NCBI GenBank assembly: GCA_964529965.1
Contig: CAZHAD010000003.1
Coordinates: forward strand, 16,660-80,659
DNA: 64,000 nt
Source: an uncultured Leptospirales bacterium
Lineage (GTDB): Bacteria; Spirochaetota; UBA4802; UBA5550
Direction: 5' to 3'
Shown: positions 1-64,000 of the stretch, in pieces
How positions within the stretch are numbered: position 1 is the stretch's first letter
How the letters are laid out: the number at the start of each line of letters is the position of its first letter
Notes under the pieces: generated by a model
Told to the model about the DNA's origin: nothing
The model's database searches: none
What the model saw: only the letters and a program-made list of their open reading frames with translations
Position numbers and translations under genes: made by a program

Positions 1-612
1 CTGCACCGCCGCGGTGGCGATCGGGGTCCGGGGCCAGAGCGCGTTGACCGCCACACCCCGGTCCCTGAGCTCCTCAGAAAGGCCCAGCACGCACATCGAC
101 ATCCCGTATTTCGCCATGGTGTAGGCGAGCTGATTTTTAAACCAGCGGCCCTCCATGCTCAGGGGTGGTGAGAGCATCAGTATGTGGGGATTTTCGCTCT
201 TTTCCAAATAGGGCAGGGCTAGCTTCGAGACGAGGAAGGTCCCCCTCGCGTTCACCGCGGCCATGAGGTCGTAGCGCTTCATCTCGGTGCCCTCGATGCG
301 GGACAGGCTGATGGCGCTGGCGTTGTTCACCACGATGTCGATGCCCCCGAACTCTGCCGCCCCGAGCTCAATGGCCGCCCGCACCTGGTCCTCGAACCTG
401 ATGTCGCAGACCGCGGCCACCGCCCTGCCCCCGGCCTTTTTCATCTCGTCTGCGGCCGTGTGCACCGTCCCGGGGAGCTTCGGATGCGGATCCGCGGTCT
501 TGCCCACGACCACGATATTGGCGCCGTCGCGCGCGGCACGCAGGCCTATGGCCTTTCCGATGCCCCGGCTGCTTCCGGTTATGAACAAGGTTTTGTTGTG
601 TAAGCTTCCCAT
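1..612 (-). CDS. Short-chain dehydrogenase/reductase (SDR) family oxidoreductase; C-terminus runs off the window edge
   Basis: Absent from the ORF track because it runs off the edge. Reverse-strand translation from ATG at 612 reads MGSLHNKTLFITGSSRGIGKAIGLRAARDGANIVVVGK...VVNNASAI...AYTMAKYG (TGxxxGxG Rossmann, NNAS, YxxxK). Confidence 0.8.
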   Translation of the reverse strand, partial: MGSLHNKTLFITGSSRGIGKAIGLRAARDGANIVVVGKTADPHPKLPGTVHTAADEMKKAGGRAVAAVCDIRFEDQVRAAIELGAAEFGGIDIVVNNASAISLSRIEGTEMKRYDLMAAVNARGTFLVSKLALPYLEKSENPHILMLSPPLSMEGRWFKNQLAYTMAKYGMSMCVLGLSEELRDRGVAVNALWPRTPIATAAVQ

Positions 613-881
613 TGCGCCCCCTTTCAATCTTATTGCATCAGACCTGGCCGGATCTTCTTTCCGGCTGTTATACAGCCCGAAGGATTACCTCTCTTTATTA
701 TATTAAGTATAATAAGCCGGTTAATAAATGTCGAACTATGTTAGTTAGTCAAGTTAGGGATTTTGAGTTTTCGCCCCGGGCCGGGCCACCAACTTGCATT
801 TCAGTAAGCAAAAAAAGCTTGAAATAAAAGTCAGCCTGTCGGATGATGTCAGCGTAGGTGATTGAAGTGCAATGTGAGAAC

Positions 882-910
882 AAAAGAGAGTGGTCAGGCC
901 ACTCTCTTTT
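882..910. terminator. Perfect stem-loop in the rimP-nusA-infB leader (candidate intrinsic terminator/attenuator)
   Basis: AAAAGAGAGTGG-TCAGG-CCACTCTCTTTT: 12-bp perfect stem, 5-nt loop, A-tract and T-tract arms. Ends 18 nt upstream of the rimP ATG. Confidence 0.5.
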
Positions 911-927
911 GTCAAGCAAGCGTAACA

Positions 928-1365
928 ATGGTAAAAGAAACAATTTCTCACATAATTGAGGAGACTGCGCGCAGTCTCGGATATATGATCTATGATTATG
1001 CAATTTATCTGAAAGGAGAAAATACCAGAATCAACGTCAAGATAGACAGCCTGGCCGGGATATCGCATGCGGATTGCGAGGCATTTTCGCACGAATTATC
1101 GCAGGGGCTTGAGGCCGGTGAGATACTTCCGAATTTCTTCCTGGAGGTGTCATCGCCCGGCATCAGGAGGCGCGTGAGGAGCAGGGACGAATTCATGAGG
1201 TTCACCGGCGCCCCGGTGAAAATCGTAAGCCGCACCGACGCCGGCTCCAGGGTCGTAAAGGGCAGGATCGGCGGCGTAACCGAAACCGGGGTCATGATCG
1301 AATCGGAAAAGGGGGAGACGGCGGTGCCGTTCGAAACGATCGACCGCGCCAATCTTGATTATTAA
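928..1365 (+). CDS. rimP: Ribosome maturation factor RimP
   Basis: ORF 862..1365. The internal ATG at 928 gives MVKETISHIIEETARSLGY...FLEVSSPGIRRRV, a RimP-like sequence. Lies immediately upstream of nusA. Confidence 0.85.
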   Translation: MVKETISHIIEETARSLGYMIYDYAIYLKGENTRINVKIDSLAGISHADCEAFSHELSQGLEAGEILPNFFLEVSSPGIRRRVRSRDEFMRFTGAPVKIVSRTDAGSRVVKGRIGGVTETGVMIESEKGETAVPFETIDRANLDY

Positions 1366-1383
1366 GTTGAAGGTGCAACAGCC

Positions 1384-2790
1384 ATGAGCAATAATTTTTT
1401 TGAAGCCTTGCATCAAATCGCGACCGACAAGGGAATACCGAGGGAGCTGATCGAGCAGATCGTCGAGTCCGCGATGCTGTCCGCGTTTAAAAAGCAGTAC
1501 GGCATGGTCGATAACGTGAGGGTCCTGTTTGACCGTGATAAAAACAGCGTCAAGGTCATATCCAAAAAGATGGTGGTCAACACCGCCAGGAACAGGGCCG
1601 AGGAGATATCGTACGCCGAGGCGGTCAAGATCGCGCCTTCCGCGGTGCTGGGAGATGAAATAGAGGTCGACGAAAATCCCCTCGATTCGTTCGGCAGGAT
1701 CGCCGCCCAGACCGCGAAGCAGGTGATCATCCAGAAAATAAAGGAAGCGGAAAAGAACATCATATACAACGAATTCTCGGACAAGGAGGGAGAGCTGATA
1801 AACGGCTTCCTCCAGCGCAAGACAAGGGACGCGATTTACGTCGACCTGGGCCGCACGGAGGGGATCCTCCCCGCGCGTGAGCAGTCCCCTCTCGAGCATT
1901 ACAAGACGGGAGACCGAATCAAGGCGCTCATACTCTCGGTCCAGAAGAACACCAAGGGCCCGAGCATCATCCTGTCCCGGACCCATCCGAAGTTCATCCA
2001 TAAGCTCTTCGAGATGGAGATCCCGGAGATTTACGACGGCGTGGTCAAAATAATGAACATCGTGCGCGAGCCGGGCATGCGGACCAAGGTGGCGGTCACG
2101 AGCGAAAGGGACGACGTCGATTCCGTGGGAGCGTGCGTGGGCATGAAGGGCATACGGATACAATCGATCGTCCGGGAGCTGGAGGGTGAGAAAATCGACG
2201 TGGTCGAGTATTTCGAGGACAAGAAGATAATGACCTCCAACGCCCTCACGCCCTCCAGGGTCATCGAGATCGTGGAAAAGTCGGACGGGGGGGTCATCGC
2301 GGTGGTTGACAACGACCAGAAGCACCTGGCTCTGGGTAGGGCCGGTCACAACGTGAGGCTCGCGTCCAAGCTCTGCGGCTTCGACATCGACATCAAGACC
2401 GAAGATCAGTACCGCGACTTCCTGGCGTCGAGCGAGTCCCGCGCCATCGTTGAGCAGCTGTTCTCGCGTACGGAAGATAACGAGACCCCGCTCTCCGAGC
2501 TGCCCGGGCTTGAGCCGCGTATCATCAAGCTTCTCGAAAACGGCGGCGTGTTCTCGGTCGAGGACCTGGTGGAAAAATCCGTGGAAGAACTCATGGCGAT
2601 CGACGGAATCGGCGAAAAGACCGCCAAGAAAATCCTCGAAATCATCGAGGAAAGCGTCGATTTCGAGGATTACGAGGAAGAATCATCGGAAGGAAGCGCC
2701 GATGAAGGGAGTGCCGAACCCGAGCAGGCCGGGGAACCCGAGAAACAGGAGGAACAGACCGAACCGACCGGGCAGGACACCGGCCAATGA
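1384..2790 (+). CDS. nusA: Transcription termination/antitermination factor NusA
   Basis: 468 aa with typical NusA S1/KH regions (GELINGFLQRKTRDAIYVDLG; GMKGIRIQSIVRELEGEKIDVV) and an acidic C-terminal tail. Conserved rimP-nusA-infB order. Confidence 0.95.
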   Translation: MSNNFFEALHQIATDKGIPRELIEQIVESAMLSAFKKQYGMVDNVRVLFDRDKNSVKVISKKMVVNTARNRAEEISYAEAVKIAPSAVLGDEIEVDENPLDSFGRIAAQTAKQVIIQKIKEAEKNIIYNEFSDKEGELINGFLQRKTRDAIYVDLGRTEGILPAREQSPLEHYKTGDRIKALILSVQKNTKGPSIILSRTHPKFIHKLFEMEIPEIYDGVVKIMNIVREPGMRTKVAVTSERDDVDSVGACVGMKGIRIQSIVRELEGEKIDVVEYFEDKKIMTSNALTPSRVIEIVEKSDGGVIAVVDNDQKHLALGRAGHNVRLASKLCGFDIDIKTEDQYRDFLASSESRAIVEQLFSRTEDNETPLSELPGLEPRIIKLLENGGVFSVEDLVEKSVEELMAIDGIGEKTAKKILEIIEESVDFEDYEEESSEGSADEGSAEPEQAGEPEKQEEQTEPTGQDTGQ

Positions 2791-2867
2791 GGCCGTTGCC
2801 CCTGAAGCCGGAGGCGCGGAAAGGGCGGCCGCATATTGAAGACGAGTAAAGGAAGTTTTACGAATAC

Positions 2868-5201
2868 ATGAAAGCCATTGAAATATCGAGAAAAAACCAC
2901 ATCTCCATGGAAGACATGATCAAGGTATGCATGGAGCTTGAAATCAACTGCGAAGGCGACGATGCGGACCTCCAGCAGAAGGACATCTTTTTAATAGAGA
3001 AGAAGATAGAAGCGATAAAAAAAAGAAAGGCCCACGAAATCGAAGAGAGCAAGAAGGGAAAGAAAATCAAGCTCAAGCGAAGGGTCCAGGTGCACAAGGA
3101 GGGGAAAGAAGCCGCCGGGGAAACCGCCGGAACCAAGAAAACCCCCGCACGGAAGAAAGCCGGCGAGGCGCCCACGCGTGCAGCCGCGCAAACCCGCACG
3201 CAACCCGCAAGGCCCCCGAGGACGGGAAGGCCCGCGCAGGCAAAGGGCCCGGTAAGGCCCGGCGCGCCGCACAGGGACGCCAAGGCCGCCCCCGGCGCGA
3301 AGCCGGCGCCAGCGGCTGAGGGGAAAGACAAAAAAAGAAAAAAGACCAAGGAAAAGGACAAAAAGAAGTACAAAAGAGAGCAGGCCGAAAAGGAAATTAT
3401 ACTTAAAAAGAGGCACGCCGAAGAGAAAAAAAGGGAGGCGGCCGCCCCGGAGGAGATCCACATCACCGAGAGCGTATCGATCGGCGACCTGGCGAAAAAA
3501 CTGAACATCAAGGCGAACGAGGTGATCGCCAAGCTTATGAATCTTGGCGTAATGGCCACGATCAACCAGGTGATCGACGCCGAAACCGCCGAGATCCTCG
3601 CGGGTGAATACGGCACCAGCGTCAGGGTCGTGTCGCTCTACGACGAAACGGTCATCAAGCAGACCGAAGAGAACCGCCCCGAGGACCGACTGCCCCGGCC
3701 GCCGGTCGTGACCGTCATGGGCCACGTCGACCACGGAAAGACGAAGCTTCTGGACGCAATCCGGAAGACCAACATCATGGACCAGGAGCACGGCGGCATC
3801 ACGCAGCACATCGGCGCGTACAGCGTGAAGATCGGCGAGAAAAAAATCACCTTCCTGGACACCCCGGGGCACGAGGCCTTTACCACCATGCGCGCGCGCG
3901 GCGCCAGGGTGACTGATATCGTCATCCTCATGGTCGCGGCCAATGACGGCGTGATGCCGCAGACCATCGAGGCGATCAACCACGCCAAGGACGCCAAGGT
4001 CCCGATCATCGTGGCGATCAACAAGATCGACCTTCCGGACGCGAACCCGGACAAGGTAAGAAACGAGCTCACGAAATACGACCTGATACCGGAGGAGTGG
4101 GGCGGGCACACCCTGTATGCGCAGATCAGCGCAAAATTCGGCACCAATATCGAGGCGTTGCTCGAGCTCATTCTCATCCAGGCGGAAATACTCGAGCTCA
4201 AGGCCAACCCGAAGGTCATGGCGCGGGGCACGGTGATCGAATCGAGGCTCGATCCGGGCAGGGGCGCGGTGTCCACGGTCCTTATCCAGAGCGGCACCCT
4301 GCACGTGGGCGACCCGTTCGTCATCGGCGTGTTTTCAGGCAAGGTCCGCGCCATGTTCGACGACCTCGGCAGGCCGATCGAAAAAGCGGAGCCCTCGACC
4401 CCGGTTGAGGTCCTCGGGATATCCGGGGTGCCGTCGGCGGGCGACCCGTTCGAGGGTGTCGATTCCGAGAAGAACGCGAAGCAATTTTCCCAGAAGCGCC
4501 TCGAGTACAAGCGGGTCGAATCCGCGAAGAAGGTGCGCAAGGTCACCCTCGAGTCCCTTAACGAGATGATCCGCGAGGGAGAGGTGCAGGAGCTCAGGAT
4601 CATCGTAAAGGCGGACGTCGACGGCTCGTGCCAGGCCCTCAGGGAATCGTTGGAGAAGCTTTCCACCGGAGATATACGGGTGAAGGTGATCCACGTCGGC
4701 ACCGGGGGGATCAACGAGTCGGACGTGATGCTCGCCTCCGCGTCAAACGCGGTCATCATCGGCTACCACGTGCGGCCCACGGGCAGGGTTTCCGAGATCG
4801 CGGAGCGTGAAAACGTGTCGATCAAATTTTACAATGTCATCTTCGAGGCCACCGACTCAGTGAAGGCCGCCATGGAGGGAATGCTCACGCCCGAAATCAA
4901 GGAAGAGGTCACCGGATCCGGCGACGTGAAGCAGATATTCAGGATATCAAAGGTCGGGACCGTAGCGGGCGCGATTCTGAATTCAGGCAGGATCGAACGA
5001 AGCTGCAAGGTCAGGCTCATCAGGGGCGGGTTTGTGGCGTTCGACGGCGCGCTGAGGTCCCTCAAGCGCTACAAGGACGACGTGTCCGAGGTGGCCGCAG
5101 GCCAGGAGTTCGGATTCAGCCTGGAGGGGTTCAACGATATCAAGGAAGGCGACTCGTTTGAGGCCTATAAATTGGTCGAGATCGCCAAGACTATGGGGTA
5201 G
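2868..5201 (+). CDS. infB: Translation initiation factor IF-2
   Basis: 777 aa with GTPase motifs GHVDHGKT, DTPGH and NKID. K/R/A/P-rich N-terminal linker. Confidence 0.95.
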   Translation: MKAIEISRKNHISMEDMIKVCMELEINCEGDDADLQQKDIFLIEKKIEAIKKRKAHEIEESKKGKKIKLKRRVQVHKEGKEAAGETAGTKKTPARKKAGEAPTRAAAQTRTQPARPPRTGRPAQAKGPVRPGAPHRDAKAAPGAKPAPAAEGKDKKRKKTKEKDKKKYKREQAEKEIILKKRHAEEKKREAAAPEEIHITESVSIGDLAKKLNIKANEVIAKLMNLGVMATINQVIDAETAEILAGEYGTSVRVVSLYDETVIKQTEENRPEDRLPRPPVVTVMGHVDHGKTKLLDAIRKTNIMDQEHGGITQHIGAYSVKIGEKKITFLDTPGHEAFTTMRARGARVTDIVILMVAANDGVMPQTIEAINHAKDAKVPIIVAINKIDLPDANPDKVRNELTKYDLIPEEWGGHTLYAQISAKFGTNIEALLELILIQAEILELKANPKVMARGTVIESRLDPGRGAVSTVLIQSGTLHVGDPFVIGVFSGKVRAMFDDLGRPIEKAEPSTPVEVLGISGVPSAGDPFEGVDSEKNAKQFSQKRLEYKRVESAKKVRKVTLESLNEMIREGEVQELRIIVKADVDGSCQALRESLEKLSTGDIRVKVIHVGTGGINESDVMLASASNAVIIGYHVRPTGRVSEIAERENVSIKFYNVIFEATDSVKAAMEGMLTPEIKEEVTGSGDVKQIFRISKVGTVAGAILNSGRIERSCKVRLIRGGFVAFDGALRSLKRYKDDVSEVAAGQEFGFSLEGFNDIKEGDSFEAYKLVEIAKTMG

Positions 5202-5312
5202 ATTCAGCTTCCATGGCTGCCTGATATCCCCCCTAAATCCCCGATGGGGGACTCGCCTTTCTTCCCTGAGGGTGGGGTTTTTAGACTGACCTGGACACTG
5301 TATATTTTCATC

Positions 5313-5693
5313 ATGAGCCATAGAAAAGAAAAACTGGAAGAACAGATCAGAAGAATCGTCTCCGAGCTGCTTATCAAGGAAATCAAAGACCCGCGGATCG
5401 GATTCGCGACCATAACCGGGGTCAAGCTCTCCAGGGACTACTCCCAGGCCGCAATAGGAGTATCCGTTTTGGGGAACGCGAAGGACCTGAGAAAAACCAT
5501 GGAAGGCCTGGAGTCGGCGACCCCCTTCATACAATACCGGACGGGCAAAAGCCTTCAAATCAGGGTCGTGCCGAAAATAAAATTTTTCCCGGATTCCTCC
5601 ATCGCCGAAGGAGTGCGAATGGTGCACCTTTTAGACACCCTCGAGCAATCAGAACGCACGCACAAAGACGAAGACGGTGGCACTGACGACTGA
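5313..5693 (+). CDS. rbfA: Ribosome-binding factor A
   Basis: ATG at 5313 inside ORF 5244..5693 gives MSHRKEKLEEQIRRIVSELLIKEIKDPRIGFATITGVKLS. Follows infB. Confidence 0.9.
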   Translation: MSHRKEKLEEQIRRIVSELLIKEIKDPRIGFATITGVKLSRDYSQAAIGVSVLGNAKDLRKTMEGLESATPFIQYRTGKSLQIRVVPKIKFFPDSSIAEGVRMVHLLDTLEQSERTHKDEDGGTDD

Positions 5694-6648
5694 CACCCAA
5701 AAGCACGCCGGGCTGAAATCCCCTGCCGGAGACTTATTGAATTCGGTGCTCCTCATCGACAAGCCGGAGGGGAAAACCTCGCACGAGACCGCGACTGAGG
5801 TGAAGAGGCTGATCCGCGCGGAAAAGATCGGCCATTCAGGAACACTGGACAGGTTTGCCTCCGGCCTTCTCATCCTGTGCACCGGCCGGGCGACGAAGAT
5901 CGCCCGGTTTCTTCTCGAGGACGATAAGACCTACACCGGAACCATGAGGCTCGGCGTGAGCACGGACACGCACGACCGCGAGGGCGCGGTCGTGGATGAA
6001 AAGCCTACGAATGCCGTCGTCGCGGAAGATATCCTGGAGGCGGCCGCCAGATTCAAGGGGGAGCTGGTGCAGGTGCCGCCGCGCTTTTCAGCGCTCAAGA
6101 TACGGGGGGAAAGGGCTTCAGACAGGGCCCGCCGCGGGGAGAATGTGAAGCTGGCGGGCCGCAGGGTGACCGTTTACGATTTCCGGGTCCTCGGCATCGA
6201 TCCGGCGCGCGCGCATTTCGAATTTCAGGTGCGATGCTCAAAGGGGACCTATATCAGGTCGATCGCGCGGGACATGGGAGGTATGCTGGGCACCGGCGCG
6301 CATCTCGCAAGCCTGCGGAGAACGGGCGCAGGAATCTTTAGTATAGACCAGGCCGCCACCATGCCGGCCCTCGATCTGTATCTGAGCGGCGCCCCGGTCG
6401 ACACCGGCTTTATCGTAAGGCCGATTGACGCGCTTGCCAATTACGGCATGGTCGTCGTCTCGAACAGCTGCCGGAACCGCATACTGAACGGGACCTTTTT
6501 CGGAAGGGAGGGGGCGGTAAAAATCATAGATAAAGGGAAAAAATTGTTTATAATCGCGGACGAAGACCAAAATCTTATTGCAATTGCGGACATGAACATC
6601 GAAAAATGGCAGATAAAATATTTGAATGTCTTTAAGGCTGATAATTAG
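5677..6648 (+). CDS. truB: tRNA pseudouridine(55) synthase TruB
   Basis: Catalytic-Asp motif GHSGTLDRFASGLL. Overlaps the rbfA 3' end. The exact start is uncertain. Confidence 0.9.
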   Translation: MALTTDTQKHAGLKSPAGDLLNSVLLIDKPEGKTSHETATEVKRLIRAEKIGHSGTLDRFASGLLILCTGRATKIARFLLEDDKTYTGTMRLGVSTDTHDREGAVVDEKPTNAVVAEDILEAAARFKGELVQVPPRFSALKIRGERASDRARRGENVKLAGRRVTVYDFRVLGIDPARAHFEFQVRCSKGTYIRSIARDMGGMLGTGAHLASLRRTGAGIFSIDQAATMPALDLYLSGAPVDTGFIVRPIDALANYGMVVVSNSCRNRILNGTFFGREGAVKIIDKGKKLFIIADEDQNLIAIADMNIEKWQIKYLNVFKADN

Positions 6649-6780
6649 AAAGGATTTGCCGTAAAACTGTAATAATATTCCGACATTTTTCACCGCCGCC
6701 GCAGGCGGCGGGGGAAAATGTCGATTATAATTTTAGTTTTGCAGCGAATCCGAAGAATAACTCGGAGGATATACCGAAAT

Positions 6781-7038
6781 ATGGATCAAAAACGCGAAAT
6801 CATCGAGAAGTACAAAACCCACGAGAAGGATACGGGCTCGCCCGAGGTGCAGATCGCCCTCCTTTCCGAGCGTATCAACCATCTGACCGAGCATTTCAAG
6901 GTGCATGCAAAAGATTTTCATTCAAGGCGGGGGCTCCTGAAGCTGGTCGGACAAAGGCGGAGGCTTCTCGATTATCTGAAAAAAAAGGATCTTGAGCGCT
7001 ACCGCGGCCTGATCAAGGAATTGGGCATACGGAGATAG
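6781..7038 (+). CDS. rpsO: 30S ribosomal protein S15
   Basis: ATG at 6781 gives an 85-aa protein, [53 protein letters not shown]. Confidence 0.95.
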
Positions 7039-7247
7039 CGACGATCCGAATTTTCAGCGCCATCGAAGATGTGCGGAGCGGCATTGCCATGGAACCGGGG
7101 TATCCGGAATATAGAAGCCAGGCGTTGCGACAACCGCTCAGAAGCTCCGGCTTCCGGCCCGGGGTTGCGGTAACACCCGACTTCTAAATTCTGTCCGGTT
7201 CTTCCGCCGACATCCATGGCGTAAACATCAACAAAGAGGTGCTACAC

Positions 7248-9320
7248 ATGTCTATAGAATGCAGCGTGGACGTTGGGCGGGAGAAGCTTCATTTCAACAC
7301 GGGCTATCTCGCCAAGCAGGCTGACGGCGCGGTCGCGGTCTCGTACGGCGAGGTGATCGTGTTCGCATCAGCGGTCGCATCGCGGGATATCAAGGAGGGA
7401 CAGGATTTTTTCCCCCTCACGGTCGACTACCGCGAGAAATCGTACGCCGCCGGCAAGATACCCGGCGGTTTCATCAAGCGCGAATCGCGGCCGAACGACA
7501 AGGAGGTGCTGACGAGCAGGCTCACGGACAGGCCGCTCCGGCCCCTATTCCCTAAAGACTTCATCAACGAAGTGCAGATAATCATTTACGTATTGTCCGC
7601 TGACCGGATAAACCAGCATGATATCCTGTCGATAAACGCCGCCTCGGCGGCGCTTTCCATATCCGGCATCCCATTCAACGGTCCGGTCGGTGCGGTGCGC
7701 GTTGGTCGCGGCGGCGGCGAATGGATCGTGAACCCCACGTTCGCGCAGTCCGCCGCGAGCGACTTGGACCTCGTGGTCGCGGGGACCAAAACCGCGGTCA
7801 CTATGATCGAGGGATCGGCGAAAAACGTGTCGGAGAGCGACATGATAGGAGCGGTGGAATTCGCCCATCAGCACATAAAAAGGATCTGCGAGACGCAGGA
7901 AGAGCTGACGAAGTCGGTCGACAAGCCCCGGATGAAATACAGGCCCTCCACGCCCGATGAGAAGCTGAGGGAGGAGCTCAGGAAGCGTTACCAGGGCGGC
8001 ATTGAGGAGCTGTCGATCCTAACGGACAAAAAAAAGCGGGAAGCCGCGATGAGAGGCATTATCGAAAAGGCCGTGGAGGAGCTTTCCGAGCTTTTCCCGG
8101 AGACGATAGGACAGACGGCGGGAATGCTCGGCGATATCGACAGGGAAATCGTGCGCGTCCGCATTCTCGACCAGGGCAAAAGGGCGGACGGCCGCGGCGT
8201 CGCGGACATCCGCCCCATCGATATCATGGTGGGCATACTCCCGCGCGCGCACGGCTCCGCGGTCTTCACCAGGGGCGAGACACAGAGCCTCGGCATCACG
8301 ACCTTCGGATCCGTGTCGGACATACAGCGGCTTGACGATATCGAGGGCGAGGGCAAGAAGCGCTTCATGCTCCACTACCACTTCCCCCCCTTCTGCGTGG
8401 GAGAGACCGGCCGGCACGGCGGGGTGGGCCGGAGGGAGATCGGGCACGGCATGCTCGCCGAGCGCGCCCTCCAGTACGTCATCCCGGCCGAGGAGGAGTT
8501 TCCGTACACCATCAGGCAGGTCTCAGAGGTGCTTGAGTCGAACGGCTCCTCATCCATGGCGTCGGTCTGCTCCGCGTCTCTTTCGCTTTTCAACGCCGGG
8601 ACCCCTCTCAAGGCGGCGGTGGCGGGCATCGCCATGGGGCTCGTCATGGAGGGAGACCGGTACGCGATCCTCTCCGATATAATCGGACTTGAAGACCACG
8701 TGGGGGACATGGATTTCAAGGTGGCCGGCACCGAAACCGGGATCACCGCCTTCCAGATGGACATCAAGATCCAGGGCATCACCCCCCAGATCATGCACGC
8801 CGCGCTCGAGCAGGCGAGGGAGGGAAGGCTCCACATCCTGGACGTGATGAAAAAAATCCTGCCCGTACCCGAGAAAGAGCTCTCGCGCTACGCGCCTAAA
8901 ATGAAGATGATACACATCGATCCCGAGAAGATCGGCGAGGTGATCGGTCCCGGGGGCAAGGTGATCAGGAGGATAATAGAGGAGACCGGCGCGGACATCT
9001 CGGTCGAGGATGACGGCTCGGTGACCCTTACCGGCGCGACCCAGGAATCGGTGGAGCGTGCCGAGCAGTACATCCTCGGCCTGACCGAGGAGGTCGAGAT
9101 CAACAAGATCTACGAGGGAACCGTCAAGCGGATCTTCGATTTCGGGGCGATGGTGGAGATCCTGCCGGGCAAGGAAGGGCTCATCCACATTTCAAAGCTC
9201 GATAATCAAAGGGTTAACAAGGTGAGCGACGTCGTGAAGATAGGCGACCGTGTCAAGGTAAAGGTCATTAAAATCGACGACAAGGGAAGGATCGACCTCA
9301 GCAAAAAGGACGCCATCTGA
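7248..9320 (+). CDS. pnp: Polyribonucleotide nucleotidyltransferase (PNPase)
   Basis: About 690 aa with two RNase PH-like halves (GRREIGHG) plus C-terminal KH and S1 regions (GLIHISKL). The ATG at 7248 is preferred over the track start at 7239. Confidence 0.95.
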   Translation: MSIECSVDVGREKLHFNTGYLAKQADGAVAVSYGEVIVFASAVASRDIKEGQDFFPLTVDYREKSYAAGKIPGGFIKRESRPNDKEVLTSRLTDRPLRPLFPKDFINEVQIIIYVLSADRINQHDILSINAASAALSISGIPFNGPVGAVRVGRGGGEWIVNPTFAQSAASDLDLVVAGTKTAVTMIEGSAKNVSESDMIGAVEFAHQHIKRICETQEELTKSVDKPRMKYRPSTPDEKLREELRKRYQGGIEELSILTDKKKREAAMRGIIEKAVEELSELFPETIGQTAGMLGDIDREIVRVRILDQGKRADGRGVADIRPIDIMVGILPRAHGSAVFTRGETQSLGITTFGSVSDIQRLDDIEGEGKKRFMLHYHFPPFCVGETGRHGGVGRREIGHGMLAERALQYVIPAEEEFPYTIRQVSEVLESNGSSSMASVCSASLSLFNAGTPLKAAVAGIAMGLVMEGDRYAILSDIIGLEDHVGDMDFKVAGTETGITAFQMDIKIQGITPQIMHAALEQAREGRLHILDVMKKILPVPEKELSRYAPKMKMIHIDPEKIGEVIGPGGKVIRRIIEETGADISVEDDGSVTLTGATQESVERAEQYILGLTEEVEINKIYEGTVKRIFDFGAMVEILPGKEGLIHISKLDNQRVNKVSDVVKIGDRVKVKVIKIDDKGRIDLSKKDAI

Positions 9321-9335
9321 TCTAAAGGACGGTTG

Positions 9336-10595
9336 ATGGTCTTCAAGCACACACTGGACAACGGATTATCGCTCGTTCTCGAGCCGATCGACGGGGCCGT
9401 ATCGGTTTCCGTGGGGCTGTGGATTAAATCCGGCTCAAGGCATGAGCTCGACGGCCAGTTCGGATACGCCCATTTCATCGAGCACATGCTCTTCAAGGGC
9501 ACGAAGAATTACTCTGCCAGGGACATCGCCCGCATCGTCGACCGGGTGGGCGGGCAGCACAACGCCGCGACCAACAGGGAATACACCTGCTTCTATATCA
9601 ACGTCGTGTCCGACCATCTCGCGCTGGCGGTGCAGCTTCTCGCCGAGATGTACTACGATTCCCTGTTCGACCCGCTCGATCTAGAAAAGGAAAAAAACGT
9701 CGTCATGGAGGAGATCCGGATGTACGAGGACACTCCCGACGAGTTCATCCACGACCTGTTTATCGATAGCATGCTCAAAAACCATCCCCTGGGCCATTCG
9801 ATACTCGGCACCCACGCCAGCATCAGGCGCTCGACCCGCGACAGCCTGGTCGAATTTTACGAGCGCCAGTACGGGAACGACAACGCAATACTGGTGATCG
9901 CGGGAAAACTGGAAAAAAACCGCGCCGTGGATCTTTTCGTCGAATACTTTTCGCGGCGCAACGGCGCGGCGAAGCCCGGGCTTCAGGCGCCCGCCGTTCC
10001 CACGCGCATCGACTACCGCCATGTCGAGAAGAACCTGGAGCAGATCCATTTCTGCCTGGGCACCGAGGGGATCACCCGGGATGATGATGACCGCTGGGGG
10101 CTTTACATCCTGAGCACCGTCCTCGGCGGCAGCATGTCCTCACGTCTCTTTCAGAACATACGAGAAAAAGAGGGGATCAGCTACTCGATCTATTCGTTCC
10201 ACTCATCCTATTCCGACAACGGGATTTTCGGCATATACTGCGCCACGCTGCCGGAAAACTACGGCCGCGCCGTGGACCTCATCATTGAAGAGTGCAGGAA
10301 CATCCTGAGGTTCGGCATCACGGACGAGGAGCTGCAGGATGCGAAGGACTTCATGAAGGGAAATCTCGCTCTGAGCCTTGAGAGTGTCGAGGTGCGCATG
10401 GGCCAGCTTGCCAAGGACGAGATAACCTTCCAGAGGAGCTTCACCTTTGACGATATCGTCGACCTCATCAACGGAGTGACCCGCGACGATTTCAGCCGAA
10501 TATGCCGGAGGATCTTCGATAATAAGAAGCTGACCGTGGTGTCCGTCGGTAAATTCGGCCGCAGGAAGGTTCCCAAAAAAAGCATTGCGCTGTAA
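9336..10595 (+). CDS. M16 (pitrilysin/insulinase) family zinc peptidase
   Basis: HFIEH (HxxEH inverted zincin motif) near the N-terminus. 419 aa from the ATG at 9336. Confidence 0.85.
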   Translation: MVFKHTLDNGLSLVLEPIDGAVSVSVGLWIKSGSRHELDGQFGYAHFIEHMLFKGTKNYSARDIARIVDRVGGQHNAATNREYTCFYINVVSDHLALAVQLLAEMYYDSLFDPLDLEKEKNVVMEEIRMYEDTPDEFIHDLFIDSMLKNHPLGHSILGTHASIRRSTRDSLVEFYERQYGNDNAILVIAGKLEKNRAVDLFVEYFSRRNGAAKPGLQAPAVPTRIDYRHVEKNLEQIHFCLGTEGITRDDDDRWGLYILSTVLGGSMSSRLFQNIREKEGISYSIYSFHSSYSDNGIFGIYCATLPENYGRAVDLIIEECRNILRFGITDEELQDAKDFMKGNLALSLESVEVRMGQLAKDEITFQRSFTFDDIVDLINGVTRDDFSRICRRIFDNKKLTVVSVGKFGRRKVPKKSIAL

Positions 10596-10600
10596 TAATA

Positions 10601-10634
10601 TACCCACGCAGTCCCGGCGTGACGGGACGGGGTA
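10601..10634. repeat. REP-like conserved hairpin, copy 1 (probable terminator of the M16 peptidase gene)
   Basis: TACCCACGCAGTCCCGGCGTGACGGGACGGGGTA. Shares ACCC-GCAGTCCCG-loop-CGGGACGGGGT with the copies at 43148 and 59638. Confidence 0.7.
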
Positions 10635-10905
10635 TTTGCATAATGTTTTGCGATAAATTTTTCATTGATTAATTTTTTTTACTTTACTTTATATCGAGGT
10701 GCTCTATTAATTTTCAAGGTTCTCGTTAGAGGGATTGATAATTAGTGCGCCATAAGCAGCTTTCTGCTGCATTGAAACGTAAAAAAGAAGTAATAAGAGG
10801 AGATAAAGTGATCTTAAGAGATAAGGGAGTAATTATAAAATATTCGTCTCTACATCTCTAAATATCTCTTAATCCCCTTTTCTTACTCATAATTTCCCTG
10901 AATAC

Positions 10906-10926
10906 TTTATAATTTATAATTTATAA
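10906..10926. repeat. Three tandem copies of TTTATAA in the AT-rich bactofilin upstream region
   Basis: Read directly as TTTATAA TTTATAA TTTATAA. Lies within a roughly 360-nt AT-rich intergenic region. Confidence 0.6.
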
Positions 10927-10980
10927 AATATAAACTATTAGGGGAGAATTGCTTATAGCTAACAAGCGGAGCGTGTAACC

Positions 10981-11415
10981 ATGGCCTTGAAAAACGAGGG
11001 AATGAACAGCACCATAGGGGAAGGGTCGGTTTTTGAGGGAAAATTTTATATAAGCGGATCGCTTAAAATCGACGGTAAGTTCGAGGGCGAGATCAAGACG
11101 GACGAAGAGCTGATGGTCGGAGAATCGGGCAGGGTCAAGACAAACATAACAGCCAAATCAGTGGTCATCGCCGGCACGGTGATCGGAAACATCACCGCAC
11201 GCGGCGAGGTCAGGCTCCTTGAAACCGGCAAGGTGCTCGGCGACATCACCGCACCGATGATAACCCTCTCAAAGGGCGTAATCGTAAGCGGGAATATCAA
11301 CATAACCGGCGGAAACAAAAAAGACATCAAAAAAATCGTAGAGGAAGCCTATAACGGCACGGGCTCCCCAGCCGGCGCGGACACGACAGAAATCCGGACC
11401 ATCGCCTCGAGGTGA
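10981..11415 (+). CDS. Bactofilin (DUF583) cytoskeletal protein
   Basis: 144 aa with a repetitive beta-helical core, GSVFEGKFYISGSLKIDGKFEGEIKTDEELMVGESGRVKTNITAKSVVIAGTVIGNITARGEVRL. Confidence 0.85.
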   Translation: MALKNEGMNSTIGEGSVFEGKFYISGSLKIDGKFEGEIKTDEELMVGESGRVKTNITAKSVVIAGTVIGNITARGEVRLLETGKVLGDITAPMITLSKGVIVSGNINITGGNKKDIKKIVEEAYNGTGSPAGADTTEIRTIASR

Positions 11416-11546
11416 GGCCCTTTTTCAATTTAGCACGACAAGGCAATCAACATTCCGGCGCAAGCCGGGATATCGATAAACAATTAAACAAATTCGGCGG
11501 AACCGCCGACCAATTTATATAGATATTCGATATCCCTTTGTACGGC

Positions 11547-12665
11547 ATGAAGAAGATATTTTCAAAAACGTTCAAATTCAGCAGGTTTACGATCTCTCTG
11601 TTCACCGACGAGATCATGCTGGTATTCATCGGCGATAAAAAAATATATATCAAAAACATACGCCTGAAGCTGCCGTTTGCCGGCTCTTCCCGCCAGAGAC
11701 AGCCGAGAATAAAGATCGACCGGTATACGGTGCCTGGAGTGGTTTTACCGCGCCGTAGCCCGGTCCGCCCGCCAAAAAAAAGACGGGCCCTCGCACTGGC
11801 GATCGCCATATTTTCAATCGGCTATGTGTATTCCCTCCCCACATACAAACAGAAGAGCCCTGCTGCAACCGACGATGAAACAATCAAAAACGACCTGCTC
11901 CTTTCAAAGCAGACGGATTATTCGACTCCGGATAAGTACCAGAAGCTCGTCATACACGAGCATACGGTGGTAAGCGGCGAATATCTGGGGAAAATCGCAA
12001 AGCAATACGGGGTATCGGTTGAGACGATCTGCGGCACGAACAATATTCATCCTGACGGGATTCTGGACATTGGGAAAGTGCTCAAGATACCGAACAAGGA
12101 CGGCATTTTGTATACCATGCGCAAGGGAAACGACCTTGCCTCAATCGCAAAAAAATACAAGGTCTCCCTGAAAAAAATCATCGAGGAGAACGACCTTAAT
12201 AATCCCGACTTCATCGCAGCCAACACCATCCTGTTCATTCCTGACGCAAAACCGCTCAACCTGTTTTCGGGCTTCCTGTGGCCGTCCCCTCTCAGGTCCG
12301 TTACCTGCGGATACGGGTGGAGGAGAAACCCCTTTGACCCGGGCCACAGCGAATTTCACCCGGGCCTTGACATCAGATGCAACTATCACTGGATCAGGGC
12401 CTCTAAATACGGCAAAGTCACCTATACCGGCTGGCTGGGCGGATACGGAAAAACCGTGGTCCTCGCACACCCGGGTGGTTGGAAGACACTGTACGCGCAT
12501 CTCTCCCGCATTATCGTAAGGCCGGGCCAGTACGTCAAACAGGGACAGACGATCGCCAGAGGAGGCAACACGGGCCGTTCCACCGGGCCCCATCTCCACT
12601 TCGAGATATTGAGGAACGGCAAAAATATCAATCCCTATATTTATTTCAGAAGAAACCGGCATTAG
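11547..12665 (+). CDS. LysM-domain M23 family metallopeptidase
   Basis: Two LysM repeats (HTVVSGEYLGKIAKQYGVSVETI; YTMRKGNDLASIAKKYKVSLKKI). C-terminal M23 motifs HPGLDI and GPHLHFE. Start uncertain (ATG 11547 or TTG 11538). Confidence 0.85.
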   Translation: MKKIFSKTFKFSRFTISLFTDEIMLVFIGDKKIYIKNIRLKLPFAGSSRQRQPRIKIDRYTVPGVVLPRRSPVRPPKKRRALALAIAIFSIGYVYSLPTYKQKSPAATDDETIKNDLLLSKQTDYSTPDKYQKLVIHEHTVVSGEYLGKIAKQYGVSVETICGTNNIHPDGILDIGKVLKIPNKDGILYTMRKGNDLASIAKKYKVSLKKIIEENDLNNPDFIAANTILFIPDAKPLNLFSGFLWPSPLRSVTCGYGWRRNPFDPGHSEFHPGLDIRCNYHWIRASKYGKVTYTGWLGGYGKTVVLAHPGGWKTLYAHLSRIIVRPGQYVKQGQTIARGGNTGRSTGPHLHFEILRNGKNINPYIYFRRNRH

Positions 12666-12901
12666 CCGCGCGTTTAAAACAAATACCGGGCGGAAAGGTG
12701 AACCACCCCTTCCCTTCATTCAATGCAATAGCCGGCACCCGGCTTCAAAAAATGAATTGACTCATTTCAACTCCAACGTTCCTGTAACACATCACTCGAC
12801 TTAGGTAATGCCTTTGCTCCCTCCCCCTAAATGGGGGAGGAACAATCTCCTTAATCGAGGGTACCTAATAATCGCATCTGTCATTAATCGGAGCCATGCA
12901 C

Positions 12902-14980
12902 ATGCTTAAGGACGCCAACTTTTTGTGCGAGCTGGGCACAGAGGAAATACCGGCAGGCTACCTGCCGCCCGCGATTGATGCTGCGAAAAAGCTTTTGATC
13001 GACGACCTTGCGGAGCACAGGATAGATGTAGACGGCGTCGAGGTTTACGCGACGCCGCGGAGGATCGCGGTGATGGCGTCGGGCATGGCCACGGCCCAGA
13101 GGGAGGAGACCACGGAGATCAAGGGGCCGCCGATAAAGGCGGCGTACGGCAAAGACGGCTCGCCGACAAAAGCCCTGGAAGGTTTCCTCAATGGGAACGG
13201 AATCACGAGCGACGACCTGATCACCAGGGATACGGAAAAAGGCGCCTACCTTTTCGCCAGGAAAAAGCTCGGGGTGAAAAACACCGCAGATCTCCTGCCC
13301 GGCATCATCGGAGGCCTTATCGCCCGGATCCCTTTTCCAAAAAGGATGCGATGGGGCGACGGGGAGGTCACCTTCCCCAGGCCCATCAGGTATTTCCTCT
13401 TCCTGTTCAATGACCGGGTTATCCCCTTTTCGATCGAAGGGGTCGCATCTTCAAAAAAGACCAGGGGCCACTACATCCAGCACAACCGCATGGTCGAAGT
13501 GCCCTCGATACGGGAGTATGAAGGTATACTCAAGGAAAACGGAGTCATCGTAAGCCAGAGCGAAAGAAAGGAAGCCATCCGCCGCGGGCTTCAAGAAGCG
13601 GCGCGCGCGGCTTCCGGCGCCCTCCTCGAGGACGAGGAGCTCCTCGACACGGTGACGTACCTCGTCGAAAACCCGAGCGTGTGCGTATGCCGATTCGACC
13701 GCGGCTTCCTCAAGCTTCCCGAAATCATACTCATCGCGGAAATGCGCGAGCACCAGAAATACTTTTCGGTCATCGGCGGGGACGGCAGGCTGACGAACGG
13801 TTTCCTCGTCGTTTCCAACAACCCGCCCACCACCCATGTCGCGGCCGGAAACGAGAGGGTCATCGCCGCGCGTTTCAATGACGCGAGGTTCTTTTACGAC
13901 GAGGACCGGAAGGTAAAGCTCGCCGACCGGGTCGAGTCCCTCAAAAATGTCCTCTTCCACAAGGAGCTCGGCTCGATCCACGACAAGGTTTCGAGGATGC
14001 ATGACATCGCGGATTTCATAATCCGGCGCCTGGATCTGGACGACGCGGCCGGGGCAAAAATTCAGAGGGCGATATCCCTGTGCAAGGCAGATCTCGTCAC
14101 CTCCATAGTGTTCGAATTCCCCTCGCTGCAGGGCAGGATCGGCAGAATCTATGCGCTCGAGGACGGGGAGGACGCTGAGGTTGCCGACGCTATCGAGGAC
14201 CATTACAAGCCGCGCTTCAGCGGAGACCCGCTTCCCGTCTCCATGATCTCCATCGTCGTGTCACTCTCAGAAAAGACGGACAATATGTTCGGCTCCTTTT
14301 CGGTGGGGAATGTCCCGAAGGGTTCCGCCGACCCCTACGCCCTGCGCCGGCAGGCCAATGCGATCGTCGAGATTCTGATCAGGAACGATATCAATTTCGA
14401 TTTTAAAGAGCTCCTGGAAGCGGTCTCGAAAAATTACAAAAAAGGCGCCTCCATCGTGGAGCAAATACTCCAGTTCACCGCGGCGAGGGCCAAGACAATT
14501 TTTTCGGAAAGCGGCTTCTCCCATGATGAGATCGAGGCCTGCCTCTCGACCGGTTCGAGCGATTACCTGGAGCTTTTCAGGCGCGCCAAGAGCGTGCATG
14601 AGTTCCGAAAAAATGAAAATTTTTCCCGGATGCTTTTAAGCTTCAAGCGCATGAACAACATAGTGTCCGCGTTCAGGAAGGAGCACGGGGACCGCCGCCT
14701 CTCCTTCGATCCGGCCCTGCTCAAGCACGATGAGGAAAGGGAGCTGTATGATTTTTTTATGTCAAAAAGCGAAACGATCGGGGGGCTCATATCCTCAAGC
14801 AATTACCTCGAACTCTTCGAGCTCTTGATCGAGGCCAAGCCCGTCATAGACAGGTTTTTTGACAAGGTCCTGGTCATGGAAAAGGACACGAGGCTCCGAG
14901 ACAACAGGCTCTATGTCCTGGAGAGCATCCTGAAAAACTTTACAAGGCTCATGGATTTCTCGAGAATCGAGGACCGCTGA
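12902..14980 (+). CDS. glyS: Glycine--tRNA ligase beta subunit
   Basis: About 692 aa. N-terminus LKDANFLCELGTEEIPAGYLPPA and the rest are colinear with GlyS. The GGAG spacing favours ATG 12902 over 12896. Confidence 0.9.
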   Translation: MLKDANFLCELGTEEIPAGYLPPAIDAAKKLLIDDLAEHRIDVDGVEVYATPRRIAVMASGMATAQREETTEIKGPPIKAAYGKDGSPTKALEGFLNGNGITSDDLITRDTEKGAYLFARKKLGVKNTADLLPGIIGGLIARIPFPKRMRWGDGEVTFPRPIRYFLFLFNDRVIPFSIEGVASSKKTRGHYIQHNRMVEVPSIREYEGILKENGVIVSQSERKEAIRRGLQEAARAASGALLEDEELLDTVTYLVENPSVCVCRFDRGFLKLPEIILIAEMREHQKYFSVIGGDGRLTNGFLVVSNNPPTTHVAAGNERVIAARFNDARFFYDEDRKVKLADRVESLKNVLFHKELGSIHDKVSRMHDIADFIIRRLDLDDAAGAKIQRAISLCKADLVTSIVFEFPSLQGRIGRIYALEDGEDAEVADAIEDHYKPRFSGDPLPVSMISIVVSLSEKTDNMFGSFSVGNVPKGSADPYALRRQANAIVEILIRNDINFDFKELLEAVSKNYKKGASIVEQILQFTAARAKTIFSESGFSHDEIEACLSTGSSDYLELFRRAKSVHEFRKNENFSRMLLSFKRMNNIVSAFRKEHGDRRLSFDPALLKHDEERELYDFFMSKSETIGGLISSSNYLELFELLIEAKPVIDRFFDKVLVMEKDTRLRDNRLYVLESILKNFTRLMDFSRIEDR

Positions 14981-15005
14981 CCCGCCCGGTACGGCCGAAG
15001 CAATC

Positions 15006-15680
15006 ATGTTTTACTATTACGAAAATACAAGTCCCGGCTCCGGTATAAGAAAGTTCCTTTATGAAAAGATATATACCTATTGCTATTACCACCTTTTCTT
15101 CAAAAAAAAATTCTCGCATATCGGATCCGCGCCCACGGTCTGGGGCATCCGCAACATCGTCGTATTCGGGCCCAACATCAGCATCGGCGGCCACGTGGTG
15201 TTCATAGGAGGCGACGGCCACAAAACCAACCTTTCATCCATCCGGACCGGGACGCGTGAAGGCAGGATCGACATCGGCGACCACGTGCTCATCATGAACG
15301 GGGTGCGGATAAGCTCGGCCTCGTCCGTCACCATCGCCGATTCATGCATGCTGGCGAACAACTGCTACCTCAACGACTCAGACTGGCACGACATCCACGA
15401 CAGGTCGAGCATGCCCGGGGCGAGCGCTCCCATCGTGCTTGAGCGCGGGGCCTGGATCGGCGACTCGGCGATCGTGTGCAAGGGTGTCAGGATCGGGGAG
15501 AACTCGATCATCGGCGCGGGCTCGGTGGTCACCAGGAACGTGCCCGCCAACGTCATCGCCGCCGGCAATCCGGCAAGGGTGGTCAAGAGGCTCGACCCTA
15601 AAAAGATCGTCCTCCTGGGAGACTGGTACAAGGCCGAAGCAGTGAAGGGGCCAAACGCCGGCGGGGCTCTGAGGCAATGA
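15006..15680 (+). CDS. Hexapeptide-repeat (LbH) acetyltransferase
   Basis: Left-handed beta-helix repeats: IGDHVLIMNGVRI, GAWIGDSAIVCKGVRIGENSIIGAGSVV, AAGNPARVV. Confidence 0.8.
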   Translation: MFYYYENTSPGSGIRKFLYEKIYTYCYYHLFFKKKFSHIGSAPTVWGIRNIVVFGPNISIGGHVVFIGGDGHKTNLSSIRTGTREGRIDIGDHVLIMNGVRISSASSVTIADSCMLANNCYLNDSDWHDIHDRSSMPGASAPIVLERGAWIGDSAIVCKGVRIGENSIIGAGSVVTRNVPANVIAAGNPARVVKRLDPKKIVLLGDWYKAEAVKGPNAGGALRQ

Positions 15681-16900
15681 AGATATGCCTCCTGTCGTAC
15701 CGCGCCAACCCCTATTCCGGAGGGCAGGGGATATACCTCAAGTACGTGGCCGAGGAGATGGCGCGCCAGGGTCACCAGGTGCACGCGGTAACGGGACCGC
15801 CCCACCCGCTTCGCATGAAGGGGGTTACGCTTCACGCGCTGCCGAACAATTGCTACTACGGCCGCACGGGCGCGGACGTCATCGACGGACGCAACCCCTT
15901 CGGTATCTTTGCGCCGCTTGATTTCTACGAGTACTGCGCCACCAGGCTCGGCGCATTTCCCGAGATCAGCACCTTTTCCCTGCGCGCGTTTTATTTTCTA
16001 CGAGGGCTCCATGCATCGCATGGATTCGACGTCATTCACGACAACCAGTCCCTGAGCTACGGGCTCCTTTTGATGAAGCAGCTCGGCGTTCCGGTGATCG
16101 CCACCATCCATCATCCTCTCTCAATCGACCTTGCGAACACCCTCGAACGCGCCCCCTCGTTCAAAAAAAAGCTCAAGACCGTGATGTTCTATCCCACCAT
16201 GATGCAGGCCTTCGTGTCCAAACGGCTCGATCACGTGATCGCCGTGTCCCAAAGCGCTAAGGCGATGATACGCCGCGACTTCGGCGTGCCCTCATCCAGG
16301 GTGACCGTGGTCTACAACGGCATCGACCGGGAGATATTCCGTCCCCTTGCGCGCGTGCGGAAGAAGAGGGGAAAAATCATATTCGTGGGAAACATCGAGG
16401 ACGGGAAAAAGGGGTTCGTGTATCTCTTGAAGGCCCTCCCCCGCATCGACCGTTCGGCCCGGCTTACGGTGGTGGACGGAGGGGCCCCGCACCGGAATAT
16501 CACCGGCCGGCTCGTCGAAAGGCTCGGGCTCGGCGGCAGGGTCGAGTTCACCGGAAAGACCTCAACCGAGGAGCTCGTGCGCCATTACAGCGAGTCCGAG
16601 ATCGCGGTCGTCCCGTCGGTGTATGAAGGCTTCGGCCTGCCCGCGGCCGAGGCGATGTCGTGCGGGGTGCCGGTGATCGCAAGCGACGGCGGCGCGCTCC
16701 CGGAGGTGGTGGGGGACGCGGGCCTCGTGGTAAAGGCCAGGGACGAGGCGGCGATCGCCGCCTCGGTCAACGAGCTCCTCGCCGACCCGAAAAGGCTCGA
16801 TGAATTGGGGCGACGGGGAATCGAGCGGGTAGAGGAGCATTTTAACTGGAAAAAGGCGGTCGGGGAGATGATCCAAGTTTACAAAAGATTCGTGAAATGA
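15677..16900 (+). CDS. Glycosyltransferase family 4 (GT-B)
   Basis: C-terminal motif EGFGLPAAEAMSCGVPVIASDGG. ATGA start/stop overlap with the acetyltransferase. Confidence 0.85.
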   Translation: MKICLLSYRANPYSGGQGIYLKYVAEEMARQGHQVHAVTGPPHPLRMKGVTLHALPNNCYYGRTGADVIDGRNPFGIFAPLDFYEYCATRLGAFPEISTFSLRAFYFLRGLHASHGFDVIHDNQSLSYGLLLMKQLGVPVIATIHHPLSIDLANTLERAPSFKKKLKTVMFYPTMMQAFVSKRLDHVIAVSQSAKAMIRRDFGVPSSRVTVVYNGIDREIFRPLARVRKKRGKIIFVGNIEDGKKGFVYLLKALPRIDRSARLTVVDGGAPHRNITGRLVERLGLGGRVEFTGKTSTEELVRHYSESEIAVVPSVYEGFGLPAAEAMSCGVPVIASDGGALPEVVGDAGLVVKARDEAAIAASVNELLADPKRLDELGRRGIERVEEHFNWKKAVGEMIQVYKRFVK

Positions 16901-16905
16901 GGTTA

Positions 16906-18060
16906 TTATTCCCCCGCCTCGAGCACGATCTGCGCCACGTCCATGACCCTCAGCTGTTCCTCCAATCCCTCGTCCTTGACGGCGTCATCCAGCATTTTTT
17001 TACAAATCGGGCACGCCACCGCGATGACCTCCGCGCCGCGCTCACGCGCCTCCCTGATGCGCACTCTGCTCGAGCTCCCTTCTCCCGAACCGAGCATGTC
17101 GGTGAAATAATTCCCGCCGCCGCCCCCGCAGCAGAGCGCGCTGCTCCCGCTCCGGTCCATCTCGATGTAGTCGAGCCCGGGCACGGATTGAAGCACGTGC
17201 CTCGGCTCCAGGTACACGCCGTTCCACCTGCCCAGGTAGCATGGATCGTGATAGGTCACCCTATGTTTGAACGAGCCGCGCGGCGGCGTGCGGGTGATGA
17301 TCTCGTTTAAAAGCTGGGTGTAATGGGAGACCTCAAACGCCCCCCCCATCTGGGGATAGTCGTTTTTCATCGCATTAAAAGCATGGGGGGAAAGGGCGAC
17401 GATCCTGGTTACGCCCGATTGCTTGAATTGCTCAATATTGGCCGCGGCCAGGTGCTCGCTCAACGCCTGCTCGCCCAAGGCCTTCACGTCGTTTCCGTCG
17501 CTCGTCTCATGTTCGCCGAGAATACCGAAAGAAACGCCGGCGTTCCCCATCAGCGCGACGACGGCGCGAGTCATCTGTATCGCGGTTTCATCGAAGGAGC
17601 CCACGTCCCCCACGTACAAGAGATAATCGTGCTTATCATACAGCGGCACATCCAGGCCTTTCGCCCAGTCGCCCCGCTCGGACTGGGGTCTTTTAAAGGG
17701 ATTGCCCCTGTTGTATATTTCGGTCAGGTAGTTCCTGATCGAGGGAGGAAGCTTGCCCGTGTTTACGATCTCCTCCCTCGCCGCGATCATTATATCCACG
17801 AGGCGGTCTTTTATCCCCGGAATGCCGCACGCCTCCACGCAGTTTTTGCACGTGGCGCAGGAAAAAAGTATCTCCTTGAACCGGTTGCCCGCCTCCATCT
17901 CGCCGAGCAGCCACGCCCGCAGAAGCCAGAGTCTTCCTCCCGGCGAATAGGTCTCGAACCGGTATTTCAGGTACGACGGGCAGTTTATGTCCATAAAGTT
18001 CACCGGCAGCTTGCACCATCCGCACCTGAAGCACCTGTGCAACAGCTCTTCGTATTTCAT
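16906..18060 (-). CDS. (Fe-S)-binding protein with ferredoxin motifs and CCG domains (GlcF/HdrD-like)
   Basis: CFRCGWC...CPS and CATCKNCVEAC cluster motifs, with CCG-type motifs including CCGGGGG. The start is set at ATG 18060, which forms an ATGA overlap with the upstream stop. Confidence 0.8.
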   Translation of the reverse strand: MKYEELLHRCFRCGWCKLPVNFMDINCPSYLKYRFETYSPGGRLWLLRAWLLGEMEAGNRFKEILFSCATCKNCVEACGIPGIKDRLVDIMIAAREEIVNTGKLPPSIRNYLTEIYNRGNPFKRPQSERGDWAKGLDVPLYDKHDYLLYVGDVGSFDETAIQMTRAVVALMGNAGVSFGILGEHETSDGNDVKALGEQALSEHLAAANIEQFKQSGVTRIVALSPHAFNAMKNDYPQMGGAFEVSHYTQLLNEIITRTPPRGSFKHRVTYHDPCYLGRWNGVYLEPRHVLQSVPGLDYIEMDRSGSSALCCGGGGGNYFTDMLGSGEGSSSRVRIREARERGAEVIAVACPICKKMLDDAVKDEGLEEQLRVMDVAQIVLEAGE

Positions 18061-19436
18061 TCGGCCACCTCCCAATTCCCCGGATTCATAATGCCCCTGG
18101 GATCGATCACGGACCGGAGACGGTTCATCAGCTGAAACGTGTTCGGATCCATGTGCCTGATGATCTCCTTCTGCGCAGGCGCCTCGGCCTTCCACGGAAT
18201 GCCGCCCGCTTCCAGGACCATCCTGTTGGTTTCATGCAGCGCGTTCCGAGCCAGATCCACCTCCGCGTCGGCCGCCCTGTTGAAGGTATAGGTGTAGGAA
18301 AACATCATGCTGTGCCCGCCGATGATCCTCGCGGTCATGTAATTGTTGACGCTGAACTTTTGCGAGATGGCGACCCCGATGCCGTACGCCCTGGCAAAGA
18401 GACCGATCGGCATGATGGCACCCACGTATTCGAATCCGCCCCCCTTCTTTTCGTCGGCGATCTGGGTGGGCTGCGGATTGGGGGCCTTCAGCAGGTCGGT
18501 TTTGGCCGAGGGAGGCAGGGGCGCGAACCCGCCGGTTTTTTCATCGATGTATTTCCTCACCGAGGCGCGGATAAGGTTTCTCTTCCACGTGAGCTCCTCC
18601 TTCGTATCCGCCCCGTAATTGATCAGGACGATGGGGAACATCTGGGCCCTGCCGATGATATGGCTCGCGCTCACCGTGATGTCCTCGGCAAGCTGCGTGC
18701 CCGTCAGCCGGTATATGATATCGACGATGGCCTCAACGTCCCCGGTAATGAACACCCGCGCGTCATTGAAGGGATGGTCGGGGAAAAGCTTGATCGAAAG
18801 CTTTGTCACGATCCCCGTGGTTCCGGCCCAGCCGATGAAGAGTCCCGACAGGTCCGGCAGCGGCGCGCGGGAAAACCAGTAGGGGGACGCGGAGCATGAT
18901 CCGGTCTTCACGATCTCACCCGTGGGGAGCACGGCCTCCAGCCCGTTCAGCATCTCGGAGTGGAACCCGCCGATCTGCGAAAGGTGGCCCGAGCCGTGTA
19001 TGAGCACGTTTCCGCCTATAGTGGCGATCGGCGGCGCGTCGGGAAGCGAGTGCTTGAGCCCCGGATGGTGCCTTTTGAGATACGACTTGAGGATTCCCTG
19101 AGATAAGCCGGCCTCCACCAGCGCATACCGGCTCGCCGTGTTCACCTCAAGGACTTTGTTCATCCTTTTCATGTCGAGCACGATCCCGCCCTTGAGCGGC
19201 CTGGTCAGCCCGGAAAGGACAAGCCCTCCGCCCATGGGCACGACCGGCACCTTCTCCCTGTTGGCGAGGAGCACGATCTTTTGCACCTCTTCCGCGTTGC
19301 CGGGCATCGCCACGTAATCCGGAAAAGCGGGAAGCATGGTCCCCATGTCGCGGGAATAGATGAAAAGCTCCTCCGGCTCGGCTGATACGAATTTGGTGCC
19401 TACGATCTCCTTAAGCTCGTTGACTATTTTTTCCAT
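18057..19436 (-). CDS. FAD-binding oxidoreductase (GlcD / D-lactate dehydrogenase-like)
   Basis: PCMH-type FAD-binding N-terminus (KVPVVPMGGGLVLSG) plus a FAD-oxidase C-terminal region. ATG 19436 gives MEKIVNELKEIVGTKFVS. Confidence 0.8.
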   Translation of the reverse strand: MEKIVNELKEIVGTKFVSAEPEELFIYSRDMGTMLPAFPDYVAMPGNAEEVQKIVLLANREKVPVVPMGGGLVLSGLTRPLKGGIVLDMKRMNKVLEVNTASRYALVEAGLSQGILKSYLKRHHPGLKHSLPDAPPIATIGGNVLIHGSGHLSQIGGFHSEMLNGLEAVLPTGEIVKTGSCSASPYWFSRAPLPDLSGLFIGWAGTTGIVTKLSIKLFPDHPFNDARVFITGDVEAIVDIIYRLTGTQLAEDITVSASHIIGRAQMFPIVLINYGADTKEELTWKRNLIRASVRKYIDEKTGGFAPLPPSAKTDLLKAPNPQPTQIADEKKGGGFEYVGAIMPIGLFARAYGIGVAISQKFSVNNYMTARIIGGHSMMFSYTYTFNRAADAEVDLARNALHETNRMVLEAGGIPWKAEAPAQKEIIRHMDPNTFQLMNRLRSVIDPRGIMNPGNWEVAE

Positions 19437-19455
19437 AACACTACCCCCCGCGGAC

Positions 19456-20481
19456 CTATTCACCCAGCGCGACATGGCAGAGCTCGCTCATCATAATGGG
19501 AGCGATGCCGCGCTCGGCAACATGGTCCTTCATGGTATAGAAACAGGCGGGACAATTAAACACGCAGTACTTCGCCCCCGCCGCCTCCATATCGTCGATG
19601 TTTTTTTTCAACAGGTCATCGGCCAGCTCGTCCTTCTGCTGCGCCTGAATGGTGCCCGTGCAGCAGAGCGCGTTTTCCCTGTCGTACTCGCGCTTCACCC
19701 GGTCCGCGCCGATCCTCTCGAATATATCGTCGACCCAGTGCTGGGTCTCGGGTATGAGCCGGTTCGAGCAGGGGCGCTGGTAGGCGACCTTTGCATTAAG
19801 CGGGCGTATCCGGTCCTTCAGCTCGTCCAGCCTGCTGGTCAGGTATTCGAACAGGTGGACCGGCTTGAAGGGAACCTCGATGCCGTAGGCCGGCGCGAGA
19901 TGGGTGTAGGTCCCGTAGCATTCGTCGTGAAAGCAGATGAATTCGTCGACGCCGCTCTCATCGAGGTAATATTTACGGATGTTGTCAATTATAAGGGGAA
20001 GGCGCTCGCGGATCGACGAGCTCTTGGCGAAGTGGAGCCACATGATGTTGCAGAATACGTCGTACCCGCCGAACGCGGACGCCCCCTCGAAGAGCCTGCC
20101 GCGGATCGTGCCCTGCAGCAAGGGAAAGGCGCACATGTTCACCACGGGAGCCTTGAATTTCTGCGGCTTGATCCTTCCCCTGGGCCTCATGACGGCGAGC
20201 TGCTGCTCGGTCAGGGGGATGGGTACGGGCCACGTCTGTTTTTCCTCCTGGCGCTCCACTATCTTGTAAAAGGGATGGTTCCCGTTGGGGCAGTATTCCT
20301 CGCACGCGTAGCAGGTCGCGCAATCCGCAAGAACGCGTGAGTCTTCCCCCCTGACGAGCTTTCCCCACTCGTTCCTGGCCTGGTCCTTATCCATGTCCAT
20401 GTACTGGCATCTCATCATGCAATCTATCGTTTTGCACTTTTCGCAGATTGTTTCATTGAATTTCAATGTATACATATGCAT
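19456..20481 (-). CDS. (Fe-S)-binding protein, HdrD-like with CCG-type cysteine motifs
   Basis: CEKCKTIDCMMRC and CATCYACEEYCP motifs, with downstream CCTG and CPAC motifs. Similar architecture to 48170..49375. Confidence 0.7.
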   Translation of the reverse strand: MHMYTLKFNETICEKCKTIDCMMRCQYMDMDKDQARNEWGKLVRGEDSRVLADCATCYACEEYCPNGNHPFYKIVERQEEKQTWPVPIPLTEQQLAVMRPRGRIKPQKFKAPVVNMCAFPLLQGTIRGRLFEGASAFGGYDVFCNIMWLHFAKSSSIRERLPLIIDNIRKYYLDESGVDEFICFHDECYGTYTHLAPAYGIEVPFKPVHLFEYLTSRLDELKDRIRPLNAKVAYQRPCSNRLIPETQHWVDDIFERIGADRVKREYDRENALCCTGTIQAQQKDELADDLLKKNIDDMEAAGAKYCVFNCPACFYTMKDHVAERGIAPIMMSELCHVALGE

Positions 20482-20502
20482 GCTCCTTTATTTGCAGGCG
20501 AT

Positions 20503-21012
20503 CTATTTTTTCCTTTCCTGCTCCTCGAGAATAATGCTCGTCGCCATCCTCGCCGTCTCGCCGACCAGCGTCGAGCATTTCTCCATCATGCCCGCCTTGG
20601 CGGCCGCTTCAAGCTCGTCGGGGTCGTAGAGGTTGAAAAATCTGCCGAACGTCGATTTCTGGATATCCGCGCACCGCGCGGTCCCGTACTTCTCGACAAA
20701 CCGGTCGTGCAGCTTCTTCGCAAGAAGATTGGCCTTCACCAGCTTCCTCATGTCTCCGAAGTCCTTTTTCTCCCTTCCGAAGATATAGCTGATGGCCATG
20801 GCCCCGCCCGACAGTGCCCCGCAGTGGCCGTCGCCGGTCAATCCTACCCCGTCGGCCAGGCCGGTGCCCGCCTTGAACACGTCGTCATTCTCAATCCCAA
20901 GCGCGTCGAATACGCCCGCGATCGTGCATTGGGGGCACCCCCCTCCACGCATTTCATACTTTTTCGCGTTTTCAAACGCGATGCTTAATTTTTCTTCAGT
21001 TGATTGTTCCAT
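20503..21012 (-). CDS. C_GCAxxG_C_C family putative redox-active protein
   Basis: GGGCPQCTIAGVF ... GHCGALSGGAMAISYIFG ... C ... pattern typical of the family. Confidence 0.7.
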   Translation of the reverse strand: MEQSTEEKLSIAFENAKKYEMRGGGCPQCTIAGVFDALGIENDDVFKAGTGLADGVGLTGDGHCGALSGGAMAISYIFGREKKDFGDMRKLVKANLLAKKLHDRFVEKYGTARCADIQKSTFGRFFNLYDPDELEAAAKAGMMEKCSTLVGETARMATSIILEEQERKK

Positions 21013-21042
21013 TACAAGCTCCTTTCATAACGGTGTCACGGC

Positions 21043-21543
21043 TCACGCCTTCTCCATGGCGTCCATTATCAGCTCGCCCGCAAAGCGCGCCGCCTTTCCG
21101 GCGGGCATCCTGCATTTCCTGGCGGCATCCGACTTGACGAATTCATTCAGGTCGTTTGAATCGCCGAGGTCGAAGCTCCTCCCGAAAATGCGATGCTGGA
21201 CATCGCGGCAGTTGCAGCCGCCGAATTCCTTCTCGAATCGCCCGCATAGCTTCCTGGCCGCCCTGACGGCGCGCTGCAGGGATTCAACATCGTCATGTTT
21301 CTCCCTGCCCAGGGCCATGCCAAGGGCCATAAGCGCCCCGATGACCGCGCCGCATGTTTCTCCTCTGAGCGCGATTCCGGGCATGACGGTCGCGGCCTTA
21401 AGCGTCTGGGCGTCGCCCAGCCGGAACTCTTCCTGCAACGCCAGCAATGTTCCCTGCGCGCAGCTGCCGAAGAGCTCCTCGTAATCGCCCGCGCTTTGTT
21501 CAAGGCGCTTCAGCCTTTCTTCCCTTGTCAACTCATTATTCAT
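21043..21543 (-). CDS. C_GCAxxG_C_C family putative redox-active protein (paralogue)
   Basis: GSCAQGTLLAL ... ETCGAVIGALMALGMALG ... GGCNCRD ... CR pattern. Confidence 0.7.
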   Translation of the reverse strand: MNNELTREERLKRLEQSAGDYEELFGSCAQGTLLALQEEFRLGDAQTLKAATVMPGIALRGETCGAVIGALMALGMALGREKHDDVESLQRAVRAARKLCGRFEKEFGGCNCRDVQHRIFGRSFDLGDSNDLNEFVKSDAARKCRMPAGKAARFAGELIMDAMEKA

Positions 21544-22168
21544 GGGTTTGTTGGCTGTCCCCCATATGTAAAAGATTCAACAGCAGATCGAAGTACTTTT
21601 TTCTGTGCTCTTCAAGCTCGGCAGTGTTCCCGTTATCGGCCTTGAGAAGGCAAAGCTGCTGAAAGTAGTAGTTCATTGCGGCGTTGAGCAGCGCGGATAC
21701 GGTCTCGGGATCATGCGTGCCGAGCAGGCCCGTTTTCTGGATACTCCTGATGTGTTTCGTGCAGCTGTCCCTGTTTTCATCGAAATACCACTCCCGGTAA
21801 AACCGGCGGGCCTTGGGATTGCGCAGCATCTCGATCCACAGGATCCTGGTTATCGCCTCCATTCTCGGTTCCGAGAGTATTTGATTGCGGATTCTGAACG
21901 ATTCCTTGAATTTATCCCTCATACGATCAAAGGACCAATCCTGAACCGGCTCACCCTGAGGTTTGGTCTTGCTTATTTCGGTTTTATAGTATTCGAAAAT
22001 CGCGTCCAGAATCGCTTCCTTGCTCGGAAAGTGATTGTACAGGGAGCTCGTTTTAATTCCGGTAGCGCGTGCGATCTCCCTGATGGAAGTCTCATAAAAG
22101 CCCTTTTGTGAAAACAGATTGATGCTTGCATCAAGTATCTTTTCCTTTGTGCTTATCTGTTTATCCAT
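21536..22168 (-). CDS. TetR/AcrR family transcriptional regulator
   Basis: N-terminal HTH KEKILDASINLFSQKGFYETSIREIARATGIKTSSLYNHFPSKEAIL. Overlaps the next gene by 8 nt. Confidence 0.9.
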   Translation of the reverse strand: MDKQISTKEKILDASINLFSQKGFYETSIREIARATGIKTSSLYNHFPSKEAILDAIFEYYKTEISKTKPQGEPVQDWSFDRMRDKFKESFRIRNQILSEPRMEAITRILWIEMLRNPKARRFYREWYFDENRDSCTKHIRSIQKTGLLGTHDPETVSALLNAAMNYYFQQLCLLKADNGNTAELEEHRKKYFDLLLNLLHMGDSQQTHE

Positions 22169-22240
22169 TCAAAGGTTCTGTCGTCATGGATTTATATTTT
22201 ATTGAGTATCAACCCGAACGGCTCTGACAGGCCATCATCT

Positions 22241-22260
22241 AAACTAACGATCGATAGTTT
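22241..22260. promoter_or_regulatory. Candidate TetR operator (near-perfect 20-bp palindrome)
   Basis: AAACTAACGATCGATAGTTT has 18 of 20 positions palindromic. Lies 73-92 nt upstream of the TetR start codon. Confidence 0.45.
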
Positions 22261-22479
22261 GTCAAGTTTTTTTGCAAGGCGACAGTTGAATAATGCCTTG
22301 CAAAAATGGAACGCGCGCCCGCGAAGCCCGAAGACCGTATTTCCACACACAGCGAGCCAATATTATCGCGCGTTTATTTTGATAAAAGCGGCCGCATCGG
22401 TTTAATATGCCTTTGGATTCACATCAATGTGCCAATCCAAAGGGCCGAGATTACAATGACGCCACGCGCCGGTTGGAAA

Positions 22480-24564
22480 TTATAGGGAATAGAATCCCTT
22501 CCCTTCCCCGGCCAGCTTGGCCAGCAACGGTGAAGGTTCCCAGAATTCGGCTCCGACCATATCTCTGTATTTCAATACGGCATCGTAAACCGTTTTGAGA
22601 CCGATCTTATCGGCGTAAAACATCGGGCCGCCCAGATATACGGGAAATCCGTATCCGTAAATCCAGACAATGTCAACATCCAGCGGACGGGCGGCAATTC
22701 CTACATCCAGAATTTTCGCTCCTTCATTGATCATGGAAAAAATGGCGCGCTCAATAATTTCCTGATCGCTGATGACGCGCCGGGCTATGCCCCGCTCCTC
22801 AGAGTGCTTGATGATTAATTCATCGATCAGAGGATCGGGAGCCGGGGTGCGCTTGTCATCATACTTGTAGAAGCCGGCTCCGGTCTTCTGTCCGTAGCGT
22901 CCCATTTCGCAAATTTTATCCAGAATATTGTTGGCCTTTTCCCTGTCGGTGAGCTGGTCGAATTTGGCTTTGCGGTTGCGCCAGCCGATATCCAGACCGG
23001 CCATATCGCCCATGGCATAAGGTCCCATGGGGAAGCCGAAATCATAGATGACCTTGTCGATTTGCTGGGGTAATGCGCCTTCTTCCAGCATAAAACCGCA
23101 TTCACGCGTGCGCTTGGCCAGCATGCGGTTGCCGACAAATCCGTCGCAGACGCCGACCAGCACCGGGACTTTGCCGATTTTTTTCCCTGTTTTCATCGCA
23201 GTGGCGTAGACTTCAGGTGATGTCTTTGCACCCCGTACGTTTTCCAGAAGCTTCATGACATTTGCGGGGCTGAAAAAATGCATGCCCATGACGTCCTGCG
23301 GTCTTTTGGTGGATGCCGCGATTTCGTCGATATTGAGATAAGATGTGTTGGAGGCGAGAATGGCGCCCGGTTTACATACGGCTTCCAGCTTGGCGAACAC
23401 TTCCTTTTTTATGGCCATATCTTCGAAGACCGCTTCGATCACCAAGTCGACGTTCTTCAAATCATCATAAGAAAGAGTCGGCTTGATCAACGCCATCCTC
23501 TGATCCATATCTTCTTGTTTAAGAGAGCCTTTGGCCACGGTGTTGGCGTAGTTTTTACGTATGACGGCAAGGCCCTTATCCAGAAATTCCTGCTTAACTT
23601 CCAGAAGCACGACCGGTATGCCCACGTTGGCAAAACACATGGCGATCCCGCCGCCCATTGTGCCCGCGCCGAGAACGCCGATGGACTTGATCTCGCGGGT
23701 CGGCTGATCATCAGGCAGCCCGGGAATGCGCGCAACTTCGCGCTCGGCGAAGAATACATGTCTTTGCGCCTTGGACTGGGGAGAGGCCAGCAATTCGACG
23801 ATGAGCTCGCGTTCGCGCTTCATGCCATCGGCGAAAGACAGCTCCGCGGCCGCTTTAACGGCTTTGATGCAGTGGAACGGCGCTAAAAATCCGCGCTGCT
23901 TTTTGGCTATGCTCTTTGCGTATTCATCAAAGACGGCCGGGTTGTCGACCTTAACGTCCAGATCACTGACTTTTCGGACTGGACGTTTTTCGTCGATTAT
24001 CTTTTTGGCAAATACGAGTGCCGCGACCTTCAGATCCCCTTCCACGATTTCATCGATCAACCCCATCGATTGCGCCTTCTGCACGGAAATGGGGTTTCCC
24101 GAAACGATCATATCCAACGCCGTCTGCACACCGACGATACGCGGAAGACGCTGGGTGCCGCCGGCCCCTGGTAAAATACCCAGCTTTACCTCCGGCAATC
24201 CCACCTTGGCGCTTGCCACGGCAATGCGGTAATGACAGCCCAGGGCCACTTCCAACCCGCCTCCCAGAGCCGTGCCGTGAATGGCGGCTATCATCGGCTT
24301 TGACGAGTTTTCAATGAATTGGACAACATCCGGCAAAATGGGCTGCTGGACCGGTTTGCCGAATTCCCGGATGTCAGCTCCGGCAATGAAGGTACGCCCT
24401 TCACACCAGATGATCATGGCGGCGATGTCCTTATCGGCGAGACCTTTTTCGACCCCGTCCTTAATTCCGGCGCGAACCGCGTGGGCGAGCGCATTAACGG
24501 GAGGATTGTTTACTGAAATGACACCTACGTTACCCTGCTTGGAAAACGTTACAACTTCTGACAT
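22480..24564 (-). CDS. Bifunctional enoyl-CoA hydratase / 3-hydroxyacyl-CoA dehydrogenase (FadJ/FadB-like)
   Basis: N-terminal crotonase region (GVISVNNPPVNAL, FIAGADIREF) followed by the NAD-binding motif IGVLGAGTMGGGIA. ATG 24564 gives MSEVVTFSKQ. Confidence 0.85.
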   Translation of the reverse strand: MSEVVTFSKQGNVGVISVNNPPVNALAHAVRAGIKDGVEKGLADKDIAAMIIWCEGRTFIAGADIREFGKPVQQPILPDVVQFIENSSKPMIAAIHGTALGGGLEVALGCHYRIAVASAKVGLPEVKLGILPGAGGTQRLPRIVGVQTALDMIVSGNPISVQKAQSMGLIDEIVEGDLKVAALVFAKKIIDEKRPVRKVSDLDVKVDNPAVFDEYAKSIAKKQRGFLAPFHCIKAVKAAAELSFADGMKRERELIVELLASPQSKAQRHVFFAEREVARIPGLPDDQPTREIKSIGVLGAGTMGGGIAMCFANVGIPVVLLEVKQEFLDKGLAVIRKNYANTVAKGSLKQEDMDQRMALIKPTLSYDDLKNVDLVIEAVFEDMAIKKEVFAKLEAVCKPGAILASNTSYLNIDEIAASTKRPQDVMGMHFFSPANVMKLLENVRGAKTSPEVYATAMKTGKKIGKVPVLVGVCDGFVGNRMLAKRTRECGFMLEEGALPQQIDKVIYDFGFPMGPYAMGDMAGLDIGWRNRKAKFDQLTDREKANNILDKICEMGRYGQKTGAGFYKYDDKRTPAPDPLIDELIIKHSEERGIARRVISDQEIIERAIFSMINEGAKILDVGIAARPLDVDIVWIYGYGFPVYLGGPMFYADKIGLKTVYDAVLKYRDMVGAEFWEPSPLLAKLAGEGKGFYSL

Positions 24565-24810
24565 GGCTAATTCTCCTAAATCATTTTCTTGATCGCTTGA
24601 CATGAATTGTCTGGTTATGTAAAGATGATTTTTATGATACGCTAATTTAGTCAACCCGGATAACGATCGGCTCATTGCCGATAAAATGAATCAACTAAGT
24701 AAAGTCATTTTCCCCAAGACTATGAGAAAAGTCGAGCAGAGCAAATGGAATAATGCAAGACTGACTAAATAAAATATCGCGGAGGAAATTCGTACCATCC
24801 ACCTAATATT

Positions 24811-26175
24811 TTAAATGGCATACCTGTTGGTCAGACCGATCGCCGTGGTGTATCCCTGCCGGTAGACCCGCGCGGGCATGAGGCGGAGCACGTTGAGCGC
24901 ACCCCTGTCGACATTTGCCGGTATGAAATACGTAAACACCTCGGCGACGGTGAGCTGCGTGGTCCCCGCAATCGTGAGGGTGAATCCCATGCTCACGCTG
25001 AATGAATCAAGCGCGTCGTCAAGCTGGCTGCGCGCCCCGGGCCCCGCGCCGGACGAACGCCAGAGGAATCCCGCGCCCACGTTGAGGGGGACCCGCGCGA
25101 ACGTGTAGTCGAGGCCGACCCCGGCGTCAATGCCGCCCGCATAGCGCTTCTCCCTCCCCTGCATGTGTGCGAACTGGTTGAAGAAATAGGCTAATGAAAG
25201 GGAGGTCCTGATGCCGGCGGCTGCATATGAAGCTCCGAAGGCAGCAACCGCGGGGAGCTGCTCCTCCCACCTGTGGTTGTTCTTGAACCCGTGATCGATG
25301 AGCATGAAGACAAGGTCGTCGTGCGTTTTGGTGTCGAGCCGGAACGGCGCGTTCCACTCACCCTTGAGGCCGAGGGTCAGGCCGGCAGCGGGCCGCGCGC
25401 TTACGCCCGCGACGACGCCCTGGGAGAAACCCTGGCGGCGCGAGTGCATGTCGCTGCCGCCGGGGATGTAGCCGCCGTATGCTGCCCCGGGCCCCGGAGC
25501 GAACAGGCTTGCATCGTACACCGCCTCGCCCAGATAAAAGCGTATTCCCAAGGACACGGCCAGCACGCCCTTGATCACCTCATATGCGGCGTTGGCCTGC
25601 ACGGCGTATATCGAATAGGACCCCCTGAATTCGGACACTGCAAGGGACGTCGGACCACCGACCGGCCCCGGCGCGCCGAATGCGTTAAACAGGGCGTTGA
25701 CCGCGGGGCCGTATCCGTACGGAGCGCCTGCCAGGACGTCCAGCTCTTGAAGCCCCTGTTTAAACACCCGTTCGCCGTCGCTGCCGAAGCCGAGTCCGCA
25801 ACCGGAAAGGGCGAGCCTGCCGTATTTCAGCGCCAGATAGCCGTTAAGGGAATACCACGCGTGCTCCTCGCCGGAGTAGGACCTTCGTGACAGCCCCAGC
25901 GCGGCGCTCCGGCCGCTCACGACCTTGATCGGCTGGTAGATCACCTGATCGTTTAGGCTCGTGTATACGCCCTGCCGCATGAACGCGGTGCCCGCGGGGT
26001 TGAAATACGTGGCGTCGGGATCGGTGGACGCGTTCCTGTTGAGCGTCTTGCACCATTCGGCGCTCTGGTTCACGTTCATGTCCACGCCCCCGGCAACGGC
26101 CGTGCCGGCCGACAACAGCATGAACACGGCCAGATGTGGGGCGATTAATATATGCCGGTTAAACTGCATTGACAT
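24811..26175 (-). CDS. Outer-membrane beta-barrel transporter, FadL/TodX-like
   Basis: Signal peptide MSMQFNRHILIAPHLAVFMLLSAGTAVAGG. An N-terminal YFNPAG motif and Gly/aromatic-rich alternating strands. The family call is tentative. Confidence 0.55.
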   Translation of the reverse strand: MSMQFNRHILIAPHLAVFMLLSAGTAVAGGVDMNVNQSAEWCKTLNRNASTDPDATYFNPAGTAFMRQGVYTSLNDQVIYQPIKVVSGRSAALGLSRRSYSGEEHAWYSLNGYLALKYGRLALSGCGLGFGSDGERVFKQGLQELDVLAGAPYGYGPAVNALFNAFGAPGPVGGPTSLAVSEFRGSYSIYAVQANAAYEVIKGVLAVSLGIRFYLGEAVYDASLFAPGPGAAYGGYIPGGSDMHSRRQGFSQGVVAGVSARPAAGLTLGLKGEWNAPFRLDTKTHDDLVFMLIDHGFKNNHRWEEQLPAVAAFGASYAAAGIRTSLSLAYFFNQFAHMQGREKRYAGGIDAGVGLDYTFARVPLNVGAGFLWRSSGAGPGARSQLDDALDSFSVSMGFTLTIAGTTQLTVAEVFTYFIPANVDRGALNVLRLMPARVYRQGYTTAIGLTNRYAI

Positions 26176-26176
26176 G

Positions 26177-27844
26177 TTATATCATAGACCGGTATTCGGG
26201 AGTATACAGCATGGATTCGAGAAACGTACGTATGTCGCCCGGCTTCGCGATTTCCGATAATCCCTGCTCAAAAATCACTTCGCAGATACTTACTGCTGTA
26301 GCGATTTCGACGTCCAGGATGTCGGACTGGGAAGGATAAAGAGAGCCCGCGTCGAGCCCGGCCGGGCTCACCTGCTCCGCCACGCCGCGCGCCGCTGCTA
26401 TGAACATCTCGTCGGTCACCCGCTTCGCCTTTGTGGCGAACACCGCAAGCCCTATCGCCGGGAAGATGTACATGTTGTTCCCCTGTCCCGGCACCAGCGT
26501 CCTTTCACTGACCCTTACCGGCGGGAAGGGCACCCCGGCCGCATACAGCGCCTTCCCCTCCGACCACAGGTAAGCCTCTTCGGCGGTGCATTCCGCGCGA
26601 TCGGTGGGGTTCGAGAGCGCGAATATGACGGGCCGCCGGTTGATCCGGGCCATCGCTTCAATGACCTGCCTGGTGAAGGCCCCGCCGCGGGTGCTCACGC
26701 CGATAATGGCGGTCGGGGCGAGGGATTCGACGGAGGCCAGAAAATCGCGCGAGGGCGCATGTGGATGGGCATAGGGCTTCTGGAAATCGAGAAGGTCCGT
26801 CCTGCCCGATTCGATGAGGCCGTTGACGTCGAACAGGGATATGCGCGAGCGGGCCTGCTCCATGCTCAAGCCCTCCCGCGCCATGGCCATGGCGAGCAGG
26901 TCCGCGATGCCGATGCCGGCCGAGCCCGCGCCCATGATCAGGATTTTCTGTCCGCCCAGCCTGCCGCCGGCCACGCGAAGGGCGCTGAGCATTCCGGCGA
27001 GGACCATGGCGGCCGTGCCCTGGATATCGTCGTTGAAACAGCACGCCCGGTCCCGGTAGCGGGCCAGAAGGCGCATCGCGTCGACCCCTGCCCAGTCTTC
27101 AAAATGAATGCAGCAGTCAGGGAACTCCTCCTGCACCGCCGACACGAATTCATCCATGAATTCGTCCAGCTCATCCGCCGGGATGCGCGGCTGGCGGAGC
27201 CCCAGGTAGAGCGGATCCTCGATCAGCTCCCGGTTGGCCGTTCCGCAGTCGATGTGCATCGGAAGGAGAACGTGCGGCGGGACCGCGGCGCAGGCCGTAT
27301 ACAGGTGCAGCTTGCCGATCGGTATGCCCATGCCGTTTGCGCCCAGATCGCCGAGGCCGAGCACCCTGCCGCCGGACGACACGCAGATGACCCGCACCCC
27401 TTTCCCCGGCCAGTTGCGCAGGACCTCTCTCACGCGCCCCTTGTGCCTGATGGAGAGATACATCCCCCGAGGGCGGCGGAAGATATGCCCGAATTTCAGG
27501 CAGGCCTCCCCCACCGTAGGAGCGTACACGATGGGCAGGAAACGCACCGGGTCGGACATCAGGACCTTATAGAAAAGCGTCTCGTCCGTGTCGTGAAGGC
27601 CGGTGAGGTAAATGTAACGCCCCAGATCGGTCGCTTTGGTGTCCAGATGCTTCATGACGCGGCGGACCTGGATCTCCATTGTATCGATGCCCGAAGGAAG
27701 GAGTCCGTTCAATCCCAGCGCCTCACGCTCCATTTCGCTGAACGCGGTGGATTTGTTGATCTCAGGATCGCGAATCACGTCTATGCCGCGCTTTCCGCCG
27801 CTCGTATCTTTTTCAGGTCTAAACAGGTTTTTTCCCTTATCCAT
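26177..27844 (-). CDS. NAD(P)-dependent malic enzyme (oxaloacetate-decarboxylating malate dehydrogenase)
   Basis: 555 aa. N-terminus IRDPEINKSTAFSEMEREALGLNGLLP and the remaining colinear large-type malic enzyme sequence. Confidence 0.9.
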   Translation of the reverse strand: MDKGKNLFRPEKDTSGGKRGIDVIRDPEINKSTAFSEMEREALGLNGLLPSGIDTMEIQVRRVMKHLDTKATDLGRYIYLTGLHDTDETLFYKVLMSDPVRFLPIVYAPTVGEACLKFGHIFRRPRGMYLSIRHKGRVREVLRNWPGKGVRVICVSSGGRVLGLGDLGANGMGIPIGKLHLYTACAAVPPHVLLPMHIDCGTANRELIEDPLYLGLRQPRIPADELDEFMDEFVSAVQEEFPDCCIHFEDWAGVDAMRLLARYRDRACCFNDDIQGTAAMVLAGMLSALRVAGGRLGGQKILIMGAGSAGIGIADLLAMAMAREGLSMEQARSRISLFDVNGLIESGRTDLLDFQKPYAHPHAPSRDFLASVESLAPTAIIGVSTRGGAFTRQVIEAMARINRRPVIFALSNPTDRAECTAEEAYLWSEGKALYAAGVPFPPVRVSERTLVPGQGNNMYIFPAIGLAVFATKAKRVTDEMFIAAARGVAEQVSPAGLDAGSLYPSQSDILDVEIATAVSICEVIFEQGLSEIAKPGDIRTFLESMLYTPEYRSMI

Positions 27845-28502
27845 CGCGCACTATTTCATCTGACTCGTGAATAAAAACTCCACCACCTCTGTCATGAACC
27901 GCCCGAACCATCGCCCGCGCGACGGACTCGGCCCTGACGGGCGTGTAGGTCCTAAGCGGGCCCCGCATGAATACGTTCATGAACGGCGCCAAGGTCTTTA
28001 TTATATCCTCGCCCGGCCTTTTTTCGACGCGCTCGCCCAGCAGGAGGGAGGGCCTGAAGATGTGCATCGCCTCGAACCCGAGGCCCGCGATGTCCCGCTC
28101 GACCTCGCCCTTGACCCTGGTGTAAAAAATGCGGGAGCGGGAATCGGCACCTATCGAGGAGACCAGGAAATAGCGACGGGCACCCATCTCCCTGGCGATG
28201 CGCGCGGCCCTGACCGGGTATTCATAATCGACGCGCCTGAACATCTCCCTGGTTTTCGCCTTCGCCATCGTCGTGCCGAGGCAGCAGAATACGTCGTCCG
28301 AGGCGAAGAGCTCCCGGAAATCCTCAAGGCGATCGAAGTCGACCATATGAGGAAAAAGCCCGGGATGGACGGCGGGAATCTGTCGCCTGACCGGGACGAT
28401 CACCGATCCATACCAGTCATCTTTCAAAAGAAGGTCGAGAAGGAAACCGCCAATAAGCCCTGTGGCGCCGAGCAGAACCGCCTTTTTTTCATTCATGCGC
28501 AC
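27837..28502 (-). CDS. NAD(P)H-binding atypical SDR (NmrA/HTATIP2-like)
   Basis: KAVLLGATGLIGGFLL Rossmann motif. 8-nt overlap with the malic enzyme gene. Confidence 0.7.
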   Translation of the reverse strand: MRMNEKKAVLLGATGLIGGFLLDLLLKDDWYGSVIVPVRRQIPAVHPGLFPHMVDFDRLEDFRELFASDDVFCCLGTTMAKAKTREMFRRVDYEYPVRAARIAREMGARRYFLVSSIGADSRSRIFYTRVKGEVERDIAGLGFEAMHIFRPSLLLGERVEKRPGEDIIKTLAPFMNVFMRGPLRTYTPVRAESVARAMVRAVHDRGGGVFIHESDEIVRDG

Positions 28503-28547
28503 TACATCCTTGATTGCAGCTCATTGAAAAGCGACTCGGCCCTGCCG

Positions 28548-29162
28548 CTACTGGCGCGCGAGCCTGGCGGCGATCTGCGCCACGTGCCTCCCCTGGAACC
28601 TGGCGCCCGCAAGCTCGTTGCCGCTCGGCTGGCGCTCGCCCTTCCCCCCCGCGATCGTGGACGCCCCGTAGGGTGAGCAGCCCGTTATCTCGTCGATCCG
28701 CATCTGCTCCTGGAAGGCGTAGGGCAGGCCCACGATGATGAAGCCGAGATGCAGGAGCGTCGTGTGAAAGCTAAGAATGGTCGACTCCTGCCCGCCGTGC
28801 TGGGTCGCCGTGCTGGTGAACACGCTTCCGACCTTGCCGACGAACGTGCCCTTCTGCCAGAATTCGGCCGTGCCGTCGAGGAACACCCTCATCTGCCCAC
28901 ACATGTTGCCGTACCTGGTGGGGGCGCCGAATATGACGGCGTCCGCCCTGCCCAGGTCGTCGAGCGTCGCGACCGGCACGGACGCCATGGTCTTCTGGGC
29001 CGCGGCAATGCCGGTTTTTTCAAGGATATCCGCGGGAAGGATCTCCGGAACGCGCATCAAGACCGGCTCCGCGCCCTTCACCTCCTTTACGCCCTCGGTA
29101 ACCGCCTGGGCCATCCTGTATACGTGACCGTATGCCGAATAGAATAGGATCAGAATCTTCAT
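28548..29162 (-). CDS. wrbA: NAD(P)H:quinone oxidoreductase WrbA (flavodoxin-like)
   Basis: [21 protein letters not shown]...[11 protein letters not shown]...GGQESTI...[10 protein letters not shown], colinear with WrbA. Confidence 0.9.
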
Positions 29163-29298
29163 GAATAATCCTCCTTGTGATGGTGGAAATGGCTATAACC
29201 CTTGTCTGATAATTAAAGATATACTTCCTACTCACCACAAACAAAAAAAATCACCGGGTTGCATTTAAAAATTATGCGGTCCGGTGCTCTCCCAATCC

Positions 29299-29871
29299 TC
29301 ATTTTTTGACACACAGCCTTTCGTCAAAAGAATCGATGCTGAAGATGTTCTCCAAGGGAAGCCGCTCCGGCCTGCTCCGCTCCGCCTCCGCGTGCCTTTC
29401 GGAAAGCCTTGACACATCATCCGTCTTTTTACCCACGCTGATGAGCGTGATGAGTAAAAACTCACCAGGTATCCCGAGCGCCTGTTTGACTGTGTCCGAA
29501 TCGAAACCGGCGATCGGGTGAGCCACCAGGCCCATCTCGGTGGCGCGCAGGATCATCGAACCGACCGCCATGCCGAGGTCGAAAAGGTAATACTCCCTCT
29601 CCTTTACAAGGCAATCGTGCTCCCTGCGTGCAAACGCGGCGATAACCAAGGACGCCTTGCGGAACCATTCGTTTCCCTTGTTCAGACCGTTGAAAACCTT
29701 TTCCAGCGAATTCTTCGACCTGACGAACACGAAACGCCACGGCTGATTATTGAAGCACGAGCACATGAGCCGCGCGGCGCCGGCAAGCCCGACTATCACC
29801 TCGTCGGTGATATCCGCCGGACCGAGCGCCCGATAGGCCCGACGCGTCTGAATGGCGTCTTTTACGTCCAT
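29299..29871 (-). CDS. Nitroreductase family protein
   Basis: ATG 29871 gives MDVKDAIQTRRAYRALG, the canonical family N-terminus. The longer track ORF start (29982) is unlikely. Confidence 0.8.
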   Translation of the reverse strand: MDVKDAIQTRRAYRALGPADITDEVIVGLAGAARLMCSCFNNQPWRFVFVRSKNSLEKVFNGLNKGNEWFRKASLVIAAFARREHDCLVKEREYYLFDLGMAVGSMILRATEMGLVAHPIAGFDSDTVKQALGIPGEFLLITLISVGKKTDDVSRLSERHAEAERSRPERLPLENIFSIDSFDERLCVKK

Positions 29872-29946
29872 AGCATCCTCCTTAAGAAAATTGTCCGCCA
29901 GGCTCTTGTTTGTTCGCCCTGTTTCAAAAAAATACCGAATGGCGCT

Positions 29947-29967
29947 CCGCCTGAAATATTCAGGCGG
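29947..29967. promoter_or_regulatory. Perfect 9-bp inverted repeat upstream of the nitroreductase gene
   Basis: CCGCCTGAA-ATA-TTCAGGCGG, 76-96 nt upstream of the 29871 start. Confidence 0.35.
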
Positions 29968-30710
29968 GGTGCGTCTTCCCATGGCGCCTCAACCTCGACC
30001 CCGCGGTTATGTTCCGACAGGATCCTAAATCCCAATCGCCGTATCTCTCCGCGCAGATAGGGAACAGACCCCGGCCCGCACGAGACGGTTAATGATTTAT
30101 TGCTTAATATGTCCACCGGATATCCAACCCACTTAATTATCATTTCGTAAGATAATGTTCAGAGCCGGATGAATCAAGATTCAGTTGGATGTAATTGGCA
30201 AGGATTTTTTATACAGTCATGTATGTTTATAGATTAAATCTCAATTTTCCTAACGCAGAGAGCGCAGAAGGTTTCAGGAGTCTGATGCGTATACGCACCG
30301 CATCGGACGCACGGGAAGGGCGGAGCGTTCCAGTGACGCGTATACCTTTGTCACGGGGGAAGACGCCGGAACCGTTCAGGTGATAGAGAGAAAAATGGGC
30401 GGAAAGATAAAGCGCCGGATGATCGAGGGGTTTAATTACAATGCGCCGAGAAAGGCAGATGCATATGAACAGGAGTCGCGGCGGCCGTTTCGCAGAAGAA
30501 AGGCGTCCTAAGAACCGAGTTCAGTAATACTCCTGGCTTAGGCGGATTGTATCTCATTATCGTCTACCCGGCGATAAAGATTTATAATCCGCCTCTCACC
30601 GGTTTTGGATAAGCCTTCAGACAAATAAAAGATCAAAGAATTATGCTTGATCCGCAGGTGCAATATTAAAGTATGGAAAAAACCTTAATGAATATAAGGA
30701 GAAGAATCGT

Positions 30711-31214
30711 ATGGGCCCGCTAACCGCTATAATTAAAACCAATAAAGGGGATATTAAACTTACGCTTCACCCGGATAAGGCCCCGGTCACAGTCGCAAGC
30801 TTCGTAAACCTCGCGCTTCACGGGTTTTACAACGGCCTTAAGTTCCATCGCGTGATCGCGGACTTCATGATCCAGGGCGGCTGTCCCAAGGGCACCGGCA
30901 CCGGCGGCCCGGGCTATACGTTCGAGGACGAGTGCACGCCTGAGTTGAAGCATGACAGGCCGGGCGTCCTCTCCATGGCCAACGCGGGCCCGCACACGAA
31001 CGGAAGCCAGTTCTTCATCACCCACACGGCCACGCCATGGCTCAACGGAAAGCACACGGTTTTCGGTTCGGCAACCGGTGAAGGAGACATGAAAACCGTG
31101 AACAGCATAAGGCAGGGAGACGTTATTGAATCGGTCACGGTAGAGGGCGATACGAACGAATTGTTCGCTGAAGTTGCCGATAAAATTAAGGAGTGGAATT
31201 CAATTCTGCGGTAA
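30711..31214 (+). CDS. ppiB: Peptidyl-prolyl cis-trans isomerase, cyclophilin type
   Basis: [41 protein letters not shown]. Confidence 0.9.
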
Positions 31215-31256
31215 TCCGCGGCGCACCCTGCCGGCGTAATTAAAAAGGGAGTTCGC

Positions 31257-31595
31257 TTGTCCGACAAAATAATATATTCAACGGCAACGGGCGATTTGCG
31301 GGAAAAAATGAAGAACGAGAACGGCCGCGGATCGCGCACCGGCACCAAAAATGACGGCATCGTCAGGGTACGGAAGGAAAGCAAAGGAAGGGGCGGTAAG
31401 ACGGTGTCGGCGATTTACGGGCTTCCCTTGTCCGGCAAGGAAATATCCGACCTGGCCGCGAAGCTAAAGCGCGGGTGCGGGACAGGCGGGACGGTCAAAA
31501 ACAACGCAATCATCATCCAGGGCGATAAAATCGATTTTCTCATCCAATTCTTGCAACATGAAGGCTTTACGGTTAAACGGTCGGGCGGGAGTTGA
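31257..31595 (+). CDS. yciH: Translation initiation factor SUI1/YciH family
   Basis: TTG start. VRVRKESKGRGGKTVSAIYGL...KRGCGTGGTVKNNAIIIQGDK...GFTVKRSGG. Confidence 0.85.
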   Translation: MSDKIIYSTATGDLREKMKNENGRGSRTGTKNDGIVRVRKESKGRGGKTVSAIYGLPLSGKEISDLAAKLKRGCGTGGTVKNNAIIIQGDKIDFLIQFLQHEGFTVKRSGGS

Positions 31596-31855
31596 TGGAC
31601 GGAATTTTTTTCACTAGAATAGTTTGAACGATAAAAATTTTTATACAGCGTTGTTGCAATCGTACTGGGCCGGTACATAAAATCCCCTAGACTCCTTTAA
31701 AATCGGGCAATAATCCCCCCCTGTCCCTCGTTGGGGGCACGGAAAAAAAATTTTTTTATAATAGAAACAAGCATAATGTTTCATGCCCTCTCGGAGGAAA
31801 GGGGGGTCTATCAACTCATGAAATTATTAATAATTATATAAAAGGCAGATATGCA

Positions 31856-32961
31856 ATGCTAAACGTGCGCGACCTTACGCTCTCTTTCGGCAAGAGAGTG
31901 CTTTTCAAGGAAGTTAATATGAATTTCTCCCCCGGCAATTCGTACGGGCTCATCGGCGCGAACGGTTCCGGGAAATCGACGTTTCTTAAAATATTGTCCG
32001 GCGAAATCGAGCCGACATCGGGCGCGGTCGACCGGAACCCGAAGGAGCGTATCGCCGTCCTGAGGCAGGACCAATCCGCGTTTGACGAACACAGGGCGAT
32101 CGAAACCGTTATAATGGGCCATCCCAAGATGTATGAAGTGCTGAAAGAGCGGGAGGCAGTGTACTCCAAGGAAAAATTTTCCGAGAAGGACGGGCACCGG
32201 GCCGCTGAGCTCGAGGAGATCCTGGACGAGATGAACGGCTACGAGGCGGAATCCGACGCCGCTGCCCTGCTCGGCGGCCTGGGGATCGGCGATGAGCTGC
32301 AGGCGAAGAGGATGAAGGAGCTCGAGGGGGGCGAAAAGGTGCGGGTGCTGCTGGCGCAGGCGCTTTTCGGCAACCCGGATATCCTGCTCCTTGACGAGCC
32401 CACGAACAACCTGGATATTGAATCGATAACATGGCTTGAAAATTTTCTCTATAATTTCAACAACACGGTCGTGGTGGTGTCCCACGACCGGCATTTTATT
32501 AACAAGGTCTGCACGCATATAGCGGACATAGATTTCGGGAGGATACGGCTCTATACCGGTAATTACGACTTCTGGGTGCAGTCAAGCCAGCTCGCGCTAA
32601 AACAAAAGAAAGAGGAAAACAGGAAAAAGGAAGATAAGATCAGGGAGCTGCAGTCGTTCATCGAGCGGTTCAGCTCAAACGCCTCAAAGGCAAGGCAGGC
32701 TACCTCAAGAAAAAAATTACTGGAAAAGCTCACACTTGACGAGATACCGCCCTCAACAACGGCCTCATCAATTTCCCGGGGGTCATCCTGTTCGCCTCGC
32801 ACGACCACCAGTTCATCGATTCGATCGCGAACAGGATCATAGAAATCACTCCTTCCGGGGTCATCGACCGGGTCATACGATTTGATGAATATTTAGAGAG
32901 CGAAGAGGTGCGAAGCCGCAGGGACGAGCTGTACCACGGGCATCAGAGGCTCGGCTTGTAA
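31856..32961 (+). pseudogene. ABC-F family ATPase with an internal deletion of the second nucleotide-binding domain plus a frameshift
   Basis: NBD1 is intact (GANGSGKST, LEGGEKVRV, LLLDEPTNNLD) and so is the linker (SNASKARQATSRKKLLEKLTLDEIPPS). At about 32750-32760 the frame breaks. The extreme C-terminus resumes in another frame (NGLINFPGVILFASHDHQFIDSIANRIIEITPSGVID...*, stop 32959-32961). Confidence 0.75.
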
Positions 32962-32979
32962 TAGTAACCGGAGGGGTCT

Positions 32980-34056
32980 TTATTCGTCATTTTTTTTTGT
33001 GCTTTCATCTTCCCAGTCCCAGAAAAAGTCCTTGTTGGTCAGCTCCTGCTCTTTTTCGCCCGCCGGTTCCGGCCTGCGAAGGTTTTCCGGAAGGTCCGCA
33101 GCGCCGGCATGAATAAAGTCCAGTTGGTCTTCAAGGTCTTCGGTTTCATCCTCCCAGTACTGTGCGGTGCCGAAATGCGGAAAAGCCGGGGGAAACGCCG
33201 GGTCGTCCCAGCGCTGTGCTATCCATGCCGCGTACCGGACATAGCGCAACGCCCTGAGGGGCTCTATCAGCCGCACCCATGTATTATCGAAGTCTCTGAA
33301 CTGCCGGTAGGCCTCGATAAAGACCTCGCGCTGGCGCAGTCCTTCCCGGTCCCGCGCCGGCACGAGCATCCACAGGTCCTGCACTGCCGGACCGGTCAGG
33401 AAATCATCGAAATCGAGGAAGAACCAGCCTTCGCTCCCGTGCAGGAGGTTGCCCAGATGGCAGTCGCCGTGTATACGGTGAAAGGGAACGTCCTTGCAAA
33501 GCGATTCATATATCCCCGCTAACTCCGTCACCGCATTATGGTACCTGTCTCTGCAGTGCTGCGGGAGAAAGTCGTTTTCTTCGAGGAAGGCGAGCGGACC
33601 GAGCCCGTATGTCTCGCCGGTCAGCCGGATCCGGTGCGCGGCTATTTTGGCCGCTCCGTTGTTATGGATGCGGCCGAGCAGCCTGCCCAGGGTTTCGAGG
33701 ACCGGGTCCGAAAGCTCGTCCGGCACCCTGCCCCCGGTGCGCGGCCATATCGCGTAGAGTATCCCTTCGATTTCGCGCAGGGTCGTTCCGTCCTGAAAAT
33801 GTATTGGGGCACATACCGGTATTTCGTCATCCGACAAGTCGAACAGAAATTCGTGTTCTTCCAGAATTTGCTCCCTGGTCCATCTTCCCGGCCTGTAGAA
33901 TTTAGCCACCACGTGCGAGCCGTCCTCAAGCCTGAGGTCATAAACCCTGTTCTCGTAGCTGTTTAAAGCCATGCAGTGGCCGGTCGGCTCAAAGCCGCAG
34001 TTTTCCACCGCTTTAATAACGACATCAGGGGTCAGCTGATAGAAAAAGTTATTCAT
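32980..34056 (-). CDS. srkA: Stress response kinase A (SrkA/RdoA/YihE family Ser/Thr kinase)
   Basis: LNSYENRVYDL, KFYRPGRWT, HGDCHLGNLL, GPAVQDLWML, IEPLRALR, colinear with E. coli YihE. Confidence 0.9.
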   Translation of the reverse strand: MNNFFYQLTPDVVIKAVENCGFEPTGHCMALNSYENRVYDLRLEDGSHVVAKFYRPGRWTREQILEEHEFLFDLSDDEIPVCAPIHFQDGTTLREIEGILYAIWPRTGGRVPDELSDPVLETLGRLLGRIHNNGAAKIAAHRIRLTGETYGLGPLAFLEENDFLPQHCRDRYHNAVTELAGIYESLCKDVPFHRIHGDCHLGNLLHGSEGWFFLDFDDFLTGPAVQDLWMLVPARDREGLRQREVFIEAYRQFRDFDNTWVRLIEPLRALRYVRYAAWIAQRWDDPAFPPAFPHFGTAQYWEDETEDLEDQLDFIHAGAADLPENLRRPEPAGEKEQELTNKDFFWDWEDESTKKNDE

Positions 34057-34077
34057 TAATTAAGAAAACCCGGTAAA

Positions 34078-34632
34078 TTATTTTGCGCCAAACGACCGGT
34101 CGAAGAGCTCGCCAATCGCTCTTTTCGCGTCATCGGTCAGGTTTCGCGTACCGGTGCCGCAGAAGGTTTTGTGCGATATGACCGGCCGGTCTTCAACCCA
34201 TGAGCCATCGGTCCAGGTGAACCACGCCCTGCGCTCCTGGTCATACACGCTTACCGGACGATTAAAGAGCTTTGCAAGCTCGACGCCCCATCCCGTTCCT
34301 CCCTTAATCGTATTGTCAACCTGTATCCAGCCTACGGAAAAGACCTGGTAACCCTTGTTGACCATGTGAAAAAGAGATTGTATTACCTTCCTGATCATGT
34401 CGAGCTCTGAAAATTTTCTGCCCATTTTCATGGACACTATCTCCATGCTCACGTTGCCCTCCGCGAGCTGATCGGGCCCGAGCAACTGGATTCCCTTGGC
34501 TCGCTCCATCCGGTGGCCGTCGAATGAGAAGTTGATTTCTTTGATCCCGTGTTTTTCGGCCTGTCTTCCGAATTCGGCCTCAGCCCCTTTATGGCCGCCG
34601 CTGTATAACGTAAAGTTTGATGAATCAGACAT
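34078..34632 (-). CDS. Hypothetical protein with a DprA/LOG (SLOG)-like YSGGxxGAE motif
   Basis: 184-aa ORF in GC-rich coding-like sequence. The N-terminus LYSGGHKGAEAEFGRQAEKHG resembles the nucleotide-binding loop of SLOG Rossmann proteins. No further family assignment is possible. Confidence 0.55.
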   Translation of the reverse strand: MSDSSNFTLYSGGHKGAEAEFGRQAEKHGIKEINFSFDGHRMERAKGIQLLGPDQLAEGNVSMEIVSMKMGRKFSELDMIRKVIQSLFHMVNKGYQVFSVGWIQVDNTIKGGTGWGVELAKLFNRPVSVYDQERRAWFTWTDGSWVEDRPVISHKTFCGTGTRNLTDDAKRAIGELFDRSFGAK

Positions 34633-35172
34633 TCTAAACTCCTGTATTATTTATGATGCTGCAGATCTTCTATTGAGGTGGTGTTTCTAAAGATTATCTG
34701 ATAGCCGGCACAATATGAATATCCACTGTTCGCGGTCACAAGGGAGACGATGCGGCGTTTTGTCAATGATTAATATGGGTTCACTCAGTTGATGGATATG
34801 AAGACGGTCAAATTATTGCTTTTCCTGAAATTACTGTGACGGAAAGACAGAAGACCGTAATCGTTAAGATCGTTAAAAACGCGGCGGTCATAAATGACGT
34901 CTCACAAAACAATTCCGCGCACGCGCGATGGCCTTTGCCGCTATGTTCCCATATTCCTCATACAGCGTATCCATATAACGCCGCAGCTATCTCTGAAGAA
35001 TAATTCTTTAAAAAATCGATTATTTTTAATTGACAAAGTGCCATCTATGGGCTCCTTCATCATAAGCTTAATAGCCAACATGTTACGTTTAGTGGCGATT
35101 AAAGAAACGATAATCCATCAAACCGCGGCCGCATAGTGAAGCTAATAATTATTCGTATTTTTTTAATTCTAT

Positions 35173-35595
35173 ATGTTCAGAAAAAAAACAAATAACAATT
35201 TTAAAATCAAAACGATTATACTTCTGGCGGGTATTATTTTCAGCCTTTCCGTCGCTACCGAATCAGCAAAAAACCGCTGCAGCGGCGTTGGCGGTAAAAC
35301 AGGATGCAATCATCATTATAATTCGGTCAATACTGAAATATATTTCACAATCTTAAAAACCTGCTGCCACGGCAGCAGCCCTTTATGCGATCTGAGGAAC
35401 AATTCCGAGAATGCGGGGGCAATTCTCAAAACAAATAGTTTTAAATACAAAGTAAACAAACAAGATCCACACGTATTAGCACTGGTGAAGCAAGGTTCCG
35501 ATCTTCAATTTAAAAGGGCGGGACCTTTATTTTTTACATACAAATCAATAATTACATGCCCGATCTATCTGATCAACCAATCCTTCAGATGTTGA
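35173..35595 (+). CDS. Hypothetical secreted Cys-containing protein (weak call)
   Basis: ATG ORF of 140 aa with a signal-peptide-like N-terminus (KIKTIILLAGIIFSLSVA). AT-rich and lacks a convincing RBS. Confidence 0.3.
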   Translation: MFRKKTNNNFKIKTIILLAGIIFSLSVATESAKNRCSGVGGKTGCNHHYNSVNTEIYFTILKTCCHGSSPLCDLRNNSENAGAILKTNSFKYKVNKQDPHVLALVKQGSDLQFKRAGPLFFTYKSIITCPIYLINQSFRC

Positions 35596-35803
35596 GCAAT
35601 CTTTACGCATCATCTCTTTACCGCGGTCAATAAGAATTTTATTTCTTAACAGTAAAATTAAAAATCGTATTATCGATTCATGTTAAGAAATTGGCAGTAT
35701 GCTCAAAATGACCGCTTACACTGAGTGCGGTCATTACGACCCTTCAGTTGTAAGATAGTGTATATGAAGTATTATTTATATTTATATATTTTTGGAGAAA
35801 ACC

Positions 35804-36367
35804 ATGTCAAAGAAGGAAAATAATAATATGCAGAATAAACTAGAGGCCAAAAAGGCCATAGTTTTAAAAAAAAGAAAGAAGCATTTATCAAAACCGGCGA
35901 TAGTTATCGGCGGGATTTTGATTATCGCATCAGCGATATTTGTTGTCTTTAATATGATAAATAAATCCGAAACACCGGTGGCAACCGAGGTACAGACCGG
36001 CGGCAAGGGCCATGAATTTGCCTACCCCGTAGGTCTTTTTGAAGACCGAAAAGCAAAATATTTCAAATATACGAAAGATAATTTGACGATCAATTATTTC
36101 ATTTTGAAAAGCTCAGATGGGATAATACGCGCGGCATTCGACGCCTGCGACGTATGCTGGAGAGCCGGGAAGGGATACTATCAGGACGGCGACGAAATGG
36201 TGTGCGGAAATTGCGGCCGCCGCTTTGCATCTATCCGCATCAACGAAATCCAGGGCGGATGCAATCCTGCTCCTTTAAAGCGTCGCATTGAAGGCAATAA
36301 TGTCGTAATCGCAGCTGGCGACATCATTGAAGGGAAAGAATACTTCGATTTATCCGCAGGGAGATAA
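35804..36367 (+). CDS. Membrane-anchored CxxC...CxxC protein, DUF2318-like
   Basis: A TM helix (PAIVIGGILIIASAIFVVF) is followed by DACDVCWRAGKGYYQDGDEMVCGNCGRRF. GGAGA lies 5 nt upstream of ATG 35804. The family name is recalled from memory. Confidence 0.6.
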   Translation: MSKKENNNMQNKLEAKKAIVLKKRKKHLSKPAIVIGGILIIASAIFVVFNMINKSETPVATEVQTGGKGHEFAYPVGLFEDRKAKYFKYTKDNLTINYFILKSSDGIIRAAFDACDVCWRAGKGYYQDGDEMVCGNCGRRFASIRINEIQGGCNPAPLKRRIEGNNVVIAAGDIIEGKEYFDLSAGR

Positions 36368-36369
36368 GC

Positions 36370-37527
36370 ATGACATTAAAAGACATTGCTGTTAAAAATT
36401 TATTAAGAAGGAAATCCAAAGCGGTTTTCGTTCTGGCCGGTCTGCTCATCGGAGTGGCTACGGTTGTCGTGGTAATCAGTTTTATCGAAGGGATGACACG
36501 GGACATCAATGATAAGCTCGACAAATACGGTGCGAATATTTTAATGATGCCGAAAACCGAGAATCTCGCGCTCAATTACGGAGGACTCTCAATCGGCGGG
36601 GTTTCTTTTGAGATGGAAGAGATCCGCGAGGCCGAGCTTTCGAAAATAAAGACGATCAAAAATGCCGCAAATATAGCCGCGGTCGGACCTCTTGTTCTGG
36701 GGGCGGTCAAGGTTGAAGGTAAAAATGTGCTTCTGGCCGGGGTTGACTTTAACCAGTGCAAAATATTAAAACCGTGGTGGAACCTGAAAGATAAACCGCC
36801 GGCGGAAAATAATATCGTATTGGGTTATGACTCGGCTAAAGCGTTGAATAAAACAAAGGGCAGTTGGCTGGATATAAACGGCAGAACGATGATGGTCTCG
36901 AAGGTATTAAACCAGACCGGATCGCAGGATGATCAGATAATATTCGCTAATTTGAAAAAAGCCCAATACCTGCTCGGGAAAAAAGGCAAGATTTCAATGG
37001 TGGAAGTCGCGGCCCTCTGTTCGGCATGCCCGGTGGAAGAAATGGCAAAGCAGATTTCCGCGGTTATTCCCGGAGCAAAAGTCATGCCAATTCAGCAGGT
37101 TGTAAAGGGAAGGATGGAGACCCTTCAACAGTTCAAAAAATTTTCATATGGCGTATCGCTGGTCGTTCTTCTTATAGGAAGCCTGGTTGTTCTTGTAACC
37201 ATGATGGGCAACGTAAAAGAGCGTACCGACGAAATCGGGATATTACGGGCGATCGGCTTCCGGAAAAGCCATATTATGAAAATAATTTTGCTTGAAGCCG
37301 GAATTTTGTCTGGCATTGCCGGTTTATTCGGGTATCTGTTAGGGCTGGGCGCGACCAAAATCATCATCCGGTTCTTTTCCGAAAATAGTACGGCCAAATT
37401 ATCCATTAATATTGAAATTGCCGTAGGAGCTTTCTTTTTAGCCCTTTTCATAGGAATGGTTTCCAGCATTTATCCGGCCAGGCTTGCGGCCAGGCTTGAT
37501 CCCAGTGAAGCCCTGAGATCACTTTAG
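36370..37527 (+). CDS. ABC transporter permease, FtsX/MacB-like
   Basis: 385 aa with an N-terminal TM, a large extracytoplasmic domain and a C-terminal FtsX-type 3-TM bundle. Confidence 0.8.
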   Translation: MTLKDIAVKNLLRRKSKAVFVLAGLLIGVATVVVVISFIEGMTRDINDKLDKYGANILMMPKTENLALNYGGLSIGGVSFEMEEIREAELSKIKTIKNAANIAAVGPLVLGAVKVEGKNVLLAGVDFNQCKILKPWWNLKDKPPAENNIVLGYDSAKALNKTKGSWLDINGRTMMVSKVLNQTGSQDDQIIFANLKKAQYLLGKKGKISMVEVAALCSACPVEEMAKQISAVIPGAKVMPIQQVVKGRMETLQQFKKFSYGVSLVVLLIGSLVVLVTMMGNVKERTDEIGILRAIGFRKSHIMKIILLEAGILSGIAGLFGYLLGLGATKIIIRFFSENSTAKLSINIEIAVGAFFLALFIGMVSSIYPARLAARLDPSEALRSL

Positions 37528-37536
37528 GGGGTTGAT

Positions 37537-38238
37537 ATGAGCTATATACAGGCATACAATTTAAAAAAAGAGTATGGAACGGACGACGCGGTAGTTCATG
37601 CAGTTAATGGAATGAGCTTTACAATTGAACCGGGAGAATTTGTAAGCATTATGGGAGAATCAGGATCGGGAAAATCCACTCTTCTTTCAATGTTGGGCGC
37701 GATGAACAGGCCGACGTCCGGCGAACTGTTGATAGACGACATCGATATTTACAACATTGACGGTGAACGGCAGGCGGATTTCAGAAGGGAATTTCTCGGT
37801 TTCATTTTCCAGAGCTTTCATCTGATGCCGTATCTTACGGTAATTGAAAATGTCATGCTTCCGCTCGTGATTACCGGTTTTGACAAGAAGGAAAAGATTG
37901 AAATGGCTCACACCGCTCTCGGGCATGTGGGTTTGCTTAAGAAGGCCGATCGTCTCCCGAATCAGATATCCGGAGGCGAAATGGAACGTGTTGCAATAGC
38001 CAGAGCGATTGTAAATGAACCGCCCATTCTTCTTGCGGATGAGCCCACCGGCAATTTGGATACGGAAACATCAGCGGAGATAATGGATCTTTTGCTGAAG
38101 TTCAATTCTGAAGGCATGACGGTCATAATGGTCACGCATAATCCGCAATGCGCGGAATGTGCACACAGGATAATGCGAATATCCGATGGAGTCATTATTT
38201 CGGATAATTCAATTTTAAAAATAATTGGCAGTATTTGA
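37537..38238 (+). CDS. ABC transporter ATP-binding protein (MacB/LolD-type)
   Basis: GESGSGKST (Walker A), ISGGEMERVAIARAI (signature), ILLADEPTGNLD (Walker B). Confidence 0.9.
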   Translation: MSYIQAYNLKKEYGTDDAVVHAVNGMSFTIEPGEFVSIMGESGSGKSTLLSMLGAMNRPTSGELLIDDIDIYNIDGERQADFRREFLGFIFQSFHLMPYLTVIENVMLPLVITGFDKKEKIEMAHTALGHVGLLKKADRLPNQISGGEMERVAIARAIVNEPPILLADEPTGNLDTETSAEIMDLLLKFNSEGMTVIMVTHNPQCAECAHRIMRISDGVIISDNSILKIIGSI

Positions 38239-38313
38239 ATGAAGCCGACCTGACAACCCAAGCCGGTTTCCCGCGGGGCCGGCTGGGTTGCAGGCGAAGT
38301 CCGCATTATGTTG

Positions 38314-38541
38314 TTACAGCGCTCTGATTTCTAAAATTTCGGTTTTCCCATCCAGGCTTTGGATGATCCGCTCCCGGTATTCGGGCAAAAAACGGATACA
38401 GACCCCGCAGTCGGAGCTGATATGCTTCGGCACGGGGACGATCTTGTACGGAATGCCGCACTCCCTCAGTATCCGCTCTGCGTGCATGACGCGGCTCACC
38501 GAGTCGAAGAGCGCGATTAAATATTCGGTCTTTTCACTCAC
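38314..38541 (-). CDS. DUF3343 family small protein (putative Se/S carrier-associated)
   Basis: GTG at 38541 forms a GTGA overlap with the yedF stop. The product is VSEKTEYLIALFDSVSRVMHAERILRECGIPYKIVPVPKHISSDCGVCIRF. Confidence 0.65.
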   Translation of the reverse strand: MSEKTEYLIALFDSVSRVMHAERILRECGIPYKIVPVPKHISSDCGVCIRFLPEYRERIIQSLDGKTEILEIRAL

Positions 38542-39155
38542 GGCTGAACGATGCGGCCCGCAGTCGACATGGTCCCGGCGATGTCGTACATGTTCGATAC
38601 GATACCCGCGGCCACCTTCCCGGTCAGCTCGAAAAAATTCACGCACGTGCCGCACACGAGGATCTTCACCCCCTTTTCTTCAAGGCTTTTCAGATCATCG
38701 AGAACGTCCGATCCCTCTGCCGCGAGCCTCACGCCCGTGTTGTAGAAGATCATGACGTCGGGCCGTGGCTCGAGTTCGATCGCGGTGTGAATGAATGCCT
38801 TCATAAGTATCATTCCCAGTTCGTCGTTGCCCCTCCCCATGGCGTCCGATGAGATCACGAATACGGTGGGTCCGGCCGCGGGTTTGTCGTCGATGTCGCA
38901 GGGAAGATATTCAGGCTGCACCGCGTTTTCAGGCGAAGCCCCCGGCTTTTTAAGAAGCTGTATTTTGAATACCCCCCCCTCTTCGCTACCGACCTCAACC
39001 GAACAACCCGCGCTCGATGCGAGGCGCTGTATGTTTTCCAGCGCGGTGGTATTGTCCACCAGCACCGTGATTTCATCGTTCGACTCAAGTGCTTTTTTGG
39101 TGAGAACGACCGGCTGAGGGCAAGCGAGCCCCCTGGCATTTATTGTTTCCGACAT
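38538..39155 (-). CDS. yedF: YedF-type sulfurtransferase-like selenium metabolism protein (TusA/SirA N-domain + DsrE-like C-domain)
   Basis: N-terminal ARGLACPQPVVLTKKAL (CPxP TusA motif). The C-terminal region VFVISSDAMGRGNDELG...ILVCGTCVNFF is DsrE-like. Confidence 0.75.
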   Translation of the reverse strand: MSETINARGLACPQPVVLTKKALESNDEITVLVDNTTALENIQRLASSAGCSVEVGSEEGGVFKIQLLKKPGASPENAVQPEYLPCDIDDKPAAGPTVFVISSDAMGRGNDELGMILMKAFIHTAIELEPRPDVMIFYNTGVRLAAEGSDVLDDLKSLEEKGVKILVCGTCVNFFELTGKVAAGIVSNMYDIAGTMSTAGRIVQP

Positions 39156-39330
39156 TATTTCCTCCTGGTGTTATTTATGAATTCTTGAAAAAGTAATGGT
39201 AACCACCGATTCACGCCGATAAACGCGGATTTATATCTCCAATTAATTCGATCGGTAATTTTATTCAATTCCCATCCGTGTTCATCCGCGTCCATCGGCG
39301 GTTTCATTATTAATCCAGAATAATTACAAA

Positions 39331-40491
39331 TTATTTCTTATTCTCCTTAACGAGCGTTTCAACGGCCCGAAGCGCGGCGCTGATTTCATCTTCCGTCGTA
39401 AAAACGCCGAAACTGAACCTGACCGTGCCTTCAGGGAACGTGCCGATGGTCCGGTGGGCCGAAGGCGCACAGTGGAGACCCGGCCGAGACATGATCCCGA
39501 ACCGCTCGTCCAGCTCGAAGGACACCTCCGACGGACTCATCCCCTTGACGGCGAATGACACGACCGCTGTTTTTTTCAACGGATCCGGGGGACCATAAAC
39601 GGTCACCCCCTGTATGGCATGGAGGCCCTCCATGAAAAGCCCGGTCAGCGCCGCTTCTTTTTCTCGTATCGCTTCAACGCCGGTGGAAAGAACATGCTCG
39701 ACACCTGCGCCGAGACCGGCGATGCCGATGGCGTTCGGGGTCCCGGATTCGAACCGGTCCGGCATGAATTCAGGCTGGTCCTCGAACTCCGACCCGCTCC
39801 CGGTGCCGCCCCGCTCAAGGGGCTCCACTAGTGTCTCGAGCCCCTTGCGTATATACATCCCGCCGGTCCCCTGGGGACCGTAGAGCGACTTATGGCCGGT
39901 GAAAAAAAGCATGTCTATCCCGGCTTTTTCAACGTCGACAGGCACGCTTCCCGCAGTCTGGGCCGCGTCCGCGCACATAAGCACGCCGCGATCGTGGGCA
40001 ACCGCAGCCAGCTCAGCCAGCGGCATTATGGTTCCGGTTACGTTCGAGGCGTGGGTGACGAACAACGCCCTGGTGTTGCTTTTTATCGCGCGGGCGACGT
40101 CGCCCGGGTCGATCTCCCCGGTCGGGGAGCAAACGATGACGTTCAATTCGACTCCTTCCCGCTCGGCTGCGCGGAGCGGCCGCATGACCGAGTTGTGCTC
40201 CATGCTCGAGCAGATGACGTGATCCCCGGGTCTGATAAGTCCCCTAACCGCGATATTTATGGCCTCGGTCGCATTCCGCGCGAAAATCACGGTGCACGGA
40301 TCACCCGCCCCTAATAAAAAAGCGATGCGCTCTCGCGCGTTAAAGACGATCCTTCCCGCCTCTATGGAAAGGCGATGTCCCGAACGGCCGGGGTTGGCGC
40401 CCACGTTCGCGTTGAAATCAGCCATGGCCCGGATCATCCCCCCGGGCTTCGGCCACGAGGTTGCGGCGTTGTCGAAATAGATACAGCTCAT
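39331..40491 (-). CDS. Class V aminotransferase-fold cysteine desulfurase / selenocysteine lyase family protein
   Basis: YFDNAATSWPKP, the PLP-lysine region FFTGHKSLYGPQGTG, and the C-terminal active-site loop RPGLHCAPSAH. Confidence 0.85.
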   Translation of the reverse strand: MSCIYFDNAATSWPKPGGMIRAMADFNANVGANPGRSGHRLSIEAGRIVFNARERIAFLLGAGDPCTVIFARNATEAINIAVRGLIRPGDHVICSSMEHNSVMRPLRAAEREGVELNVIVCSPTGEIDPGDVARAIKSNTRALFVTHASNVTGTIMPLAELAAVAHDRGVLMCADAAQTAGSVPVDVEKAGIDMLFFTGHKSLYGPQGTGGMYIRKGLETLVEPLERGGTGSGSEFEDQPEFMPDRFESGTPNAIGIAGLGAGVEHVLSTGVEAIREKEAALTGLFMEGLHAIQGVTVYGPPDPLKKTAVVSFAVKGMSPSEVSFELDERFGIMSRPGLHCAPSAHRTIGTFPEGTVRFSFGVFTTEDEISAALRAVETLVKENKK

Positions 40492-40568
40492 AGTTCAGGT
40501 TTACACTCAATGCCACAGCCCGATTGATCAAGGCCGGCATCAGACCACATTTGTGTGCAATTTGACAT
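40488..40568 (-). CDS. Small Cys-rich ORF (26 aa) translationally coupled to the cysteine desulfurase gene
   Basis: AGGAGG-6 nt-ATG precedes the product MSNCTQMWSDAGLDQSGCGIECKPEL. Its TGA overlaps the downstream ATG (ATGA). Too short for the ORF track. Confidence 0.35.
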   Translation of the reverse strand: MSNCTQMWSDAGLDQSGCGIECKPEL

Positions 40569-40581
40569 ATAAAGCCTCCTG

Positions 40582-40616
40582 AAAATAAAATAGCCCGGCC
40601 GTCGTCGCCGCCGGAC
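40582..40616 (-). terminator. Attenuator-like hairpin plus U-tract in the leader of the small-ORF/csd/yedF operon
   Basis: The minus strand reads GTCCGGC-GGCGACGACG-GCCGGGC followed by TATTTTATTTT. An upstream CCCCGCCG (40647-40640) can pair with the 5' arm instead. Confidence 0.4.
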
Positions 40617-40853
40617 TCACAGAAGGCTTGATGGAGTTACGGCGGGGTTACGGCTGAAGAGCACACAAAGGGAAGCCGCCCGGGCTTCCGGTATGCCCCT
40701 CACTGCAAGGAGGTAAATTTGAAAATGTTTACTGTTTCGTTCACTTCTCAATTCCGTCTGAGTTATTTGAATCGAATTATTTTAAAAAACTCCGGGACAA
40801 ATTTTAATCGTTCTTTGATTAAAGAGAACAGATCTGTTTTCCCCGTCAATCAT

Positions 40854-41198
40854 TTATTTTGCGGATCGGTCTTTTCGGATCTCGGGAATAAACCAGTAAA
40901 TCGCTTGATGCGGGCATGATGAAATACAGAGGCCGCACGAATCGCACCGTTCATAGTCGAACGCGATATGCTCGGGACTGCACGGCACATCCATGGTCAG
41001 GCAGTATTTTATACATTTCGAACAGCAGATGTTCAGGGGCTCGATGATCGCTTTAGAGGGGCACGCCTCGATGCATTTATTGCAACTCCTGCACCTGCTC
41101 GATTCAACGGCGGGTAATTGTAGCGACCCCGCCCCCGGTTCCCAGTGGCCGGGGTCGAGTTTTGTGCTACGCCTCATGGCACCCATGCTCGTGCGCAA
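40854..41198 (-). CDS. 4Fe-4S ferredoxin-domain protein
   Basis: CRSCNKCIEACP and CDSCGLCISSCP motifs plus an extra CCSKCIKYC stretch. The start is uncertain (41198, 41186 or 41177) and overlaps the upstream gene end. Confidence 0.75.
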   Translation of the reverse strand: MRTSMGAMRRSTKLDPGHWEPGAGSLQLPAVESSRCRSCNKCIEACPSKAIIEPLNICCSKCIKYCLTMDVPCSPEHIAFDYERCDSCGLCISSCPHQAIYWFIPEIRKDRSAK

Positions 41199-41529
41199 GG
41201 CATGCCTCGCCTGAGTCTTTCAGGCTTCCGGCGAGCCACTGTTTGGTGACTTCCTTTACGTCTCCGGCACAGCCCCTCAGCACTTCAATGCCGTAGCTGT
41301 TAAGTACGTTGACCGCCCCCTCGCCCATGTTTCCGGCCAGCATCATACCGACCCCCATCTGCGAAAGGGTATGGACGATATTGGACCTGCATCCGCAACC
41401 GGCCGGAGAAGACACCTTTTCCTCGGTTACTATCTCATTGTTATCGCTAATGGTGAACACCGTGAAATATTCGCAGTGTCCGAAATGCTCGTCCACCTTG
41501 TTCTGAACTGAAGGTAATGCTATCTTCAT
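41167..41529 (-). CDS. NifX/NifB-C-terminal-like (dinitrogenase FeMo-cofactor biosynthesis domain) protein
   Basis: MKIALPSVQNKVDEHFGHCEYFTVF...MLAGNMGEGAVNVLNSYGIEVL. A Cys/His-rich C-terminal tail (EACLAHEHGCHEA). Confidence 0.75.
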   Translation of the reverse strand: MKIALPSVQNKVDEHFGHCEYFTVFTISDNNEIVTEEKVSSPAGCGCRSNIVHTLSQMGVGMMLAGNMGEGAVNVLNSYGIEVLRGCAGDVKEVTKQWLAGSLKDSGEACLAHEHGCHEA

Positions 41530-41579
41530 TTTTTTTCTCCTTGATTTATTAAAGATTTATTAAATCAGTATTTTGCCAT

Positions 41580-41969
41580 CTAACGCTTATGGCAATGCGG
41601 ACAAACAGACGCCTCCTTTGGAGAAGACGCTGAATCATAAACCCTTTTGCACTTGGGGCACCTTATTCGTATCATCTCCTCCATTGAGACCTCTCCCCCC
41701 TCGATTTTAAGCGCCTTTCCGTTTATCAGCACGTCCGCGATCTTTTTATGCGCCGTCTCGATTATCCGGCCGAAGGTCTGCCTCGATATGCTCATCCTGC
41801 CCGCGCCCTCCTCCTGGTACATGCCCTCAAAGTCGGCGAGTCGTATCGCCTCAAATTCATCAAGGCTCAATACGACTTCCTCGAGCAAAGACGCCGGAAT
41901 CCCCCTCGGCTTGAAATAGTTTCTGTCGGGTGCGCAGCCCACCCTTCTGCAATATTTAGGCCTCGACAT
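41580..41969 (-). CDS. DUF134 (UPF0251) putative DNA-binding protein with a C-terminal zinc ribbon
   Basis: MSRPKYCRRVGCAPDRNYFKPRGIP...LSLDEFEAIRLADFEGMYQEEGAGRMSISRQTFGRII (HTH-like). C-terminal CPKC...CPHC. Confidence 0.75.
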   Translation of the reverse strand: MSRPKYCRRVGCAPDRNYFKPRGIPASLLEEVVLSLDEFEAIRLADFEGMYQEEGAGRMSISRQTFGRIIETAHKKIADVLINGKALKIEGGEVSMEEMIRIRCPKCKRVYDSASSPKEASVCPHCHKR

Positions 41970-41990
41970 ATAACCCGTCTTGTCTTGACC

Positions 41991-42020
41991 ATAATGAGCA
42001 TATGCTCATAACCTGTCAAG
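41991..42020 (-). promoter_or_regulatory. Sigma-70-like promoter of the DUF134 operon with an embedded perfect 16-bp palindrome
   Basis: The minus strand reads TTGACA-17 nt-CATTAT. The spacer carries ATGAGCATATGCTCAT (41994-42009). Confidence 0.55.
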
Positions 42021-42519
42021 CAATATTGCCTAATTAAATCATTCCCATCCCTTTTCACCTCCACCACAAACCTCCCTCATATCCCTACAATCTCTTCTAT
42101 CTATCCACTATTATTACACCTGGAGAAAGGAGAATAATTTTATCGCAGCGAGCAAAACATTATGAGCACATCTATGCGAAAAAAAGCGAAAATATTTCTA
42201 AAAATCACTTATATCGTTATATTATTATACAATATGTTCAGAATTTAATGTTGAAATATTATCTGAATTGAAATATTTTCAATTAACCATTCGAGAAACA
42301 GGCGATAAAATGCATGATCTCATACACATAAGCGGACAAATATGCCGAAATTGCAATGAAATACAGCTCACCGACCTGCTCGTCGGCTTCATGATTTGCT
42401 TTCTGATTGTATTTATATCAAAACTTGTTAAAAGAATAAAATCCTGAAAAAATCCACACATCCTCATTTTTTTAATTATATTTAAAGTTAATCTTATTTT
42501 AACAAGGAGGAGCATGTAG

Positions 42520-42993
42520 ATGAAATCAAAATATTCAATAAGCTCATTAATGGTGGGCTTAGCCATTTTACTTTTTATATCCGGTGTGCCGGACCGCCAG
42601 GCAGCAGCCGCTTCGTCCAGCACATCATGGGCGGGCGAAATGGCCATCAGGGGATACGATCCCGTCTCTTATTTCAGGGCGGGAAAGCCGATGAAGGGGG
42701 AACGCTCGATTTCATTCCGCTGGCACGGGCTCACATGGTATTTTTCGTCCGCGGAAAACAGGCGCCTTTTCACGGCTGATCCGAAAAAATACGCGCCCCA
42801 GTACGACGGATATTGCGCATGGGCCATGAGCGAGGCACGGATCGCGGTAACCGATCCTGAGGCGTGGAAAATCGTCGACGGCAAGCTCTATCTCAACTGC
42901 AGCAGGGCCGCGTTTGCAAAATGGGCGAGGGACATACCGGGAAACATAAAAAAGGCGGATGAGAATTGGAAAAGAATCCGCGGTAATAAATGA
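42520..42993 (+). CDS. YHS-domain protein with signal peptide
   Basis: Signal peptide MKSKYSISSLMVGLAILLFISG. YHS-like core GYDPVSYF...W.F.S..N...F...P.KY.PQYDGYCA. Confidence 0.75.
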   Translation: MKSKYSISSLMVGLAILLFISGVPDRQAAAASSSTSWAGEMAIRGYDPVSYFRAGKPMKGERSISFRWHGLTWYFSSAENRRLFTADPKKYAPQYDGYCAWAMSEARIAVTDPEAWKIVDGKLYLNCSRAAFAKWARDIPGNIKKADENWKRIRGNK

Positions 42994-43147
42994 ATCCACG
43001 GCCGGATTTCTTTCCACCTTCTTAATTCGGCATATATCTGAAAAAGCAATGATCGTGCGCTTCTACGATCAAGCATCCGCTCGATATCCGTACGGTTGAG
43101 CCACGCGTATCGTTCATACGACAATTGCTTCATCAGCTGCCTCACAA

Positions 43148-43191
43148 TAAAATACCCAGCAGTCCCGATGAGTCGGGACGGGGTATTTTTT
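43148..43191. repeat. REP-like conserved hairpin, copy 2 (bidirectional terminator-like)
   Basis: AAAATACCCAGCAGTCCCGATGAGTCGGGACGGGGTATTTTTT. Confidence 0.7.
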
Positions 43192-43435
43192 CACATAAGG
43201 AAATTTTCAAAAACATTTAAATGATATTTCCTTTTTAAGCGCTATTAGGGTGAAACCGTTTTCCCCATTATTTTTAAAATGAAAAAAACGGTTTTGATGC
43301 GCCGAATTTTTCATGCCCAGCGCTATGAAAAAAATATTTGACAAAAAAAGCATGCTAGAATCATGCTACATAAATAAATAAAGTAACACGATTCATATAC
43401 TATTTTAAAAAAAATATAATTCTAATGACGATCAG

Positions 43436-45718
43436 ATGAAAGTACATGTTACCATCGTCTGCCTCTGCATTATTACATGCATGCATGTATCCAACAGCGT
43501 TTCGGCGAGGGAGAAAAATCCGGAATCCGGAGAAATCGATGCGGTTGAGGGCGTTCAAACAAAAGAAAACAACGCCGGCGTTACGAACAACGTCGGGGAA
43601 AAAACAAATGAAAGCGAAACTTCCCGAAAACATGGCAAACCCACGGGCGTTGACGAAATAATCGTCAAATCGAAGCGCGAGTTACAGCCGTCCAGGACGG
43701 TGATTGACGTTGAATCCTCCCTCCCGCTCGGCATGCCCCAGAACATAATGGAGCTGCTGAAGAACCAATCGATGCTCGATTACCGCGGACAAACGAACCT
43801 GGTTCCGAATGATGACACCTACTACCTCAGGGGCTTCAGCGCCGACCGGTTTGTAACCGCAGTTGACGGTATGACCTTCCGCAAAACCGGGGGAAGAAAA
43901 TCGAGCCACATAGTGGATTACGCCCTCATACCCGTATGGCTTATACAACGGGTTGAGATTCTTCCCGGCCCGCATTCGGCCCTGTATCCGGGCAAAGCCA
44001 TCGGCGGGGTGGTCAATCTCATCACGAAAACACCGAAGAAACATGAAACCCTGAAGCCGGATGTCGGCCTGTCGGCGGGTTATGGGTCATACAATACGCA
44101 AAATTATAACGCCATGGTCAACGGCGGCGTCGAATCATTCATTTACGACCTGGGGTTCCAACACTACCGCACCAATGGAAACCTGAGACAGAGCGACGCC
44201 GACATCAGCACCATGTACGGAAGGATCGGGGGAGTATTTCCGAGAGAAGGATTTCTTACCGTAAGCCATTCATATTCAAGGTCGGACCGCGCAATACCGG
44301 TCAACAACAACCTGGGCTCAATGCTCACCGACCCCCTGGCCTCGTTCAACCCCGACTATCCGGTCGTGGCGAACTCTGAGTTCAACAACTGGCAGAATCC
44401 TTCCTGGAAGGATAAGGCGAACACGACAAGGTTTAATTTTTATCAGCCGACCCCGGCCGGGATCATAAAGGCCACCGGCTATTATGACACGGAAAGCCTC
44501 AACCGAAGGTATCCCGCATATATAAAAAAAGCAAATCCTTCGGCCGGAATCTACGATGCCTCCTGGGAGACCATATTCTGGCAATACGGCGGAAGAGTCG
44601 AATACGGGATAACCTACGCGAAAGAGCACACCACTACGGCGGCTTTCGACTTTGAGGAGCTTGAGGACGGAATGGGCCGGGCGCCTTCTTACAACCTCAT
44701 GAGGTACTCAAGGAAACAAAGGGTGGAAATCAAGGCGGGCGCCCTTCAGCACCGCTGGAACATATCGAGGATCATGGACCTGACCGTCGGTTTACGGTAT
44801 GAAGACGTATCTATATGGATATCGAATTTTTCCACATCCAGCTATAAATTGTATATCACCGGCAGGCCCACCTGGATCAAGCGACATTGGTGTGGCTGGA
44901 TGCCGAAATCATTCGTGACCTTCAAATTCGACAAAATCGCCGACCTTTTGAAGCACACCTCTTTGTCAGTCGGGGTGAGCAGGATCTGGCACGCTCCGGA
45001 CTATCACGGCTTATACAACCCGCAGGGAAGGCCGGCGGGCGTATGGCTTCACAACGAAGACGGCGTCGGCTACGACTTCATCGCGATGAGGAGGATCTGG
45101 CGCGATATAACCCTGCAGGCCAGGTATTATCTCTATGACATCAAGAATTTTATCGCTTCTAATGGGAGCTTTGCTCAATTCAGCGGCCCGACCGCTCCGC
45201 CCGGATTCGAATATAAGGATTATGTGACGAATCTGACAAAGGTGCGCCACTACGGCGTGGAGATCGACCTTTACGGGGAGATTATCAGGGGTCTTTCGCT
45301 CCATACCTCATACACCTACCAGGAGTTTTTTTATATGGGAAATTCCGTGTTCGGCAGGCTCACTGCGAAGGTTGCGCTTGACGGGCAAGCCAAACACCGG
45401 TTCAGGGCCGGGCTCCGCTATCTGCTTCCCTACACAAACACCCTTTTCATGGCGGACTACGGATATGAATCCGATCAGGTTTACCTGAATCCGGTTCAGG
45501 TGGAGACCGACGTCTATCTGTTTTACATTACAAAAAACAATCCCTATCACCTGCTCGATGTCGGCATCGAACAGATAATATTAGAGGACATGTATCATTT
45601 CAGAACCCTGCGCGTCAAGGTATACATCAAAAACATCCTGAACGACATATACCAGGATGAATTCGGGTACCAGATGCCGGGCCGCACCTTCGGCGGTGAA
45701 ATCAGCATAAAATTCTAA
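43436..45718 (+). CDS. TonB-dependent outer-membrane receptor
   Basis: 760 aa with a signal peptide, an N-terminal plug region (DEIIVKSKRE...), a long beta-barrel and a C-terminal aromatic terminus ...GGEISIKF. Confidence 0.85.
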   Translation: MKVHVTIVCLCIITCMHVSNSVSAREKNPESGEIDAVEGVQTKENNAGVTNNVGEKTNESETSRKHGKPTGVDEIIVKSKRELQPSRTVIDVESSLPLGMPQNIMELLKNQSMLDYRGQTNLVPNDDTYYLRGFSADRFVTAVDGMTFRKTGGRKSSHIVDYALIPVWLIQRVEILPGPHSALYPGKAIGGVVNLITKTPKKHETLKPDVGLSAGYGSYNTQNYNAMVNGGVESFIYDLGFQHYRTNGNLRQSDADISTMYGRIGGVFPREGFLTVSHSYSRSDRAIPVNNNLGSMLTDPLASFNPDYPVVANSEFNNWQNPSWKDKANTTRFNFYQPTPAGIIKATGYYDTESLNRRYPAYIKKANPSAGIYDASWETIFWQYGGRVEYGITYAKEHTTTAAFDFEELEDGMGRAPSYNLMRYSRKQRVEIKAGALQHRWNISRIMDLTVGLRYEDVSIWISNFSTSSYKLYITGRPTWIKRHWCGWMPKSFVTFKFDKIADLLKHTSLSVGVSRIWHAPDYHGLYNPQGRPAGVWLHNEDGVGYDFIAMRRIWRDITLQARYYLYDIKNFIASNGSFAQFSGPTAPPGFEYKDYVTNLTKVRHYGVEIDLYGEIIRGLSLHTSYTYQEFFYMGNSVFGRLTAKVALDGQAKHRFRAGLRYLLPYTNTLFMADYGYESDQVYLNPVQVETDVYLFYITKNNPYHLLDVGIEQIILEDMYHFRTLRVKVYIKNILNDIYQDEFGYQMPGRTFGGEISIKF

Positions 45719-45759
45719 TGTCGCAATCTCTATTGTAATTATAAAAAAAGGAGAGAATC

Positions 45760-46641
45760 ATGAATCAGATTGGACAAGGCGTCATGAAACAGGCGGCTTT
45801 TTTTTCCTGTATGATCTTGGTCGTTTGGGGAATCATTCTGGCACCGGCCCATGGGATGAGGAAGAGCGCAGGCCGCGCGGCCGTGTACCTGGTCGGGGTG
45901 GGTCCCGGTGATCCGGACCTTATGACGTTGAGGGCGCTGGGCGTCATAAAAAAAGCGGATGTAATCGTATGCTACCGCAAGGTGAGCGAACGATTTGCGG
46001 AATATCTTTCCGGCAAAGAGGTTATCGAAGGATCCCACCAGCTATTCAGGTTTTATGGGAAAAAAAGATCGTCGATCAGAAAAGAAGACATCGGCCAATA
46101 TGATGAAATCACCCCAAGAAGAAACGCATTGATAACCCGCATGAGAAAGGAGTTGAAGAAGGGAAAGACCATCGCGGTCCTTGACTACGGAGACCCCATG
46201 CTGTACGGGCCATGGGTGTGGATTTTGGAAGAATTCAGCGACGTGAGGCCGGAAGTCATTCCCGGAATAAGCGCGTTTAACGCGGCCAGCGCAGCCCTGA
46301 AAAAATCCCCAACCCTTGCGGAAAGAACAAAATCGGTGATCCTCTCATCCAACGATTGGCCGGGGAAAACCGACACGATTGAAAGAGTATCGACCCACGG
46401 ATCCTCCATGGTCCTTTTCACCATGAAAGCAGAATTCGATTTTTTTATCAATGAGCTTACAAAAAAATACGATTCACGCACGCCGGTTGCCGTGGTCATG
46501 TATGCGGGTTATAAGGGAAAAGAACGGGTGATTGCAGGGAACCTGGGAAACATAAGAAAAAAAATCTCAAAACCTGAATTGCCTTTTGAGTATCTCATCT
46601 GCGTCGGCGATTTCATAACATACCGGGAAAAAAAGAAATAG
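45760..46641 (+). CDS. Tetrapyrrole (corrin/porphyrin) methylase family protein with an N-terminal hydrophobic segment
   Basis: VYLVGVGPGDPDLMTLRALGVIKKADVIV signature. AGGAGA RBS before ATG 45760. Residues 10-30 are hydrophobic (AAFFSCMILVVWGIILAPA). Confidence 0.75.
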   Translation: MNQIGQGVMKQAAFFSCMILVVWGIILAPAHGMRKSAGRAAVYLVGVGPGDPDLMTLRALGVIKKADVIVCYRKVSERFAEYLSGKEVIEGSHQLFRFYGKKRSSIRKEDIGQYDEITPRRNALITRMRKELKKGKTIAVLDYGDPMLYGPWVWILEEFSDVRPEVIPGISAFNAASAALKKSPTLAERTKSVILSSNDWPGKTDTIERVSTHGSSMVLFTMKAEFDFFINELTKKYDSRTPVAVVMYAGYKGKERVIAGNLGNIRKKISKPELPFEYLICVGDFITYREKKK

Positions 46642-46705
46642 CTGGACCGCTGACGGCCCGGGAATGTACGCGCCTGTTTCAGGCGCAGGCTGACGCTTTA
46701 AGTTA

Positions 46706-46734
46706 TTGACATTATGGGCATATGCTCATAAATT
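46706..46734 (+). promoter_or_regulatory. Sigma-70-like promoter of the sigma-54 activator gene with a near-identical copy of the 16-bp palindrome
   Basis: TTGACA-17 nt-TAAATT. The spacer carries ATGGGCATATGCTCAT (46714-46729), matching the 41994-42009 palindrome at 15 of 16 positions. Confidence 0.5.
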
Positions 46735-46768
46735 GGCGCATGACGAAGGGAGGAATGCGCCACCCGAT

Positions 46769-48076
46769 ATGACGGAGCCGGAAGAAAAAAACATCATCCT
46801 CGACAGCATCGCCGACGGAATCTTCACCGTTGACATGGATTTCCGCATCACCTCCATGAACCGCGCGGCAGAGGAGATTCTGGGCATCGATGAAAAGGAC
46901 GCCCGGGGAAAGCTCTGTTTCGAGGTCTTCCATGCCAATATCTGCGAGCACTCCTGCGCATTGAAAGAGACGCTGCACACCGGGGATAAAATAATCAACA
47001 AGACGATATATATCGTCAATTCCAGGGGGGAAAAGATCCCGATCAGCGTGAGCACCGCCCTTTTGAAGAACAAAAAGGGAACGATCATCGGCGGGGTGGA
47101 GACCTTCCGCGACCTGACCCCGCTCGAAACCCTGAGGAAGCAGATCGAGCAAAGCTACACCTTCGAGGACATCGTCAGCAAAAATAAGATCATGCGCGGG
47201 CTCTTCGGCATTCTTCCCGACATTGCGGCGAGCGACAGCTCGGTGCTCATCGAGGGCCGAAGCGGAACCGGGAAGGAGCTGATCGCACGGGCGATCCATT
47301 CGTTAAGCAACAGAAGTTCAAGGCCCCTCGCGGTCATAAACTGCGCGGCGGTGCCGGACCCGCTGCTTGAATCCGAGCTTTTCGGGTACAAGGCGGGGGC
47401 GTTCACCGACGCGAAAAAGGACAAGCCGGGGAAAATAGCCCTTGCAGAGGGAGGCACCCTCTTCTTCGACGAAATCGGCGAGATATCGCCCGCCATACAG
47501 GTGAAGCTTCTCCGCTTCATACAGGAGCGCGAATACGAGCCCCTGGGCGGCACGGCGCCGGTAAAATCAAACGTGAGGATAATATCCGCCACGAACAGGG
47601 ACCTCTCCGTCGCGGTGAAGGAGCGCGCGTTCAGGGACGATCTCTTTTACAGGCTCAACGTCTTCAATATAAAGCTCCCTCCCCTTGCGGATCGGAGGGA
47701 GGACATTCCGCTGCTGGTGAAGCATTTCATCGACAAATACAACGTCCTCAAAAACAAGCATATAGAAGGCGCATCAGATGAGGTCATGAAGATACTGATG
47801 AATTACGATTATCCGGGCAACATCCGCGAGCTCGAGAACATCATCGAGCACGCCTTCGTTCTCTGCCGCGAACCGTATATCCGGACCGCCCATCTGCCGG
47901 TCAATCTCTTGCGGGACGAAGCGGCCTCGGAAAAAACGATGAAGCTGGAAAAGATCGAGCGGATATACATTCTACGCGCGCTCGAGAAAAACTCCTGGAA
48001 CAGGTCGAAGGCGGCCGCCGACCTCGGTATTGACTCCTCGACCCTCTGGCGCAAAATGAAAAAATATAAGATCTAG
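46769..48076 (+). CDS. Sigma-54-dependent transcriptional activator (PAS sensor + AAA+ + Fis-type HTH)
   Basis: PAS region ILDSIADGIFTVDMDFRITSMNRAAEEILG. AAA+ motifs GRSGTGKE, GAFTDA and ESELFGY. C-terminal HTH NRSKAAADLGIDSSTLWRKMKKY. The start at ATG 46769 follows GGGAGG; the track start 46706 is the promoter -35. Confidence 0.9.
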   Translation: MTEPEEKNIILDSIADGIFTVDMDFRITSMNRAAEEILGIDEKDARGKLCFEVFHANICEHSCALKETLHTGDKIINKTIYIVNSRGEKIPISVSTALLKNKKGTIIGGVETFRDLTPLETLRKQIEQSYTFEDIVSKNKIMRGLFGILPDIAASDSSVLIEGRSGTGKELIARAIHSLSNRSSRPLAVINCAAVPDPLLESELFGYKAGAFTDAKKDKPGKIALAEGGTLFFDEIGEISPAIQVKLLRFIQEREYEPLGGTAPVKSNVRIISATNRDLSVAVKERAFRDDLFYRLNVFNIKLPPLADRREDIPLLVKHFIDKYNVLKNKHIEGASDEVMKILMNYDYPGNIRELENIIEHAFVLCREPYIRTAHLPVNLLRDEAASEKTMKLEKIERIYILRALEKNSWNRSKAAADLGIDSSTLWRKMKKYKI

Positions 48077-48169
48077 GCATTCCCAACAAAAATATATTTG
48101 CAATTTCAAGTTCCCGGTTTGATAAATACGTACAATCGCGTTTATGATTTTCTTTTACACAGGCACAAC

Positions 48170-49375
48170 ATGAATAATAAATCGTACATGGATGCGTTTG
48201 ACCAGAAAGGAAAAAGCGAAAAGATCTGCAAAAATTGCGGGTTATGCCTGCAAAAATGCCCGGTAATGAGAATGGACAAAAACGAAGCCATTGCCGAGCA
48301 TGCCCGCTTGAGAAACGGAGAGAGCACGCTGCGCGTCCTGCAGGAATGCGATTTCTGCTACAATTGCAATACGTACTGCCCGCACGGCCTGAACCCCATG
48401 GCCCTCATCATGGCGCGCATCTCGGACAGGATAAAAAAATCAGGGAAGGGGATACCGGAATATCTCCAATATCTCTTTGTCGGCCGGGGGGAGCCTTCTG
48501 TATTTGAGGACTTATATAAAATGCTGCCTGAAGAAGAACAGTCGGTCCTGGACCGATGGGAAACGCCTCCGGCAAAATGCAAAGAGGTTTTGTTTATCGG
48601 GTGTATCGGCAGGGAGATACCCCTTGAAATCGAACATTCCTCCGTGCTTAAGGAGCTCCCGAAGTACGGGCCGCGCATCGCCTGCTGCGGCGAGCTCCCC
48701 TTCCGGCTGGGGGATTTCAATGAATTCAGCAGGATTGCGGAAAGGACGATGACGCTGCTTTCAAAACTTCAAACCGACCGCCTGGTATGCTACTGCGGCT
48801 CGTGCACGCACTCGTTCATGAACATCTGGCGCCAGTATCTGGGCGTCACCCTGCCGTTTGAGATCGTGTCCGTATGGGAATGGCTCTGGGACAAGGTCAG
48901 AAACAAGGAGCTTGTCGCACGAAGAACAATAGCGAAAAAAATCGCGCTCTCGGATTCATGCTACGGCAGCGAGCTGGGCGATCCGTTCTTTGCCGCGGTC
49001 AGGGGTCTGCACGAGGCGGCCGGGTTTGAAGTCGTCGAGCTGCAAAACAACCGGTATGACAACCATTGCTGCGGCATGGTGAGCATTGTCCGGAACGACT
49101 TTGACTTCATGCAGCCGCTCAAAGCGGCGCAGAGAAAAATCGGGCAGGTGATGGAATCCGGAGCGCCCGGTGTGGCCTGCTATTGCCCGGGGTGTTTGAC
49201 GCGGCTTGCGGGCCCTGCGAAAAAGGCGGAGCTGGAGTCAAGATATTCGCTGGAGGACATCCTCTGGGCTTTTGGTGACGATTGCGAGGTTCCCTTGAAG
49301 AAGCGGCTGTCTTTGCAGAGCAAGCTTGTCGTGGAGCAATTCCAGAAATACATGGCCCGTTCGTCATCCCAATAG
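48170..49375 (+). CDS. (Fe-S)-binding protein, HdrD-like with CCG domains
   Basis: CKNCGLCLQKCP and CDFCYNCNTYCP motifs. CCG-type motifs ACCGE, CYCGSC, HCCGM and CYCPGC. ATG 48170. Confidence 0.75.
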   Translation: MNNKSYMDAFDQKGKSEKICKNCGLCLQKCPVMRMDKNEAIAEHARLRNGESTLRVLQECDFCYNCNTYCPHGLNPMALIMARISDRIKKSGKGIPEYLQYLFVGRGEPSVFEDLYKMLPEEEQSVLDRWETPPAKCKEVLFIGCIGREIPLEIEHSSVLKELPKYGPRIACCGELPFRLGDFNEFSRIAERTMTLLSKLQTDRLVCYCGSCTHSFMNIWRQYLGVTLPFEIVSVWEWLWDKVRNKELVARRTIAKKIALSDSCYGSELGDPFFAAVRGLHEAAGFEVVELQNNRYDNHCCGMVSIVRNDFDFMQPLKAAQRKIGQVMESGAPGVACYCPGCLTRLAGPAKKAELESRYSLEDILWAFGDDCEVPLKKRLSLQSKLVVEQFQKYMARSSSQ

Positions 49376-49431
49376 CGGGCAGGCTCTTCCTGCCCGAAAA
49401 TATTCTGCAACTGTATGTTAATCGATGGGTA

Positions 49432-49476
49432 TTGCAAAATGCACGAATCTCTACGCATCAGATTTGCAAAACGCAA
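49432..49476. promoter_or_regulatory. Candidate enhancer (UAS) pair for the sigma-54 activator
   Basis: TTGCAAAATGCA (49432-49443) and TTGCAAAACGCAA (49464-49476) have starts 32 nt apart. They lie about 215-260 nt upstream of the -24/-12 promoter. Confidence 0.35.
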
Positions 49477-49689
49477 TGATCCTGGCACTTGAGGTATATT
49501 TAATGTCACATCAGCACTTTTAAAATCAATACAATTCAATTATTGCGTAATACTTAGTGCCTTCAAAAGTGAAGTCAGTCCATAAGTCAGCCACAAAGGC
49601 AAAGAAGCCGCAGGGATTAATATAGTTTATTAATAAAATGCTCATCTATGCGTAATTAAAAGTGTTTTCCTTAACCTTTTCACGAGGTT

Positions 49690-49704
49690 TGGCACGAATA
49701 TTGC
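49690..49704 (+). promoter_or_regulatory. Sigma-54 (-24/-12) promoter
   Basis: TGGCACgaataTTGC matches the consensus TGGCAC-N5-TTGC exactly. Lies 14 nt upstream of the 49718 start codon. It is the only such match found by eye on either strand. Confidence 0.8.
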
Positions 49705-49717
49705 TTTAATAATTATC

Positions 49718-50137
49718 ATGAAAAGCGAGGTAATAGCGATACCGGCGTTTCAGGAACGGGTATCCCCGCTGCTCGACGTGTCGGACCGATACGCCATATA
49801 CGAAACCGAAAACGGCGAGATAAAACAGAAGGTCGGAATAACGGTCGCATGCGACAGCGATGCGCAGAGGATTGAAAAGCTGAAGGAGATAGGCGTCGAC
49901 ACCATCATCTGCGGAGCGGTGAGCGGCTATATCGCTCGCTTCATAAATGAAAGGGGAATGAGGCTTGTATCGATGATATACGGGCCCCTGGAGGAAATAA
50001 TCGACGCCTACCTGAGAAACGCATTACCCGCATGCCGCACCGGCCCGGTTGCATGCGGGCGCCGGCAAAGAAGGAGGCGCGGCCCGGGAAGCGGCGCGGC
50101 CGCGCGGAGAAATCATACAAAGGAGGAGGAGCGATGA
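49718..50137 (+). CDS. NifX/NifB-C-terminal-like domain protein with an Arg-rich C-terminal tail
   Basis: MKSEVIAIPAFQERVSPLLDVSDRYAIYE...IICGAVSGYIARFINERGMRL. Tail CGRRQRRRRGPGSG. Confidence 0.65.
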   Translation: MKSEVIAIPAFQERVSPLLDVSDRYAIYETENGEIKQKVGITVACDSDAQRIEKLKEIGVDTIICGAVSGYIARFINERGMRLVSMIYGPLEEIIDAYLRNALPACRTGPVACGRRQRRRRGPGSGAAARRNHTKEEER

Positions 50138-50493
50138 AGATAGCGGTGACCTCGACGACAAAAACCATAGACTCGCTCATGGATGAACGGTTCGGAAGGG
50201 CCAGTGGTTTTATTATCTTTGACACCGAAACGAGCGGGTACGAGCATATCGACAACACGCAAAATCTGAATTCGACCCAGGGAGCGGGCATTCAGGCCGC
50301 GAAGTCGGTGATAAACACAGGTGCGACCGTGCTCATCACGGGAAACGTCGGACCCAAGGCGTATGCGGCGCTCGCGGCTGCGGGAGTGGAGGTCTTCCTG
50401 AAAAAAGGGGGAACGGCCATGGATGCGGTCGGGGCCTATCTCTCGGGCGCGCTTGCGAAAGCGGCTGAGGCGAATGCCAAAGCACACTGGTGA
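50134..50493 (+). CDS. NifX/NifB-C-terminal-like domain protein
   Basis: AGGAGGAGGA RBS and an ATGA overlap with the upstream gene. MKIAVTSTTKTIDSLMDERFGRASGFIIFD...VLITGNVGPKAYAALAAAGVEVF. Confidence 0.75.
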   Translation: MKIAVTSTTKTIDSLMDERFGRASGFIIFDTETSGYEHIDNTQNLNSTQGAGIQAAKSVINTGATVLITGNVGPKAYAALAAAGVEVFLKKGGTAMDAVGAYLSGALAKAAEANAKAHW

Positions 50494-50603
50494 TCACAAG
50501 AGGTAAGCGGCAAAGATTGAATCGCTGTTTTAAAAAATCGTAACGCGATACTTTCCGGTTCAGTGTATATTTTTAATTTAAAAAAAAAATTCATGGTTGG
50601 GTC

Positions 50604-51446
50604 ATGAAAACTAAAATTACGGTGGTATGCGAGAATAGCGTCGTGGTACCTCTGCCCCTCATCGGAGAGCACGGATTCTCATGCCTGATCGAATCAGAAG
50701 AGGTCACGCTTTTCGATACCGGCCAGGGTCTCGGCATCTTCAACAATCTGAAAAACATGGGAAAAAACATCGACGGAATTAAGCGCGTGGTCCTGAGCCA
50801 CGGGCATTACGACCATACGGGCGGCCTCCTGTCGGTTCTTGAAAGCAGGAACGAGAAGACCCCCGTGTTCGTCCACCCTGACGCCTTCAACGACAAGCGG
50901 GCGGTCATCGCCGCGCCGCAACGAACGATCGACGTCCCCATAGGCATGCGCGCCTCAAAAGAGGCATACGAGCAGGCGGGTGCGGAATTCAATTTTATCA
51001 GGGGATTTGTAAAAATCACCAATTCCATTTCCGCCCTGTCGGAGGTGCAGCGTCCCTCGGGCTGGAAAACCTGGGACAGCCGTCTCAAGCAAAAAGTCAA
51101 CGATATAAATTCCGATGATCCATTCACCGACGACCTCTCGCTTCTGATCACGACAGAATCGGGCCCGGTGGTGCTTCTGGGGTGCGCGCATGCGGGGATC
51201 GTCGAAATCCTTGATGATATTTCAAATAAAACGGGATTCCGTGAATTCCACGCGGTCATCGGCGGCACGCACCTTGAAAGCGCGCCCGAGGACTACATCG
51301 CCAGGACCTTCGACACGCTCAGGAGGTATGCCGTGTGCATAATCGCCGTGTCCCATTGCACCGGATTGAAAACGGCGTGCAGGTTCGCATCTGAGTTTAA
51401 GAGCGAATTCGCTCACGCCTCGGTCGGAAGCGTTTTCGAGTTTTAA
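50604..51446 (+). CDS. MBL-fold metallo-hydrolase (COG1237-like)
   Basis: LSHGHYDHTGGL (HxHxDH) and a later GCAHAG region. 280 aa. Confidence 0.8.
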   Translation: MKTKITVVCENSVVVPLPLIGEHGFSCLIESEEVTLFDTGQGLGIFNNLKNMGKNIDGIKRVVLSHGHYDHTGGLLSVLESRNEKTPVFVHPDAFNDKRAVIAAPQRTIDVPIGMRASKEAYEQAGAEFNFIRGFVKITNSISALSEVQRPSGWKTWDSRLKQKVNDINSDDPFTDDLSLLITTESGPVVLLGCAHAGIVEILDDISNKTGFREFHAVIGGTHLESAPEDYIARTFDTLRRYAVCIIAVSHCTGLKTACRFASEFKSEFAHASVGSVFEF

Positions 51447-51461
51447 CAAGGGGAGTGGGCC

Positions 51462-52322
51462 ATGAACATAACGGTAGCGAGCGGGAAGGGAGGCACGGGA
51501 AAGACGACCGTTGCGCTGTCCCTGGCGGCGTGTTATTCACGCAACGGCATACGCGTCTCCATACTCGACTGCGATGTCGAGGAGCCGAATGTCAATCTCT
51601 TCCTGAAGGCCGAAATAGAGGGCGTCGAAACCTTCAGCATGCCGGTCCCCCGTGTGGAGGAATCACGCTGCACAGGATGCGGGGAGTGCGAGCGGATATG
51701 CGCATTCAACGCCGTCGTGCTTGTAAAGGGAAAGCCGCTGATCTTCCCGGAACTGTGCCATTCATGCGGGGGGTGCGGCCTCGTCTGTCCCGAGGGCGCG
51801 GTCACGGAAACGGCTAAACCGATCGGCGTTATAGAAAGTGGGTACAGAGACGGCGTCAGCTACGCGGGTGGCAGGCTCAATATAGGCGAGCCGATGTCCC
51901 CGCCGCTCATCAGGGAGGTGAAGCGGCGCCATATGGAATCGGACGTCAGGATCATCGATTCGCCTCCGGGTACGTCCTGCCCCGCGGTGGAAGCAATGAA
52001 GGAAAGCGATTACGTTGTGCTGGTGACCGAGCCCACTCCTTTCGGCCTCCACGATCTTACCCTCGCCGCGGGTGCGGTGCGCGCGCTCGGGATCCCGTTC
52101 GGCGTGGTGGTCAACCGGGCGGACATCGGCGACGACTCCTTTATGGAAGAGTGCCTGGCCAGGAGGTATGAGATTATCGCAACCATCCCCCATTCAAGAG
52201 AAATCGCGGAATCATATTCGCGCGGCGACTGCATTTCATATATAATGTACCGCTATCGCGAAGAAATAGAAAAAATCGCGTCACGCGCGGAATACTGCAA
52301 TGCGAGGAACGTTCGGGCATGA
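51462..52322 (+). CDS. MinD/ParA-class P-loop ATPase with inserted 2x[4Fe-4S] ferredoxin module (COG1149-like), type 1
   Basis: SGKGGTGKTT P-loop. CTGCGECERICAFNA and CHSCGGCGLVCPEGA motifs. DSPPGTSCP. Confidence 0.85.
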   Translation: MNITVASGKGGTGKTTVALSLAACYSRNGIRVSILDCDVEEPNVNLFLKAEIEGVETFSMPVPRVEESRCTGCGECERICAFNAVVLVKGKPLIFPELCHSCGGCGLVCPEGAVTETAKPIGVIESGYRDGVSYAGGRLNIGEPMSPPLIREVKRRHMESDVRIIDSPPGTSCPAVEAMKESDYVVLVTEPTPFGLHDLTLAAGAVRALGIPFGVVVNRADIGDDSFMEECLARRYEIIATIPHSREIAESYSRGDCISYIMYRYREEIEKIASRAEYCNARNVRA

Positions 52323-53182
52323 TCCGGGAACTGGTGATCATCAGCGGAAAGGGGGGGACGGGAAAGACGAGCATAGCGGCTTCGTTCGCGGCGCTTGCGA
52401 AAAACAAGGTCATGGCCGACTGCGACGTGGACGCGTCCGACCTTCACCTGGTATTGCAGCCCGGGATCATTCAAACCGAACCCTTTGAAGGCGGCATGAA
52501 GGCATTCATCAACAAGGGCCTGTGCGCCTCATGCGGAGAATGCCTGCGGACATGCCGCTTCGACGCGATCGACGATAATTTTGACGTGGACCAGATATCC
52601 TGCGAGGGGTGCGGAGTGTGCGCGCGTTTCTGCCCCCAGGAGGCGATTGAAATGAGGCGACACGTTTCCGGCAAATGGTTCGTGTCCGATACACGACACG
52701 GGCCGCTCGTGCACGCCCGCCTCGGCATCGCGGAGGGGAATTCGGGCAAGCTCGTCACCCTTATCAAAAAGAAGGCACGTGAGATCGCGGACGAAAGGGG
52801 ACAAGGCCTCGTCATCGTGGACGGCTCGCCGGGCACGGGCTGTCCGGTCATCGCCACGATCTCCGGCGCATCCCTGATCCTGATCGTGACCGAGCCGACC
52901 GTGGCAGGGCTTCACGATCTGCAGAGGGTCTTCGATCTGACCCGCCATTTCCGCGTCAAAGCGGCGGTCTGCGTCAACAAGGCCGACATCAACCCGGACA
53001 AGGCCGCGGAGATAAAGGCGTTTTGCGAACAAAACGCCGTCCCCCTGCTGGCGTCCGTTCCCTATGACACTGAAGTGACGCGGGCGCAGGTGGCCGGAAA
53101 AAGCCTTGTGGAATTTTCCGGGGGAACGGCATCCCGGATATTACGTTCAATGTGGAAAGATATCGAAATATTGTTACATTAG
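52319..53182 (+). CDS. MinD/ParA-class P-loop ATPase with inserted ferredoxin module (COG1149-like), type 2
   Basis: SGKGGTGKTS P-loop. CASCGECLRTCRFDA and CEGCGVCARFCPQEA motifs. DGSPGTGCP. ATGA overlap with the type-1 gene. Confidence 0.85.
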   Translation: MIRELVIISGKGGTGKTSIAASFAALAKNKVMADCDVDASDLHLVLQPGIIQTEPFEGGMKAFINKGLCASCGECLRTCRFDAIDDNFDVDQISCEGCGVCARFCPQEAIEMRRHVSGKWFVSDTRHGPLVHARLGIAEGNSGKLVTLIKKKAREIADERGQGLVIVDGSPGTGCPVIATISGASLILIVTEPTVAGLHDLQRVFDLTRHFRVKAAVCVNKADINPDKAAEIKAFCEQNAVPLLASVPYDTEVTRAQVAGKSLVEFSGGTASRILRSMWKDIEILLH

Positions 53183-53212
53183 TATTAATAGCAAATCAGA
53201 AGGATAAATTAA

Positions 53213-54091
53213 ATGTTGAAAAAGCAGGCTGAAGAAGCATCAAACAACCAGAACCCTGAGGGACCCGTACATGCGGACAAAGAGGCGGAGGAACGCGCCG
53301 CGCTCAAAAAGAACATGGACAGGATATCCCATAAGATCATAGTTCTTTCCGGCAAGGGCGGCGTGGGCAAAAGCACGGTGGCCGTAAACCTCGCCGTTTC
53401 CCTTGCAGAAAAAAAATTCAAGACCGGGCTGCTCGATATCGACATTCACGGCCCCAGCGTCCCGAAGCTCCTGGGAATCGAAAAGGGCCAGGTGCTCGGA
53501 GCCGGAGACGGAAAACTGCTGCCGGTTGAATACAACGAGCACCTCAAGGTCATGTCAATCGGTTTTCTGCTCCAAGACCACGACGATGCGGTGATCTGGC
53601 GCGGGCCGTTGAAATACGGCGTCATCAGGCAGTTCCTCTCCGACGTGGACTGGGGCGAGCTTGACTATCTCATCATCGATTCCCCGCCGGGGACCGGAGA
53701 CGAGCCCCTCACCATATGCCAGCTCATCGAAAATCCGGACGGGGCGATCGTAGTCACCACGCCGCAGGACGTCGCGCTCATCGATGTCAGAAAATCCATA
53801 AGCTTCTGCAAGCAGCTCAATATGCCGGTCATCGGAGTCATTGAAAACATGAGCGGGTTCGTCTGTCCCCATTGCGGAAAAGAAACCGACATATTCAAGA
53901 ACGGCGGCGGGAAAAAAATGGCCGGCGAAACGAGCGTTCCCTACCTCGGCAGTATACCGATCGAGAGCCGCATCACTGCAAGCGGGGACAGCGGAAAGCC
54001 CTTTTACGATGCCGCCGGAGATATCGCCACCGCGGCCCAGAAAAATTTTTCATCCATCGTGGAAACAATAATAAAAGGAGCAACAAAATGA
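53213..54091 (+). CDS. Mrp/NBP35 (ApbC) family Fe-S cluster carrier ATPase
   Basis: SGKGGVGKSTVAVNLA, DSPPGTGDE, and the CPHCG motif in ENMSGFVCPHCGKETDIF. Confidence 0.9.
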   Translation: MLKKQAEEASNNQNPEGPVHADKEAEERAALKKNMDRISHKIIVLSGKGGVGKSTVAVNLAVSLAEKKFKTGLLDIDIHGPSVPKLLGIEKGQVLGAGDGKLLPVEYNEHLKVMSIGFLLQDHDDAVIWRGPLKYGVIRQFLSDVDWGELDYLIIDSPPGTGDEPLTICQLIENPDGAIVVTTPQDVALIDVRKSISFCKQLNMPVIGVIENMSGFVCPHCGKETDIFKNGGGKKMAGETSVPYLGSIPIESRITASGDSGKPFYDAAGDIATAAQKNFSSIVETIIKGATK

Positions 54092-54426
54092 AAATAGCAC
54101 TGCCCATATCGGATAATAAGCTCTGCATGCACTTCGGACACTGCGAGCGCTTTGAGGTCTTCGATGTTGACGACGACACCAAAGAGATTACCGCGCGCGC
54201 GACGTTCGACGCGCCGCCGCACCAGCCCGGGCTTCTGCCGCGCTGGCTGGCTGAGAAAGGGGTGACGTGCGTAATTGCCGGCGGCATGGGCTCACGCGCC
54301 GTCGACATTTTCAGGGAAAACGGCGTGAGCGTCGTCACGGGAGCGAATGCGGGGGAACCGGATTCGATCGTGAAAGATTTTATCCAGGGCCGGCTCATTG
54401 CTGGCGAGAACGTGTGCGACCATTAA
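54088..54426 (+). CDS. NifX/NifB-C-terminal-like domain protein
   Basis: ATGA overlap with the Mrp gene. MKIALPISDNKLCMHFGHCERFEVFDV...CVIAGGMGSRAVDIFRENGVSVV. Confidence 0.8.
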   Translation: MKIALPISDNKLCMHFGHCERFEVFDVDDDTKEITARATFDAPPHQPGLLPRWLAEKGVTCVIAGGMGSRAVDIFRENGVSVVTGANAGEPDSIVKDFIQGRLIAGENVCDH

Positions 54427-54516
54427 CATTACTCACGCCGCGCACATGGTCCATTGACGAACATCCTGATCGATATGGGGGAGTGCCGATACTGATCAAG
54501 GCCGGGGGTAAGCGGC

Positions 54517-54837
54517 ATGGATGAATTTAAATTTAGAAGCGAGGAAATTATCGAGGCGTGCCGCCTCCTGGGAATCGAGGACGGCCATTCCCTTAGAGAT
54601 GTGAAGCGCGCGTATCGCCGTCTGGCCGCGCATCTTCATCCGGATGTCTGCGATGAACCGCTGGACGTGTGCGCAGGGCGCTTCCAGGCCCTCAAAAGGG
54701 CCTATGACCTGCTCGTTCACCACTGCGAAACGCATCCCATTCGTTTTTCAGCGGATAAAAGGCGCAGCGACCCCGAATTTGACCATATCATGAGGTTTTA
54801 CGACGGCTGGCTTGGTGATATTCCAAAAAAACGTTAA
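54517..54837 (+). CDS. J-domain-only protein (DnaJ/HscB-like co-chaperone)
   Basis: LLGIEDGHSLRDVKRAYRRLAAHLHPDV, with the HPD tripeptide. 106 aa. Confidence 0.75.
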   Translation: MDEFKFRSEEIIEACRLLGIEDGHSLRDVKRAYRRLAAHLHPDVCDEPLDVCAGRFQALKRAYDLLVHHCETHPIRFSADKRRSDPEFDHIMRFYDGWLGDIPKKR

Positions 54838-54867
54838 TGAACATCAGAAAAATAGCGGCGGATTCAC

Positions 54868-55161
54868 ATGGGCATCAGGTTAAATAATGTGGAAATTGAG
54901 CTGATTCTCGGACAAGGCTGCTGCATCGAATGCGCGGCCAAGCGTGAATACAACAGGCGCATGGCACACATCATGACAAGCGATGTGACGACCGAACCGG
55001 ATGATGAGACCAAAATGGAGCTGCTGCTGGACTTTCTTGAAACGGCTGATTTCGCCGCACTCCGTGCTTCCGACGAAAGCCTTGCGGGGATGCGAGATTC
55101 CCGTTGCCTTTTAAGAATGAGCGACGACGGCAAGCCGCATGTGACCGTCATTGAACGTTAA
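54868..55161 (+). CDS. Hypothetical 97-aa protein
   Basis: ATG ORF with coding-like composition. Contains GCCIEC. No family recognised. Confidence 0.45.
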   Translation: MGIRLNNVEIELILGQGCCIECAAKREYNRRMAHIMTSDVTTEPDDETKMELLLDFLETADFAALRASDESLAGMRDSRCLLRMSDDGKPHVTVIER

Positions 55162-55193
55162 TTTTATTCTTAATCTAATATAGAGGAATCAAC

Positions 55194-55430
55194 ATGCCAA
55201 CGTATGAATATCATTGTACACAATGCGGATATCGTTACGAGCTCTTTCAGAGAATGAGCGACGAGCCGCGTTCTGCGTGCCCCTCATGCGGCGGAGAGGG
55301 GAAGCGATTGATTTCCGCGGGCGCGGGAATCATCGTCAAGGGAAAAAATACCGCGCCGACTCCCTGCGGGAACGACAGCCCATGCTGCGGCAGGGGTGAG
55401 CCGTGCGGGAAGTCTTTTGAGTGCGGATAA
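55194..55430 (+). CDS. FmdB-family zinc-ribbon protein (CxxC_CxxC_SSSS type)
   Basis: [34 protein letters not shown]. Confidence 0.8.
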
Positions 55431-55449
55431 TATATTAAAGGAGGCGCCT

Positions 55450-56175
55450 ATGCCGGAAGAATTCAAACCGGGTTGCGCGAGGCCTACGGGGGGACCCGTG
55501 GGTGAGGAGCCGGCCTCGGCCGGTTCCAAGGAACCGATCCTAATAGAGGAGGAAAAAAAGGTCATGATCCAGGTCGGAAAAAAAGCCCCTGATTTTATTG
55601 CGCCAGCGTATTATCAGGGAAAATTCGTCACTGTCAAGCTTTCGGAATATCTCGGCAAGTGGACCCTGCTCTGCTTCTATCCCGGAGATTTCACTTTCGT
55701 TTGAGCTACTGAAATTTCGGCGGTCGCCGAAAAATATCCCGAGTTCCAGAAGCTCGGAGTCAACATCCTCTCAATGAGCATCGACAGCGTGTTCGTGCAT
55801 AAAATGTGGAACGACAATGAGCTGTCCAAAATGGTGAAAGGAGGCGTGCCATTCCCCATGCTCTCGGACGCGGGAGGCAAGGTGGGATCGGCATACGGCA
55901 TCTACGACGCAGACGCCGGAGTGGAGACCCGGGGCAGGTTCATCATCGATCCCGACGGGATCGTGCAGGGATTCGAGGTCCTCACGCCGCCGGTCGGCCG
56001 CAACGTGGCCGAGTCGATACGGCAGGTGCAGGCCTTCCAGCTAGTCAGAAACAGCAAGGGCGCCGAGGCCACTCCCTCCGGATGGAAACCGGGCAAGAAG
56101 ACCCTGAAGCCGGGCCCGGACCTTGTGGGCAAAGTCTGGGAGGTTTGGAAAACAAGCATGGCCTTCGACGATTAA
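55450..56175 (+). CDS. Selenocysteine-containing peroxiredoxin (PrxU-like); UGA at 55702-55704 read as Sec
   Basis: Track ORFs 55396..55704 and 55774..56175 are in the same frame, separated only by TGA. Joined, they read [23 protein letters not shown], which is the universal FYPxDFTFVCPTE peroxidatic motif. AAGGAGG precedes ATG 55450. An alternative start at 55564 gives [11 protein letters not shown]. Confidence 0.75.
55715..55732 (+). promoter_or_regulatory. Bacterial SECIS-like hairpin downstream of the peroxiredoxin UGA
   Basis: TTTCGGC-GGTC-GCCGAAA is a 7-bp stem with a GGUC apical loop. It starts 10 nt after the UGA. Confidence 0.6.
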
Positions 56176-56190
56176 GCTCTTTTCACTACT

Positions 56191-56216
56191 CTTGCCCCCG
56201 AAATATCGGGGGCAAG
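56191..56216 (+). terminator. Hairpin after the peroxiredoxin gene
   Basis: CTTGCCCCCG-AAATAT-CGGGGGCAAG is a 10-bp perfect stem. The T-tract is weak (TCTTC). Confidence 0.45.
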
Positions 56217-56426
56217 TCTTCAAAAGGCGATTGCCGTCGGTTCCGCATGCCCGGCACCCGAAATCAACCGCCCTCGATCATTTCTTTTCTCAGAGCATCG
56301 ATCATTTCAAGTGCCTTCGCCGCTGATTTGGCCGAATCCTCGTCTTCGACTGAATTGATCGAATCAAAATCGCCGTAATCGACGTCCGTTCACGAGCCTT
56401 GATAAATAATGAACACCGGGGACTTT

Positions 56427-56915
56427 TCAGCTAATAAAAAATCCCCCCGGCTTTTCTTCAATCGATTCCGGCATCCTTTCCACAAAGTCTTTGATTTCGT
56501 CCCTGACGCGCCGGTATATGGCGAGGGCTTCCTCCTGATTCGCCGCGCTTTTCGCAAGCGTCGGGGGATCTTCAAATCCGTGGTGAACCACTTTTGTCCT
56601 TCCGGGGAATACGGGACAATGCTCGGCGGCGTGTCCGCACAACGTGATGACGAAGTCGAATTCTGTTCCGGCAAATTCATCGACGTGCTTCGAGCGCCGT
56701 CCTGAAATGTCGATTCCTATCTCGGCCATTACCTTGACCGCGAGGGGATCGACGCCGCGCGGCTCGGTGCCTGCGGAATACGCCTCAATGACGCCGCTCT
56801 TGAGCGCACCCGCAAGCCCCTCGGCCATCTGGCTACGGCAGGAGTTGCCGGTGCAGAGGAAAAGTATCTTTAATTTATTTTCCGCCAAATTACATCCGCG
56901 TCCCTGTATGATCAT
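56427..56915 (-). CDS. arsC: Arsenate reductase, LMW-PTPase/thioredoxin-coupled type
   Basis: ILFLCTGNSCRSQMAEG (CX5R loop) and the Cys pair in ITLCGHAAEHCP. The start may be downstream of 56915. Confidence 0.85.
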   Translation of the reverse strand: MIIQGRGCNLAENKLKILFLCTGNSCRSQMAEGLAGALKSGVIEAYSAGTEPRGVDPLAVKVMAEIGIDISGRRSKHVDEFAGTEFDFVITLCGHAAEHCPVFPGRTKVVHHGFEDPPTLAKSAANQEEALAIYRRVRDEIKDFVERMPESIEEKPGGFFIS

Positions 56916-57040
56916 TTGAAAAGCCAGTCATATCTCACAACGATGTATATTCACCTGAATTTTCAATCATTAATTCTTCCGTTTCCATAAGTTGAAGTAT
57001 TTTATCTCGGCATTATAACATCGAGGGCGGTATAAACAAA

Positions 57041-57063
57041 GCTCGCGGCAGGATACCGCGAGC
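57041..57063 (-). terminator. Intrinsic terminator after the rhodanese gene
   Basis: The minus strand reads GCTCGCGG-TATCCTG-CCGCGAGC followed by TTTGTTTAT. A perfect TATAAT (57017-57012, minus strand) follows and may be the arsC promoter -10. Confidence 0.55.
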
Positions 57064-57163
57064 ATGTAAGGTATCAACGACCTAGTCGCTTCAACGGCAG
57101 CACAGACGGCCGTGAAGGCACCCGTGACGGTCGTTTCGCTTGGCTCACATTGAGAGCAGGGCC

Positions 57164-57607
57164 TTACTCTACGGGATAACCCTTTCTGGACCAGGCCTGC
57201 CAGCCACCGTCTATATTTTTGATATTCGTGTAGCCCATTCTTGTCAGATTGAAGGCGGTTAGACAGGCACGTCCGCCCGACTTGCAATAAATAATGATTT
57301 GAGCGGCTTTATCAGGGATCTTGCTCGTGACCTTAAACTCGATAAGACCCCTCGGAATATTAATTGCATTAGGCACATGACCGGCCTTATACTCCTTTGG
57401 CTCTCTCACATCGAGAAAAATAACACCGCTCTTGCCGAGCATGGCTTTGGCTTTATCCACAGAAATGGAAACAACTGATTTCTTCGCCTCGTCAACGAGG
57501 TCTTTGGCGGTCATATCCTTGGCTAAAGAAAAATCGACCTTGAAAACGAAAGCAAAGCCAATCATTAAGATCACTGTCAAGCGAAGAAGCAAATTTTTTT
57601 CTCTCAT
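57164..57607 (-). CDS. Periplasmic rhodanese-domain sulfurtransferase
   Basis: Signal peptide MREKNLLLRLTVILMIGFAFVF. Active-site loop YCKSGGRA. Rhodanese core FLDVREPKEYKAGHVPNAINIP. Confidence 0.85.
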   Translation of the reverse strand: MREKNLLLRLTVILMIGFAFVFKVDFSLAKDMTAKDLVDEAKKSVVSISVDKAKAMLGKSGVIFLDVREPKEYKAGHVPNAINIPRGLIEFKVTSKIPDKAAQIIIYCKSGGRACLTAFNLTRMGYTNIKNIDGGWQAWSRKGYPVE

Positions 57608-57703
57608 GAAGCTCTCTCCTTACTTTTAATTTTTAAATAAAACCCGTAGTTTGTAAAAATGTATTGAATCCATCGGAACAACCCACATCCGCTCCACGTT
57701 GAA

Positions 57704-59050
57704 CTAGCGATCCCGCATTTCGGAAATCCTTTCGGGTACCTTGTCAACCGGAACGATAACGCTCTCATTCGCTTTAAGCTCGCTGTCGACGACATCTTTC
57801 TTGAGAAGAAATAACGATTCGTTCCCGTGACACGAATTACAGCTCTTATTCTGCGACGTCTTTCTTCTGATATTATGGGGCGTCGTCATCTTCCACGTGG
57901 GAACACTGTTAAAATTCACTAAGGATCTCTTGGTATAATACTCACAAGTGCTGTCACAGACAGGTATATGCCTGAGGACGGAAAACTTTTCCGGCCTTTT
58001 CTTCGACCGCATCGGATTGAATCCGATCTTAAAGGCCATCCAGGAGGCCTTGCTCTTATAACAGGGAATCCCTCTTGTGTCGATACTCACGTGACAGGAA
58101 GTGCAATTTTTATACGGCTGGGAATGACAGACATAGCAGCTCGCTTTATCCCTGTGAATTGTATGTGTTTTAGCATTCTTAGAGTTACTGTCATAGATCT
58201 TCTTATGGCAATTTATGCACATCGGACCATTATCAACAGCGTATCGATTTTTGTATTCCTTGTCACCGCCATGCATCTCCGTACCGGTATGGCACTTCTC
58301 ACATTTCATAAATTTTTCGTAATGAACATCAGGCTTCATGTCCTTGTTCTCGCCGAAATATTCCTTTCCGATTCTGCTGCCGTGACATGCAGTGCAAACC
58401 AATTTCATGGGAGGCTTTCTCTGAAAGAGATGCCCTTCAAGGAACCCGCCATCAATAGAGTTCGGTCTGCTGATATGACACTGCCCGCAGCTGCTATGGC
58501 ACGTGCTGCAGTGATTCTTGAAGACTTTATCCATTTTTTTCCGAATTGCCTTATCGGAGCCCGCCCTCTTGTAGAGCGCCGTTTTAAAAGGCTTCAGGGT
58601 AACGTGAAGGCTCTTTCCGTAATTCTTTACTATGTCATCGTGACAATCACCGCAGACCTTCCCTGCATCGGGATAGGTCGGGTCTTTAACCACGCCCTTG
58701 TGTGCGGTTTTCCAATTGGGATCCCCCGGGTTGCCTCCATGGCAGGTGTGACACTCGATATTTCCGTGGTTTTCATCCTCAAGAATGTCACTGTCTACGA
58801 AGATCTTTTCATGCGGGGCCAACGGCTCCACCTCACCGCCTCATCCCTCACCCTCATTGGCAGGTTTAATTACCGGCCTTGTTTTGGCGATCTCCCTGGT
58901 TATTTCAATCAACGTGCGTGCATTTGTATGGCACTTGAAGCACTGGCTTGCAGGTACCTCGGCGCCGAAGGGTTCGCCCTGCATGAGAAGCAGACAGGAT
59001 ACAACGAAAAGACAAAATAACCCGGCAATGCCCAAATATTTCCCCATCAA
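57704..59050 (-). CDS. Multihaem c-type cytochrome (10 CxxCH + 1 upstream CxxCH); the signal-peptide segment is joined through an in-frame UGA (58843-58841), so a possible selenoprotein
   Basis: Track ORFs 58841..59050 (signal peptide + CFKCH) and 57704..58831 (GTG start, no signal peptide, 10 CxxCH) are in the same frame. They are separated by TGA-GGC-GGT-GAG. The fused reading is ...PANEGEG-U-GGEVEPLAPHE.... Confidence 0.55.
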
Positions 59051-59259
59051 TACGTTTACCTCATAATAATTGTTAAAGCGTCTGAAAGATGATGAATTAC
59101 TGGATTATTTCAGCTCCAATCAGCCGCCTTGAAGTCCTAATTTAAAATCCATTCCTCAAAAATAAATACCCTTCCCTCCGATCATCATATTACGTTCAGC
59201 CGGATAATTGATAATTGACTGCGGTATTGGTCACTATTCCTTCGGGGTGGAATGCTGCA

Positions 59260-59607
59260 CTATTTAATCCTTTTCGAAAACAGCTTTGATCTCAACTGCA
59301 TTATTTCAATAATACCCTCTCTAATCGTTTTATATCCTTTGATAATTTTAGGATTGGCTATCTGGTAAAAAACATGCTTTCCCTCTTTCCGTTCAATCAG
59401 CACCCCCCATTCCTTCATGAGACGCAGGTGCTGGGATACGTTCGAGGGCGAGATGCCGATTTTTTTAGCTAGTTCCCCAACAGAATATTTATGCCCCTCA
59501 AGGGCCCACAAGATCTGGAGCCTCTTCTCATGTGAAAAAACGCTGCAGATGCCGGCATGTATTTTAAAAATCTCTAAATCTTTATTTTCGTTCATGGCAA
59601 ATTTCAC
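59260..59607 (-). CDS. ArsR/SmtB family transcriptional regulator (lacks the CVC As(III)-binding triad)
   Basis: HEKRLQILWALEGHKYSVGELAKKIGISPSNVSQHLRLMKEWGVL winged HTH. Only one Cys (GICSVF). Confidence 0.85.
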   Translation of the reverse strand: MKFAMNENKDLEIFKIHAGICSVFSHEKRLQILWALEGHKYSVGELAKKIGISPSNVSQHLRLMKEWGVLIERKEGKHVFYQIANPKIIKGYKTIREGIIEIMQLRSKLFSKRIK

Positions 59608-59637
59608 CCGATGATGAATGCGGCTGTTAATTCATGT

Positions 59638-59674
59638 AAAATACCCCGCAGTCCCGACGAGTCGGGACGGGGTT
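59638..59674. repeat. REP-like conserved hairpin, copy 3
   Basis: AAAATACCCCGCAGTCCCGACGAGTCGGGACGGGGTT, between the IscU-like gene and arsR. Confidence 0.7.
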
Positions 59675-60016
59675 TATAGGCTTTCCTATCGAAAAGAACG
59701 GACGCGCTGTGATAAAAAGTAATTCCAAACATGCGGCTGACAAATCGCTTTCCCAAAAGCTCTTACCGGAAAAAAAACGAGCACTATTTGAAATTTAAGC
59801 GCATCAGTATAGCCATGTTCTTCAATAATTACAATCTGTTATATGCAATTATGTTTATATTCGAATATTATAATATATGAATAACTAAATATACTTGTTT
59901 CTGTCAATAAAAAATTCAGACCGGCAATTAATAAAAACGCGGTTTTCGACCGAAAGAATGCCGGCGGCGGCGCAAAAAATCAATATTACAGTCAATCTGC
60001 TCATCAGATTCGTCTT

Positions 60017-60400
60017 CTATAAATTTTCAAGACGGAGCAGGTAAACGGCCACCGCCTTGTGAAGCGTCATGACCGCGAGTATGGCGCAGTGTACGTCCTC
60101 CCCGGATAAGTCACCCAGTGCATCGATTACGCCAGCCGGCGATATCCTGAGCGCTTCCCTGATTGTTCTTCCTACGGCGAACTTTGCCGCCGTCGAACCG
60201 CATCCCACCGATGACATGCAGCCGTCGGTGTAGAATAGCGCCTCCGCAATCCGCCCGTCGGCTATGACGAGATACATCTCCATCGTGTCGCCGCACAGTC
60301 CCTTGATGAAGGCCGAACCGTCGGGATCGTTCATGCGGCCCATGTTGCCGGGAATCTTATGCCGTTCGTTCATTGGAGTCGCCCCGTTATTTCGCTCCAT
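60017..60400 (-). CDS. IscU/NifU N-terminal-like Fe-S scaffold protein
   Basis: Three conserved Cys contexts: GLCGDTMEMYL, FYTDGCMSSVGCGS and DVHCAILAV. Confidence 0.8.
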   Translation of the reverse strand: MERNNGATPMNERHKIPGNMGRMNDPDGSAFIKGLCGDTMEMYLVIADGRIAEALFYTDGCMSSVGCGSTAAKFAVGRTIREALRISPAGVIDALGDLSGEDVHCAILAVMTLHKAVAVYLLRLENL

Positions 60401-60450
60401 AGTGATCTCCCATTGAGAAGAGCGTGATGTGACGCTTAAGATTTCAGCGT

Positions 60451-60987
60451 TTAAACGATTTTGATATGGATATCAAACCCTTCATCGGGGAAGCCGTCCG
60501 CCGCTTTGCCTACGCGGTACACGGTACCGTTTTCCGCGCCCGGCGGTATGGCAACCGATACTTTACTGAAGCCGGAAGGCCCTTCCATGATGAATTCCCG
60601 CTCGGCGCCTATTCGAGCCTCCTCCGGCGAAAGCTCCACCACGCAGGCAAAGACGAAGGCTGCACGCCGGCCGAACTTACCGCGCCTTCCGCAGCACCCG
60701 CGACCCCGGCCATACATGGCCGCCCCCATGCCTCCCGGCCGCATGAAAAAATCCATTCCATAAGGGACCCCGCGGGCGCGCGACAGGTCATAAGCCCTCC
60801 TCTTTAATGGGTCGGCAAGCACATCATAGGCGACGACGATCTCCTTGAATTTCCTTTCGGCCTCCTGGTCTCCTGGATTTTTATCTGGATGATATTTCAG
60901 CGCAAGCCTGCGAAAAGCAGTTTTGATTTCGCCTTGCGAGGCGCCGTCGCTTATATCCAGCGCTGAATAGTAATCGCGAGCATACAT
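60451..60987 (-). CDS. DnaJ-domain protein with a short C-terminal domain
   Basis: [36 protein letters not shown]. Followed by a Gly/Arg-rich linker and a DnaJ-C-like fragment. Confidence 0.8.
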
Positions 60988-60990
60988 TTT

Positions 60991-61460
60991 TTATCTGCCT
61001 TTTTTATATTCGCGTAAGCCTCTCTCCCTGGCCGTTGTTTCGGTAATCGAATCCTGCCATCCGTTACGCGTCGAATCTATCCGATCAAACCTTTTTACAT
61101 AGGGTTTTATATCAATAACGGGAGTGCCGTCAAGGACATCAAGATCGTCACAAGGTACAGCGTGCTGCCCTCGATCCCGAGGAGCTGTACGATGCTCAGG
61201 CCTATCGGGTTCGGCCTTGCGGGTAAGCGTGTCGCGAACAGGCCCCTTTCCGCATCGTCCAGGAAAGGTCTCACCAGCAGCTTGGCGGAACCGGCGCGGT
61301 GGAGATAGTAAATAATATAAATATGGGAAAATTCCTCCAGGTCTTTCAAACCCTCCGCGTATTCAGAAAATATCTCCGCGTATCCGCGGCAGCCGTTCGA
61401 CTAGGCGGGCTGGACCGGCGTTTCAGAAGTATCTGCATGTTCGCTGTGGATGACTCCGAT
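60991..61460 (-). pseudogene. TrmO/TsaA (YaeB) family methyltransferase with three lesions (no start codon, in-frame TAG, frameshift)
   Basis: The reading frame starts at ATC directly after the upstream stop (IGVIHSEHADTSETPVQPA). TAG lies at 61403-61401. Then SNGCRGYAEIFSEYAEGLKDLEEFSHIY...ATRLPARPNPIGLS. A frameshift near 61144-61148 restores LDVLDGTPVIDIKPYVKRFD... up to the stop at 60991-60993. Confidence 0.7.
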
Positions 61461-61463
61461 TTA

Positions 61464-62120
61464 TCAATCGCTGTTTTTCCGTCGCGCCGAATACAATATC
61501 TGCCACTCGTCCTCGACAACACTCACATCGAAATTAAATTCCTTCATGTAAGCGCCAACGATGCTGAAATCGCCCGGTTTCCTCTCATGGGTCCTCCCCT
61601 CAAACCTGTGAACCCGTTCAACGGCGTCGAAACCTTTTTCGGTAAAATCGGAAACGACGATCTGCCTGTCCGCAATCCGCATCATTTCTCTCATAACCTT
61701 GAATAGAAAATCGAGATGATGAAAAGTAAATGCCGATACGACCGCATCAAAGCTCTTATCCGGGTAGCCAAGCTTACCCGCGTCCGCCGTTACGAATTCA
61801 ATCTTATGTAATAGACCGTAATACGCCGCGTTAAGCATCGCCGTTCGATGCTCATTGCCGTCAAGCCCAACAGAAACAATTCTGTCAAAAGACCTGGCCA
61901 GCATAACCGTACAGTACCCCCTCCCGGTACCAATCTCAAGAACCGATTTGTTATGTTCAGACACCTGGTTGACAAATCTCCTCCGCGCCTCTTCCTGATC
62001 GAACCCGTATCTCTTATAAAGAGCCATTCTCTCAGAGAAAAAAGCATGGTTGACGGCAATGTCTTCATCCGAAGCGCCTTCCGCAATATTCAAGTTCGCG
62101 CAATCCCTGTCCGCGTTCAT
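61464..62120 (-). CDS. Class I SAM-dependent methyltransferase
   Basis: Motif I VLEIGTGRGYCT. DAVVSAFTFHHL. Confidence 0.8.
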   Translation of the reverse strand: MNADRDCANLNIAEGASDEDIAVNHAFFSERMALYKRYGFDQEEARRRFVNQVSEHNKSVLEIGTGRGYCTVMLARSFDRIVSVGLDGNEHRTAMLNAAYYGLLHKIEFVTADAGKLGYPDKSFDAVVSAFTFHHLDFLFKVMREMMRIADRQIVVSDFTEKGFDAVERVHRFEGRTHERKPGDFSIVGAYMKEFNFDVSVVEDEWQILYSARRKNSD

Positions 62121-62431
62121 GTTTGATCGTCCTTCTCATTAATCATGGAGGTGATCATGTCCGCCATCCGATGTCCGACAACCGTGACCGTCACGCCGCT
62201 GACCCCCTCCAGTCTCTCAAGGGCCTCCCTGATACGAAATGCCAGCGGCAACACCAGCGGGCACTCGGGAGACGATGGGCGGAACTCCATAGAGACCGCG
62301 CCCCCGCCGTTTATCGACAGGTTTCGTATCAGCCCCATGCTCATCACATCCATGTTGGTGCCTGGGTCGGTTACTTCCTTGAGCCTTTGATGAAGCCGTT
62401 CCATCATATCCATCGCCCACTCACGTTTCAA
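62117..62431 (-). CDS. DUF59 (MIP18/SufT-like) Fe-S assembly domain protein
   Basis: LKEVTDPGTNMDVMSMGLIRNLSI...FRPSSPECPL. 4-nt overlap with the methyltransferase gene. Confidence 0.7.
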   Translation of the reverse strand: MKREWAMDMMERLHQRLKEVTDPGTNMDVMSMGLIRNLSINGGGAVSMEFRPSSPECPLVLPLAFRIREALERLEGVSGVTVTVVGHRMADMITSMINEKDDQT

Positions 62432-63281
62432 GACGGCCCCGTATGCGTTCCCACATTTTTTTCACCTCAGCGGTAACTTCCCCGCAATCGTGTTCCACCA
62501 CGGACTTGCGCAGTATCATGGCCTTGGTTACCTCCGGGTCGTACCGTATCTTCCCCGCGACATCGAGTCCTTTTGCCGCACAGTACTCCTCGATGGTTGA
62601 CGCATTATAGGGATTGATGTCGCACTTGTTGATGCATACCATAACCGGTATGTCAAAGTGCGCTGCCACATCAACCACGCGTTTGAGGTCATGGATGCCC
62701 GAAAGCGTCGGTTCCGTGACGGCCAGAAGAAGATCCGCGCCGGTGATCGAGGCTATTACCGGACAGCCGATACCCGGCGGCCCGTCCGTGATAATCGTGG
62801 GGGTAGCTTCCCCTTCCGCGGCATTTGACGCCAGCTGGCGCACCAGGGTCACCAGTTTGCCGGAGTTCTCTTCTGCGATGCCGAGCCGGGCGTGCGTCAT
62901 GGTCCCGGCTCTGGTATGCGATATGAACCACCTGCCCGAGATGGCGCGCTCCATGGCGATCGCCTCTTCCGGGCAGGTCCGCGCGCAAAAGGCGCACCCC
63001 TCGCAGGACACCGGGTCGACGGTGAAATCGTGTATGGCGTCGAAGCGGCAGAGGCTCTCGCAAAGACCGCAGCGCGTGCATTTCGATTCGTCAATGACGG
63101 CTATCTTTCCCCCGAGAAAATCGCCGGTTTCCACGCTTTCCGGATCCAGTATGAGATGGAGGTCCGCCGCGTCGACGTCGCAGTCGGCGATTACCGGGGC
63201 CTTCGCCAGCATCGAGAGCGCCGCCGTGATGCTGGTTTTCCCTGTCCCACCCTTACCGCTTATGACAGTGAGCTTTTTCAT
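62421..63281 (-). CDS. MinD/ParA-class P-loop ATPase with inserted ferredoxin module (COG1149-like), type 2 paralogue
   Basis: MKKLTVISGKGGTGKTS. CTRCGLCESLCRFDA and CEGCAFCARTCPEEA motifs. DGPPGIGCP. Colinear with 52319..53182. Confidence 0.85.
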   Translation of the reverse strand: MKKLTVISGKGGTGKTSITAALSMLAKAPVIADCDVDAADLHLILDPESVETGDFLGGKIAVIDESKCTRCGLCESLCRFDAIHDFTVDPVSCEGCAFCARTCPEEAIAMERAISGRWFISHTRAGTMTHARLGIAEENSGKLVTLVRQLASNAAEGEATPTIITDGPPGIGCPVIASITGADLLLAVTEPTLSGIHDLKRVVDVAAHFDIPVMVCINKCDINPYNASTIEEYCAAKGLDVAGKIRYDPEVTKAMILRKSVVEHDCGEVTAEVKKMWERIRGRLET

Positions 63282-64000
63282 ATCTGGCATACTCCGCTTT
63301 GATGTGGTCAAACAGGGACTCATAGCGCGCACGGTATTCCCGGAGGTTCTCAAGAATGAGCATCCCCGCCGAGTACTGCTCCGCGATACGACGGTCCCAG
63401 GGAAAAGACATCAATATCGGAATTTTTTCCTCTTCGCAGTAGTTGCTCACCTCGTTATCGCCGATATTGCATAAATTTATTACCACGCCCATTGGAACGT
63501 TGAGTTTCCTGACCATTTCAACCGCGAGCTTTAAATCGTTGAGGCCGAAAGGCGTCGGTTCCGTCACCAAAACGCAGAAATCGGCACCCTTCACGGTTTC
63601 CACCACCGGGCAGGATGTTCCGGGCGGCGAGTCCAAGATGACCGTACGCCCGGACTCGATGCGATCCTTCACCCTACGTATGAGAGGTGGCGCCATGGGC
63701 TCCCCGACGTTCAGGACGCCGTGAACGAAGGATAGACCACCAGTTGATCCTGTTTCAATGACGCCTATCTCGCGATCCTCCTCGCGGATGGCCTTTTCCG
63801 GGCAGAAATACTCACATGCGCCGCACCCGTGGCAGAGCTCCGGGAATACCATGACGCGCTTCTTTATAACGACGATCGCGCTGAACTCGCAAACCTCGCC
63901 GCACTTCCCGCAATGGGTGCACCGCGATTCATCGACCACGGGCACAGGAAGCCCTACTGTTTCCCTTTTATAAATAACCGGCTTCAAGAACAGATGTGTG
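63253..64000 (-). CDS. MinD/ParA-class P-loop ATPase with inserted ferredoxin module (COG1149-like), type 1 paralogue; N-terminus beyond the window
   Basis: The frame stays open to the window edge (THLFLKPVIYK...). CTHCGKCGEVCEFSA and CHGCGACEYFCPEKA motifs. DSPPGTSCP. Colinear with 51462..52322. Confidence 0.85.
   Translation of the reverse strand, partial: THLFLKPVIYKRETVGLPVPVVDESRCTHCGKCGEVCEFSAIVVIKKRVMVFPELCHGCGACEYFCPEKAIREEDREIGVIETGSTGGLSFVHGVLNVGEPMAPPLIRRVKDRIESGRTVILDSPPGTSCPVVETVKGADFCVLVTEPTPFGLNDLKLAVEMVRKLNVPMGVVINLCNIGDNEVSNYCEEEKIPILMSFPWDRRIAEQYSAGMLILENLREYRARYESLFDHIKAEYARYEKAHCHKR

Follow-up and report, generated by a model that had tools for sequence, protein, structure and literature searches.

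A candidate DUF134 operator in the promoter spacers of a DUF134 operon and an OrpR-like activator gene in an uncultured Leptospirales bacterium

The closest described counterpart of the locus analyzed here is the orp cluster of D. vulgaris Hildenborough, which is controlled by sigma-54, by the [4Fe-4S] PAS activator OrpR (DVU2106), and by IHF (PMC3897727, PMC8359166). In that organism, OrpR binds GGGCGYRTTTTGCGCCC and represses its own sigma-70 promoter, which overlaps that site (PMC3897727, PMC8359166); the sequence GAFTDA is given for DVU2106 (PMC4641369). We analyzed a cluster from an uncultured Leptospirales bacterium within a window of 64,000 nucleotides; the window is the whole stretch of DNA that was analyzed, and all coordinates refer to it. 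The cluster is of the "orange protein" (orp) type. As in D. vulgaris, it comprises an operon of NifX-like "orange protein", ferredoxin-inserted MinD-type ATPases, and Mrp behind a -24/-12 promoter, an adjacent PAS-AAA+-HTH activator with GAFTDA and a cysteine-rich PAS domain, and upstream palindromic enhancer sites with a T-rich center. The activator gene is likewise read from a sigma-70 promoter that would be under negative control, and the activator regulon is confined to the cluster. Unlike in D. vulgaris, where OrpR limits its own gene through GGGCGYRTTTTGCGCCC, the orpR promoter of this locus has an operator that tracks the DUF134 family. Because this operator stands in place of an OrpR-type site, a second regulator would act above OrpR. 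The enhancer also differs from the D. vulgaris OrpR site, since it reads TTGC-N5-GCAA, occurs in two copies ~32 bp apart, and has a different spacing.

The DUF134 repressor that we propose for this locus can be compared with small autoregulated repressors of Fe-S or metal-cofactor genes such as IscR. As suggested here for DUF134, IscR sits on the promoter of its own operon, and the operon is one for metal-sulfur handling. Cysteine ligands could let DUF134 sense cofactor status in the manner of IscR; cluster binding by DUF134 is purely speculative. IscR differs from DUF134 in its fold, which is of the Rrf2 type as against a sigma-region-4-like HTH, and in its operator. In structure, the predicted DUF134 core would share a three-helix HTH with Bacillus subtilis DeoR of the SorC family (PDB 7bhy, 8r7y), whose operator is likewise a palindrome situated at a sigma-70 promoter. 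In contrast to DeoR, DUF134 proteins lack the SorC-type sugar-binding effector domain; they are 95–130 residues long, with an N-terminal extension and, in the long forms, a 4-Cys ribbon.

The DUF134 operon lies on the minus strand and begins with the DUF134/UPF0251 gene (41580–41969, 129 aa, Pfam PF02001), which encodes the proposed repressor. It is followed by a NifX-like (Nitro_FeMo-Co) gene (41167–41529) and a 2x[4Fe-4S] ferredoxin gene (40854–41198) in the same order as in relatives. Further downstream on this strand are a class-V aminotransferase (cysteine-desulfurase-like) gene and a TusA-DsrE fusion. On the other side of the DUF134 gene lies a block of 4.7 kb (42012–46705, plus strand), which has no counterpart at this position in most relatives, and which holds a YHS (seleno)protein-type gene (42520–42993), a TonB-dependent receptor gene (43436–45718), and a tetrapyrrole-methylase-family gene (45760–46641). 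The YHS protein matches the NCBIfam model "YHS domain-containing (seleno)protein" with 160 bits (cut-off 70), and the best match of the receptor is to the "FCYXU motif-type" selenoprotein receptor family with 626 bits, which is under the cut-off of 825.

Beyond the block, on the plus strand, is the gene for an OrpR-like sigma-54 enhancer-binding protein (46769–48076), with orthologues in 27 relatives. In this protein, a PAS domain carrying C-x9-C-x3-C is combined with a GAFTDA-bearing AAA+ domain and a Fis-type HTH. A CCG/4Fe-4S (HdrD-like) gene (48098–49375, plus strand) starts 21 nt past the activator gene and is probably co-transcribed with it. Relatives have no gene at this position, and in them the enhancer directly follows orpR; thus, the HdrD-like gene appears to be a second lineage-specific insertion. 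A sigma-54 promoter of textbook form, TGGCACGAATATTGC (-24/-12; 49690–49704, plus strand), precedes the orp-type operon (49718–54426, plus strand), which would be the last output of the cascade proposed below. The genes of this operon encode NifX-like proteins, an MBL-fold protein, two ferredoxin-inserted MinD-type ATPases, Mrp/NBP35, and one more NifX-like protein.

Two palindromic sites without strand assignment were found at the starts of these two transcription units. Operator 1, TAATGAGCATATGCTCATAA, is a 20-bp DUF134-type palindrome at 41992–42011, and its core is the perfect 16-bp palindrome ATGAGCATATGCTCAT at 41994–42009. Operator 2, TTATGGGCATATGCTCATAA, is located at 46712–46731, and its 16-bp core ATGGGCATATGCTCAT at 46714–46729 matches ATGAGCATATGCTCAT at 15/16 positions. 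The first-pass annotation had placed the perfect copy inside a TTGACA-17-CATTAT promoter of the DUF134 operon, and both the sequence and a promoter scan (10/12) bear this out, with TTGACA at 42019–42014 and CATTAT at 41996–41991 (41991–42019, minus strand, sigma-70-like). Its placing of the second copy within TTGACA-17-TAAATT, just upstream of the sigma-54 activator gene, was likewise correct (46706–46734, plus strand, sigma-70-like; promoter scan 10/12). In both promoters, the palindrome occupies the 17-nt spacer and reaches into the -10 element, and the same arrangement of operator within spacer is seen at the DUF134 promoter of relatives. Operator 1 is flanked by -35-like boxes on both strands, TTGACA on the minus and TTGACC on the plus strand; operator 2 has TTGACA on the orpR strand only. 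A weak promoter, TTGACC-17-ATAACC, persists at operator 1 and faces the 4.7 kb block. From the two main promoters, transcription is predicted to begin close to 41984 (minus strand) and close to 46741 (plus strand).

Other elements surround operator 2. Two GC-rich hairpins, GGACCGCTGACGGCCC and GCGCCTGTTTCAGGCGC, lie at 46644–46686 between the methylase stop codon and the operator, with no T tract, and they may shield orpR from read-through transcription. Downstream, at 46755–46772, a five-codon mini-ORF (ATG CGC CAC CCG ATA TGA, MRHPI) directly follows a GGGAGG box. Its stop codon overlaps the orpR start codon as ATGA, and 15 nt separate orpR from the Shine-Dalgarno box; therefore, the mini-ORF and orpR could be translationally coupled.

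The distribution of the palindrome was then analyzed. In the window, no match besides these two was found even with up to three mismatches allowed. Across the whole 3.36 Mb assembly (160 contigs), the palindrome at up to one mismatch also occurs only at these two sites, as against an estimated chance expectation of ~0.04. Thus, the motif is not common genome-wide, and both of its copies are at the promoters described.

Next, we searched 40 relatives for the activator, DUF134, and the 14-mer TGRGCATATGCYCA. Counted over 41 genomes, the 14-mer was present in 22 of 27 genomes bearing DUF134 and in 0 of 14 without DUF134 (Fisher p = 3e-7, a value that overstates independence because the genomes are related). 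The 22 genomes have one or two copies each, and a reversed-pattern control gave 0 matches. In contrast to DUF134, the presence of OrpR showed no association with the motif (p = 0.31). In the ten genomes that encode an OrpR orthologue and lack DUF134, the motif was never found; conversely, five genomes have no OrpR orthologue (G006, G016, G021, G023, and G027), and all five retain the motif in a -35/-10 spacer upstream of DUF134. Nearly all motif sites (25/26) are at DUF134, NifX-like, or orpR promoters. The 26th, in G026, is within a membrane-protein ORF near a flagellin gene and fits chance, given an estimate of ~2.4 chance matches over 41 genomes. Five DUF134-positive relatives are without the exact 14-mer; three of these have variants (G017, G030, and G036), and no operator variant was seen in G029 and G037. 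In every relative whose DUF134 gene heads an operon with the canonical motif, the palindrome is directly upstream of that gene. A divergent DUF134 gene with 37% identity (at 1501 of locus L055, G026:C2) has upstream a different long inverted repeat, CGCACCTATGTTCA...TGAACATAGGTGCG, in place of the GCATATGC palindrome, and the protein may represent a paralogous specificity class.

The same feature was observed far outside this lineage. We scanned 80 DUF134 loci, with one genome per species, from Thermodesulfobacteriota/Syntrophales, Acidobacteriota, Planctomycetota, Omnitrophota, KSB1, Chlorobiota, Fibrobacterota, Zixibacteria, and others. The exact GCATATGC was present within 200 bp upstream of DUF134 in 53 of the 80 loci, and a recognizable 20-bp site with the consensus TTATGAGCATATGCTCATAA in ~62 of 80, with its center 17–53 bp before the DUF134 start codon. 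Loci without a site have DUF134 internal or last in an orp-like operon. Moreover, a NifX-like gene adjoins DUF134 in 43/80 of these loci from other phyla.

Operator variants followed the protein. Operators with ATT half-sites go with N at recognition-helix residue 68 in 15/15 DUF134 proteins, and operators with ATG or ATA half-sites go with R68 in 44/44. The N68 proteins form one clade (support 98/95) that extends over several host phyla; the R68/N68 switch therefore counts as one evolutionary event and not as repeated covariation, and we use it as supporting evidence only. This shows that the operator variant and the DUF134 lineage are inherited together, and the sequence comparison nominates residue 68 as a candidate base-contacting position for specificity. 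If residue 68 reads half-site position 5, R68N would favor TTATTAGCATATGCTAATAA over TTATGAGCATATGCTCATAA.

A scoring matrix was built from 62 independent DUF134 operators, taken from other phyla only, whose lowest training score was 22.6 bits. Scanning the genome with this matrix gave 35.1 bits for operator 2, the top score of the genome, and 33.5 bits for operator 1. The next-best 20-mer scored 14.2 bits, which is under the training minimum, so that the genome-wide scan for further regulon members yielded nothing above this value beyond the two operators. Since the DUF134 gene is present in a single copy, these scores indicate that a lone DUF134 gene is accompanied by exactly two operators in this genome.

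The matrix also bears on a further claim of the first-pass annotation, namely that half-site-like variants sharing CATCTATGCG occur elsewhere in the locus and that the same factor may also touch the sigma-54 promoter. The strings themselves are present: ATGAGCACATCTATGCG at 42162–42178 (plus strand) and ATGCTCATCTATGCG at 49638–49652 (plus strand), 38–52 nt upstream of the TGGCAC at 49690. However, they score -10.8 and -5.4 bits, respectively. When the two AT-rich spacers are shuffled, they share a 10-mer in 45% of cases, and the 7-mer ATGAGCA occurs 746 times in the genome. Furthermore, the ATGCTCATCTATGCG element was found at the same place in 0 of 15 orthologous sigma-54 promoter loci, and the sigma-54 promoter region of this locus has no copy of the 16-bp palindrome. 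Given the low matrix scores, the shuffles, and the lack of conservation, we attribute the CATCTATGCG strings to chance and rejected them as operator half-sites; on the same evidence, the proposed contact of the factor with the sigma-54 promoter is unsupported.

A different element is found upstream of the sigma-54 promoter. The pair TTGCAAAATGCAC (49432–49444) and TTGCAAAACGCAA (49464–49476), with starts 32 bp apart, follows the pattern TTGC-N5-GCAA and, from sequence comparison, is the probable OrpR enhancer (49432–49476, without strand). Such a pair, 31–33 bp apart and 120–260 bp upstream of the -24/-12 promoter, was found in 14 of 16 orthologous loci, and the other two have an N6 variant of it. 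It is also present in genomes that lack DUF134, and the pair in the window is the sole such pair in its genome. No TTGC-N5-GCAA site was found in the orpR promoter of this locus, where the DUF134-type operator takes its place. In two genomes without DUF134 (G034 and G020), a TTGC-N5-GCAA site is directly upstream of orpR, as in the self-repression of D. vulgaris.

We also analyzed the DUF134 protein itself. It matches Pfam PF02001 with 84 bits (cut-off 27) over residues 2–95, and it has a predicted sigma-region-4-like HTH core and a C-terminal 4-Cys ribbon (C104, C107, C123, and C126). The C-terminal C-x2-C...C-x2-C pattern is invariant among the long members of the family. An AlphaFold2 model (mean pLDDT 79, with residues 31–90 above 90) has a three-helix HTH core with short strands on either side. 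The core (~36–83) superposes, with rmsd values of 0.5–1.0 Å over 40–50 residues, on region 4 of sigma-70 in complex with -35 DNA and on the operator-bound DNA-binding domain of DeoR. These Foldseek matches have a probability of ~1.0, but their E-values are weak (0.07–0.5) because the matched domain is small. In a comparison of the DUF134 sequence profile with PDB sequences, DeoR was matched with E = 2.5e-4. PDB searches returned no DUF134 structure, and a literature search returned no paper giving DUF134/UPF0251 a function or a DNA site. In Pfam, DUF134 is a domain of unknown function, and the closest NCBIfam model is named "hypothetical protein"; the family is widespread in anaerobic bacteria and in archaea. 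For Dde_3197 (the "small Fe-S protein of the ORP operon"), the description given is NifX-like, not DUF134.

Who reads the palindrome was weighed against these observations. It could be the autoregulatory site of the sigma-54 activator, since the sigma-70 promoter of orpR in D. vulgaris is repressed by OrpR itself, acting at its palindromic site (PMC3897727, PMC8359166), and one of the two palindromes here is in the orpR promoter. However, the sigma-54 promoter region carries the different conserved pair TTGC-N5-GCAA and not the palindrome. The palindrome is also missing from every one of the ten DUF134-less genomes that have OrpR and is retained in the five that have no OrpR, and the two DUF134-less genomes named above have TTGC-N5-GCAA directly upstream of orpR instead. 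OrpR was thus rejected as the palindrome binder on the grounds of its separate pair and the phyletic test, and we regard this explanation as very improbable. A third transcription factor encoded elsewhere, whose distribution merely parallels that of DUF134, is also unlikely, to a lesser degree. Co-occurrence with DUF134 is indeed a correlation only, but one or two sites per genome, nearly always directly upstream of DUF134 or its partners and in many phyla, are the pattern typical of a local autoregulator. The operator variant, moreover, tracks the DUF134 protein clade across host phyla.

The role of the site could be questioned as well. The two copies flank a 4.7 kb block that is absent from this place in most relatives, as would be expected of end repeats or of a target duplication left by its insertion and devoid of any regulatory role. 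Against this, relatives without the block have a single palindrome at the same promoter, the palindrome is conserved across phyla, and Pfam/NCBIfam scans of the three block genes gave no transposase, integrase, or recombinase domain. The copies are alike over only ~28 bp, a stretch that includes a functional -35 box on the correct strand at each; we consider an origin as insertion repeats extremely unlikely. Alternatively, DUF134 might bind the palindrome as an activator, for example by remodeling the spacer in the manner of the MerR family, whose sites are also within the -35/-10 spacer. Both spacers here, however, have the optimal length of 17 nt, as opposed to 19–20 nt at MerR-type promoters, and the -35 boxes are the consensus TTGACA, so that no activator seems to be needed. 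In other phyla, the site is located downstream of the -10 element, over the expected transcription start. Activation by DUF134 is therefore quite improbable in our judgment.

Taken together, the phyletic pattern, the cross-phylum conservation, and the position of the sites strongly support the earlier proposal that one repressor, most likely DUF134, acts in both spacers. Judged from sequence comparison, we hold with considerable confidence that the palindrome is bound by DUF134. That the effect of the operator is repression is judged by its position and is probable at a somewhat lower level. The combined proposal, in which the 20-bp palindrome TTATGRGCATATGCYCATAA is the DUF134 operator and a two-tier cascade runs from DUF134 to orpR to orp, appears likely to us.

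The arrangement in relatives further suggests an origin for the duplicate sites. Most congeners have DUF134 and orpR as divergent neighbors ~120 bp apart that share one palindrome. Since TTGACA flanks this palindrome on both strands, two overlapping back-to-back promoters share one operator. The ancestral state would thus be a divergent DUF134/orpR pair with a single operator, and in the present genome the 4.7 kb block would have come to lie between the two genes, with a copy of the operator at each promoter. Going beyond the first-pass annotation, we therefore suggest that the two copies descend from one shared operator of a divergent pair. Other layouts were also observed. G006 likewise carries YHS opposite DUF134. 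In G007, G011, and G014, DUF134 is unlinked from orpR, and each locus has one operator, and in some Syntrophales-type genomes, orpR is downstream of DUF134-NifX in the same direction. In the OrpR-less genome G027 (locus L062, G027:C37), the orp genes (NifX-like, MBL, and ATPases) and DUF134 diverge from either side of the palindrome at 1501–1514, so that these orp genes may be under direct DUF134 control. Given the split, same-direction, and OrpR-less layouts, the proposed control by this operator, whether of orpR or directly of the orp genes, is recurrent and evidently selected. The split divergent pair with its duplicated operator thereby provides a clean natural case of a regulatory link outlasting genome rearrangement.

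We propose the following mechanism. A DUF134 dimer would sit on the 20-bp operator and keep RNA polymerase off both sigma-70 promoters, as the operator takes up the entire 17-nt spacer and extends into the -10 element. Promoter 1 would drive DUF134, the NifX-like gene, and the ferredoxin gene, and promoter 2 would drive the OrpR-like gene together with the HdrD-like gene. The same proposed repressor site in both spacers would thereby tie expression of the sigma-54 activator gene to that of the DUF134 operon. A signal that frees DUF134 from the operator would lead to more DUF134-NifX-ferredoxin and more OrpR. OrpR, when its redox sensor permits, would then activate the orp operon at 49690 through the TTGC-N5-GCAA sites at 49432–49476. 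The two-tier logic put forward earlier would hold in this form, with the activator working from enhancer sites of its own that precede the -24/-12 promoter. As for the signal, the 4-Cys ribbon of DUF134 and the NifX-like partner that constantly accompanies it point, speculatively, to metal or metal-sulfur status.

A wider reading can be offered tentatively, and we give it less than an even chance. Metal-sulfur modules of the orange-protein type may have in DUF134 a master repressor that is widespread among anaerobes and senses a cofactor. Sensing would proceed through the 4-Cys ribbon, the constant NifX-like partner, or both. Where OrpR is present, DUF134 would gate OrpR rather than the structural genes, and selection would preserve the link after gene separation through duplication of the operator, as here and in G007, G011, and G014.

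In this lineage, the redox-sensing OrpR appears, from sequence, to be under a second regulator rather than under itself. What the locus newly adds is the proposed connection between DUF134 and the sigma-54 activator, kept after the two genes were unlinked, and the clean separation of the sites of the two regulators. The ORP system, whose cellular role is still unsettled, would thereby gain one regulatory tier. The locus also provides an exact operator, a regulon of two gene sets, and a candidate specificity residue for DUF134. If the wider reading is true, the unassigned DUF134 family would acquire a function together with its DNA motif and a defined regulon, and R68 or N68 would be its candidate specificity residue.

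Follow-up and report, generated by a model that had tools for sequence, protein, structure and literature searches.

Does the run of seven co-directional genes in this window (the whole 64-kb stretch of DNA analysed) encode an uncharacterised system for metallocluster assembly, as a preliminary description had proposed, or one that is already known? The seven genes are a single sigma-54-controlled operon and a new example of the already described ORP (orange protein complex) cluster of anaerobic bacteria; the locus is very probably the orp cluster version of an uncultured lineage whose nearest kin are Spirochaetota/Leptospirales genomes. The label "uncharacterised" thus has to be dropped, since the complex, its activator and the MrpORP protein have already been studied (PMC6345978, PMC8359166). 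By sequence, the locus is orthologous to the orp cluster DVU2103-DVU2109 of Desulfovibrio vulgaris Hildenborough (DvH), judged from an NCBIfam model, PDB entry 2WFB, published motifs, and Desulfovibrionales loci standing in for it. Apart from the MBL-fold protein, each operon protein has an ORP-system counterpart (Orp7-like, Orp8, Orp3/Orp4 and a split MrpORP/Orp9), and the regulatory side is matched as well, by an OrpR activator, a sigma-54 promoter and palindromic upstream sites.

A summary of the features is presented in Table 1. All seven genes were found as plus-strand ORFs, with the three ATGA overlaps at 50134, 52319 and 54088 that had been noticed before, and the earlier domain calls were corroborated by Pfam for every gene. 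Genes called independently on a metagenome contig of 99% identity (L085) give the same seven products, of 139, 119, 280, 286, 287, 292 and 112 aa.

Table 1. Features of the orp locus and its surroundings (window positions)
Feature	Position	Strand	Evidence
OrpR-type sigma-54 enhancer-binding protein, PAS sensor/AAA+/HTH	46706..48076	+	Pfam PAS_9, Sigma54_activat, HTH_8
HdrD-like CCG/4Fe-4S dicluster protein	48098..49375	+	Pfam CCG, Fer4_8
Candidate OrpR sites (upstream activating sequences), TTGCAAAATGCA (49432-49443) and TTGCAAAACGCA (49464-49475)	49432..49475	+	TTGC-N5-GCAA-type palindromes
Sigma-54 (-24/-12) promoter, TGGCACGAATATTGCT	49690..49705	+	exact match to TGGCAC-N5-TTGCW
g1, Orp7-like divergent NifX-like protein (Di-Nase, PF02579)	49718..50137	+	Pfam PF02579, 31.6 bits (cut-off 26.3)
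g2, orange protein (Orp8) homologue	50134..50493	+	PF02579, 77.6 bits; best PDB match 2WFB
g3, MBL-fold metalloprotein, 2P4Z/TM1679 subfamily	50604..51446	+	Pfam Lactamase_B
g4, Orp3/Orp4-type MinD-like ATPase with inserted 2x[4Fe-4S] ferredoxin domain	51462..52322	+	Pfam CbiA/ParA and Fer4
g5, paralogous second Orp3/Orp4-type ATPase	52319..53182	+	Pfam CbiA/ParA and Fer4
g6, P-loop (Mrp/NBP35) half of MrpORP (Orp9)	53213..54091	+	PF10609, 338.7 bits
g7, Di-Nase half of MrpORP, separate gene	54088..54426	+	PF02579, 72 bits
DnaJ-domain, AF_2379-like, Zn-ribbon and selenocysteine-type peroxiredoxin genes	54517..56175	+	co-directional, downstream
Second Orp3/Orp4-type pair: g4-type, 63253 to off the window end; g5-type, 62421-63353	62421..64000	-	Pfam

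One link to the known system runs through MrpORP, a characterised Fe-S carrier that transfers clusters to Orp3/Orp4 in vitro (PMC6345978) and for which NCBI has a named equivalog model, NF041136. This model is matched by g6 over positions 1-251 (392.4 bits) and by g7 over positions 265-365 (127.4 bits); singly both fall below its 450-bit cut-off, but jointly they match it end to end. The GKGGVGKS and CPHC motifs of g6 were verified, and g7 has the C-M-HFGHCE, PPHQPGLLP and C-terminal CDH motifs named for MrpORP's Di-Nase domain (PMC6345978). A split of the same type, with the second half in a different reading frame, is found in 31 of the loci examined, mostly from Spirochaetota, and is therefore no sequencing error. 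In contrast, MrpORP is fused both in Desulfobaculum sp. SPO524, a cultured strain of Desulfovibrionales (L051; 417 aa, in a collinear cluster) and in a Desulfovibrio MAG (L053; 440 aa, in an orp1-type operon), and these two proteins possess an N-terminal Cys-rich stretch that g6 lacks.

The orange protein itself is represented by g2, which aligns over its full length with the D. gigas ORP (2WFB) at 45% identity and E 4.9e-23. The product of g1 is divergent and ends in a cationic tail rich in Cys and Arg; among seven orthologues, including the one in L053, conservation of the N-terminus begins at Met1, and the tail retains its composition (Cys and Arg/Lys/Gly). A fourth PF02579 gene (79.4 bits in Pfam) lies outside the operon on the minus strand, at 41167-41529.

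The two ATPases are 32% identical over 264 aa, and both have the Walker A sequence GKGGTGKT. The ferredoxin insertion had been described as two CxxCxxCxxxCP motifs: this is correct for the second, while in the first CxxCxxCxxxC is followed by A (g4) or R (g5). Two ferredoxin motifs each have likewise been described for Orp3 and Orp4 (PMC6345978). An AF2 model of g4 (pLDDT 92) has archaeal MinD, FlhG, HypB, ApbC and NifH as its closest folds, with TM scores of only about 0.6 because of the ferredoxin insertion. Among 67 homologues of g4 the eight ferredoxin cysteines are invariant or nearly so (C73 in at least 90%), and two further cysteines, C37 (in DCD) and C173 (in PPGTSCP), are invariant. 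The earlier view that no function has been defined for the MinD subgroup with inserted ferredoxin holds in substance: no solved structure spans a whole protein of this type, and the literature searched contained no later functional paper. A second Orp3/Orp4-type pair is located 8 kb downstream of the operon; its g4-type member is 50% identical to g4 and its g5-type member 52% identical to g5, against only ~30% to the other paralogue.

The remaining operon gene, g3, encodes an intact HxHxDH motif (HGHYDH), and Foldseek matches its AF2 model (pLDDT 91) to 2P4Z (TM 0.89), 3H3E (0.84) and the phosphodiesterase 7DCK (0.74). Of 50 ORP loci, 29 have an MBL gene, which lies downstream in 16 and separates the orange-protein gene from the ATPases in the other 13. 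The gene g3 is an accessory member of ORP clusters, and we infer that its product is an optional enzyme.

Co-occurrence was counted over those 50 loci, which are species-level loci with enough flank. The orange-protein gene has both ATPase genes beside it in 47, and their order never varies; for Mrp the count is 43 and for the last NifX-like gene 46. The genes are indeed co-conserved in other genomes. The loci belong to Spirochaetota, Desulfobacterota, Planctomycetota, Lentisphaerota and Peptococcales. The DvH cluster is reported to yield a physical complex of Orp3, Orp4, Orp5, Orp8 and Orp9 (PMC6345978). Its genes form two divergent operons, whereas the order here is that of a single collinear one, and nothing in the window corresponds to Orp5, which in DvH is the small [2Fe-2S] member of the complex. 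The MBL-fold gene, the near-leaderless first gene, the split MrpORP and the second Orp3/Orp4-type pair are further local peculiarities.

The operon does lie behind a sigma-54 promoter, as had been proposed: TGGCACGAATATTGCT is the sole exact TGGCAC-N5-TTGCW match in 64 kb, where 0.02 are expected by chance, and the same element is found at -28/-29 from the g1 start in seven other loci (L001, L003, L005, L006, L008, L018 and L025). The promoter ends 12 nt before the ATG of g1, leaving a near-leaderless mRNA, and no Shine-Dalgarno sequence precedes this gene. The gene for the regulator starts either at the TTG at 46706 or at an in-frame ATG 21 codons downstream. Its product has the triad C71-x8-C80-x3-C84, a Glu at +2 and, at residue 231, GAFTDA, matching the signatures of DvH OrpR (DVU2106; C52/C61/C65 with D/E54, and GAFTDA), and shares 50-52% identity along its entire length with the regulators adjoining the orp clusters of L053 and L051. 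Regulators of this kind were found in 34 of 55 loci, and the Cys triad is present in 37 of the 38 neighbouring regulators examined in the comparison loci. The sigma-54 activator OrpR monitors redox potential by means of a PAS-domain [4Fe-4S] cluster; expression is confined to low redox potential, and ChIP-seq in DvH limits the OrpR regulon to the two orp operons (PMC8359166). The two candidate palindromes are the only matches in the window (0.00 expected) and share the core GC-RTTTT-GC with the DvH site, GGGCGYRTTTTGCGCCC (PMC8359166); in nine related loci, palindromes of the ATTGCAAAAYGCAAT type lie 190-290 bp upstream of g1. OrpR is predicted to bind at both of the candidate palindromes here.

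The membership of the flanking genes is uncertain. The HdrD-like gene begins 22 bp after the regulator gene and is probably co-transcribed with it. It is present in L085 and absent between OrpR and g1 in the relatives L001 and L006, and L004 has a similar CCG protein downstream of its cluster. No convincing terminator was seen downstream of g7, and the four genes that follow may be co-transcribed with the operon; AF_2379, Zn_ribbon_8 and split AhpC-TSA genes likewise follow the cluster in L001 and L085.

What the complex does can be read in several ways. One tentative possibility is that it stores or detoxifies metal sulfides (thiomolybdate/tungstate-copper or iron-sulfide) arising spontaneously in a sulfidic, reducing cytoplasm, with the NifX-like proteins as buffers. 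The orange protein binds [S2MoS2CuS2MoS2] non-covalently (PMC6345978), and thioferrate is stored by IssA, a protein from this domain family, by means of a cationic tail, a feature conserved in g1 and its orthologues. Expression only at low redox potential (PMC8359166) and the nearby sulfur-trafficking genes (IscS, TusA-DsrE, rhodanese) are also consistent with storage. However, with about 35 residues the g1 tail is short, and it does not show the aromatic and glycine-rich pattern reported for IssA. It is also not obvious why storage should require two ATPases together with an Mrp carrier, and among the operon genes none for a Mo, W or Cu transporter was found.

The published hypothesis is cell division, by septum positioning (PMC8359166). 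Here the MinD-like g4 and g5 would be membrane-bound through C-terminal amphipathic helices and would position the septum or another structure, with Fe-S clusters conferring redox dependence. The sole phenotype reported is a morphological defect on OrpR inactivation in DvH (PMC8359166), MrpORP-GFP is polar there (PMC6345978), and MinD-like C-terminal amphipathic helices are reported for Orp3/Orp4; the best fold matches of g4 include MinD, FlhG and FleN, and by a crude test the helical hydrophobic moment is high in the C-terminal segment of both g4 (0.62) and g5 (0.88). We nevertheless consider this unlikely: the authors themselves call the role still unclear (PMC8359166), the other five operon proteins are metal-cluster binders or carriers without a known positioning role, and no minC/minE-like or fts genes lie beside the cluster in the window or the surveyed loci.

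That these genes provide accessory maturation or carrier functions for a nitrogenase or nitrogenase-like enzyme encoded elsewhere is most improbable: although PF02579 domains are common to NifX, NafY and NifB and the visible part of the genome is only 64 kb, the operon is controlled by a redox sensor and not a nitrogen sensor, the DvH regulon is restricted as noted above (PMC8359166), and no NifH-like gene occurs within about 10 kb of the cluster in 84 comparison loci from many phyla. The earlier report that the window has no nitrogenase genes was borne out, with no NifH/D/K, NifE/N or radical-SAM NifB in Pfam scans of ORFs of at least 200 aa (less three of 204-269 aa) and many smaller ones, and only P-loop similarity (at most 40 bits) in tblastn with A. 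vinelandii NifH.

The mechanism that we favour instead is carried over from work on D. vulgaris and D. alaskensis and inferred for the organism here. At low redox potential the PAS-domain [4Fe-4S] cluster would keep OrpR active, and OrpR at the two palindromes would drive the sigma-54 promoter. The Mrp half, g6, would dimerise round a CxxC-bridged [4Fe-4S] cluster and pass clusters to the ferredoxin domains of a g4/g5 heterodimer; the Di-Nase half, g7, would carry a [3Fe-4S]-type cluster and g2 a non-covalently bound Mo/Cu-sulfide cluster. PMC6345978 is the source for the cluster types and for Fe-S transfer from MrpORP to Orp3/Orp4. The ATP-driven metallocluster line envisaged earlier agrees with these transfer data but is unproven for the whole complex. 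In our own view, the g4/g5 pair would be a nucleotide switch, with ATP binding and hydrolysis coupled to the transfer of electrons or clusters towards the small NifX-like carriers. The MinD/HypB/ApbC/NifH fold class of g4 and the two extra invariant cysteines of its homologues are both counted in favour of the mechanism as a whole. The proteins would come together as one Fe-S-rich complex, which we consider more likely to be an ATP-gated device for redox or for the handling of metal-sulfide clusters, produced solely under reducing conditions, than machinery that positions the septum directly.

We assign the seven co-directional genes of the operon, g1 to g7, to the known family of orange protein (ORP) gene clusters; the locus is not an undescribed system. 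At the level of sequence, we regard a scan against NCBIfam as the decisive evidence for this identity. The model NF041136 ("iron-sulfur cluster carrier protein MrpORP") matched g6 with 392.4 bits over model positions 1-251 and g7 with 127.4 bits over positions 265-365. The best PDB match of g2 is the Desulfovibrio gigas orange protein, 2WFB (E 4.9e-23, 84.5 bits, full length, 45% identity). The genes g4 and g5 are paralogues (32% identical) with two ferredoxin motifs each, and Orp3 and Orp4 are likewise described as paralogues with two [4Fe-4S] ferredoxin motifs each (PMC6345978). The regulator is a PAS, sigma-54 and HTH protein by Pfam and carries C71-x8-C80-x3-C84, Glu73 at +2 and GAFTDA at residue 231; OrpR (DVU2106) of Desulfovibrio vulgaris Hildenborough (DvH) has the PAS cysteines C52/C61/C65 with D/E54 (PMC8359166) and is recorded as having the unusual loop GAFTDA. 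With these NF041136, 2WFB and OrpR signatures, the preliminary description of the locus as uncharacterised is not supported. The genes themselves were described correctly: all seven lie on the + strand at the coordinates in the table, a separate gene call on the metagenome contig L085 (99% identical) yielded seven identical products, and profile HMM matches in Pfam back every domain that had been proposed. The ATGA overlaps at 50134, 52319 and 54088, the Walker A motifs of the ATPases and the CPHC of g6 are all present. Each of g4 and g5 had also been said to carry two CxxCxxCxxxCP modules; both do have two ferredoxin motifs, but only the second ends in CP.

Genes in and around the ORP cluster (window positions, except for the last line)
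Feature	Position	Strand	Remarks
FAD-linked oxidase and two CCG-domain Fe-S proteins	16906-20481	minus	oxidase flanked by the Fe-S proteins
ORF	20792-21484	+	230 aa
ORF	24811-26175	minus	454 aa
TusA-DsrE fusion	38538-39155		module 40854-41969 just upstream
Class-V aminotransferase/cysteine desulfurase-like gene	39331-40491		module 40854-41969 just upstream
2x[4Fe-4S] ferredoxin	40854-41198	minus	small module
Fourth PF02579 NifX-like protein	41167-41529	minus	small module; 79.4 bits
DUF134	41580-41969	minus	small module
YHS-domain protein	42520-42993	+	upstream of regulator
TonB-dependent receptor	43436-45718	+	upstream of regulator
Tetrapyrrole methylase	45760-46641	+	upstream of regulator
Regulator (OrpR-type)	46706-48076		PAS, sigma-54, HTH
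HdrD-like gene	48098-49375
g1 (Orp7-like)	49718-50137	+	139 aa; PF02579 weak, 31.6 bits (Pfam)
g2 (Orp8, orange protein)	50134-50493	+	119 aa; PF02579, 77.6 bits (Pfam)
g3 (MBL-fold)	50604-51446	+	280 aa; Lactamase_B (Pfam)
g4 (Orp3/Orp4-type)	51462-52322	+	286 aa; CbiA/ParA and 4Fe-4S domains (Pfam)
g5 (Orp3/Orp4-type)	52319-53182	+	287 aa; CbiA/ParA and 4Fe-4S domains (Pfam)
g6 (Mrp half of MrpORP)	53213-54091	+	292 aa; PF10609, 338.7 bits (Pfam)
g7 (Di-Nase half of MrpORP)	54088-54426	+	112 aa; PF02579, 72 bits (Pfam)
Peroxiredoxin	55396-56175	+	in-frame TGA
Multihaem cytochrome	57704-58831
ArsR regulator	59260-59607	minus
NifU_N/IscU-like scaffold	60017-60400	minus
DnaJ-domain protein	60451-60987	minus
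SAM methyltransferase	61464-62120	minus	after second Orp3/Orp4-type pair
Small TrmO_N gene		minus	after SAM methyltransferase; seen in L085
Second pair, g5-type	62421-63353	minus	52% identical to g5
Second pair, g4-type	63253 to beyond window end	minus	50% identical to g4
Radical-SAM protein in comparison locus L009	11309-12475		equivalent position in L015, L025 and six other loci

The orp1/orp2 genes of DvH (DVU2103-DVU2109; Fievet et al. 2011 via PMC6345978, PMC3897727 and PMC8359166) encode a matching set of proteins. Common to both are the Orp3/Orp4 pair, the Orp7-like and Orp8 Di-Nase proteins, a carrier made of Mrp and Di-Nase, an OrpR-type activator with its Cys triad and GAFTDA, a sigma-54 promoter and palindromic upstream sites. 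The orange protein, of which Orp8 is a homologue, binds a [S2MoS2CuS2MoS2] cluster non-covalently (PMC6345978); g4 and g5 are likened to Orp3/Orp4 (DVU2103/2104) by description, domains and motifs. The host differs: the closest relatives of the window are Spirochaetota/Leptospirales metagenome-assembled genomes, whereas DvH is a sulfate-reducing Desulfovibrio. The arrangement differs as well. The DvH genes form two divergent sigma-54 operons flanking the activator DVU2106 (PMC6345978), whereas the window has a single collinear + strand operon, with MrpORP split in two, an MBL-fold gene inserted and no Orp5. Orp5 belongs to the complex as a small [2Fe-2S] protein (PMC6345978); the operon contains no small Cys-rich ORF, the gap between g2 and g3 measures only 110 bp, and the additional genes that relatives have there are not Cys-rich either. 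Further local traits are AT-rich OrpR sites, a first gene that appears near-leaderless, unlike that of DvH, and a second Orp3/Orp4-type pair 8 kb downstream.

MrpORP (Orp9) is a fusion of an Mrp/NBP35 domain with a Di-Nase (PF02579) domain, the latter marked by CxHFGHCE, TPPPHxPGxxP and a terminal CDH (PMC6345978). In the window, the model built on this protein (NF041136; DVU2109 / Dde_3202) is covered end to end by two genes that overlap by ATGA and are read in different frames. The deviant Walker A (GKGGhGK[ST]) and CxxC of MrpORP are found in g6 as GKGGVGKS at 47 and CPHC at 218, and g7 carries CMHFGHCE, APPHQPGLLP and the terminal CDH. Each gene falls below the 450-bit equivalog cut-off of NF041136, although their scores sum to ~520 bits; this sum and the complementary coverage of the model identify g6 and g7 as a split MrpORP orthologue. 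The P-loop half differs from that of the DvH system in that it has no N-terminal Cys-rich stretch. A frameshift as the cause of the split is ruled out: among the related loci examined, Mrp and Di-Nase are fused in 13, and 31 others, mostly from Spirochaetota, encode the two in separate frames, so the split is a trait of the lineage and not an error. According to PMC6345978, the association of P-loop and Di-Nase arose several times, and fused and unfused forms are intermixed.

The sigma-54 (-24/-12) promoter that had been predicted ahead of the operon is TGGCACGAATATTGCT at 49690-49705, the sole consensus match in the window against 0.02 expected. It sits at -28/-29 from the g1 start, with the same spacing in seven relatives. 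Only 12 nt separate the promoter end from the g1 ATG, a Shine-Dalgarno sequence is absent and g1 is conserved from Met1. Given this conservation of spacing and of Met1, and with no Shine-Dalgarno sequence, g1 appears to be translated from a leaderless or near-leaderless mRNA on the sigma-54 transcript. The window contains two candidate OrpR palindromes, TTGCAAAATGCA at 49432-49443 and TTGCAAAACGCA at 49464-49475, and no other; in nine relatives ATTGCAAAAYGCAAT is found 190-290 bp upstream of g1. In DvH, the site of OrpR reads GGGCGYRTTTTGCGCCC (PMC8359166). The candidate sites and the DvH site share a layout of half-site, R-TTTT spacer and half-site, with an inner GC...GC (core GC-RTTTT-GC); the half-sites are AT-rich in the window (ATTGC-N5-GCAAT), in contrast to GGGCGC-N5-GCGCCC in DvH. 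The [4Fe-4S] cluster of the PAS domain confines the activity of DvH OrpR to low redox potential, and this activator controls the orp operons only (PMC8359166). No RNA family of Rfam matches anywhere in the window, and thus no Moco or other riboswitch is present in it. Scans of the window for terminators and sigma-70 promoters performed no better than on shuffled sequence and are uninformative on the operon ends.

To collect comparison loci, genomes were scanned with aligned homologues of the orange protein; this gave at least 550 species-level matches, of which the best 80 loci were kept. DvH is not among these 80; in its place, the Desulfovibrionales are represented by the reference loci L051 (Desulfobaculum sp. 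SPO524) and L053 (an uncultured Desulfovibrio). L051 has a collinear cluster with a fused 417-aa MrpORP at its end, and L053 an orp1-type operon with Orp7-like and Orp8-like genes and a fused 440-aa MrpORP. Among the matches listed, the nearest relatives are uncultured Spirochaetota/Leptospirales genomes, with g2 identities of up to 66%, and besides Spirochaetota the loci represent Desulfovibrionales and other Desulfobacterota, Planctomycetota, Lentisphaerota/Victivallales, Peptococcales and further groups. In most of the best 80 of the at least 550 matches, tblastn gave the order regulator, g1, g2, sometimes the MBL gene, g4, g5, Mrp and g7. Counts of downstream genes were made on the 50 loci of these 80 with at least 7 kb beyond the orange-protein gene. 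The ATPase pair is kept with the orange-protein gene in 47 of the 50; Mrp is present in 43, a g7-like gene in 46 and the MBL gene in 29. An OrpR-like regulator occurs in 34 of the 55 loci of the best 80 that have an upstream flank, and the regulators near ORP loci carry the Cys triad in 37 of 38 cases and GAFTDA in 31 of 38.

The ORP Di-Nase proteins have the same fold (IPR003731, PF02579) as NifX, NafY, the NifB C-terminal domain and IssA, and all of these are small carriers of complex metal-sulfide clusters. The ORP-type members differ from the NifX family in forming groups of their own with other ligand motifs, and in the window they stand outside a nitrogenase context, with no radical-SAM NifB. 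The motifs RFGRAxGF, GAGI and TGxVGPKA are found in both g2 and 2WFB and a Cys ligand in neither; unlike 2WFB, g2 and its relatives carry a conserved C-terminal ...HW. In the Orp7-like g1, the PF02579 domain is divergent and leads into a cationic tail rich in Cys and Arg, conserved in composition but not in sequence. This tail recalls that of the thioferrate storage protein IssA, although it is shorter and without the aromatic/glycine pattern, and we reject an IssA-like reading of g1 beyond analogy. The AlphaFold model of g3 is confident (pLDDT 91) and its HxHxDH is intact. It superposes on 2P4Z of T. tengcongensis (TM 0.89), TM1679 (3H3E; 0.84) and the phosphodiesterase tw9814 (7DCK; 0.74); the PDB titles of 2P4Z and 3H3E hold no functional assignment. 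The JGI label '7,8-dihydropterin-6-yl-methyl-4-(beta-D-ribofuranosyl)aminobenzene 5'-phosphate synthase' was transferred automatically. A literature search found nothing relevant on MBL relatives of g3 such as 7DCK, or on ferredoxin-inserted MinD-type ATPases (COG1149).

The g4/g5 pair shares a deviant Walker A with signature lysine and a MinD-type fold with the SIMIBI ATPases (MinD, NifH, ApbC/Nbp35, HypB), from which it differs by a 2x[4Fe-4S] ferredoxin domain inserted after switch I. The best folds for the AlphaFold2 model of g4 (pLDDT 92.1) are archaeal MinD, FlhG/FleN, HypB, ApbC and NifH (Foldseek E 2e-12 to 1e-8), with TM of only about 0.6 because the ferredoxin insertion is absent from every solved structure. 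Across 67 homologues the eight ferredoxin cysteines are invariant or nearly so (C73 at 90% or more); C37, within DCD, and C173, within PPGTSCP, show no variation. The N-terminal 50 residues of g4 align to NifH with a probability of 94%, placing C37 opposite the Cys of the NifH GCD. The alignment of the C-terminal half is not significant (probability 0.07%), so that a NifH-like site built from the extra cysteines, where switch-region residues equivalent to Cys97/Cys132 would hold a [4Fe-4S] cluster bridging the subunits, is hypothetical. Equating g4 Cys173 with NifH Cys132 is likewise no more than a hypothesis, the forced C-terminal alignment being meaningless where only the N-terminal 50 residues align significantly.

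As had been noted, the 64 kb contain no nifHDK, nifEN or radical-SAM NifB among the ORFs scanned with Pfam, which comprised those of at least 200 aa, save three of 204-269 aa, and many smaller ones. A search of the window with A. vinelandii NifH (289/290 identical to the PDB sequence) returned P-loop similarity only, and the 84 comparison loci contain no NifH-like gene.

Several neighbouring genes recur with the cluster. The methyltransferase and TrmO_N genes that follow the second ATPase pair lie within the main ORP cluster in L001 and L004, adjoining the ATPases, and the pair of Di-Nase and ferredoxin genes at 40854-41529 also stands upstream of the ORP cluster in L001. In nine Spirochaetota-type clusters the MBL gene and the first ATPase gene flank one for a ~389-aa radical-SAM protein (weak Pfam match, 30 bits), which the window lacks. 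DUF5320 (Gly/Arg-rich), an ARMT1-like phosphatase and a ~160-aa protein with no Pfam match also recur as companions. The peroxiredoxin downstream of g7 has its TGA at the position of the peroxidatic Cys (..DFTFV-TGA-ATE..) and is thus probably a selenocysteine peroxiredoxin; L001 and L085 show the same split of AhpC-TSA. The three genes ahead of the regulator could possibly reflect metal or corrinoid uptake. The FAD-linked oxidase set resembles D-lactate/glycolate oxidases and, with the HdrD-like gene and the multihaem cytochrome, indicates an anaerobic respiratory lifestyle. The ORFs of 454 and 230 aa had no Pfam match at E 1e-5 or 1e-3.

If the findings on Desulfovibrio are transferred, the mechanism would begin with activation of the sigma-54 promoter by OrpR at low redox potential. 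The Mrp half would then hold a CxxC-bridged [4Fe-4S] cluster and clusters would be loaded onto the Orp3/Orp4-type ATPases, while the Di-Nase half would bind a [3Fe-4S]-type cluster and the orange protein a Mo/Cu-sulfide cluster, and all the proteins would join in one complex. As to what this complex serves, redox-gated handling of metal-sulfide clusters seems to us somewhat more likely than a role in cell division. Of the seven proteins, five carry clusters, and the companions that vary by lineage are enzymes (MBL, radical-SAM, methyltransferase, TrmO-like and ARMT1-like phosphatase). The authors of the DvH studies favour a connection with cell division, on the grounds that cell shape changes when OrpR is lost and that MrpORP is polar, and call the role unclear (PMC6345978, PMC8359166); division genes do not travel with the cluster, which again favours cluster handling. 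An unlikely elaboration would make ORP a widespread, redox-gated and ATP-driven machine of the NifH kind and no cell-division factor: a g4/g5 heterodimer, with eight ferredoxin cysteines and two more invariant ones per subunit, would reduce or insert a Mo/W-Cu-S or Fe-S cofactor borne by NifX-like proteins, and lineage-specific helpers (the MBL protein in 29 of 50 loci; elsewhere radical-SAM, methyltransferase or TrmO-like enzymes) would process the cofactor or its organic part.

ORP, known since 2011, belongs with the conserved "anaerobe-specific" protein sets and has a redox control of its own. The window adds no new type of system. For ATPases of the g4/g5 type, public annotation goes no further than "ATP-binding protein" or "MinD superfamily P-loop ATPase", and labelling them as Orp3/Orp4-type would be an improvement. 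The ORP cluster and its OrpR-type regulator reach past the sulfate reducers into Spirochaetota, Planctomycetota, Lentisphaerota and Peptococcales, MrpORP is split or fused depending on lineage, and an MBL-fold enzyme, not mentioned in the ORP papers cited here, is a frequent companion. These comparative points could steer experiments on the function of ORP.

Follow-up and report, generated by a model that had tools for sequence, protein, structure and literature searches.

The window, i.e., the whole 64-kb stretch of DNA that was analysed, contains on its forward strand two open reading frames (55396-55704 and 55774-56175) that share a common frame and have only the TGA codon at 55702-55704 between them, as had been seen in the first-pass annotation. 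The gene obtained by reading through this codon is referred to below as prxU. Its best start, an ATG at 55450 preceded by AAGGAGG, adds the 38 N-terminal residues with a cysteine (Cys9) that were proposed at the same time. The features of the locus are as follows.

55438..55444, forward strand: Shine-Dalgarno (SD) sequence AAGGAGG of the long-form start, 5 nt before the ATG at 55450.
55450..56175, forward strand: coding sequence of the long form of prxU, with 241 codons (the UGA read as Sec85 among them) and the stop codon TAA at 56173-56175.
55471..55506, forward strand: N-terminal arm motif (residues 8-19), with Cys9 at 55474-55476, recognised by its codon pattern in 79 loci.
55507..55563, forward strand: variable charged linker (residues 20-38), differing in sequence and length among orthologues.
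55546..55552, forward strand: internal SD-like GAGGAGG within the linker, its AGGAG core preceding the internal ATG in 81/81 sequences.
55564..55566, forward strand: internal ATG (Met39), at which the canonical peroxiredoxin domain starts and where translation may also be initiated, ATG in 81/81 loci.
55672..55674, forward strand: codon of Cys75 (LLCFYP), a family-specific cysteine 10 residues before the Sec position.
55681..55704, forward strand: active-site motif PGDFTFV-U (PxxxTxxU), aligned to PLDFTFVC of solved peroxiredoxins.
55702..55704, forward strand: UGA, the predicted selenocysteine codon, residue 85 (residue 47 when numbered from Met39).
55715..55732, forward strand: predicted bacterial SECIS hairpin TTTCGGC-GGTC-GCCGAAA, with a 7-bp stem, 10 nt after the TGA (dG -9.5 kcal/mol).
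55722..55725, forward strand: apical loop GGUC at +21..24 from the UGA, with the GU tip (55723-55724) at +22/23.
56071..56073, forward strand: codon of Thr208 at the canonical position of the C-terminal resolving cysteine, within EATPSGW (EVCPAGW in 4fh8 and 5zte).
56191..56216, forward strand: G+C-rich candidate terminator hairpin CTTGCCCCCG-AAATAT-CGGGGGCAAG, 16 nt after the stop codon.

The read-through protein matches the NCBIfam profile NF040737 (peroxi_PrxU) from residue 7 to 237, covering profile positions 2-233 of 233, and scores 418.2 bits, well above the cut-off of 270, which is the curated equivalog threshold for PrxU. It also contains the Pfam domain AhpC-TSA (PF00578, E=1e-37) and the C-terminal domain PF10417, as in the Prx1/AhpC 2-Cys peroxiredoxins. 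Solved structures of the latter align to the read-through without a gap across the UGA (best E=7e-49), and the superposition on the peroxiredoxin motif FYPxDFTFVCPTE made at first pass is borne out by the gapless match to DFTFVCPTE of, e.g., 4fh8 and 5zte. The conserved P78 and T82, as well as the arginine of RGRFIIDP, align with the solved structures, and the peroxiredoxin core has pLDDT values >90 in AlphaFold2. In PMC13188914, PxxxTxxU is named as the signature of Sec-peroxiredoxins. Full-length orthologous loci were found in 80 genomes from Spirochaetota, Desulfobacterota, and other phyla, and the peroxidatic codon is TGA in all of them (80/80). The earlier assignment to the PrxU type is supported. 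At least 60 of the 81 orthologues have an SD-like motif upstream of their equivalent long-form start, and most of the remaining cases are mis-picked GTG or TTG codons inside the SD itself. For the hairpin after the stop codon we infer a possible terminator function; the consensus scan did not list it, since it lacks a T-run behind it.

At the UGA column, 106 of the 121 protein-database homologues carry W (TGA read with code 4), 12 carry cysteine, and one carries G; alignment with Cys-containing homologues, to which the first-pass annotation had pointed, is thereby available and gives the Sec/Cys pairing at this column, and for four of these homologues the DNA itself shows TGC. The position of Cys75 is occupied by cysteine in 118/121 family members, whereas the solved 2-Cys peroxiredoxins aligned here have Phe (LFFYP). 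The canonical resolving position is Thr or Ala in 119 members and Cys in two; the product of prxU lacks the resolving cysteine in the EVCPxxW motif that characterises 2-Cys peroxiredoxins, and the reading of this motif as EATPSGW was correct.

The hairpin described earlier 10 nt downstream of the TGA, with its GGUC loop, is present, and the same helix was returned independently by RNAalifold as the sole one that it retains. Across 81 sequences 99.8% of the cells are paired, as compared to only 42-70% in slid control registers; 85 cells are changed on both sides of a pair in a compensatory manner, and the observed covariation score was reached by none of 500 shuffles. All three synonymous-site stem-loop pairs covary, namely the stem pairs 24/39 (UA 58, CG 22) and 27/36 (GC 47, AU 16, UA 11, CG 4, GU 3) and the loop positions 30/33 (AU 48, GC 32, GU 1), and the GU tip (alignment columns 31, G, and 32, T) stays invariant in the 81 sequences. 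The loop is AGUU in place of GGUC in approximately 59% of orthologues. In four TGC-type relatives the hairpin is lost, just 4-6 of 8 in-register pairs being left. An outer helix that pairs UUUGAGCU, including the UGA, with AGCUCGGA approximately 50 nt downstream was obtained from the single-sequence MFE fold and rejected, since RNAalifold drops it; the G of the UGA has C as its partner in the window, but the majority of orthologues have G, T, or A there. When the whole window was compared with Rfam at gathering thresholds, nothing matched, so no curated model recognises the PrxU element.

Bacterial SECIS elements are located directly 3' of the UGA. As judged from the sequence comparison, the PrxU hairpin is predicted to be such an element, of the fdhF type, and to bind SelB; the earlier proposal of a bacterial SECIS is supported by 80 genomes, in which the TGA and the hairpin are conserved and the latter covaries. 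In the verified SECIS of E. coli fdhF, a GGUC loop likewise exposes its G and U; it is located at +22..25 (tip at +23/24), one nucleotide further downstream than here, and the stem begins 10-11 nt after the UGA; the PrxU helix is by contrast shorter and perfect, and the bulge (a U) and lower helix of fdhF are missing from it. In the proposed mechanism the mRNA would fold downstream of the UGA at 55702-55704 into the 7-bp hairpin with its exposed GU tip, and this fdhF-type hairpin would recruit SelB with Sec-tRNA(Sec) to the ribosome, leading to decoding of the UGA as Sec.

Elsewhere in the window TGA is an ordinary stop codon. It terminates the well-supported genes nusA (1384-2790), arsC (56427-56915), and mrpORP (53213-54091), all of which end exactly where their family models end. 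A six-frame read-through scan of the window gave just two credible in-frame TGAs, one in prxU and one in a cytochrome gene; the other candidates were rejected as adjacent same-frame genes or non-coding frames. The cytochrome gene (57704-59050, 1.5 kb from prxU) has a conserved in-frame TGA followed by a hairpin at the same spacing, and its predicted product, which has several hundred homologues, is an 11-haem cytochrome c with 11 CxxCH motifs and Sec70 in a conserved GEG-U-GG motif. This second conserved selenoprotein gene argues indirectly for the use of Sec in the organism. The genes selA, selB, and selD were not found among the 40 ORFs of the 64-kb window scanned with NCBIfam, and a search of the same window with ARAGORN gave neither a tRNA-Sec nor any other tRNA.

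None of the models of catalogued selenocytochromes that were tested matches the cytochrome. Its identification with MccSep/ExtKL was rejected, as there is no match to NF040886, and MccSep has 5 haems with Sec325 in a DGUP context, in contrast to the 11 haems and Sec70 of the neighbouring cytochrome. Tblastn searches did not find the cytochrome in the flanks of the PrxU loci; the two selenoprotein genes are therefore not generally linked. The TonB-dependent receptor gene at 43436-45718 was considered as a selenoprotein receptor of the FCYXU type and rejected (626 bits vs a cut-off of 825, with neither the motif nor a TGA). The 11-haem cytochrome is probably a more interesting object in the window than prxU.

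The codons of the arm motif in 79 loci are near-invariant at positions 1 and 2 and have any of the four bases at position 3, which indicates translation of the motif and selection at the protein level; its Arg has AGR as well as CGN codons. Of the 107 family members with an arm, 106 have Cys9, as part of the motif GCxRP. The possibility that this N-terminal GC belongs to a lipobox was rejected, since no hydrophobic signal segment precedes it. In the AlphaFold2 model of a Cys-type homologue (P0017), pLDDT falls below 50 in the linker (residues 19-35) and is ~62 for the arm. The spacer between the internal SD core and the internal ATG is ~8-9 nt in most orthologues and 11 nt in the window. Codon usage in the internal SD is skewed towards AAG (51, vs 1 AAA) and GAG (66, vs 8 GAA), as compared to roughly 46% and 42%, respectively, in the gene body. 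Stand-alone short-form prxU genes begin exactly at the equivalent of Met39 and have in-frame stops upstream. The characterised PrxU of Eubacterium acidaminophilum is a short form of 203 residues with Sec47, in agreement with the numbering from Met39. It is possible, if somewhat doubtful, that the internal SD and the ATG at Met39 also give an arm-less isoform of 203 residues resembling the products of the stand-alone short genes; otherwise, the internal SD could be left over from an ancestral start or result from the Lys/Glu-rich composition of the linker, and the longer spacer in the window itself speaks against a second start.

Several other explanations of the locus were considered. If an ordinary Cys-peroxiredoxin had acquired the TGA by nonsense mutation or through an error of assembly, prxU would be a pseudogene or an artefact, and indeed Cys-type relatives with TGC exist and gene callers split the gene on near-identical JGI metagenome contigs (samples 3300063041 and 3300062531-33) into pieces of 84 and 133 aa, just as had been anticipated for automated annotation at first pass. 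The TGA, however, occupies the same codon in each of the 80 independent genome assemblies as well as in four JGI metagenome contigs that are likewise independent, strong purifying selection acts on both halves of the gene, on either side of the TGA, and a covarying hairpin follows the codon; this reading is effectively refuted and retains next to no probability. A reassigned code, with TGA specifying Trp (code 4) or Gly (code 25) and no involvement of Sec, could account for the homologues stored with W (106/121) or with G (one), but it is hardly credible given that TGA ends nusA, arsC, and mrpORP and that only two credible in-frame TGAs occur in six frames, and it would have no need of a hairpin that covaries and keeps its GU tip invariant. 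The stored W and G indicate that some pipelines picked code 4 or 25 for short contigs, and the best explanation of the W calls is the behaviour of gene callers on contigs of roughly 1 kb. It was also considered that conservation of the peptide ISAVAEK alone gives rise to the hairpin, which would then play no part in recoding, any read-through proceeding by another route. In line with this, 5 of the 7 stem pairs never vary and fall at codon positions 1 and 2 of conserved residues, and the z-score of the single-sequence fold of the hairpin region is only -2.0. This explanation is nevertheless very unlikely, since the sole freely variable stem positions, which are third-codon sites of Ile/Glu, Ser/Ala, and Ala/Val, covary and preserve pairing in 80/81, 81/81, and 81/81 sequences, respectively, the Ser is always encoded by TCN, and the Cys-type relatives lose the pairing in spite of having similar peptides (4-6/8 pairs kept).

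A further alternative concerns only the start of the protein. The true product might be the short 203-residue form that begins at Met39, the upstream 38 codons being an untranslated leader or encoding a regulatory leader peptide; the strong and universally conserved SD and ATG at Met39, together with the existence of stand-alone short-form genes, speak for it. We regard it as unlikely, because the arm motif (residues 8-19) shows a textbook coding pattern, the arm is in frame without a stop and has an SD and ATG of its own, and it falls within the span of the 233-position NF040737 profile. With these alternatives weighed, 55450-56175 on the forward strand very probably encodes a PrxU-type peroxiredoxin that belongs structurally to the Prx1/AhpC class and whose UGA would be decoded as peroxidatic Sec85 by means of an fdhF-type SECIS.

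The predicted protein shares with other members of the PrxU family (NF040737) the AhpC/TSA fold, a UGA at the peroxidatic position of PxxxTxxU, the lack of a C-terminal resolving Cys, and a SECIS directly 3' of the UGA. It differs from the PrxU of E. acidaminophilum in being a long form, whose 38-residue N-terminal arm contains the conserved Cys of GCxRP, and in belonging to an uncultured Spirochaetota lineage rather than to a Firmicute. The best structural relatives by sequence are typical 2-Cys peroxiredoxins (human PRDX2, 1qmv; Ancylostoma AcePrx-1, 4fh8; and Salmonella AhpC), with E values from 1e-39 to 7e-49; the active-site Pro, Thr, and Arg, RGxFIIDP, and PF10417 are common to both, whereas PrxU has Sec for the peroxidatic Cys, Thr for the Cys of EVCPxxW, Cys for Phe at -10, and the additional N-terminal arm. 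With 1-Cys peroxiredoxins of the Prx6 type it has in common the absence of a canonical C-terminal resolving Cys, such that an external or unconventional thiol must reduce the catalytic residue; unlike them, it has its best NCBIfam and PDB matches in the AhpC/Prx1 group and possesses two extra conserved cysteines, Cys9 and Cys75.

By homology, the selenolate in the pocket formed by PxxxTxxU and the Arg would reduce a hydroperoxide and be converted to selenenic acid. With Thr208 in place of the canonical C-terminal resolving Cys, we infer that recycling must use another thiol. A tentative preference is given to Cys9, a putative resolver that would form, from the end of its ~20-residue disordered tether, an Se-S bond to be reduced in turn by thioredoxin, although we rate this route as somewhat less probable than the alternatives combined; these are the family-specific Cys75 and a direct attack by thioredoxin of the kind used by 1-Cys enzymes. 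Catalysis cannot strictly depend on Cys9, since arm-less PrxU genes with the same UGA exist. It is a rather remote prospect that long-form PrxU combines a previously undescribed resolving mechanism, in which the tethered GCxRP cysteine of the same or a neighbouring subunit moves into the active site and traps the selenenic acid as Se-S, with an arm-less isoform made from the internal start.

PrxU was first described in E. acidaminophilum (Söhling et al., 2001, as cited in PMC13188914 and PMC9312934), and it is listed in reviews of selenoproteomes. A dedicated NCBI annotation model, the NCBIfam equivalog NF040737, exists as well. The family is thus already known, and the gene is correct but ordinary, with nothing categorically new in its biology. 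The recoded UGA, the SECIS, and the family were all recognised from the raw sequence, which makes the locus a clean positive control for such scan reading. The gene is mis-annotated by common metagenome pipelines, which either break it in two or place Trp at the catalytic position. The covariation of the SECIS over 81 sequences is unusually clear, and it includes the first and last bases of the loop, thereby reducing the tip to the GU dinucleotide. The GCxRP cysteine arm on its disordered linker and the internal SD and ATG may have been under-described so far. If both the tethered resolver and the internal start are real, subunits with and without the arm would occur together in the PrxU oligomer; the Cys9 arm and the conserved internal start provide testable hypotheses on how a Sec-peroxiredoxin without the canonical resolving Cys may be recycled.

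The interval 55450-56175 (+ strand; prxU) is a single reading frame with a sole interruption, the TGA at 55702-55704. The two mechanical ORFs within it (55396-55704 and 55774-56175) have an identical frame and are split by this codon only, as the first-pass annotation had described. The ATG at 55450 is located 5 nt 3' of an AAGGAGG sequence (55438-55444) and, in agreement with the earlier proposal, adds 38 N-terminal residues that include one cysteine (Cys9). With the stop replaced by Cys, the product matches the AhpC-TSA (E=1e-37) and 1-cysPrx_C domains of Pfam. It scores 418 bits against NF040737 ("peroxi_PrxU, thioredoxin-dependent peroxiredoxin"), an NCBIfam equivalog model with a curated cut-off of 270 bits, over residues 7-237, the N-terminal extension included; the next-best NCBIfam model, AhpC, falls under its own cut-off. 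The nearest solved structures are typical 2-Cys peroxiredoxins (4fh8, 5zte, and PRDX2), with E-values as low as 7e-49. Aligned to solved peroxiredoxins, the product shows no gap across the TGA, which coincides with the peroxidatic Cys in DFTFVCPTE, bearing out the original assignment. Thr208 is aligned with the resolving Cys of EVCPAGW in these structures, and the corresponding motif reads EATPSGW, lacking the Cys as previously noted.

Relatives were sought in one genome per species, and at least 503 were found; the best 80 loci, all matching residues 1-240/241 of the prxU product, were analyzed. The closest of these belong to Spirochaetota MAGs (84-91% identity), and the remainder mostly to Desulfobacterota, with further representatives in Acidobacteriota, Calditrichota, and Fibrobacterota. 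A TGA occupies the homologous codon in all 80. The same TGA is present in four of four near-identical JGI metagenome contigs (samples 3300063041 and 3300062531-33), where automated annotation divides prxU into 84 and 133 aa fragments, precisely the kind of split that had been anticipated. A reassigned genetic code is excluded, since TGA acts as an ordinary stop that terminates nusA (1384-2790), arsC (56427-56915), and mrpORP (53213-54091) at the ends of their family models, and six-frame read-through scans of the 64 kb left just two in-frame TGAs as credible.

At 55715-55732, 10 nt after the TGA, where it had been pointed out, TTTCGGC and GCCGAAA indeed form an inverted repeat around a GGTC loop, which folds in isolation at -9.5 kcal/mol. 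From an alignment of 75 nt around the TGA in the window and the 80 loci, RNAalifold returned, unprompted, exactly this 7-bp helix and no other. Five stem pairs are invariant across the 81 sequences because they fall on codon position 1 or 2 of conserved amino acids, and both pairs built from third-codon positions covary (Ile/Glu wobble pair: U-A 58, C-G 22; Ser/Ala wobble pair: G-C 47, A-U 16, U-A 11, C-G 4, G-U 3). In total, 99.8% of stem cells are paired, and the covariation score was reached by none of 500 shuffles; in a control with the 3' arm shifted 1-3 columns, pairing fell to 42-70%. Covariation extends to the two outermost loop bases (A..U 48, G..C 32, G..U 1, no mismatches), leaving an invariant G-U dinucleotide at the hairpin tip. 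For comparison, the 42-mer of the E. coli fdhF SECIS element was located inside fdhF in 5,419 of 5,426 E. coli genomes. Its GGUC loop is identical and, counted from the U in UGA, occupies +22..25, compared with +21..24 in prxU. Four Cys-type (TGC) relatives, used as a DNA control, retain only 4, 5, 5, and 6 of 8 in-register pairs, and the GU tip is gone in three of them. Since pairing decays in these relatives, we conclude from the alignments that the prxU hairpin is bound to the UGA and is no side effect of the encoded peptide. No Rfam match was obtained anywhere in the 64-kb window.

The second in-frame TGA belongs to a neighboring gene:
57704-59050, - strand: multihaem cytochrome c, 1.5 kb from prxU, carrying 11 CxxCH motifs.

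This TGA (58843-58841, - strand) is embedded in the motif EGEG-U-GGEVEPLAPHEK, with a hairpin at 58829-58815, and it alone separates 69 N-terminal residues, which carry the signal peptide plus the first haem site, from the rest of the protein. On the four JGI contigs, automatic annotation makes two genes of 68 and 372 aa out of the cytochrome. In the database, the start is called at the V/M directly after the TGA for approximately 118 of 120 homologues, and one full-length entry carries W at the TGA position. Metagenome loci with 39-61% identity keep the TGA, the GEG-U-GG motif, and the hairpin GGAGCC-GUU-GGCYCC with GU at +21/22. Identity with MccSep/ExtKL is ruled out, as the latter has five haems and Sec325 (PMC13510729), in contrast to the 11 CxxCH motifs found here. 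The protein matches none of the NCBIfam selenocytochrome models NF040886, NF041027, and TIGR04315 and has no relative of solved structure in the PDB by sequence; it may represent an uncatalogued selenoprotein family. Many of its homologues bear the JGI name 'thiosulfate/3-mercaptopyruvate sulfurtransferase', which is ill-fitting for a multihaem cytochrome.

No tRNA was found in the 64-kb window, nor selA, selB, or selD among the 40 window ORFs scanned. Indirect support for Sec decoding comes from the cytochrome gene: with two conserved UGA/hairpin genes, independent of each other, on a single contig, a Sec-decoding host is the only economical reading. Overall, the initial observation holds, and its interpretation as a genuine Sec-peroxiredoxin is supported by the TGA conserved in all 80 loci, the covarying hairpin, and the family evidence from NF040737. 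Homology and conservation indicate that the UGA is recoded to Sec via a SelB-type SECIS and that Sec85 is located in the PxxxTxxU...R peroxidatic pocket.

The N-terminal extension is present in 80 of 80 orthologues as an arm, in which a near-invariant 12-residue motif precedes a variable charged linker. Across 79 loci, the first and second codon positions of the motif are essentially fixed and the third can be any of four bases, which argues that the motif is translated and under protein-level selection; its Arg is encoded by both AGR and CGN. In the wider family, the arm core is G-C-x-R-P, and Cys9 occurs in 106 of 107 arm-bearing members. Of 121 family members, 119 have Thr or Ala in place of the canonical resolving Cys, and the selenenic acid on Sec85 would be resolved by a non-canonical thiol. 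In an AlphaFold2 model of a Cys-type homologue (92-sequence alignment), the peroxiredoxin core is confident (pLDDT above 90), linker residues 19-35 are disordered (below 50), and the arm scores ~62. We tentatively favor Cys9, on a flexible tether, as the resolving thiol, a possible assignment still short of probable, because it is invariant, the linker is predicted to be disordered, and it co-occurs with loss of the C-terminal Cys. Cys75 (in LLCFYP), found in 118 of 121 family members at a position where ordinary peroxiredoxins have Phe, is a live alternative for this role, as is direct reduction of Sec85 by thioredoxin. Arm-less PrxU genes with TGA exist, which proves the arm to be dispensable.

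The boundary between arm and core coincides with a potential second start:
55546-55566, + strand: internal Shine-Dalgarno sequence (AGGAG core) and invariant ATG at Met39, in 81 orthologues.

The Met39 codon is ATG in all 81 sequences, with the AGGAG core typically 8-9 nt upstream. The residues encoded at this core vary (KEV, KEE, KEA, KET, EEV, and others), and the codons used are predominantly AAG for Lys (51 vs. 1 AAA) and GAG for Glu (66 vs. 8 GAA), compared with roughly 46 and 42%, respectively, in the gene body. Stand-alone short prxU genes (L103/L104) begin exactly at the Met39 equivalent and keep the TGA; in-frame stops and an AT-rich spacer lie upstream of their start. The characterized E. 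acidaminophilum PrxU is such a short form (203 residues, Sec47, equal to Sec85 numbered from Met39). Long-form genes may yield both an armed and an arm-less isoform.

The window (G+C content of 53.7%) contains several further genes and elements of relevance:
55194-55430, + strand: FmdB-family zinc-ribbon gene, an all-Cys copy ending 20 nt before prxU.
56191-56216, + strand: perfect 10-bp G+C-rich hairpin CTTGCCCCCG/CGGGGGCAAG with loop AAATAT, 16 nt after the prxU stop.
56427-56915, - strand: thioredoxin-type arsenate reductase (arsC), after the cytochrome, with Cys.
57164-57607, - strand: rhodanese, after the cytochrome, with Cys.
43436-45718, + strand: TonB-dependent receptor, nearest family NF049945.
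39331-40491, - strand: class-V aminotransferase, passing the TIGR01977 cysteine desulfurase family (463 bits).
51462-54426, + strand, and 62421-63987, - strand: several MinD/ParA-like ATPases (ferredoxin-type 4Fe-4S domains) and an MrpORP-like iron-sulfur carrier, flanking the prxU region on both sides.

The order mrpORP, DUF, AF_2379, fmdB-type zinc ribbon, prxU is common to seven Spirochaetota MAGs (loci L001, L002, L004-L007, and L010), with protein identities of 50-80%, and the zinc ribbon-prxU pairing is kept in related Spirochaetota MAGs. This shared gene order assigns the source to an uncultured lineage of Spirochaetota. These two genes are likely co-transcribed, given the 20-nt distance between them; the FmdB family is listed with Sec-containing (U/CxxU) members (PMC9312934). 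The hairpin after prxU is followed by no T-run and was not called by the terminator scan. Both the rhodanese and arsenate reductase folds have selenoprotein variants, the window copies being Cys forms; the rhodanese scores 60 bits against NF041203 'rhodanese-related (seleno)protein' (cut-off 115). The TonB-dependent receptor reaches 626 bits against NF049945 (FCYXU-motif selenoprotein receptors; cut-off 825) and, having neither the FCY motif nor an in-frame TGA, is a non-Sec relative. The class-V aminotransferase scores 381 bits against selenocysteine lyase SclA (cut-off 525) and may be relevant to selenium handling.

Sec-peroxiredoxin is an experimentally verified prokaryotic selenoprotein with a TxxU motif, as described in two reviews citing Söhling 2001 (PMC13188914, PMC9312934). 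The PrxU finding is therefore correct yet already known, being covered by these reviews and by the NCBI equivalog model that the protein passes. The GCxRP arm and internal start, for which a limited literature search found no mention, may be under-described. In the protein database, the Sec column contains Trp in 106 of 121 family members, Gly in 1, and Cys in 12. The Trp and Gly entries are TGA codons translated under code 4 or 25, chosen by pipelines for short contigs; most PrxU homologues in databases thus carry at the Sec position a Trp that is a misannotation of TGA.

Follow-up and report, generated by a model that had tools for sequence, protein, structure and literature searches.

The closest described counterpart of the gene reported here is MccSep/ExtKL (GSU2937-2936) of Geobacter sulfurreducens, a multihaem cytochrome c containing selenocysteine (Sec) that acts as a polysulfide reductase and was characterised in 2026 (PDB 9wt8; PMC13510729). 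Its gene cluster holds a rhodanese, ExtH (PMC13510729, PMC5877670). Cytochrome-plus-rhodanese clusters have also been proposed for sulfur/thiosulfate reduction in Dethiobacter alkaliphilus, in which the cytochrome DealDRAFT_1917 had been 'misidentified as a thiosulfate sulfurtransferase' (PMC10376724), and TIGR04315, the family of the octahaem tetrathionate reductase (OTR), has GenBank-annotated Sec members (PMC13188914).

The locus compared here with these systems lies in a 64,000-nucleotide (64-kb) stretch of DNA, which we call the window. An earlier note on this DNA had described an ORF encoding a signal peptide and CFKCH that stops at TGA 58843-58841, followed three codons later in the same frame by a GTG-initiated ORF with 10 CxxCH motifs and no signal peptide, and this layout was confirmed. 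The upstream ORF (59050..58841, minus strand) encodes MMGKYLGIAGLFCLFVVSCLLLMQGEPFGAEVPASQCFKCHTNARTLIEITREIAKTRPVIKPANEGEG, the start codon of the gene being TTG 59050 or ATG 59047. The codons GGC GGT GAG separate the TGA from GTG 58831, where the downstream ORF begins and from which it runs for 375 aa to TAG 57706-57704. Read through, the gene yields a product of 448 aa with 11 CxxCH motifs, and the junction, ...KPANEGEG-U-GGEVEPLAPHEK, is exactly as the note had written it. The features of the cytochrome gene and of the gene that follows it are:

57704..59050, minus strand: gene for an undecahaem c-type cytochrome of 448 aa, predicted to contain Sec; 11 CxxCH in one frame, and tblastn matches that cross the TGA in 80 genomes.
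58961..59050, minus strand: Sec-type signal peptide MMGKYLGIAGLFCLFVVSCLLLMQGEPFGA, read from the sequence, with a predicted cleavage point.
58928..58942, minus strand: the first haem-binding motif, CFKCH, with the conserved helix T..LIxITREIA after it; conservation is at least 95% for each of C, C, H and T.
58841..58843, minus strand: in-frame UGA, predicted selenocysteine 70 of the motif G-E-G-U-G-G.
58813..58831, minus strand: SECIS-like hairpin GUGGAGCC-GUU-GGCCCCGC, its 5' end 12 nt past the U of the UGA, identified by conservation and covariation.
57707..58840, minus strand: cytochrome body with haem motifs 2-11, supported by nine invariant non-motif His, Pfam matches and an AF2 model.
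57164..57607, minus strand: periplasmic single-domain rhodanese of 147 aa with a signal peptide and the loop C108-K-S-G-G-R, probably co-transcribed with the cytochrome.
57041..57063, minus strand: intrinsic-terminator-like hairpin found by sequence scan (10 bp, 7 of them GC, with a T tail), which would close the cytochrome-rhodanese unit.

The resemblance to MccSep/ExtKL is extensive. Each is a c-type multihaem protein of the periplasm whose single Sec is specified by an in-frame UGA with a SECIS-like hairpin downstream of it. Both families are annotated as two split ORFs, have Cys-type relatives, occur mostly in Desulfobacterota and place their Sec in a loop that contains Gly (DGUP in MccSep, GEGUGG here). 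Each cluster has a rhodanese gene, although the MccSep partner is the 49-kDa ExtH whereas that of the window cytochrome is the small 147-aa protein encoded directly downstream. The proteins themselves differ. The window cytochrome has 11 haems versus 5 in MccSep, and its Sec, residue 70, falls between haem 1 and haem 2, whereas that of MccSep is residue 325 in a C-terminal Ig-like domain; the MccSep Cys239 partner and His/Cys-ligated haem have no conserved counterpart Cys in the window family. A phmmer search of PDB sequences (9wt8 and 9wt9 included) with the window protein gave no hit to 9wt8 at E<=10, the family profile reached MccSep only at E=0.064 and over a generic haem stretch, and the NCBIfam model for MccSep/ExtKL (NF040886) gave no hit at E<=0.1. 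The window cytochrome is not a member of MccSep/ExtKL; it may work in an MccSep-like manner without being homologous. Searches with NF041027 (the GSU2204-family CXXCH selenoprotein) and, in NCBIfam, with TIGR04315 likewise gave no hit at E<=0.1; by sequence, the cytochrome matches neither of the two other cytochrome-type selenoprotein families of a 2026 review.

To establish how the UGA is read we compared the site among relatives, as the earlier note had proposed. TGA occupied the G-E-G-*-G-G position in 85 of 85 sequences, made up of the window, 80 species-level genomes and four near-identical contigs assembled independently from the same population in other samples, which chance could by no means account for; all 80 species representatives kept it, down to 45% protein identity, and 12 contigs from several samples carried it. 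The protein sequence before and after the TGA showed conservation indicative of purifying selection. Upstream and in frame, every orthologue had the signal peptide and haem-1 module, a hydrophobic N-terminus preceding haem 1 throughout the 80 genomes. One close homologue (L085/P0009) had TGC (Cys) at the site and one relative (L086, CP070657.1) had TGG (Trp), and both of these forms are continuous ORFs. Among 31 distant full-length homologues, about 10-13 carried Cys at the aligned position (e.g. GEGCGG, GGGCGG, GECCGG); many distant homologues had W, Y, H or other residues there, and Sec or Cys is not kept at this site throughout the superfamily. A single window would have left room for an error of sequencing or assembly, or for a pseudogene of recent origin, options that the earlier note had kept in view and to which the TGG of L086 lends some colour, but the same TGA in independent assemblies and in every species representative, the purifying selection before and after it and the conserved hairpin refute them, and we give them practically no chance.

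With fdhF of E. coli as the model, a bacterial SECIS element was looked for as a stem-loop about 11 nt after the UGA whose apical loop contains G and U (G23 U24 in fdhF). Such a stem-loop is present here, G21 U22 being the counterpart. The earlier note had seen a GC hairpin with a GUU loop after the UGA; that hairpin is real and lies at 58831-58813, but the bulged U and A ascribed to it are absent, and the stem consists of seven pairs, including one U-G wobble, with one A.C mismatch. Folded alone, the window hairpin has an ordinary stability (-12.6 kcal/mol, z = 0.43). Because stability alone was not distinctive, comparative evidence was used, and the significance of the hairpin lies in its conservation. 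Its 5' end falls 11-12 nt after the U of the UGA in 56 of 79 sequences; all 79 have GUU as the loop, and the Leu codon is UUG in 78 of them, though six codons are possible. The stem is maintained by compensatory swaps, VEPLAP (GAGCC/GGCUC) being replaced by VAPLEP (GCUCC/GGAGC) or LAPLAP (GGCGCC/GGCGCC), with compensatory pair counts of CG:15/AU:7 and GC:14/UA:12, and none of 500 shuffles reached the observed covariation. L085, which has Cys, does not keep the loop: ACA stands in place of GUU. A search of Rfam with the whole window at the gathering score and with the hairpin at E<=10 returned no SECIS family; Rfam is without a usable bacterial SECIS model.

The window also encodes a known selenoprotein:

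55450..56175, plus strand: PrxU, a selenocysteine peroxiredoxin with UGA 55702-55704 at the peroxidatic Cys (NF040737 peroxi_PrxU, 399 bits, cut-off 270).

Because PrxU is encoded in the same window, the organism appears to decode UGA as Sec. A scan of the window for further in-frame TGA candidates found only PrxU and the cytochrome gene convincing, and selA, selB, selC (tRNA-Sec) and selD were not found within its 64 kb. Since the UGA is conserved, the hairpin covaries, Cys homologues exist and PrxU is present, the single Sec-containing polypeptide that the earlier note had put forward gains support, and a genuine, widely conserved Sec codon within one exported 11-haem cytochrome is the strongly supported reading of the sequence comparisons. 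The note had considered Sec in a multihaem cytochrome unusual; MccSep/ExtKL, of a different family, now provides a precedent (PMC13510729).

The UGA might instead serve mainly as a stop or regulatory switch, giving a 69-aa monohaem peptide and a separate 375-aa protein started at GTG, or the full-length chain only when selenium is available. A GAGG lies 7 nt before GTG 58831, and about 736 of 738 database entries have the ORFs annotated as separate. The GAGG, however, simply reflects the codons for Gly and Glu in the conserved GEGUGGE motif. No orthologue showed the mark of two separate genes that the earlier note had named, a signal peptide belonging to the second ORF itself, yet the 10 sites of that ORF need periplasmic haem attachment; the two parts were never apart or out of frame in the 80 genomes, and the Cys and Trp forms are continuous. 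A selenium-dependent yield would be compatible with Sec insertion and hence does not compete with it. We consider a stop or switch very improbable.

With 11 CxxCH motifs, an export signal and conserved distal His, the protein is by its sequence a c-type multihaem cytochrome. Pfam matches above the cut-offs were PF14522, PF14537 and PF13435 (Cytochrome_C7, c3_2, C554). A lipoprotein reading was rejected; the VVSC lipobox-like motif of the window is not kept in orthologues. The structure was modelled with AF2 on the natural Cys homologue P0009, 58% identical to the window protein, as a proxy, giving a pLDDT of 92 overall and about 85 in the Sec-site loop; a model built on a shallow 26-sequence alignment (pLDDT 47) was discarded. 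Thus the Sec does lie in a Gly-rich segment, as the earlier note had it, but in a confidently modelled loop and not in a loose linker. In a Foldseek search of a library that runs to 2026-04-08, from which 9wt8 may be absent, the only fold above noise was the OTR of Shewanella oneidensis (PDB 1sp3; E=0.013, prob 0.89). The match is weak (TM-score 0.29-0.30, 16% identity) and aligns a core of query residues 167-304 with OTR residues 90-236, so that the N-terminal module of haem 1, Sec loop and haem 2 falls outside it. OTR was also the second-best profile hit (E=2.3e-11); it has 8 haems versus 11 in the window cytochrome and is a catalytic multihaem protein that reduces a sulfur compound, as we propose for the window cytochrome. 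An equivalence of Sec70 with Cys64 of the OTR active-site region (Cys64/Lys56) was considered and rejected, because the profile alignment matches the OTR N-terminus to query 112-181, a stretch that follows the Sec loop.

Against the 11 haems, only nine non-motif His are invariant, with two more conserved at 94%, and the orthologue alignment contains no conserved non-motif (partner) Cys. Eleven haems with nine invariant His are consistent with a catalytic, not a purely electron-carrying, protein. They also bear on the proposal that Sec70 is an axial ligand, forming a His/Sec haem comparable with the His/Cys haems of TsdA, SoxAX and DsrJ and serving catalysis or redox tuning there, not acting as a free swinging nucleophile. 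The shortfall of strictly invariant distal-type His would leave a place for such a ligand, as would the absence of any other conserved Cys able to ligate haem and the ordered loop of the model; if the two His at 94% are counted, however, all 11 haems could be bis-His, and W, Y or H stands at the position in many homologues. We know of no natural Sec-ligated haem. Although His/Cys ligation is used by sulfur-metabolising multihaem enzymes (PMC13510729), we regard ligation by Sec70 as unlikely.

The neighbouring rhodanese may point to sulfur chemistry. A rhodanese gene was present at 74 of the 80 loci, on the same strand as the cytochrome in 72 and at a median position directly downstream; its Cys108 and the signal peptides are conserved across relatives, and the two proteins are fused in P0142 and P0130. 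No terminator-like site was found between the cytochrome and rhodanese genes of the window, and the terminator-like hairpin past the rhodanese gene is a strong one. The link does not strictly need the chalcogen residue, because many distant homologues, including the fusion P0142 (Tyr), lack Sec or Cys there. The cytochrome could also do no more than carry or conduct electrons, as other multihaem cytochromes of deltaproteobacteria do, with a structural or metal-binding Sec and an unrelated rhodanese neighbour. In Pfam and profile searches it matched generic modules (c3, c7, c554) and cytochromes of electron transfer (3ov0, UndA, MtrF), and some homologues have neither Cys nor Sec. Yet Sec is a costly residue and nearly always catalytic, the rhodanese is linked at most loci and fused in some relatives, and the best structural match is an enzyme; we think a mere carrier improbable.

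Comparison of the sequences establishes one gene, a conserved UGA, a covarying SECIS hairpin, a Sec/Cys pair and the rhodanese linkage. We hold with high confidence that this one gene, its UGA read as Sec with the aid of the SECIS element, encodes an exported 11-haem protein that would act as a Sec- and haem-dependent periplasmic reductase of the sulfur/polysulfide type fed by the rhodanese. SelB and tRNA-Sec would insert Sec at UGA codon 70, aided by the bacterial SECIS-type hairpin, and translation would enter the 10-haem body; the N-terminal signal peptide would export the full chain to the periplasm, where the 11 haems would be attached. The redox-active residue would be the Sec, which sits in G-E-G-U-G-G, an ordered loop rich in Gly that lies between the first and second haem motifs. 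Cys108 of the periplasmic rhodanese would bear sulfane sulfur (persulfide or polysulfide) or a selenium analogue and hand the sulfane sulfur to the selenolate, and electrons delivered by the haem chain would reduce the Se-S adduct, with release of sulfide. Our best guess is thus that the protein reduces sulfane sulfur, polysulfide or a related chalcogen in the periplasm and depends on its Sec to do so; what it reduces, which way the reaction runs and how the Sec is placed relative to a haem are what we infer, and thiosulfate, tetrathionate, selenite or arsenic-sulfur species could equally be the substrate. A bolder and tentative proposal is that of an unrecognised selenoenzyme family in which the Sec either ligates haem, as the first natural His/Sec haem, or forms a Se-S relay with the rhodanese Cys, for haem-driven periplasmic reduction or disproportionation of zero-valent sulfur or polysulfide.

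A similar division of labour is seen in Wolinella succinogenes, where the sulfur carrier Sud is paired with the reductase Psr: as here, a periplasmic rhodanese-type carrier accompanies a terminal reductase, although Psr is a molybdoenzyme and not a cytochrome. In the Dethiobacter alkaliphilus clusters, unlike the window cytochrome, Sec has not been reported. Many members of the window family carry the JGI label 'thiosulfate/3-mercaptopyruvate sulfurtransferase', a wrong name of the kind given to DealDRAFT_1917.

The family is widespread, occurring in at least 583 species-level genomes of marine and sediment sulfate reducers and their relatives, including Desulfosarcina and MAGs of sulfate-reducing bacteria associated with short-chain alkanes or methane. 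About 736 of 738 database homologues begin after the UGA. The family is absent from NCBIfam and from the searched part of the selenoprotein family table of the 2026 review. Because gene callers truncate it and JGI misnames it, a periplasmic 11-haem selenoprotein common in Desulfobacterota would go unseen in metabolic reconstructions. Set against MccSep, which in 2026 was shown to be the sulfur-respiration enzyme of Geobacter, this second, unrelated rhodanese-tied Sec multihaem family suggests that Sec-plus-haem sulfur chemistry evolved more than once. The cytochrome-rhodanese pair is a concrete candidate for periplasmic zero-valent-sulfur/polysulfide turnover in sulfate reducers, in which the enzymes are poorly known, and it is directly testable in the cultured hosts Desulfosarcina widdelii PP31 and Dethiosulfatarculus sandiegensis SPR. 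The former has a complete genome (NZ_AP021875.1) with the locus at 6078167-6089468, the latter a draft genome.

The wider neighbourhood is variable. Directly upstream of the cytochrome gene lies a regulator gene:

59260..59607, minus strand: ArsR/SmtB-family regulator (NF033788, 74 bits), present in only 1 of 80 related loci.

This ArsR-type regulator and an ArsC-like protein are local neighbours in the window. ArsR, the ArsC-like protein and PrxU were each found in 0-2 of the 80 loci and were rejected as parts of a conserved system. A sigma-54 PAS activator was present nearby in 37 of the 80.

The candidate selenocysteine (Sec) cytochrome is encoded on the minus strand between positions 59050 and 57704, where the coordinates bear out the layout of two same-frame ORFs described in the earlier note.

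59050 (TTG) or 59047 (ATG) to the TGA stop at 58843-58841, minus strand: upstream ORF, encoding a hydrophobic signal peptide, then haem motif 1 (CFKCH), then a short helix-forming stretch
Between TGA 58843-58841 and GTG 58831, minus strand: in-frame codons GGC GGT GAG
58831 (GTG) to the TAG stop at 57706-57704, minus strand: downstream ORF of 375 aa (ORF finder), with 10 CxxCH motifs

Re-reading of the sequence gave the same read-through junction as before, ...KPANEGEG-U-GGEVEPLAPHEK..., within a product of 448 aa containing 11 CxxCH motifs.

A protein search returned 738 homologues, nearly all 367-379 aa long and starting directly after the UGA. Among the 120 matches listed, only two were full-length. 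A 99%-identical protein occurs on 12 contigs drawn from several JGI samples, and all four near-identical loci that were fetched carried the identical split ORF pair. Scanning one genome per species identified at least 583 relatives, the best 80 of which (45% to 64% identity) were kept. These belonged mostly to Desulfobacteraceae and Desulfobacterales, Desulfatiglandales, Syntrophales and Desulfovibrionales, with the isolates Desulfosarcina widdelii PP31 and Dethiosulfatarculus sandiegensis SPR among them. At the conserved G-E-G-*-G-G site, 85 of 85 sequences (the window, the four near-identical contigs and the 80 relatives) had TGA, always following, in the same frame, a signal peptide and C-x-x-C-H-T...LIxITREIA. 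A sequencing error, an option raised in the earlier note, does not fit a UGA shared by all of these sequences, contigs from several samples among them; the codon is conserved. Nor did the downstream part form a separate second gene with a signal peptide in any orthologue among the 80 relatives. One clade of Syntrophales/Syntrophaceae MAGs (L058, L062, L067, L071, L072, L074 and L076) encodes Sec cytochromes with 13 CxxCH motifs and a C-terminal extension ending with a hydrophobic helix and RRRK; these are probably membrane-anchored at the C-terminus.

Alignment of orthologues at the Sec position, a check suggested earlier, yielded Cys as well as TGA. P0009, a close natural homologue, has Cys at this position (EGEW-C-GG), and when P0009 was used to query 1.84 billion representatives exhaustively, 540 relatives emerged. 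Cys occupied the aligned Sec column in about 10-13 of the 31 distant full-length relatives examined (for example GEGCGG, GGGCGG, SSCGG, ESCGG, GECCGG, CDGCGG and CENCSG), while the remainder had W, Y, H or other residues. The close homologue P0004 (locus L086; CP070657.1, 1635158-1644492) has TGG (Trp) at the Sec codon, at about position 4199 of the locus, despite a perfect SECIS hairpin; the codon either changed very recently or was miscalled when this closed MAG was assembled or polished. L086 has no annotated rhodanese downstream of its cytochrome.

A known selenoprotein is also encoded in the window.

55450-56175, plus strand: selenoperoxiredoxin PrxU, with TGA 55702-55704 exactly at the peroxidatic-Cys position

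PrxU scored 399 bits against NF040737 (cut-off 270) and has a GU-loop hairpin, UUUCGGC-GGUC-GCCGAAA, about 12 nt downstream of its TGA. Since this UGA lies at the peroxidatic-Cys position, the organism evidently decodes UGA as Sec; no tRNA-Sec gene was reported within the 64-kb window. Gene callers divide PrxU into AhpC-TSA ORFs of 84 aa and 133 aa.

The cytochrome UGA is followed by a hairpin whose geometry fits that of the E. coli fdhF-type bacterial SECIS.

58831-58813, minus strand: SECIS-like hairpin GUGGAGCC-GUU-GGCCCCGC, with one A.C mismatch and seven pairs, one of them a U-G wobble

By itself this hairpin has an unremarkable folding energy (z = 0.43). Among 79 distinct Sec-type sequences, the apical loop was GUU in all 79, the Leu codon supplying the loop was UUG in 78, although six synonymous codons are possible, and the preceding Pro codon was CCG in 72; stems were mostly of 7-9 pairs, with the 5' end 11-12 nt past the U of UGA in 56. 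The stem covaries by clade, GAGCC/GGCUC (VEPLAP) versus GCUCC/GGAGC (VAPLEP) versus GGCGCC/GGCGCC (LAPLAP), so that symmetric amino acid swaps keep the RNA pairing. In an alignment of 26 sequences, 88.5% of cells are paired, two stem pairs have changed on both sides (CG:15/AU:7 and GC:14/UA:12), and the covariation score of 0.349 was reached by none of 500 shuffles, with slid controls at or below 0.137. Because the Cys-type locus of P0009 (L085, TGC) has an ACA loop in place of GUU and the EPLAP peptide is lost altogether from distant Cys-type proteins, the conservation of this peptide in Sec forms is an RNA constraint.

Given the conserved TGA, the covarying hairpin, the Cys homologues and PrxU, the observation set out in the earlier note stands as real, and the selenocysteine interpretation is very likely right. 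At the level of sequence, the data indicate one exported polypeptide with a Sec codon and a SECIS element, paired with a rhodanese in 74 of the 80 related loci (same strand in 72). The family is widespread and systematically mis-annotated, and it is testable since cultured strains carry it.

Pfam detected only generic multihaem modules (c7, c3_2 and c554) and NCBIfam held no model for the cytochrome, the best match being ExtM at 23.7 bits against a cut-off of 800. The NCBIfam search gave no match to ExtKL (NF040886), octahaem tetrathionate reductase (OTR; TIGR04315) or GSU2204 (NF041027), the only cytochrome-type selenoprotein families that a term search of a 2026 prokaryotic selenoproteome review (PMC13188914) brought up. 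By these searches, the cytochrome lies outside every described cytochrome selenoprotein family against which it was tested. Across 78 full-length sequences all 11 haem motifs and the Sec were conserved, nine non-motif His were invariant and two more were 94% conserved, and no other Cys was conserved. An AlphaFold2 model of P0009, built from a diverse 77-sequence alignment, was confident (pLDDT 92.3, pTM 0.86). Because the Cys/Sec-bearing loop, between haems 1 and 2, has a pLDDT of about 85, it is predicted to be ordered; the Gly-rich character noted earlier holds, the idea of a loose linker does not. In a Foldseek search of the PDB, only Shewanella OTR 1sp3 matched above noise (E=0.013, probability 0.89, TM about 0.3); the fold library runs to April 2026 and may lack the MccSep structure. 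The profile alignment to 1sp3 spans the middle haems only, leaving the Sec module outside.

Immediately downstream, and on the same strand, is the 147 aa rhodanese, which has a signal peptide of its own and an active-site loop reading C108-K-x-G-G-R; it is predicted to be periplasmic and catalytic. No terminator-like site was found between the two genes in the window.

57063-57041: strong terminator-like site, after the rhodanese

In homologues P0142 (715 aa; Tyr at the Sec position) and P0130 (652 aa) the cytochrome is fused to two C-terminal rhodanese domains. Many family members carry the JGI label 'thiosulfate/3-mercaptopyruvate sulfurtransferase', probably because such fusions exist. Another homologue, P0145, has by eye an N-terminal rhodanese-like remnant, with no Pfam rhodanese domain at E<=1e-4. 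Dethiobacter clusters likewise pair cytochrome and rhodanese and have been proposed to act in sulfur/thiosulfate reduction; there, the D. alkaliphilus cytochrome DealDRAFT_1917 adjoins rhodanese genes and was once misnamed thiosulfate sulfurtransferase (PMC10376724). This cytochrome may belong to the superfamily as a distant Cys-type or non-Sec protein.

There is precedent for a multihaem enzyme of sulfur metabolism that contains Sec: MccSep/ExtKL, a Geobacter polysulfide reductase characterised in 2026 (PMC13510729). Like the window locus, the Geobacter ext cluster includes a rhodanese, ExtH (PMC5877670). MccSep carries 5 haems and has its Sec, Sec325, in a C-terminal Ig-like domain, with Cys239 as a ligand of haem 2 (PMC13510729), whereas the window cytochrome has 11 haems, Sec between haems 1 and 2, and no other conserved Cys in its family. 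The window protein did not match MccSep in the PDB sequence set that includes it, and the family profile reached only E=0.064, across a generic haem stretch. The main alternative for the Sec is a role as a direct axial haem ligand. In a catalytic role, which we favor, sulfane sulfur (or selenium) would pass from the rhodanese to the selenolate, and electrons arriving through the haem chain would cleave the Se-S bond, a MccSep-like chemistry on an unrelated scaffold.

Near the cytochrome (about 1-3 kb either side), 37 of the 80 related loci have a sigma-54-dependent PAS-domain activator, and about 8-17 have formate-dehydrogenase-like genes (catalytic subunit, 4Fe-4S subunit, cytochrome b, FdhE); these are a possible regulator and possible electron-donor partners, respectively. 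An ArsR-type regulator, an ArsC-like protein and PrxU were rejected as conserved neighbours, as they are not kept in the 80 loci. The first two flank the cytochrome-rhodanese pair in the window organism only, and may suggest local regulation by a metalloid or sulfur species.

56427-56915, minus strand: ArsC-like low-molecular-weight phosphatase-type arsenate reductase (139 bits, below the equivalog cut-off)
59260-59607, minus strand: ArsR/SmtB regulator
61107-61349: TrmO_N fragment, 80 aa

In the stretch from about 50000 to 64000, the cytochrome is flanked on each side by a block of Fe-S-related genes. The two blocks are similar and encode Nitro_FeMo-Co-family proteins, CbiA/ParA-type ATPases that carry ferredoxin domains, and DnaJ-like, NifU_N and FeS_assembly_P proteins.
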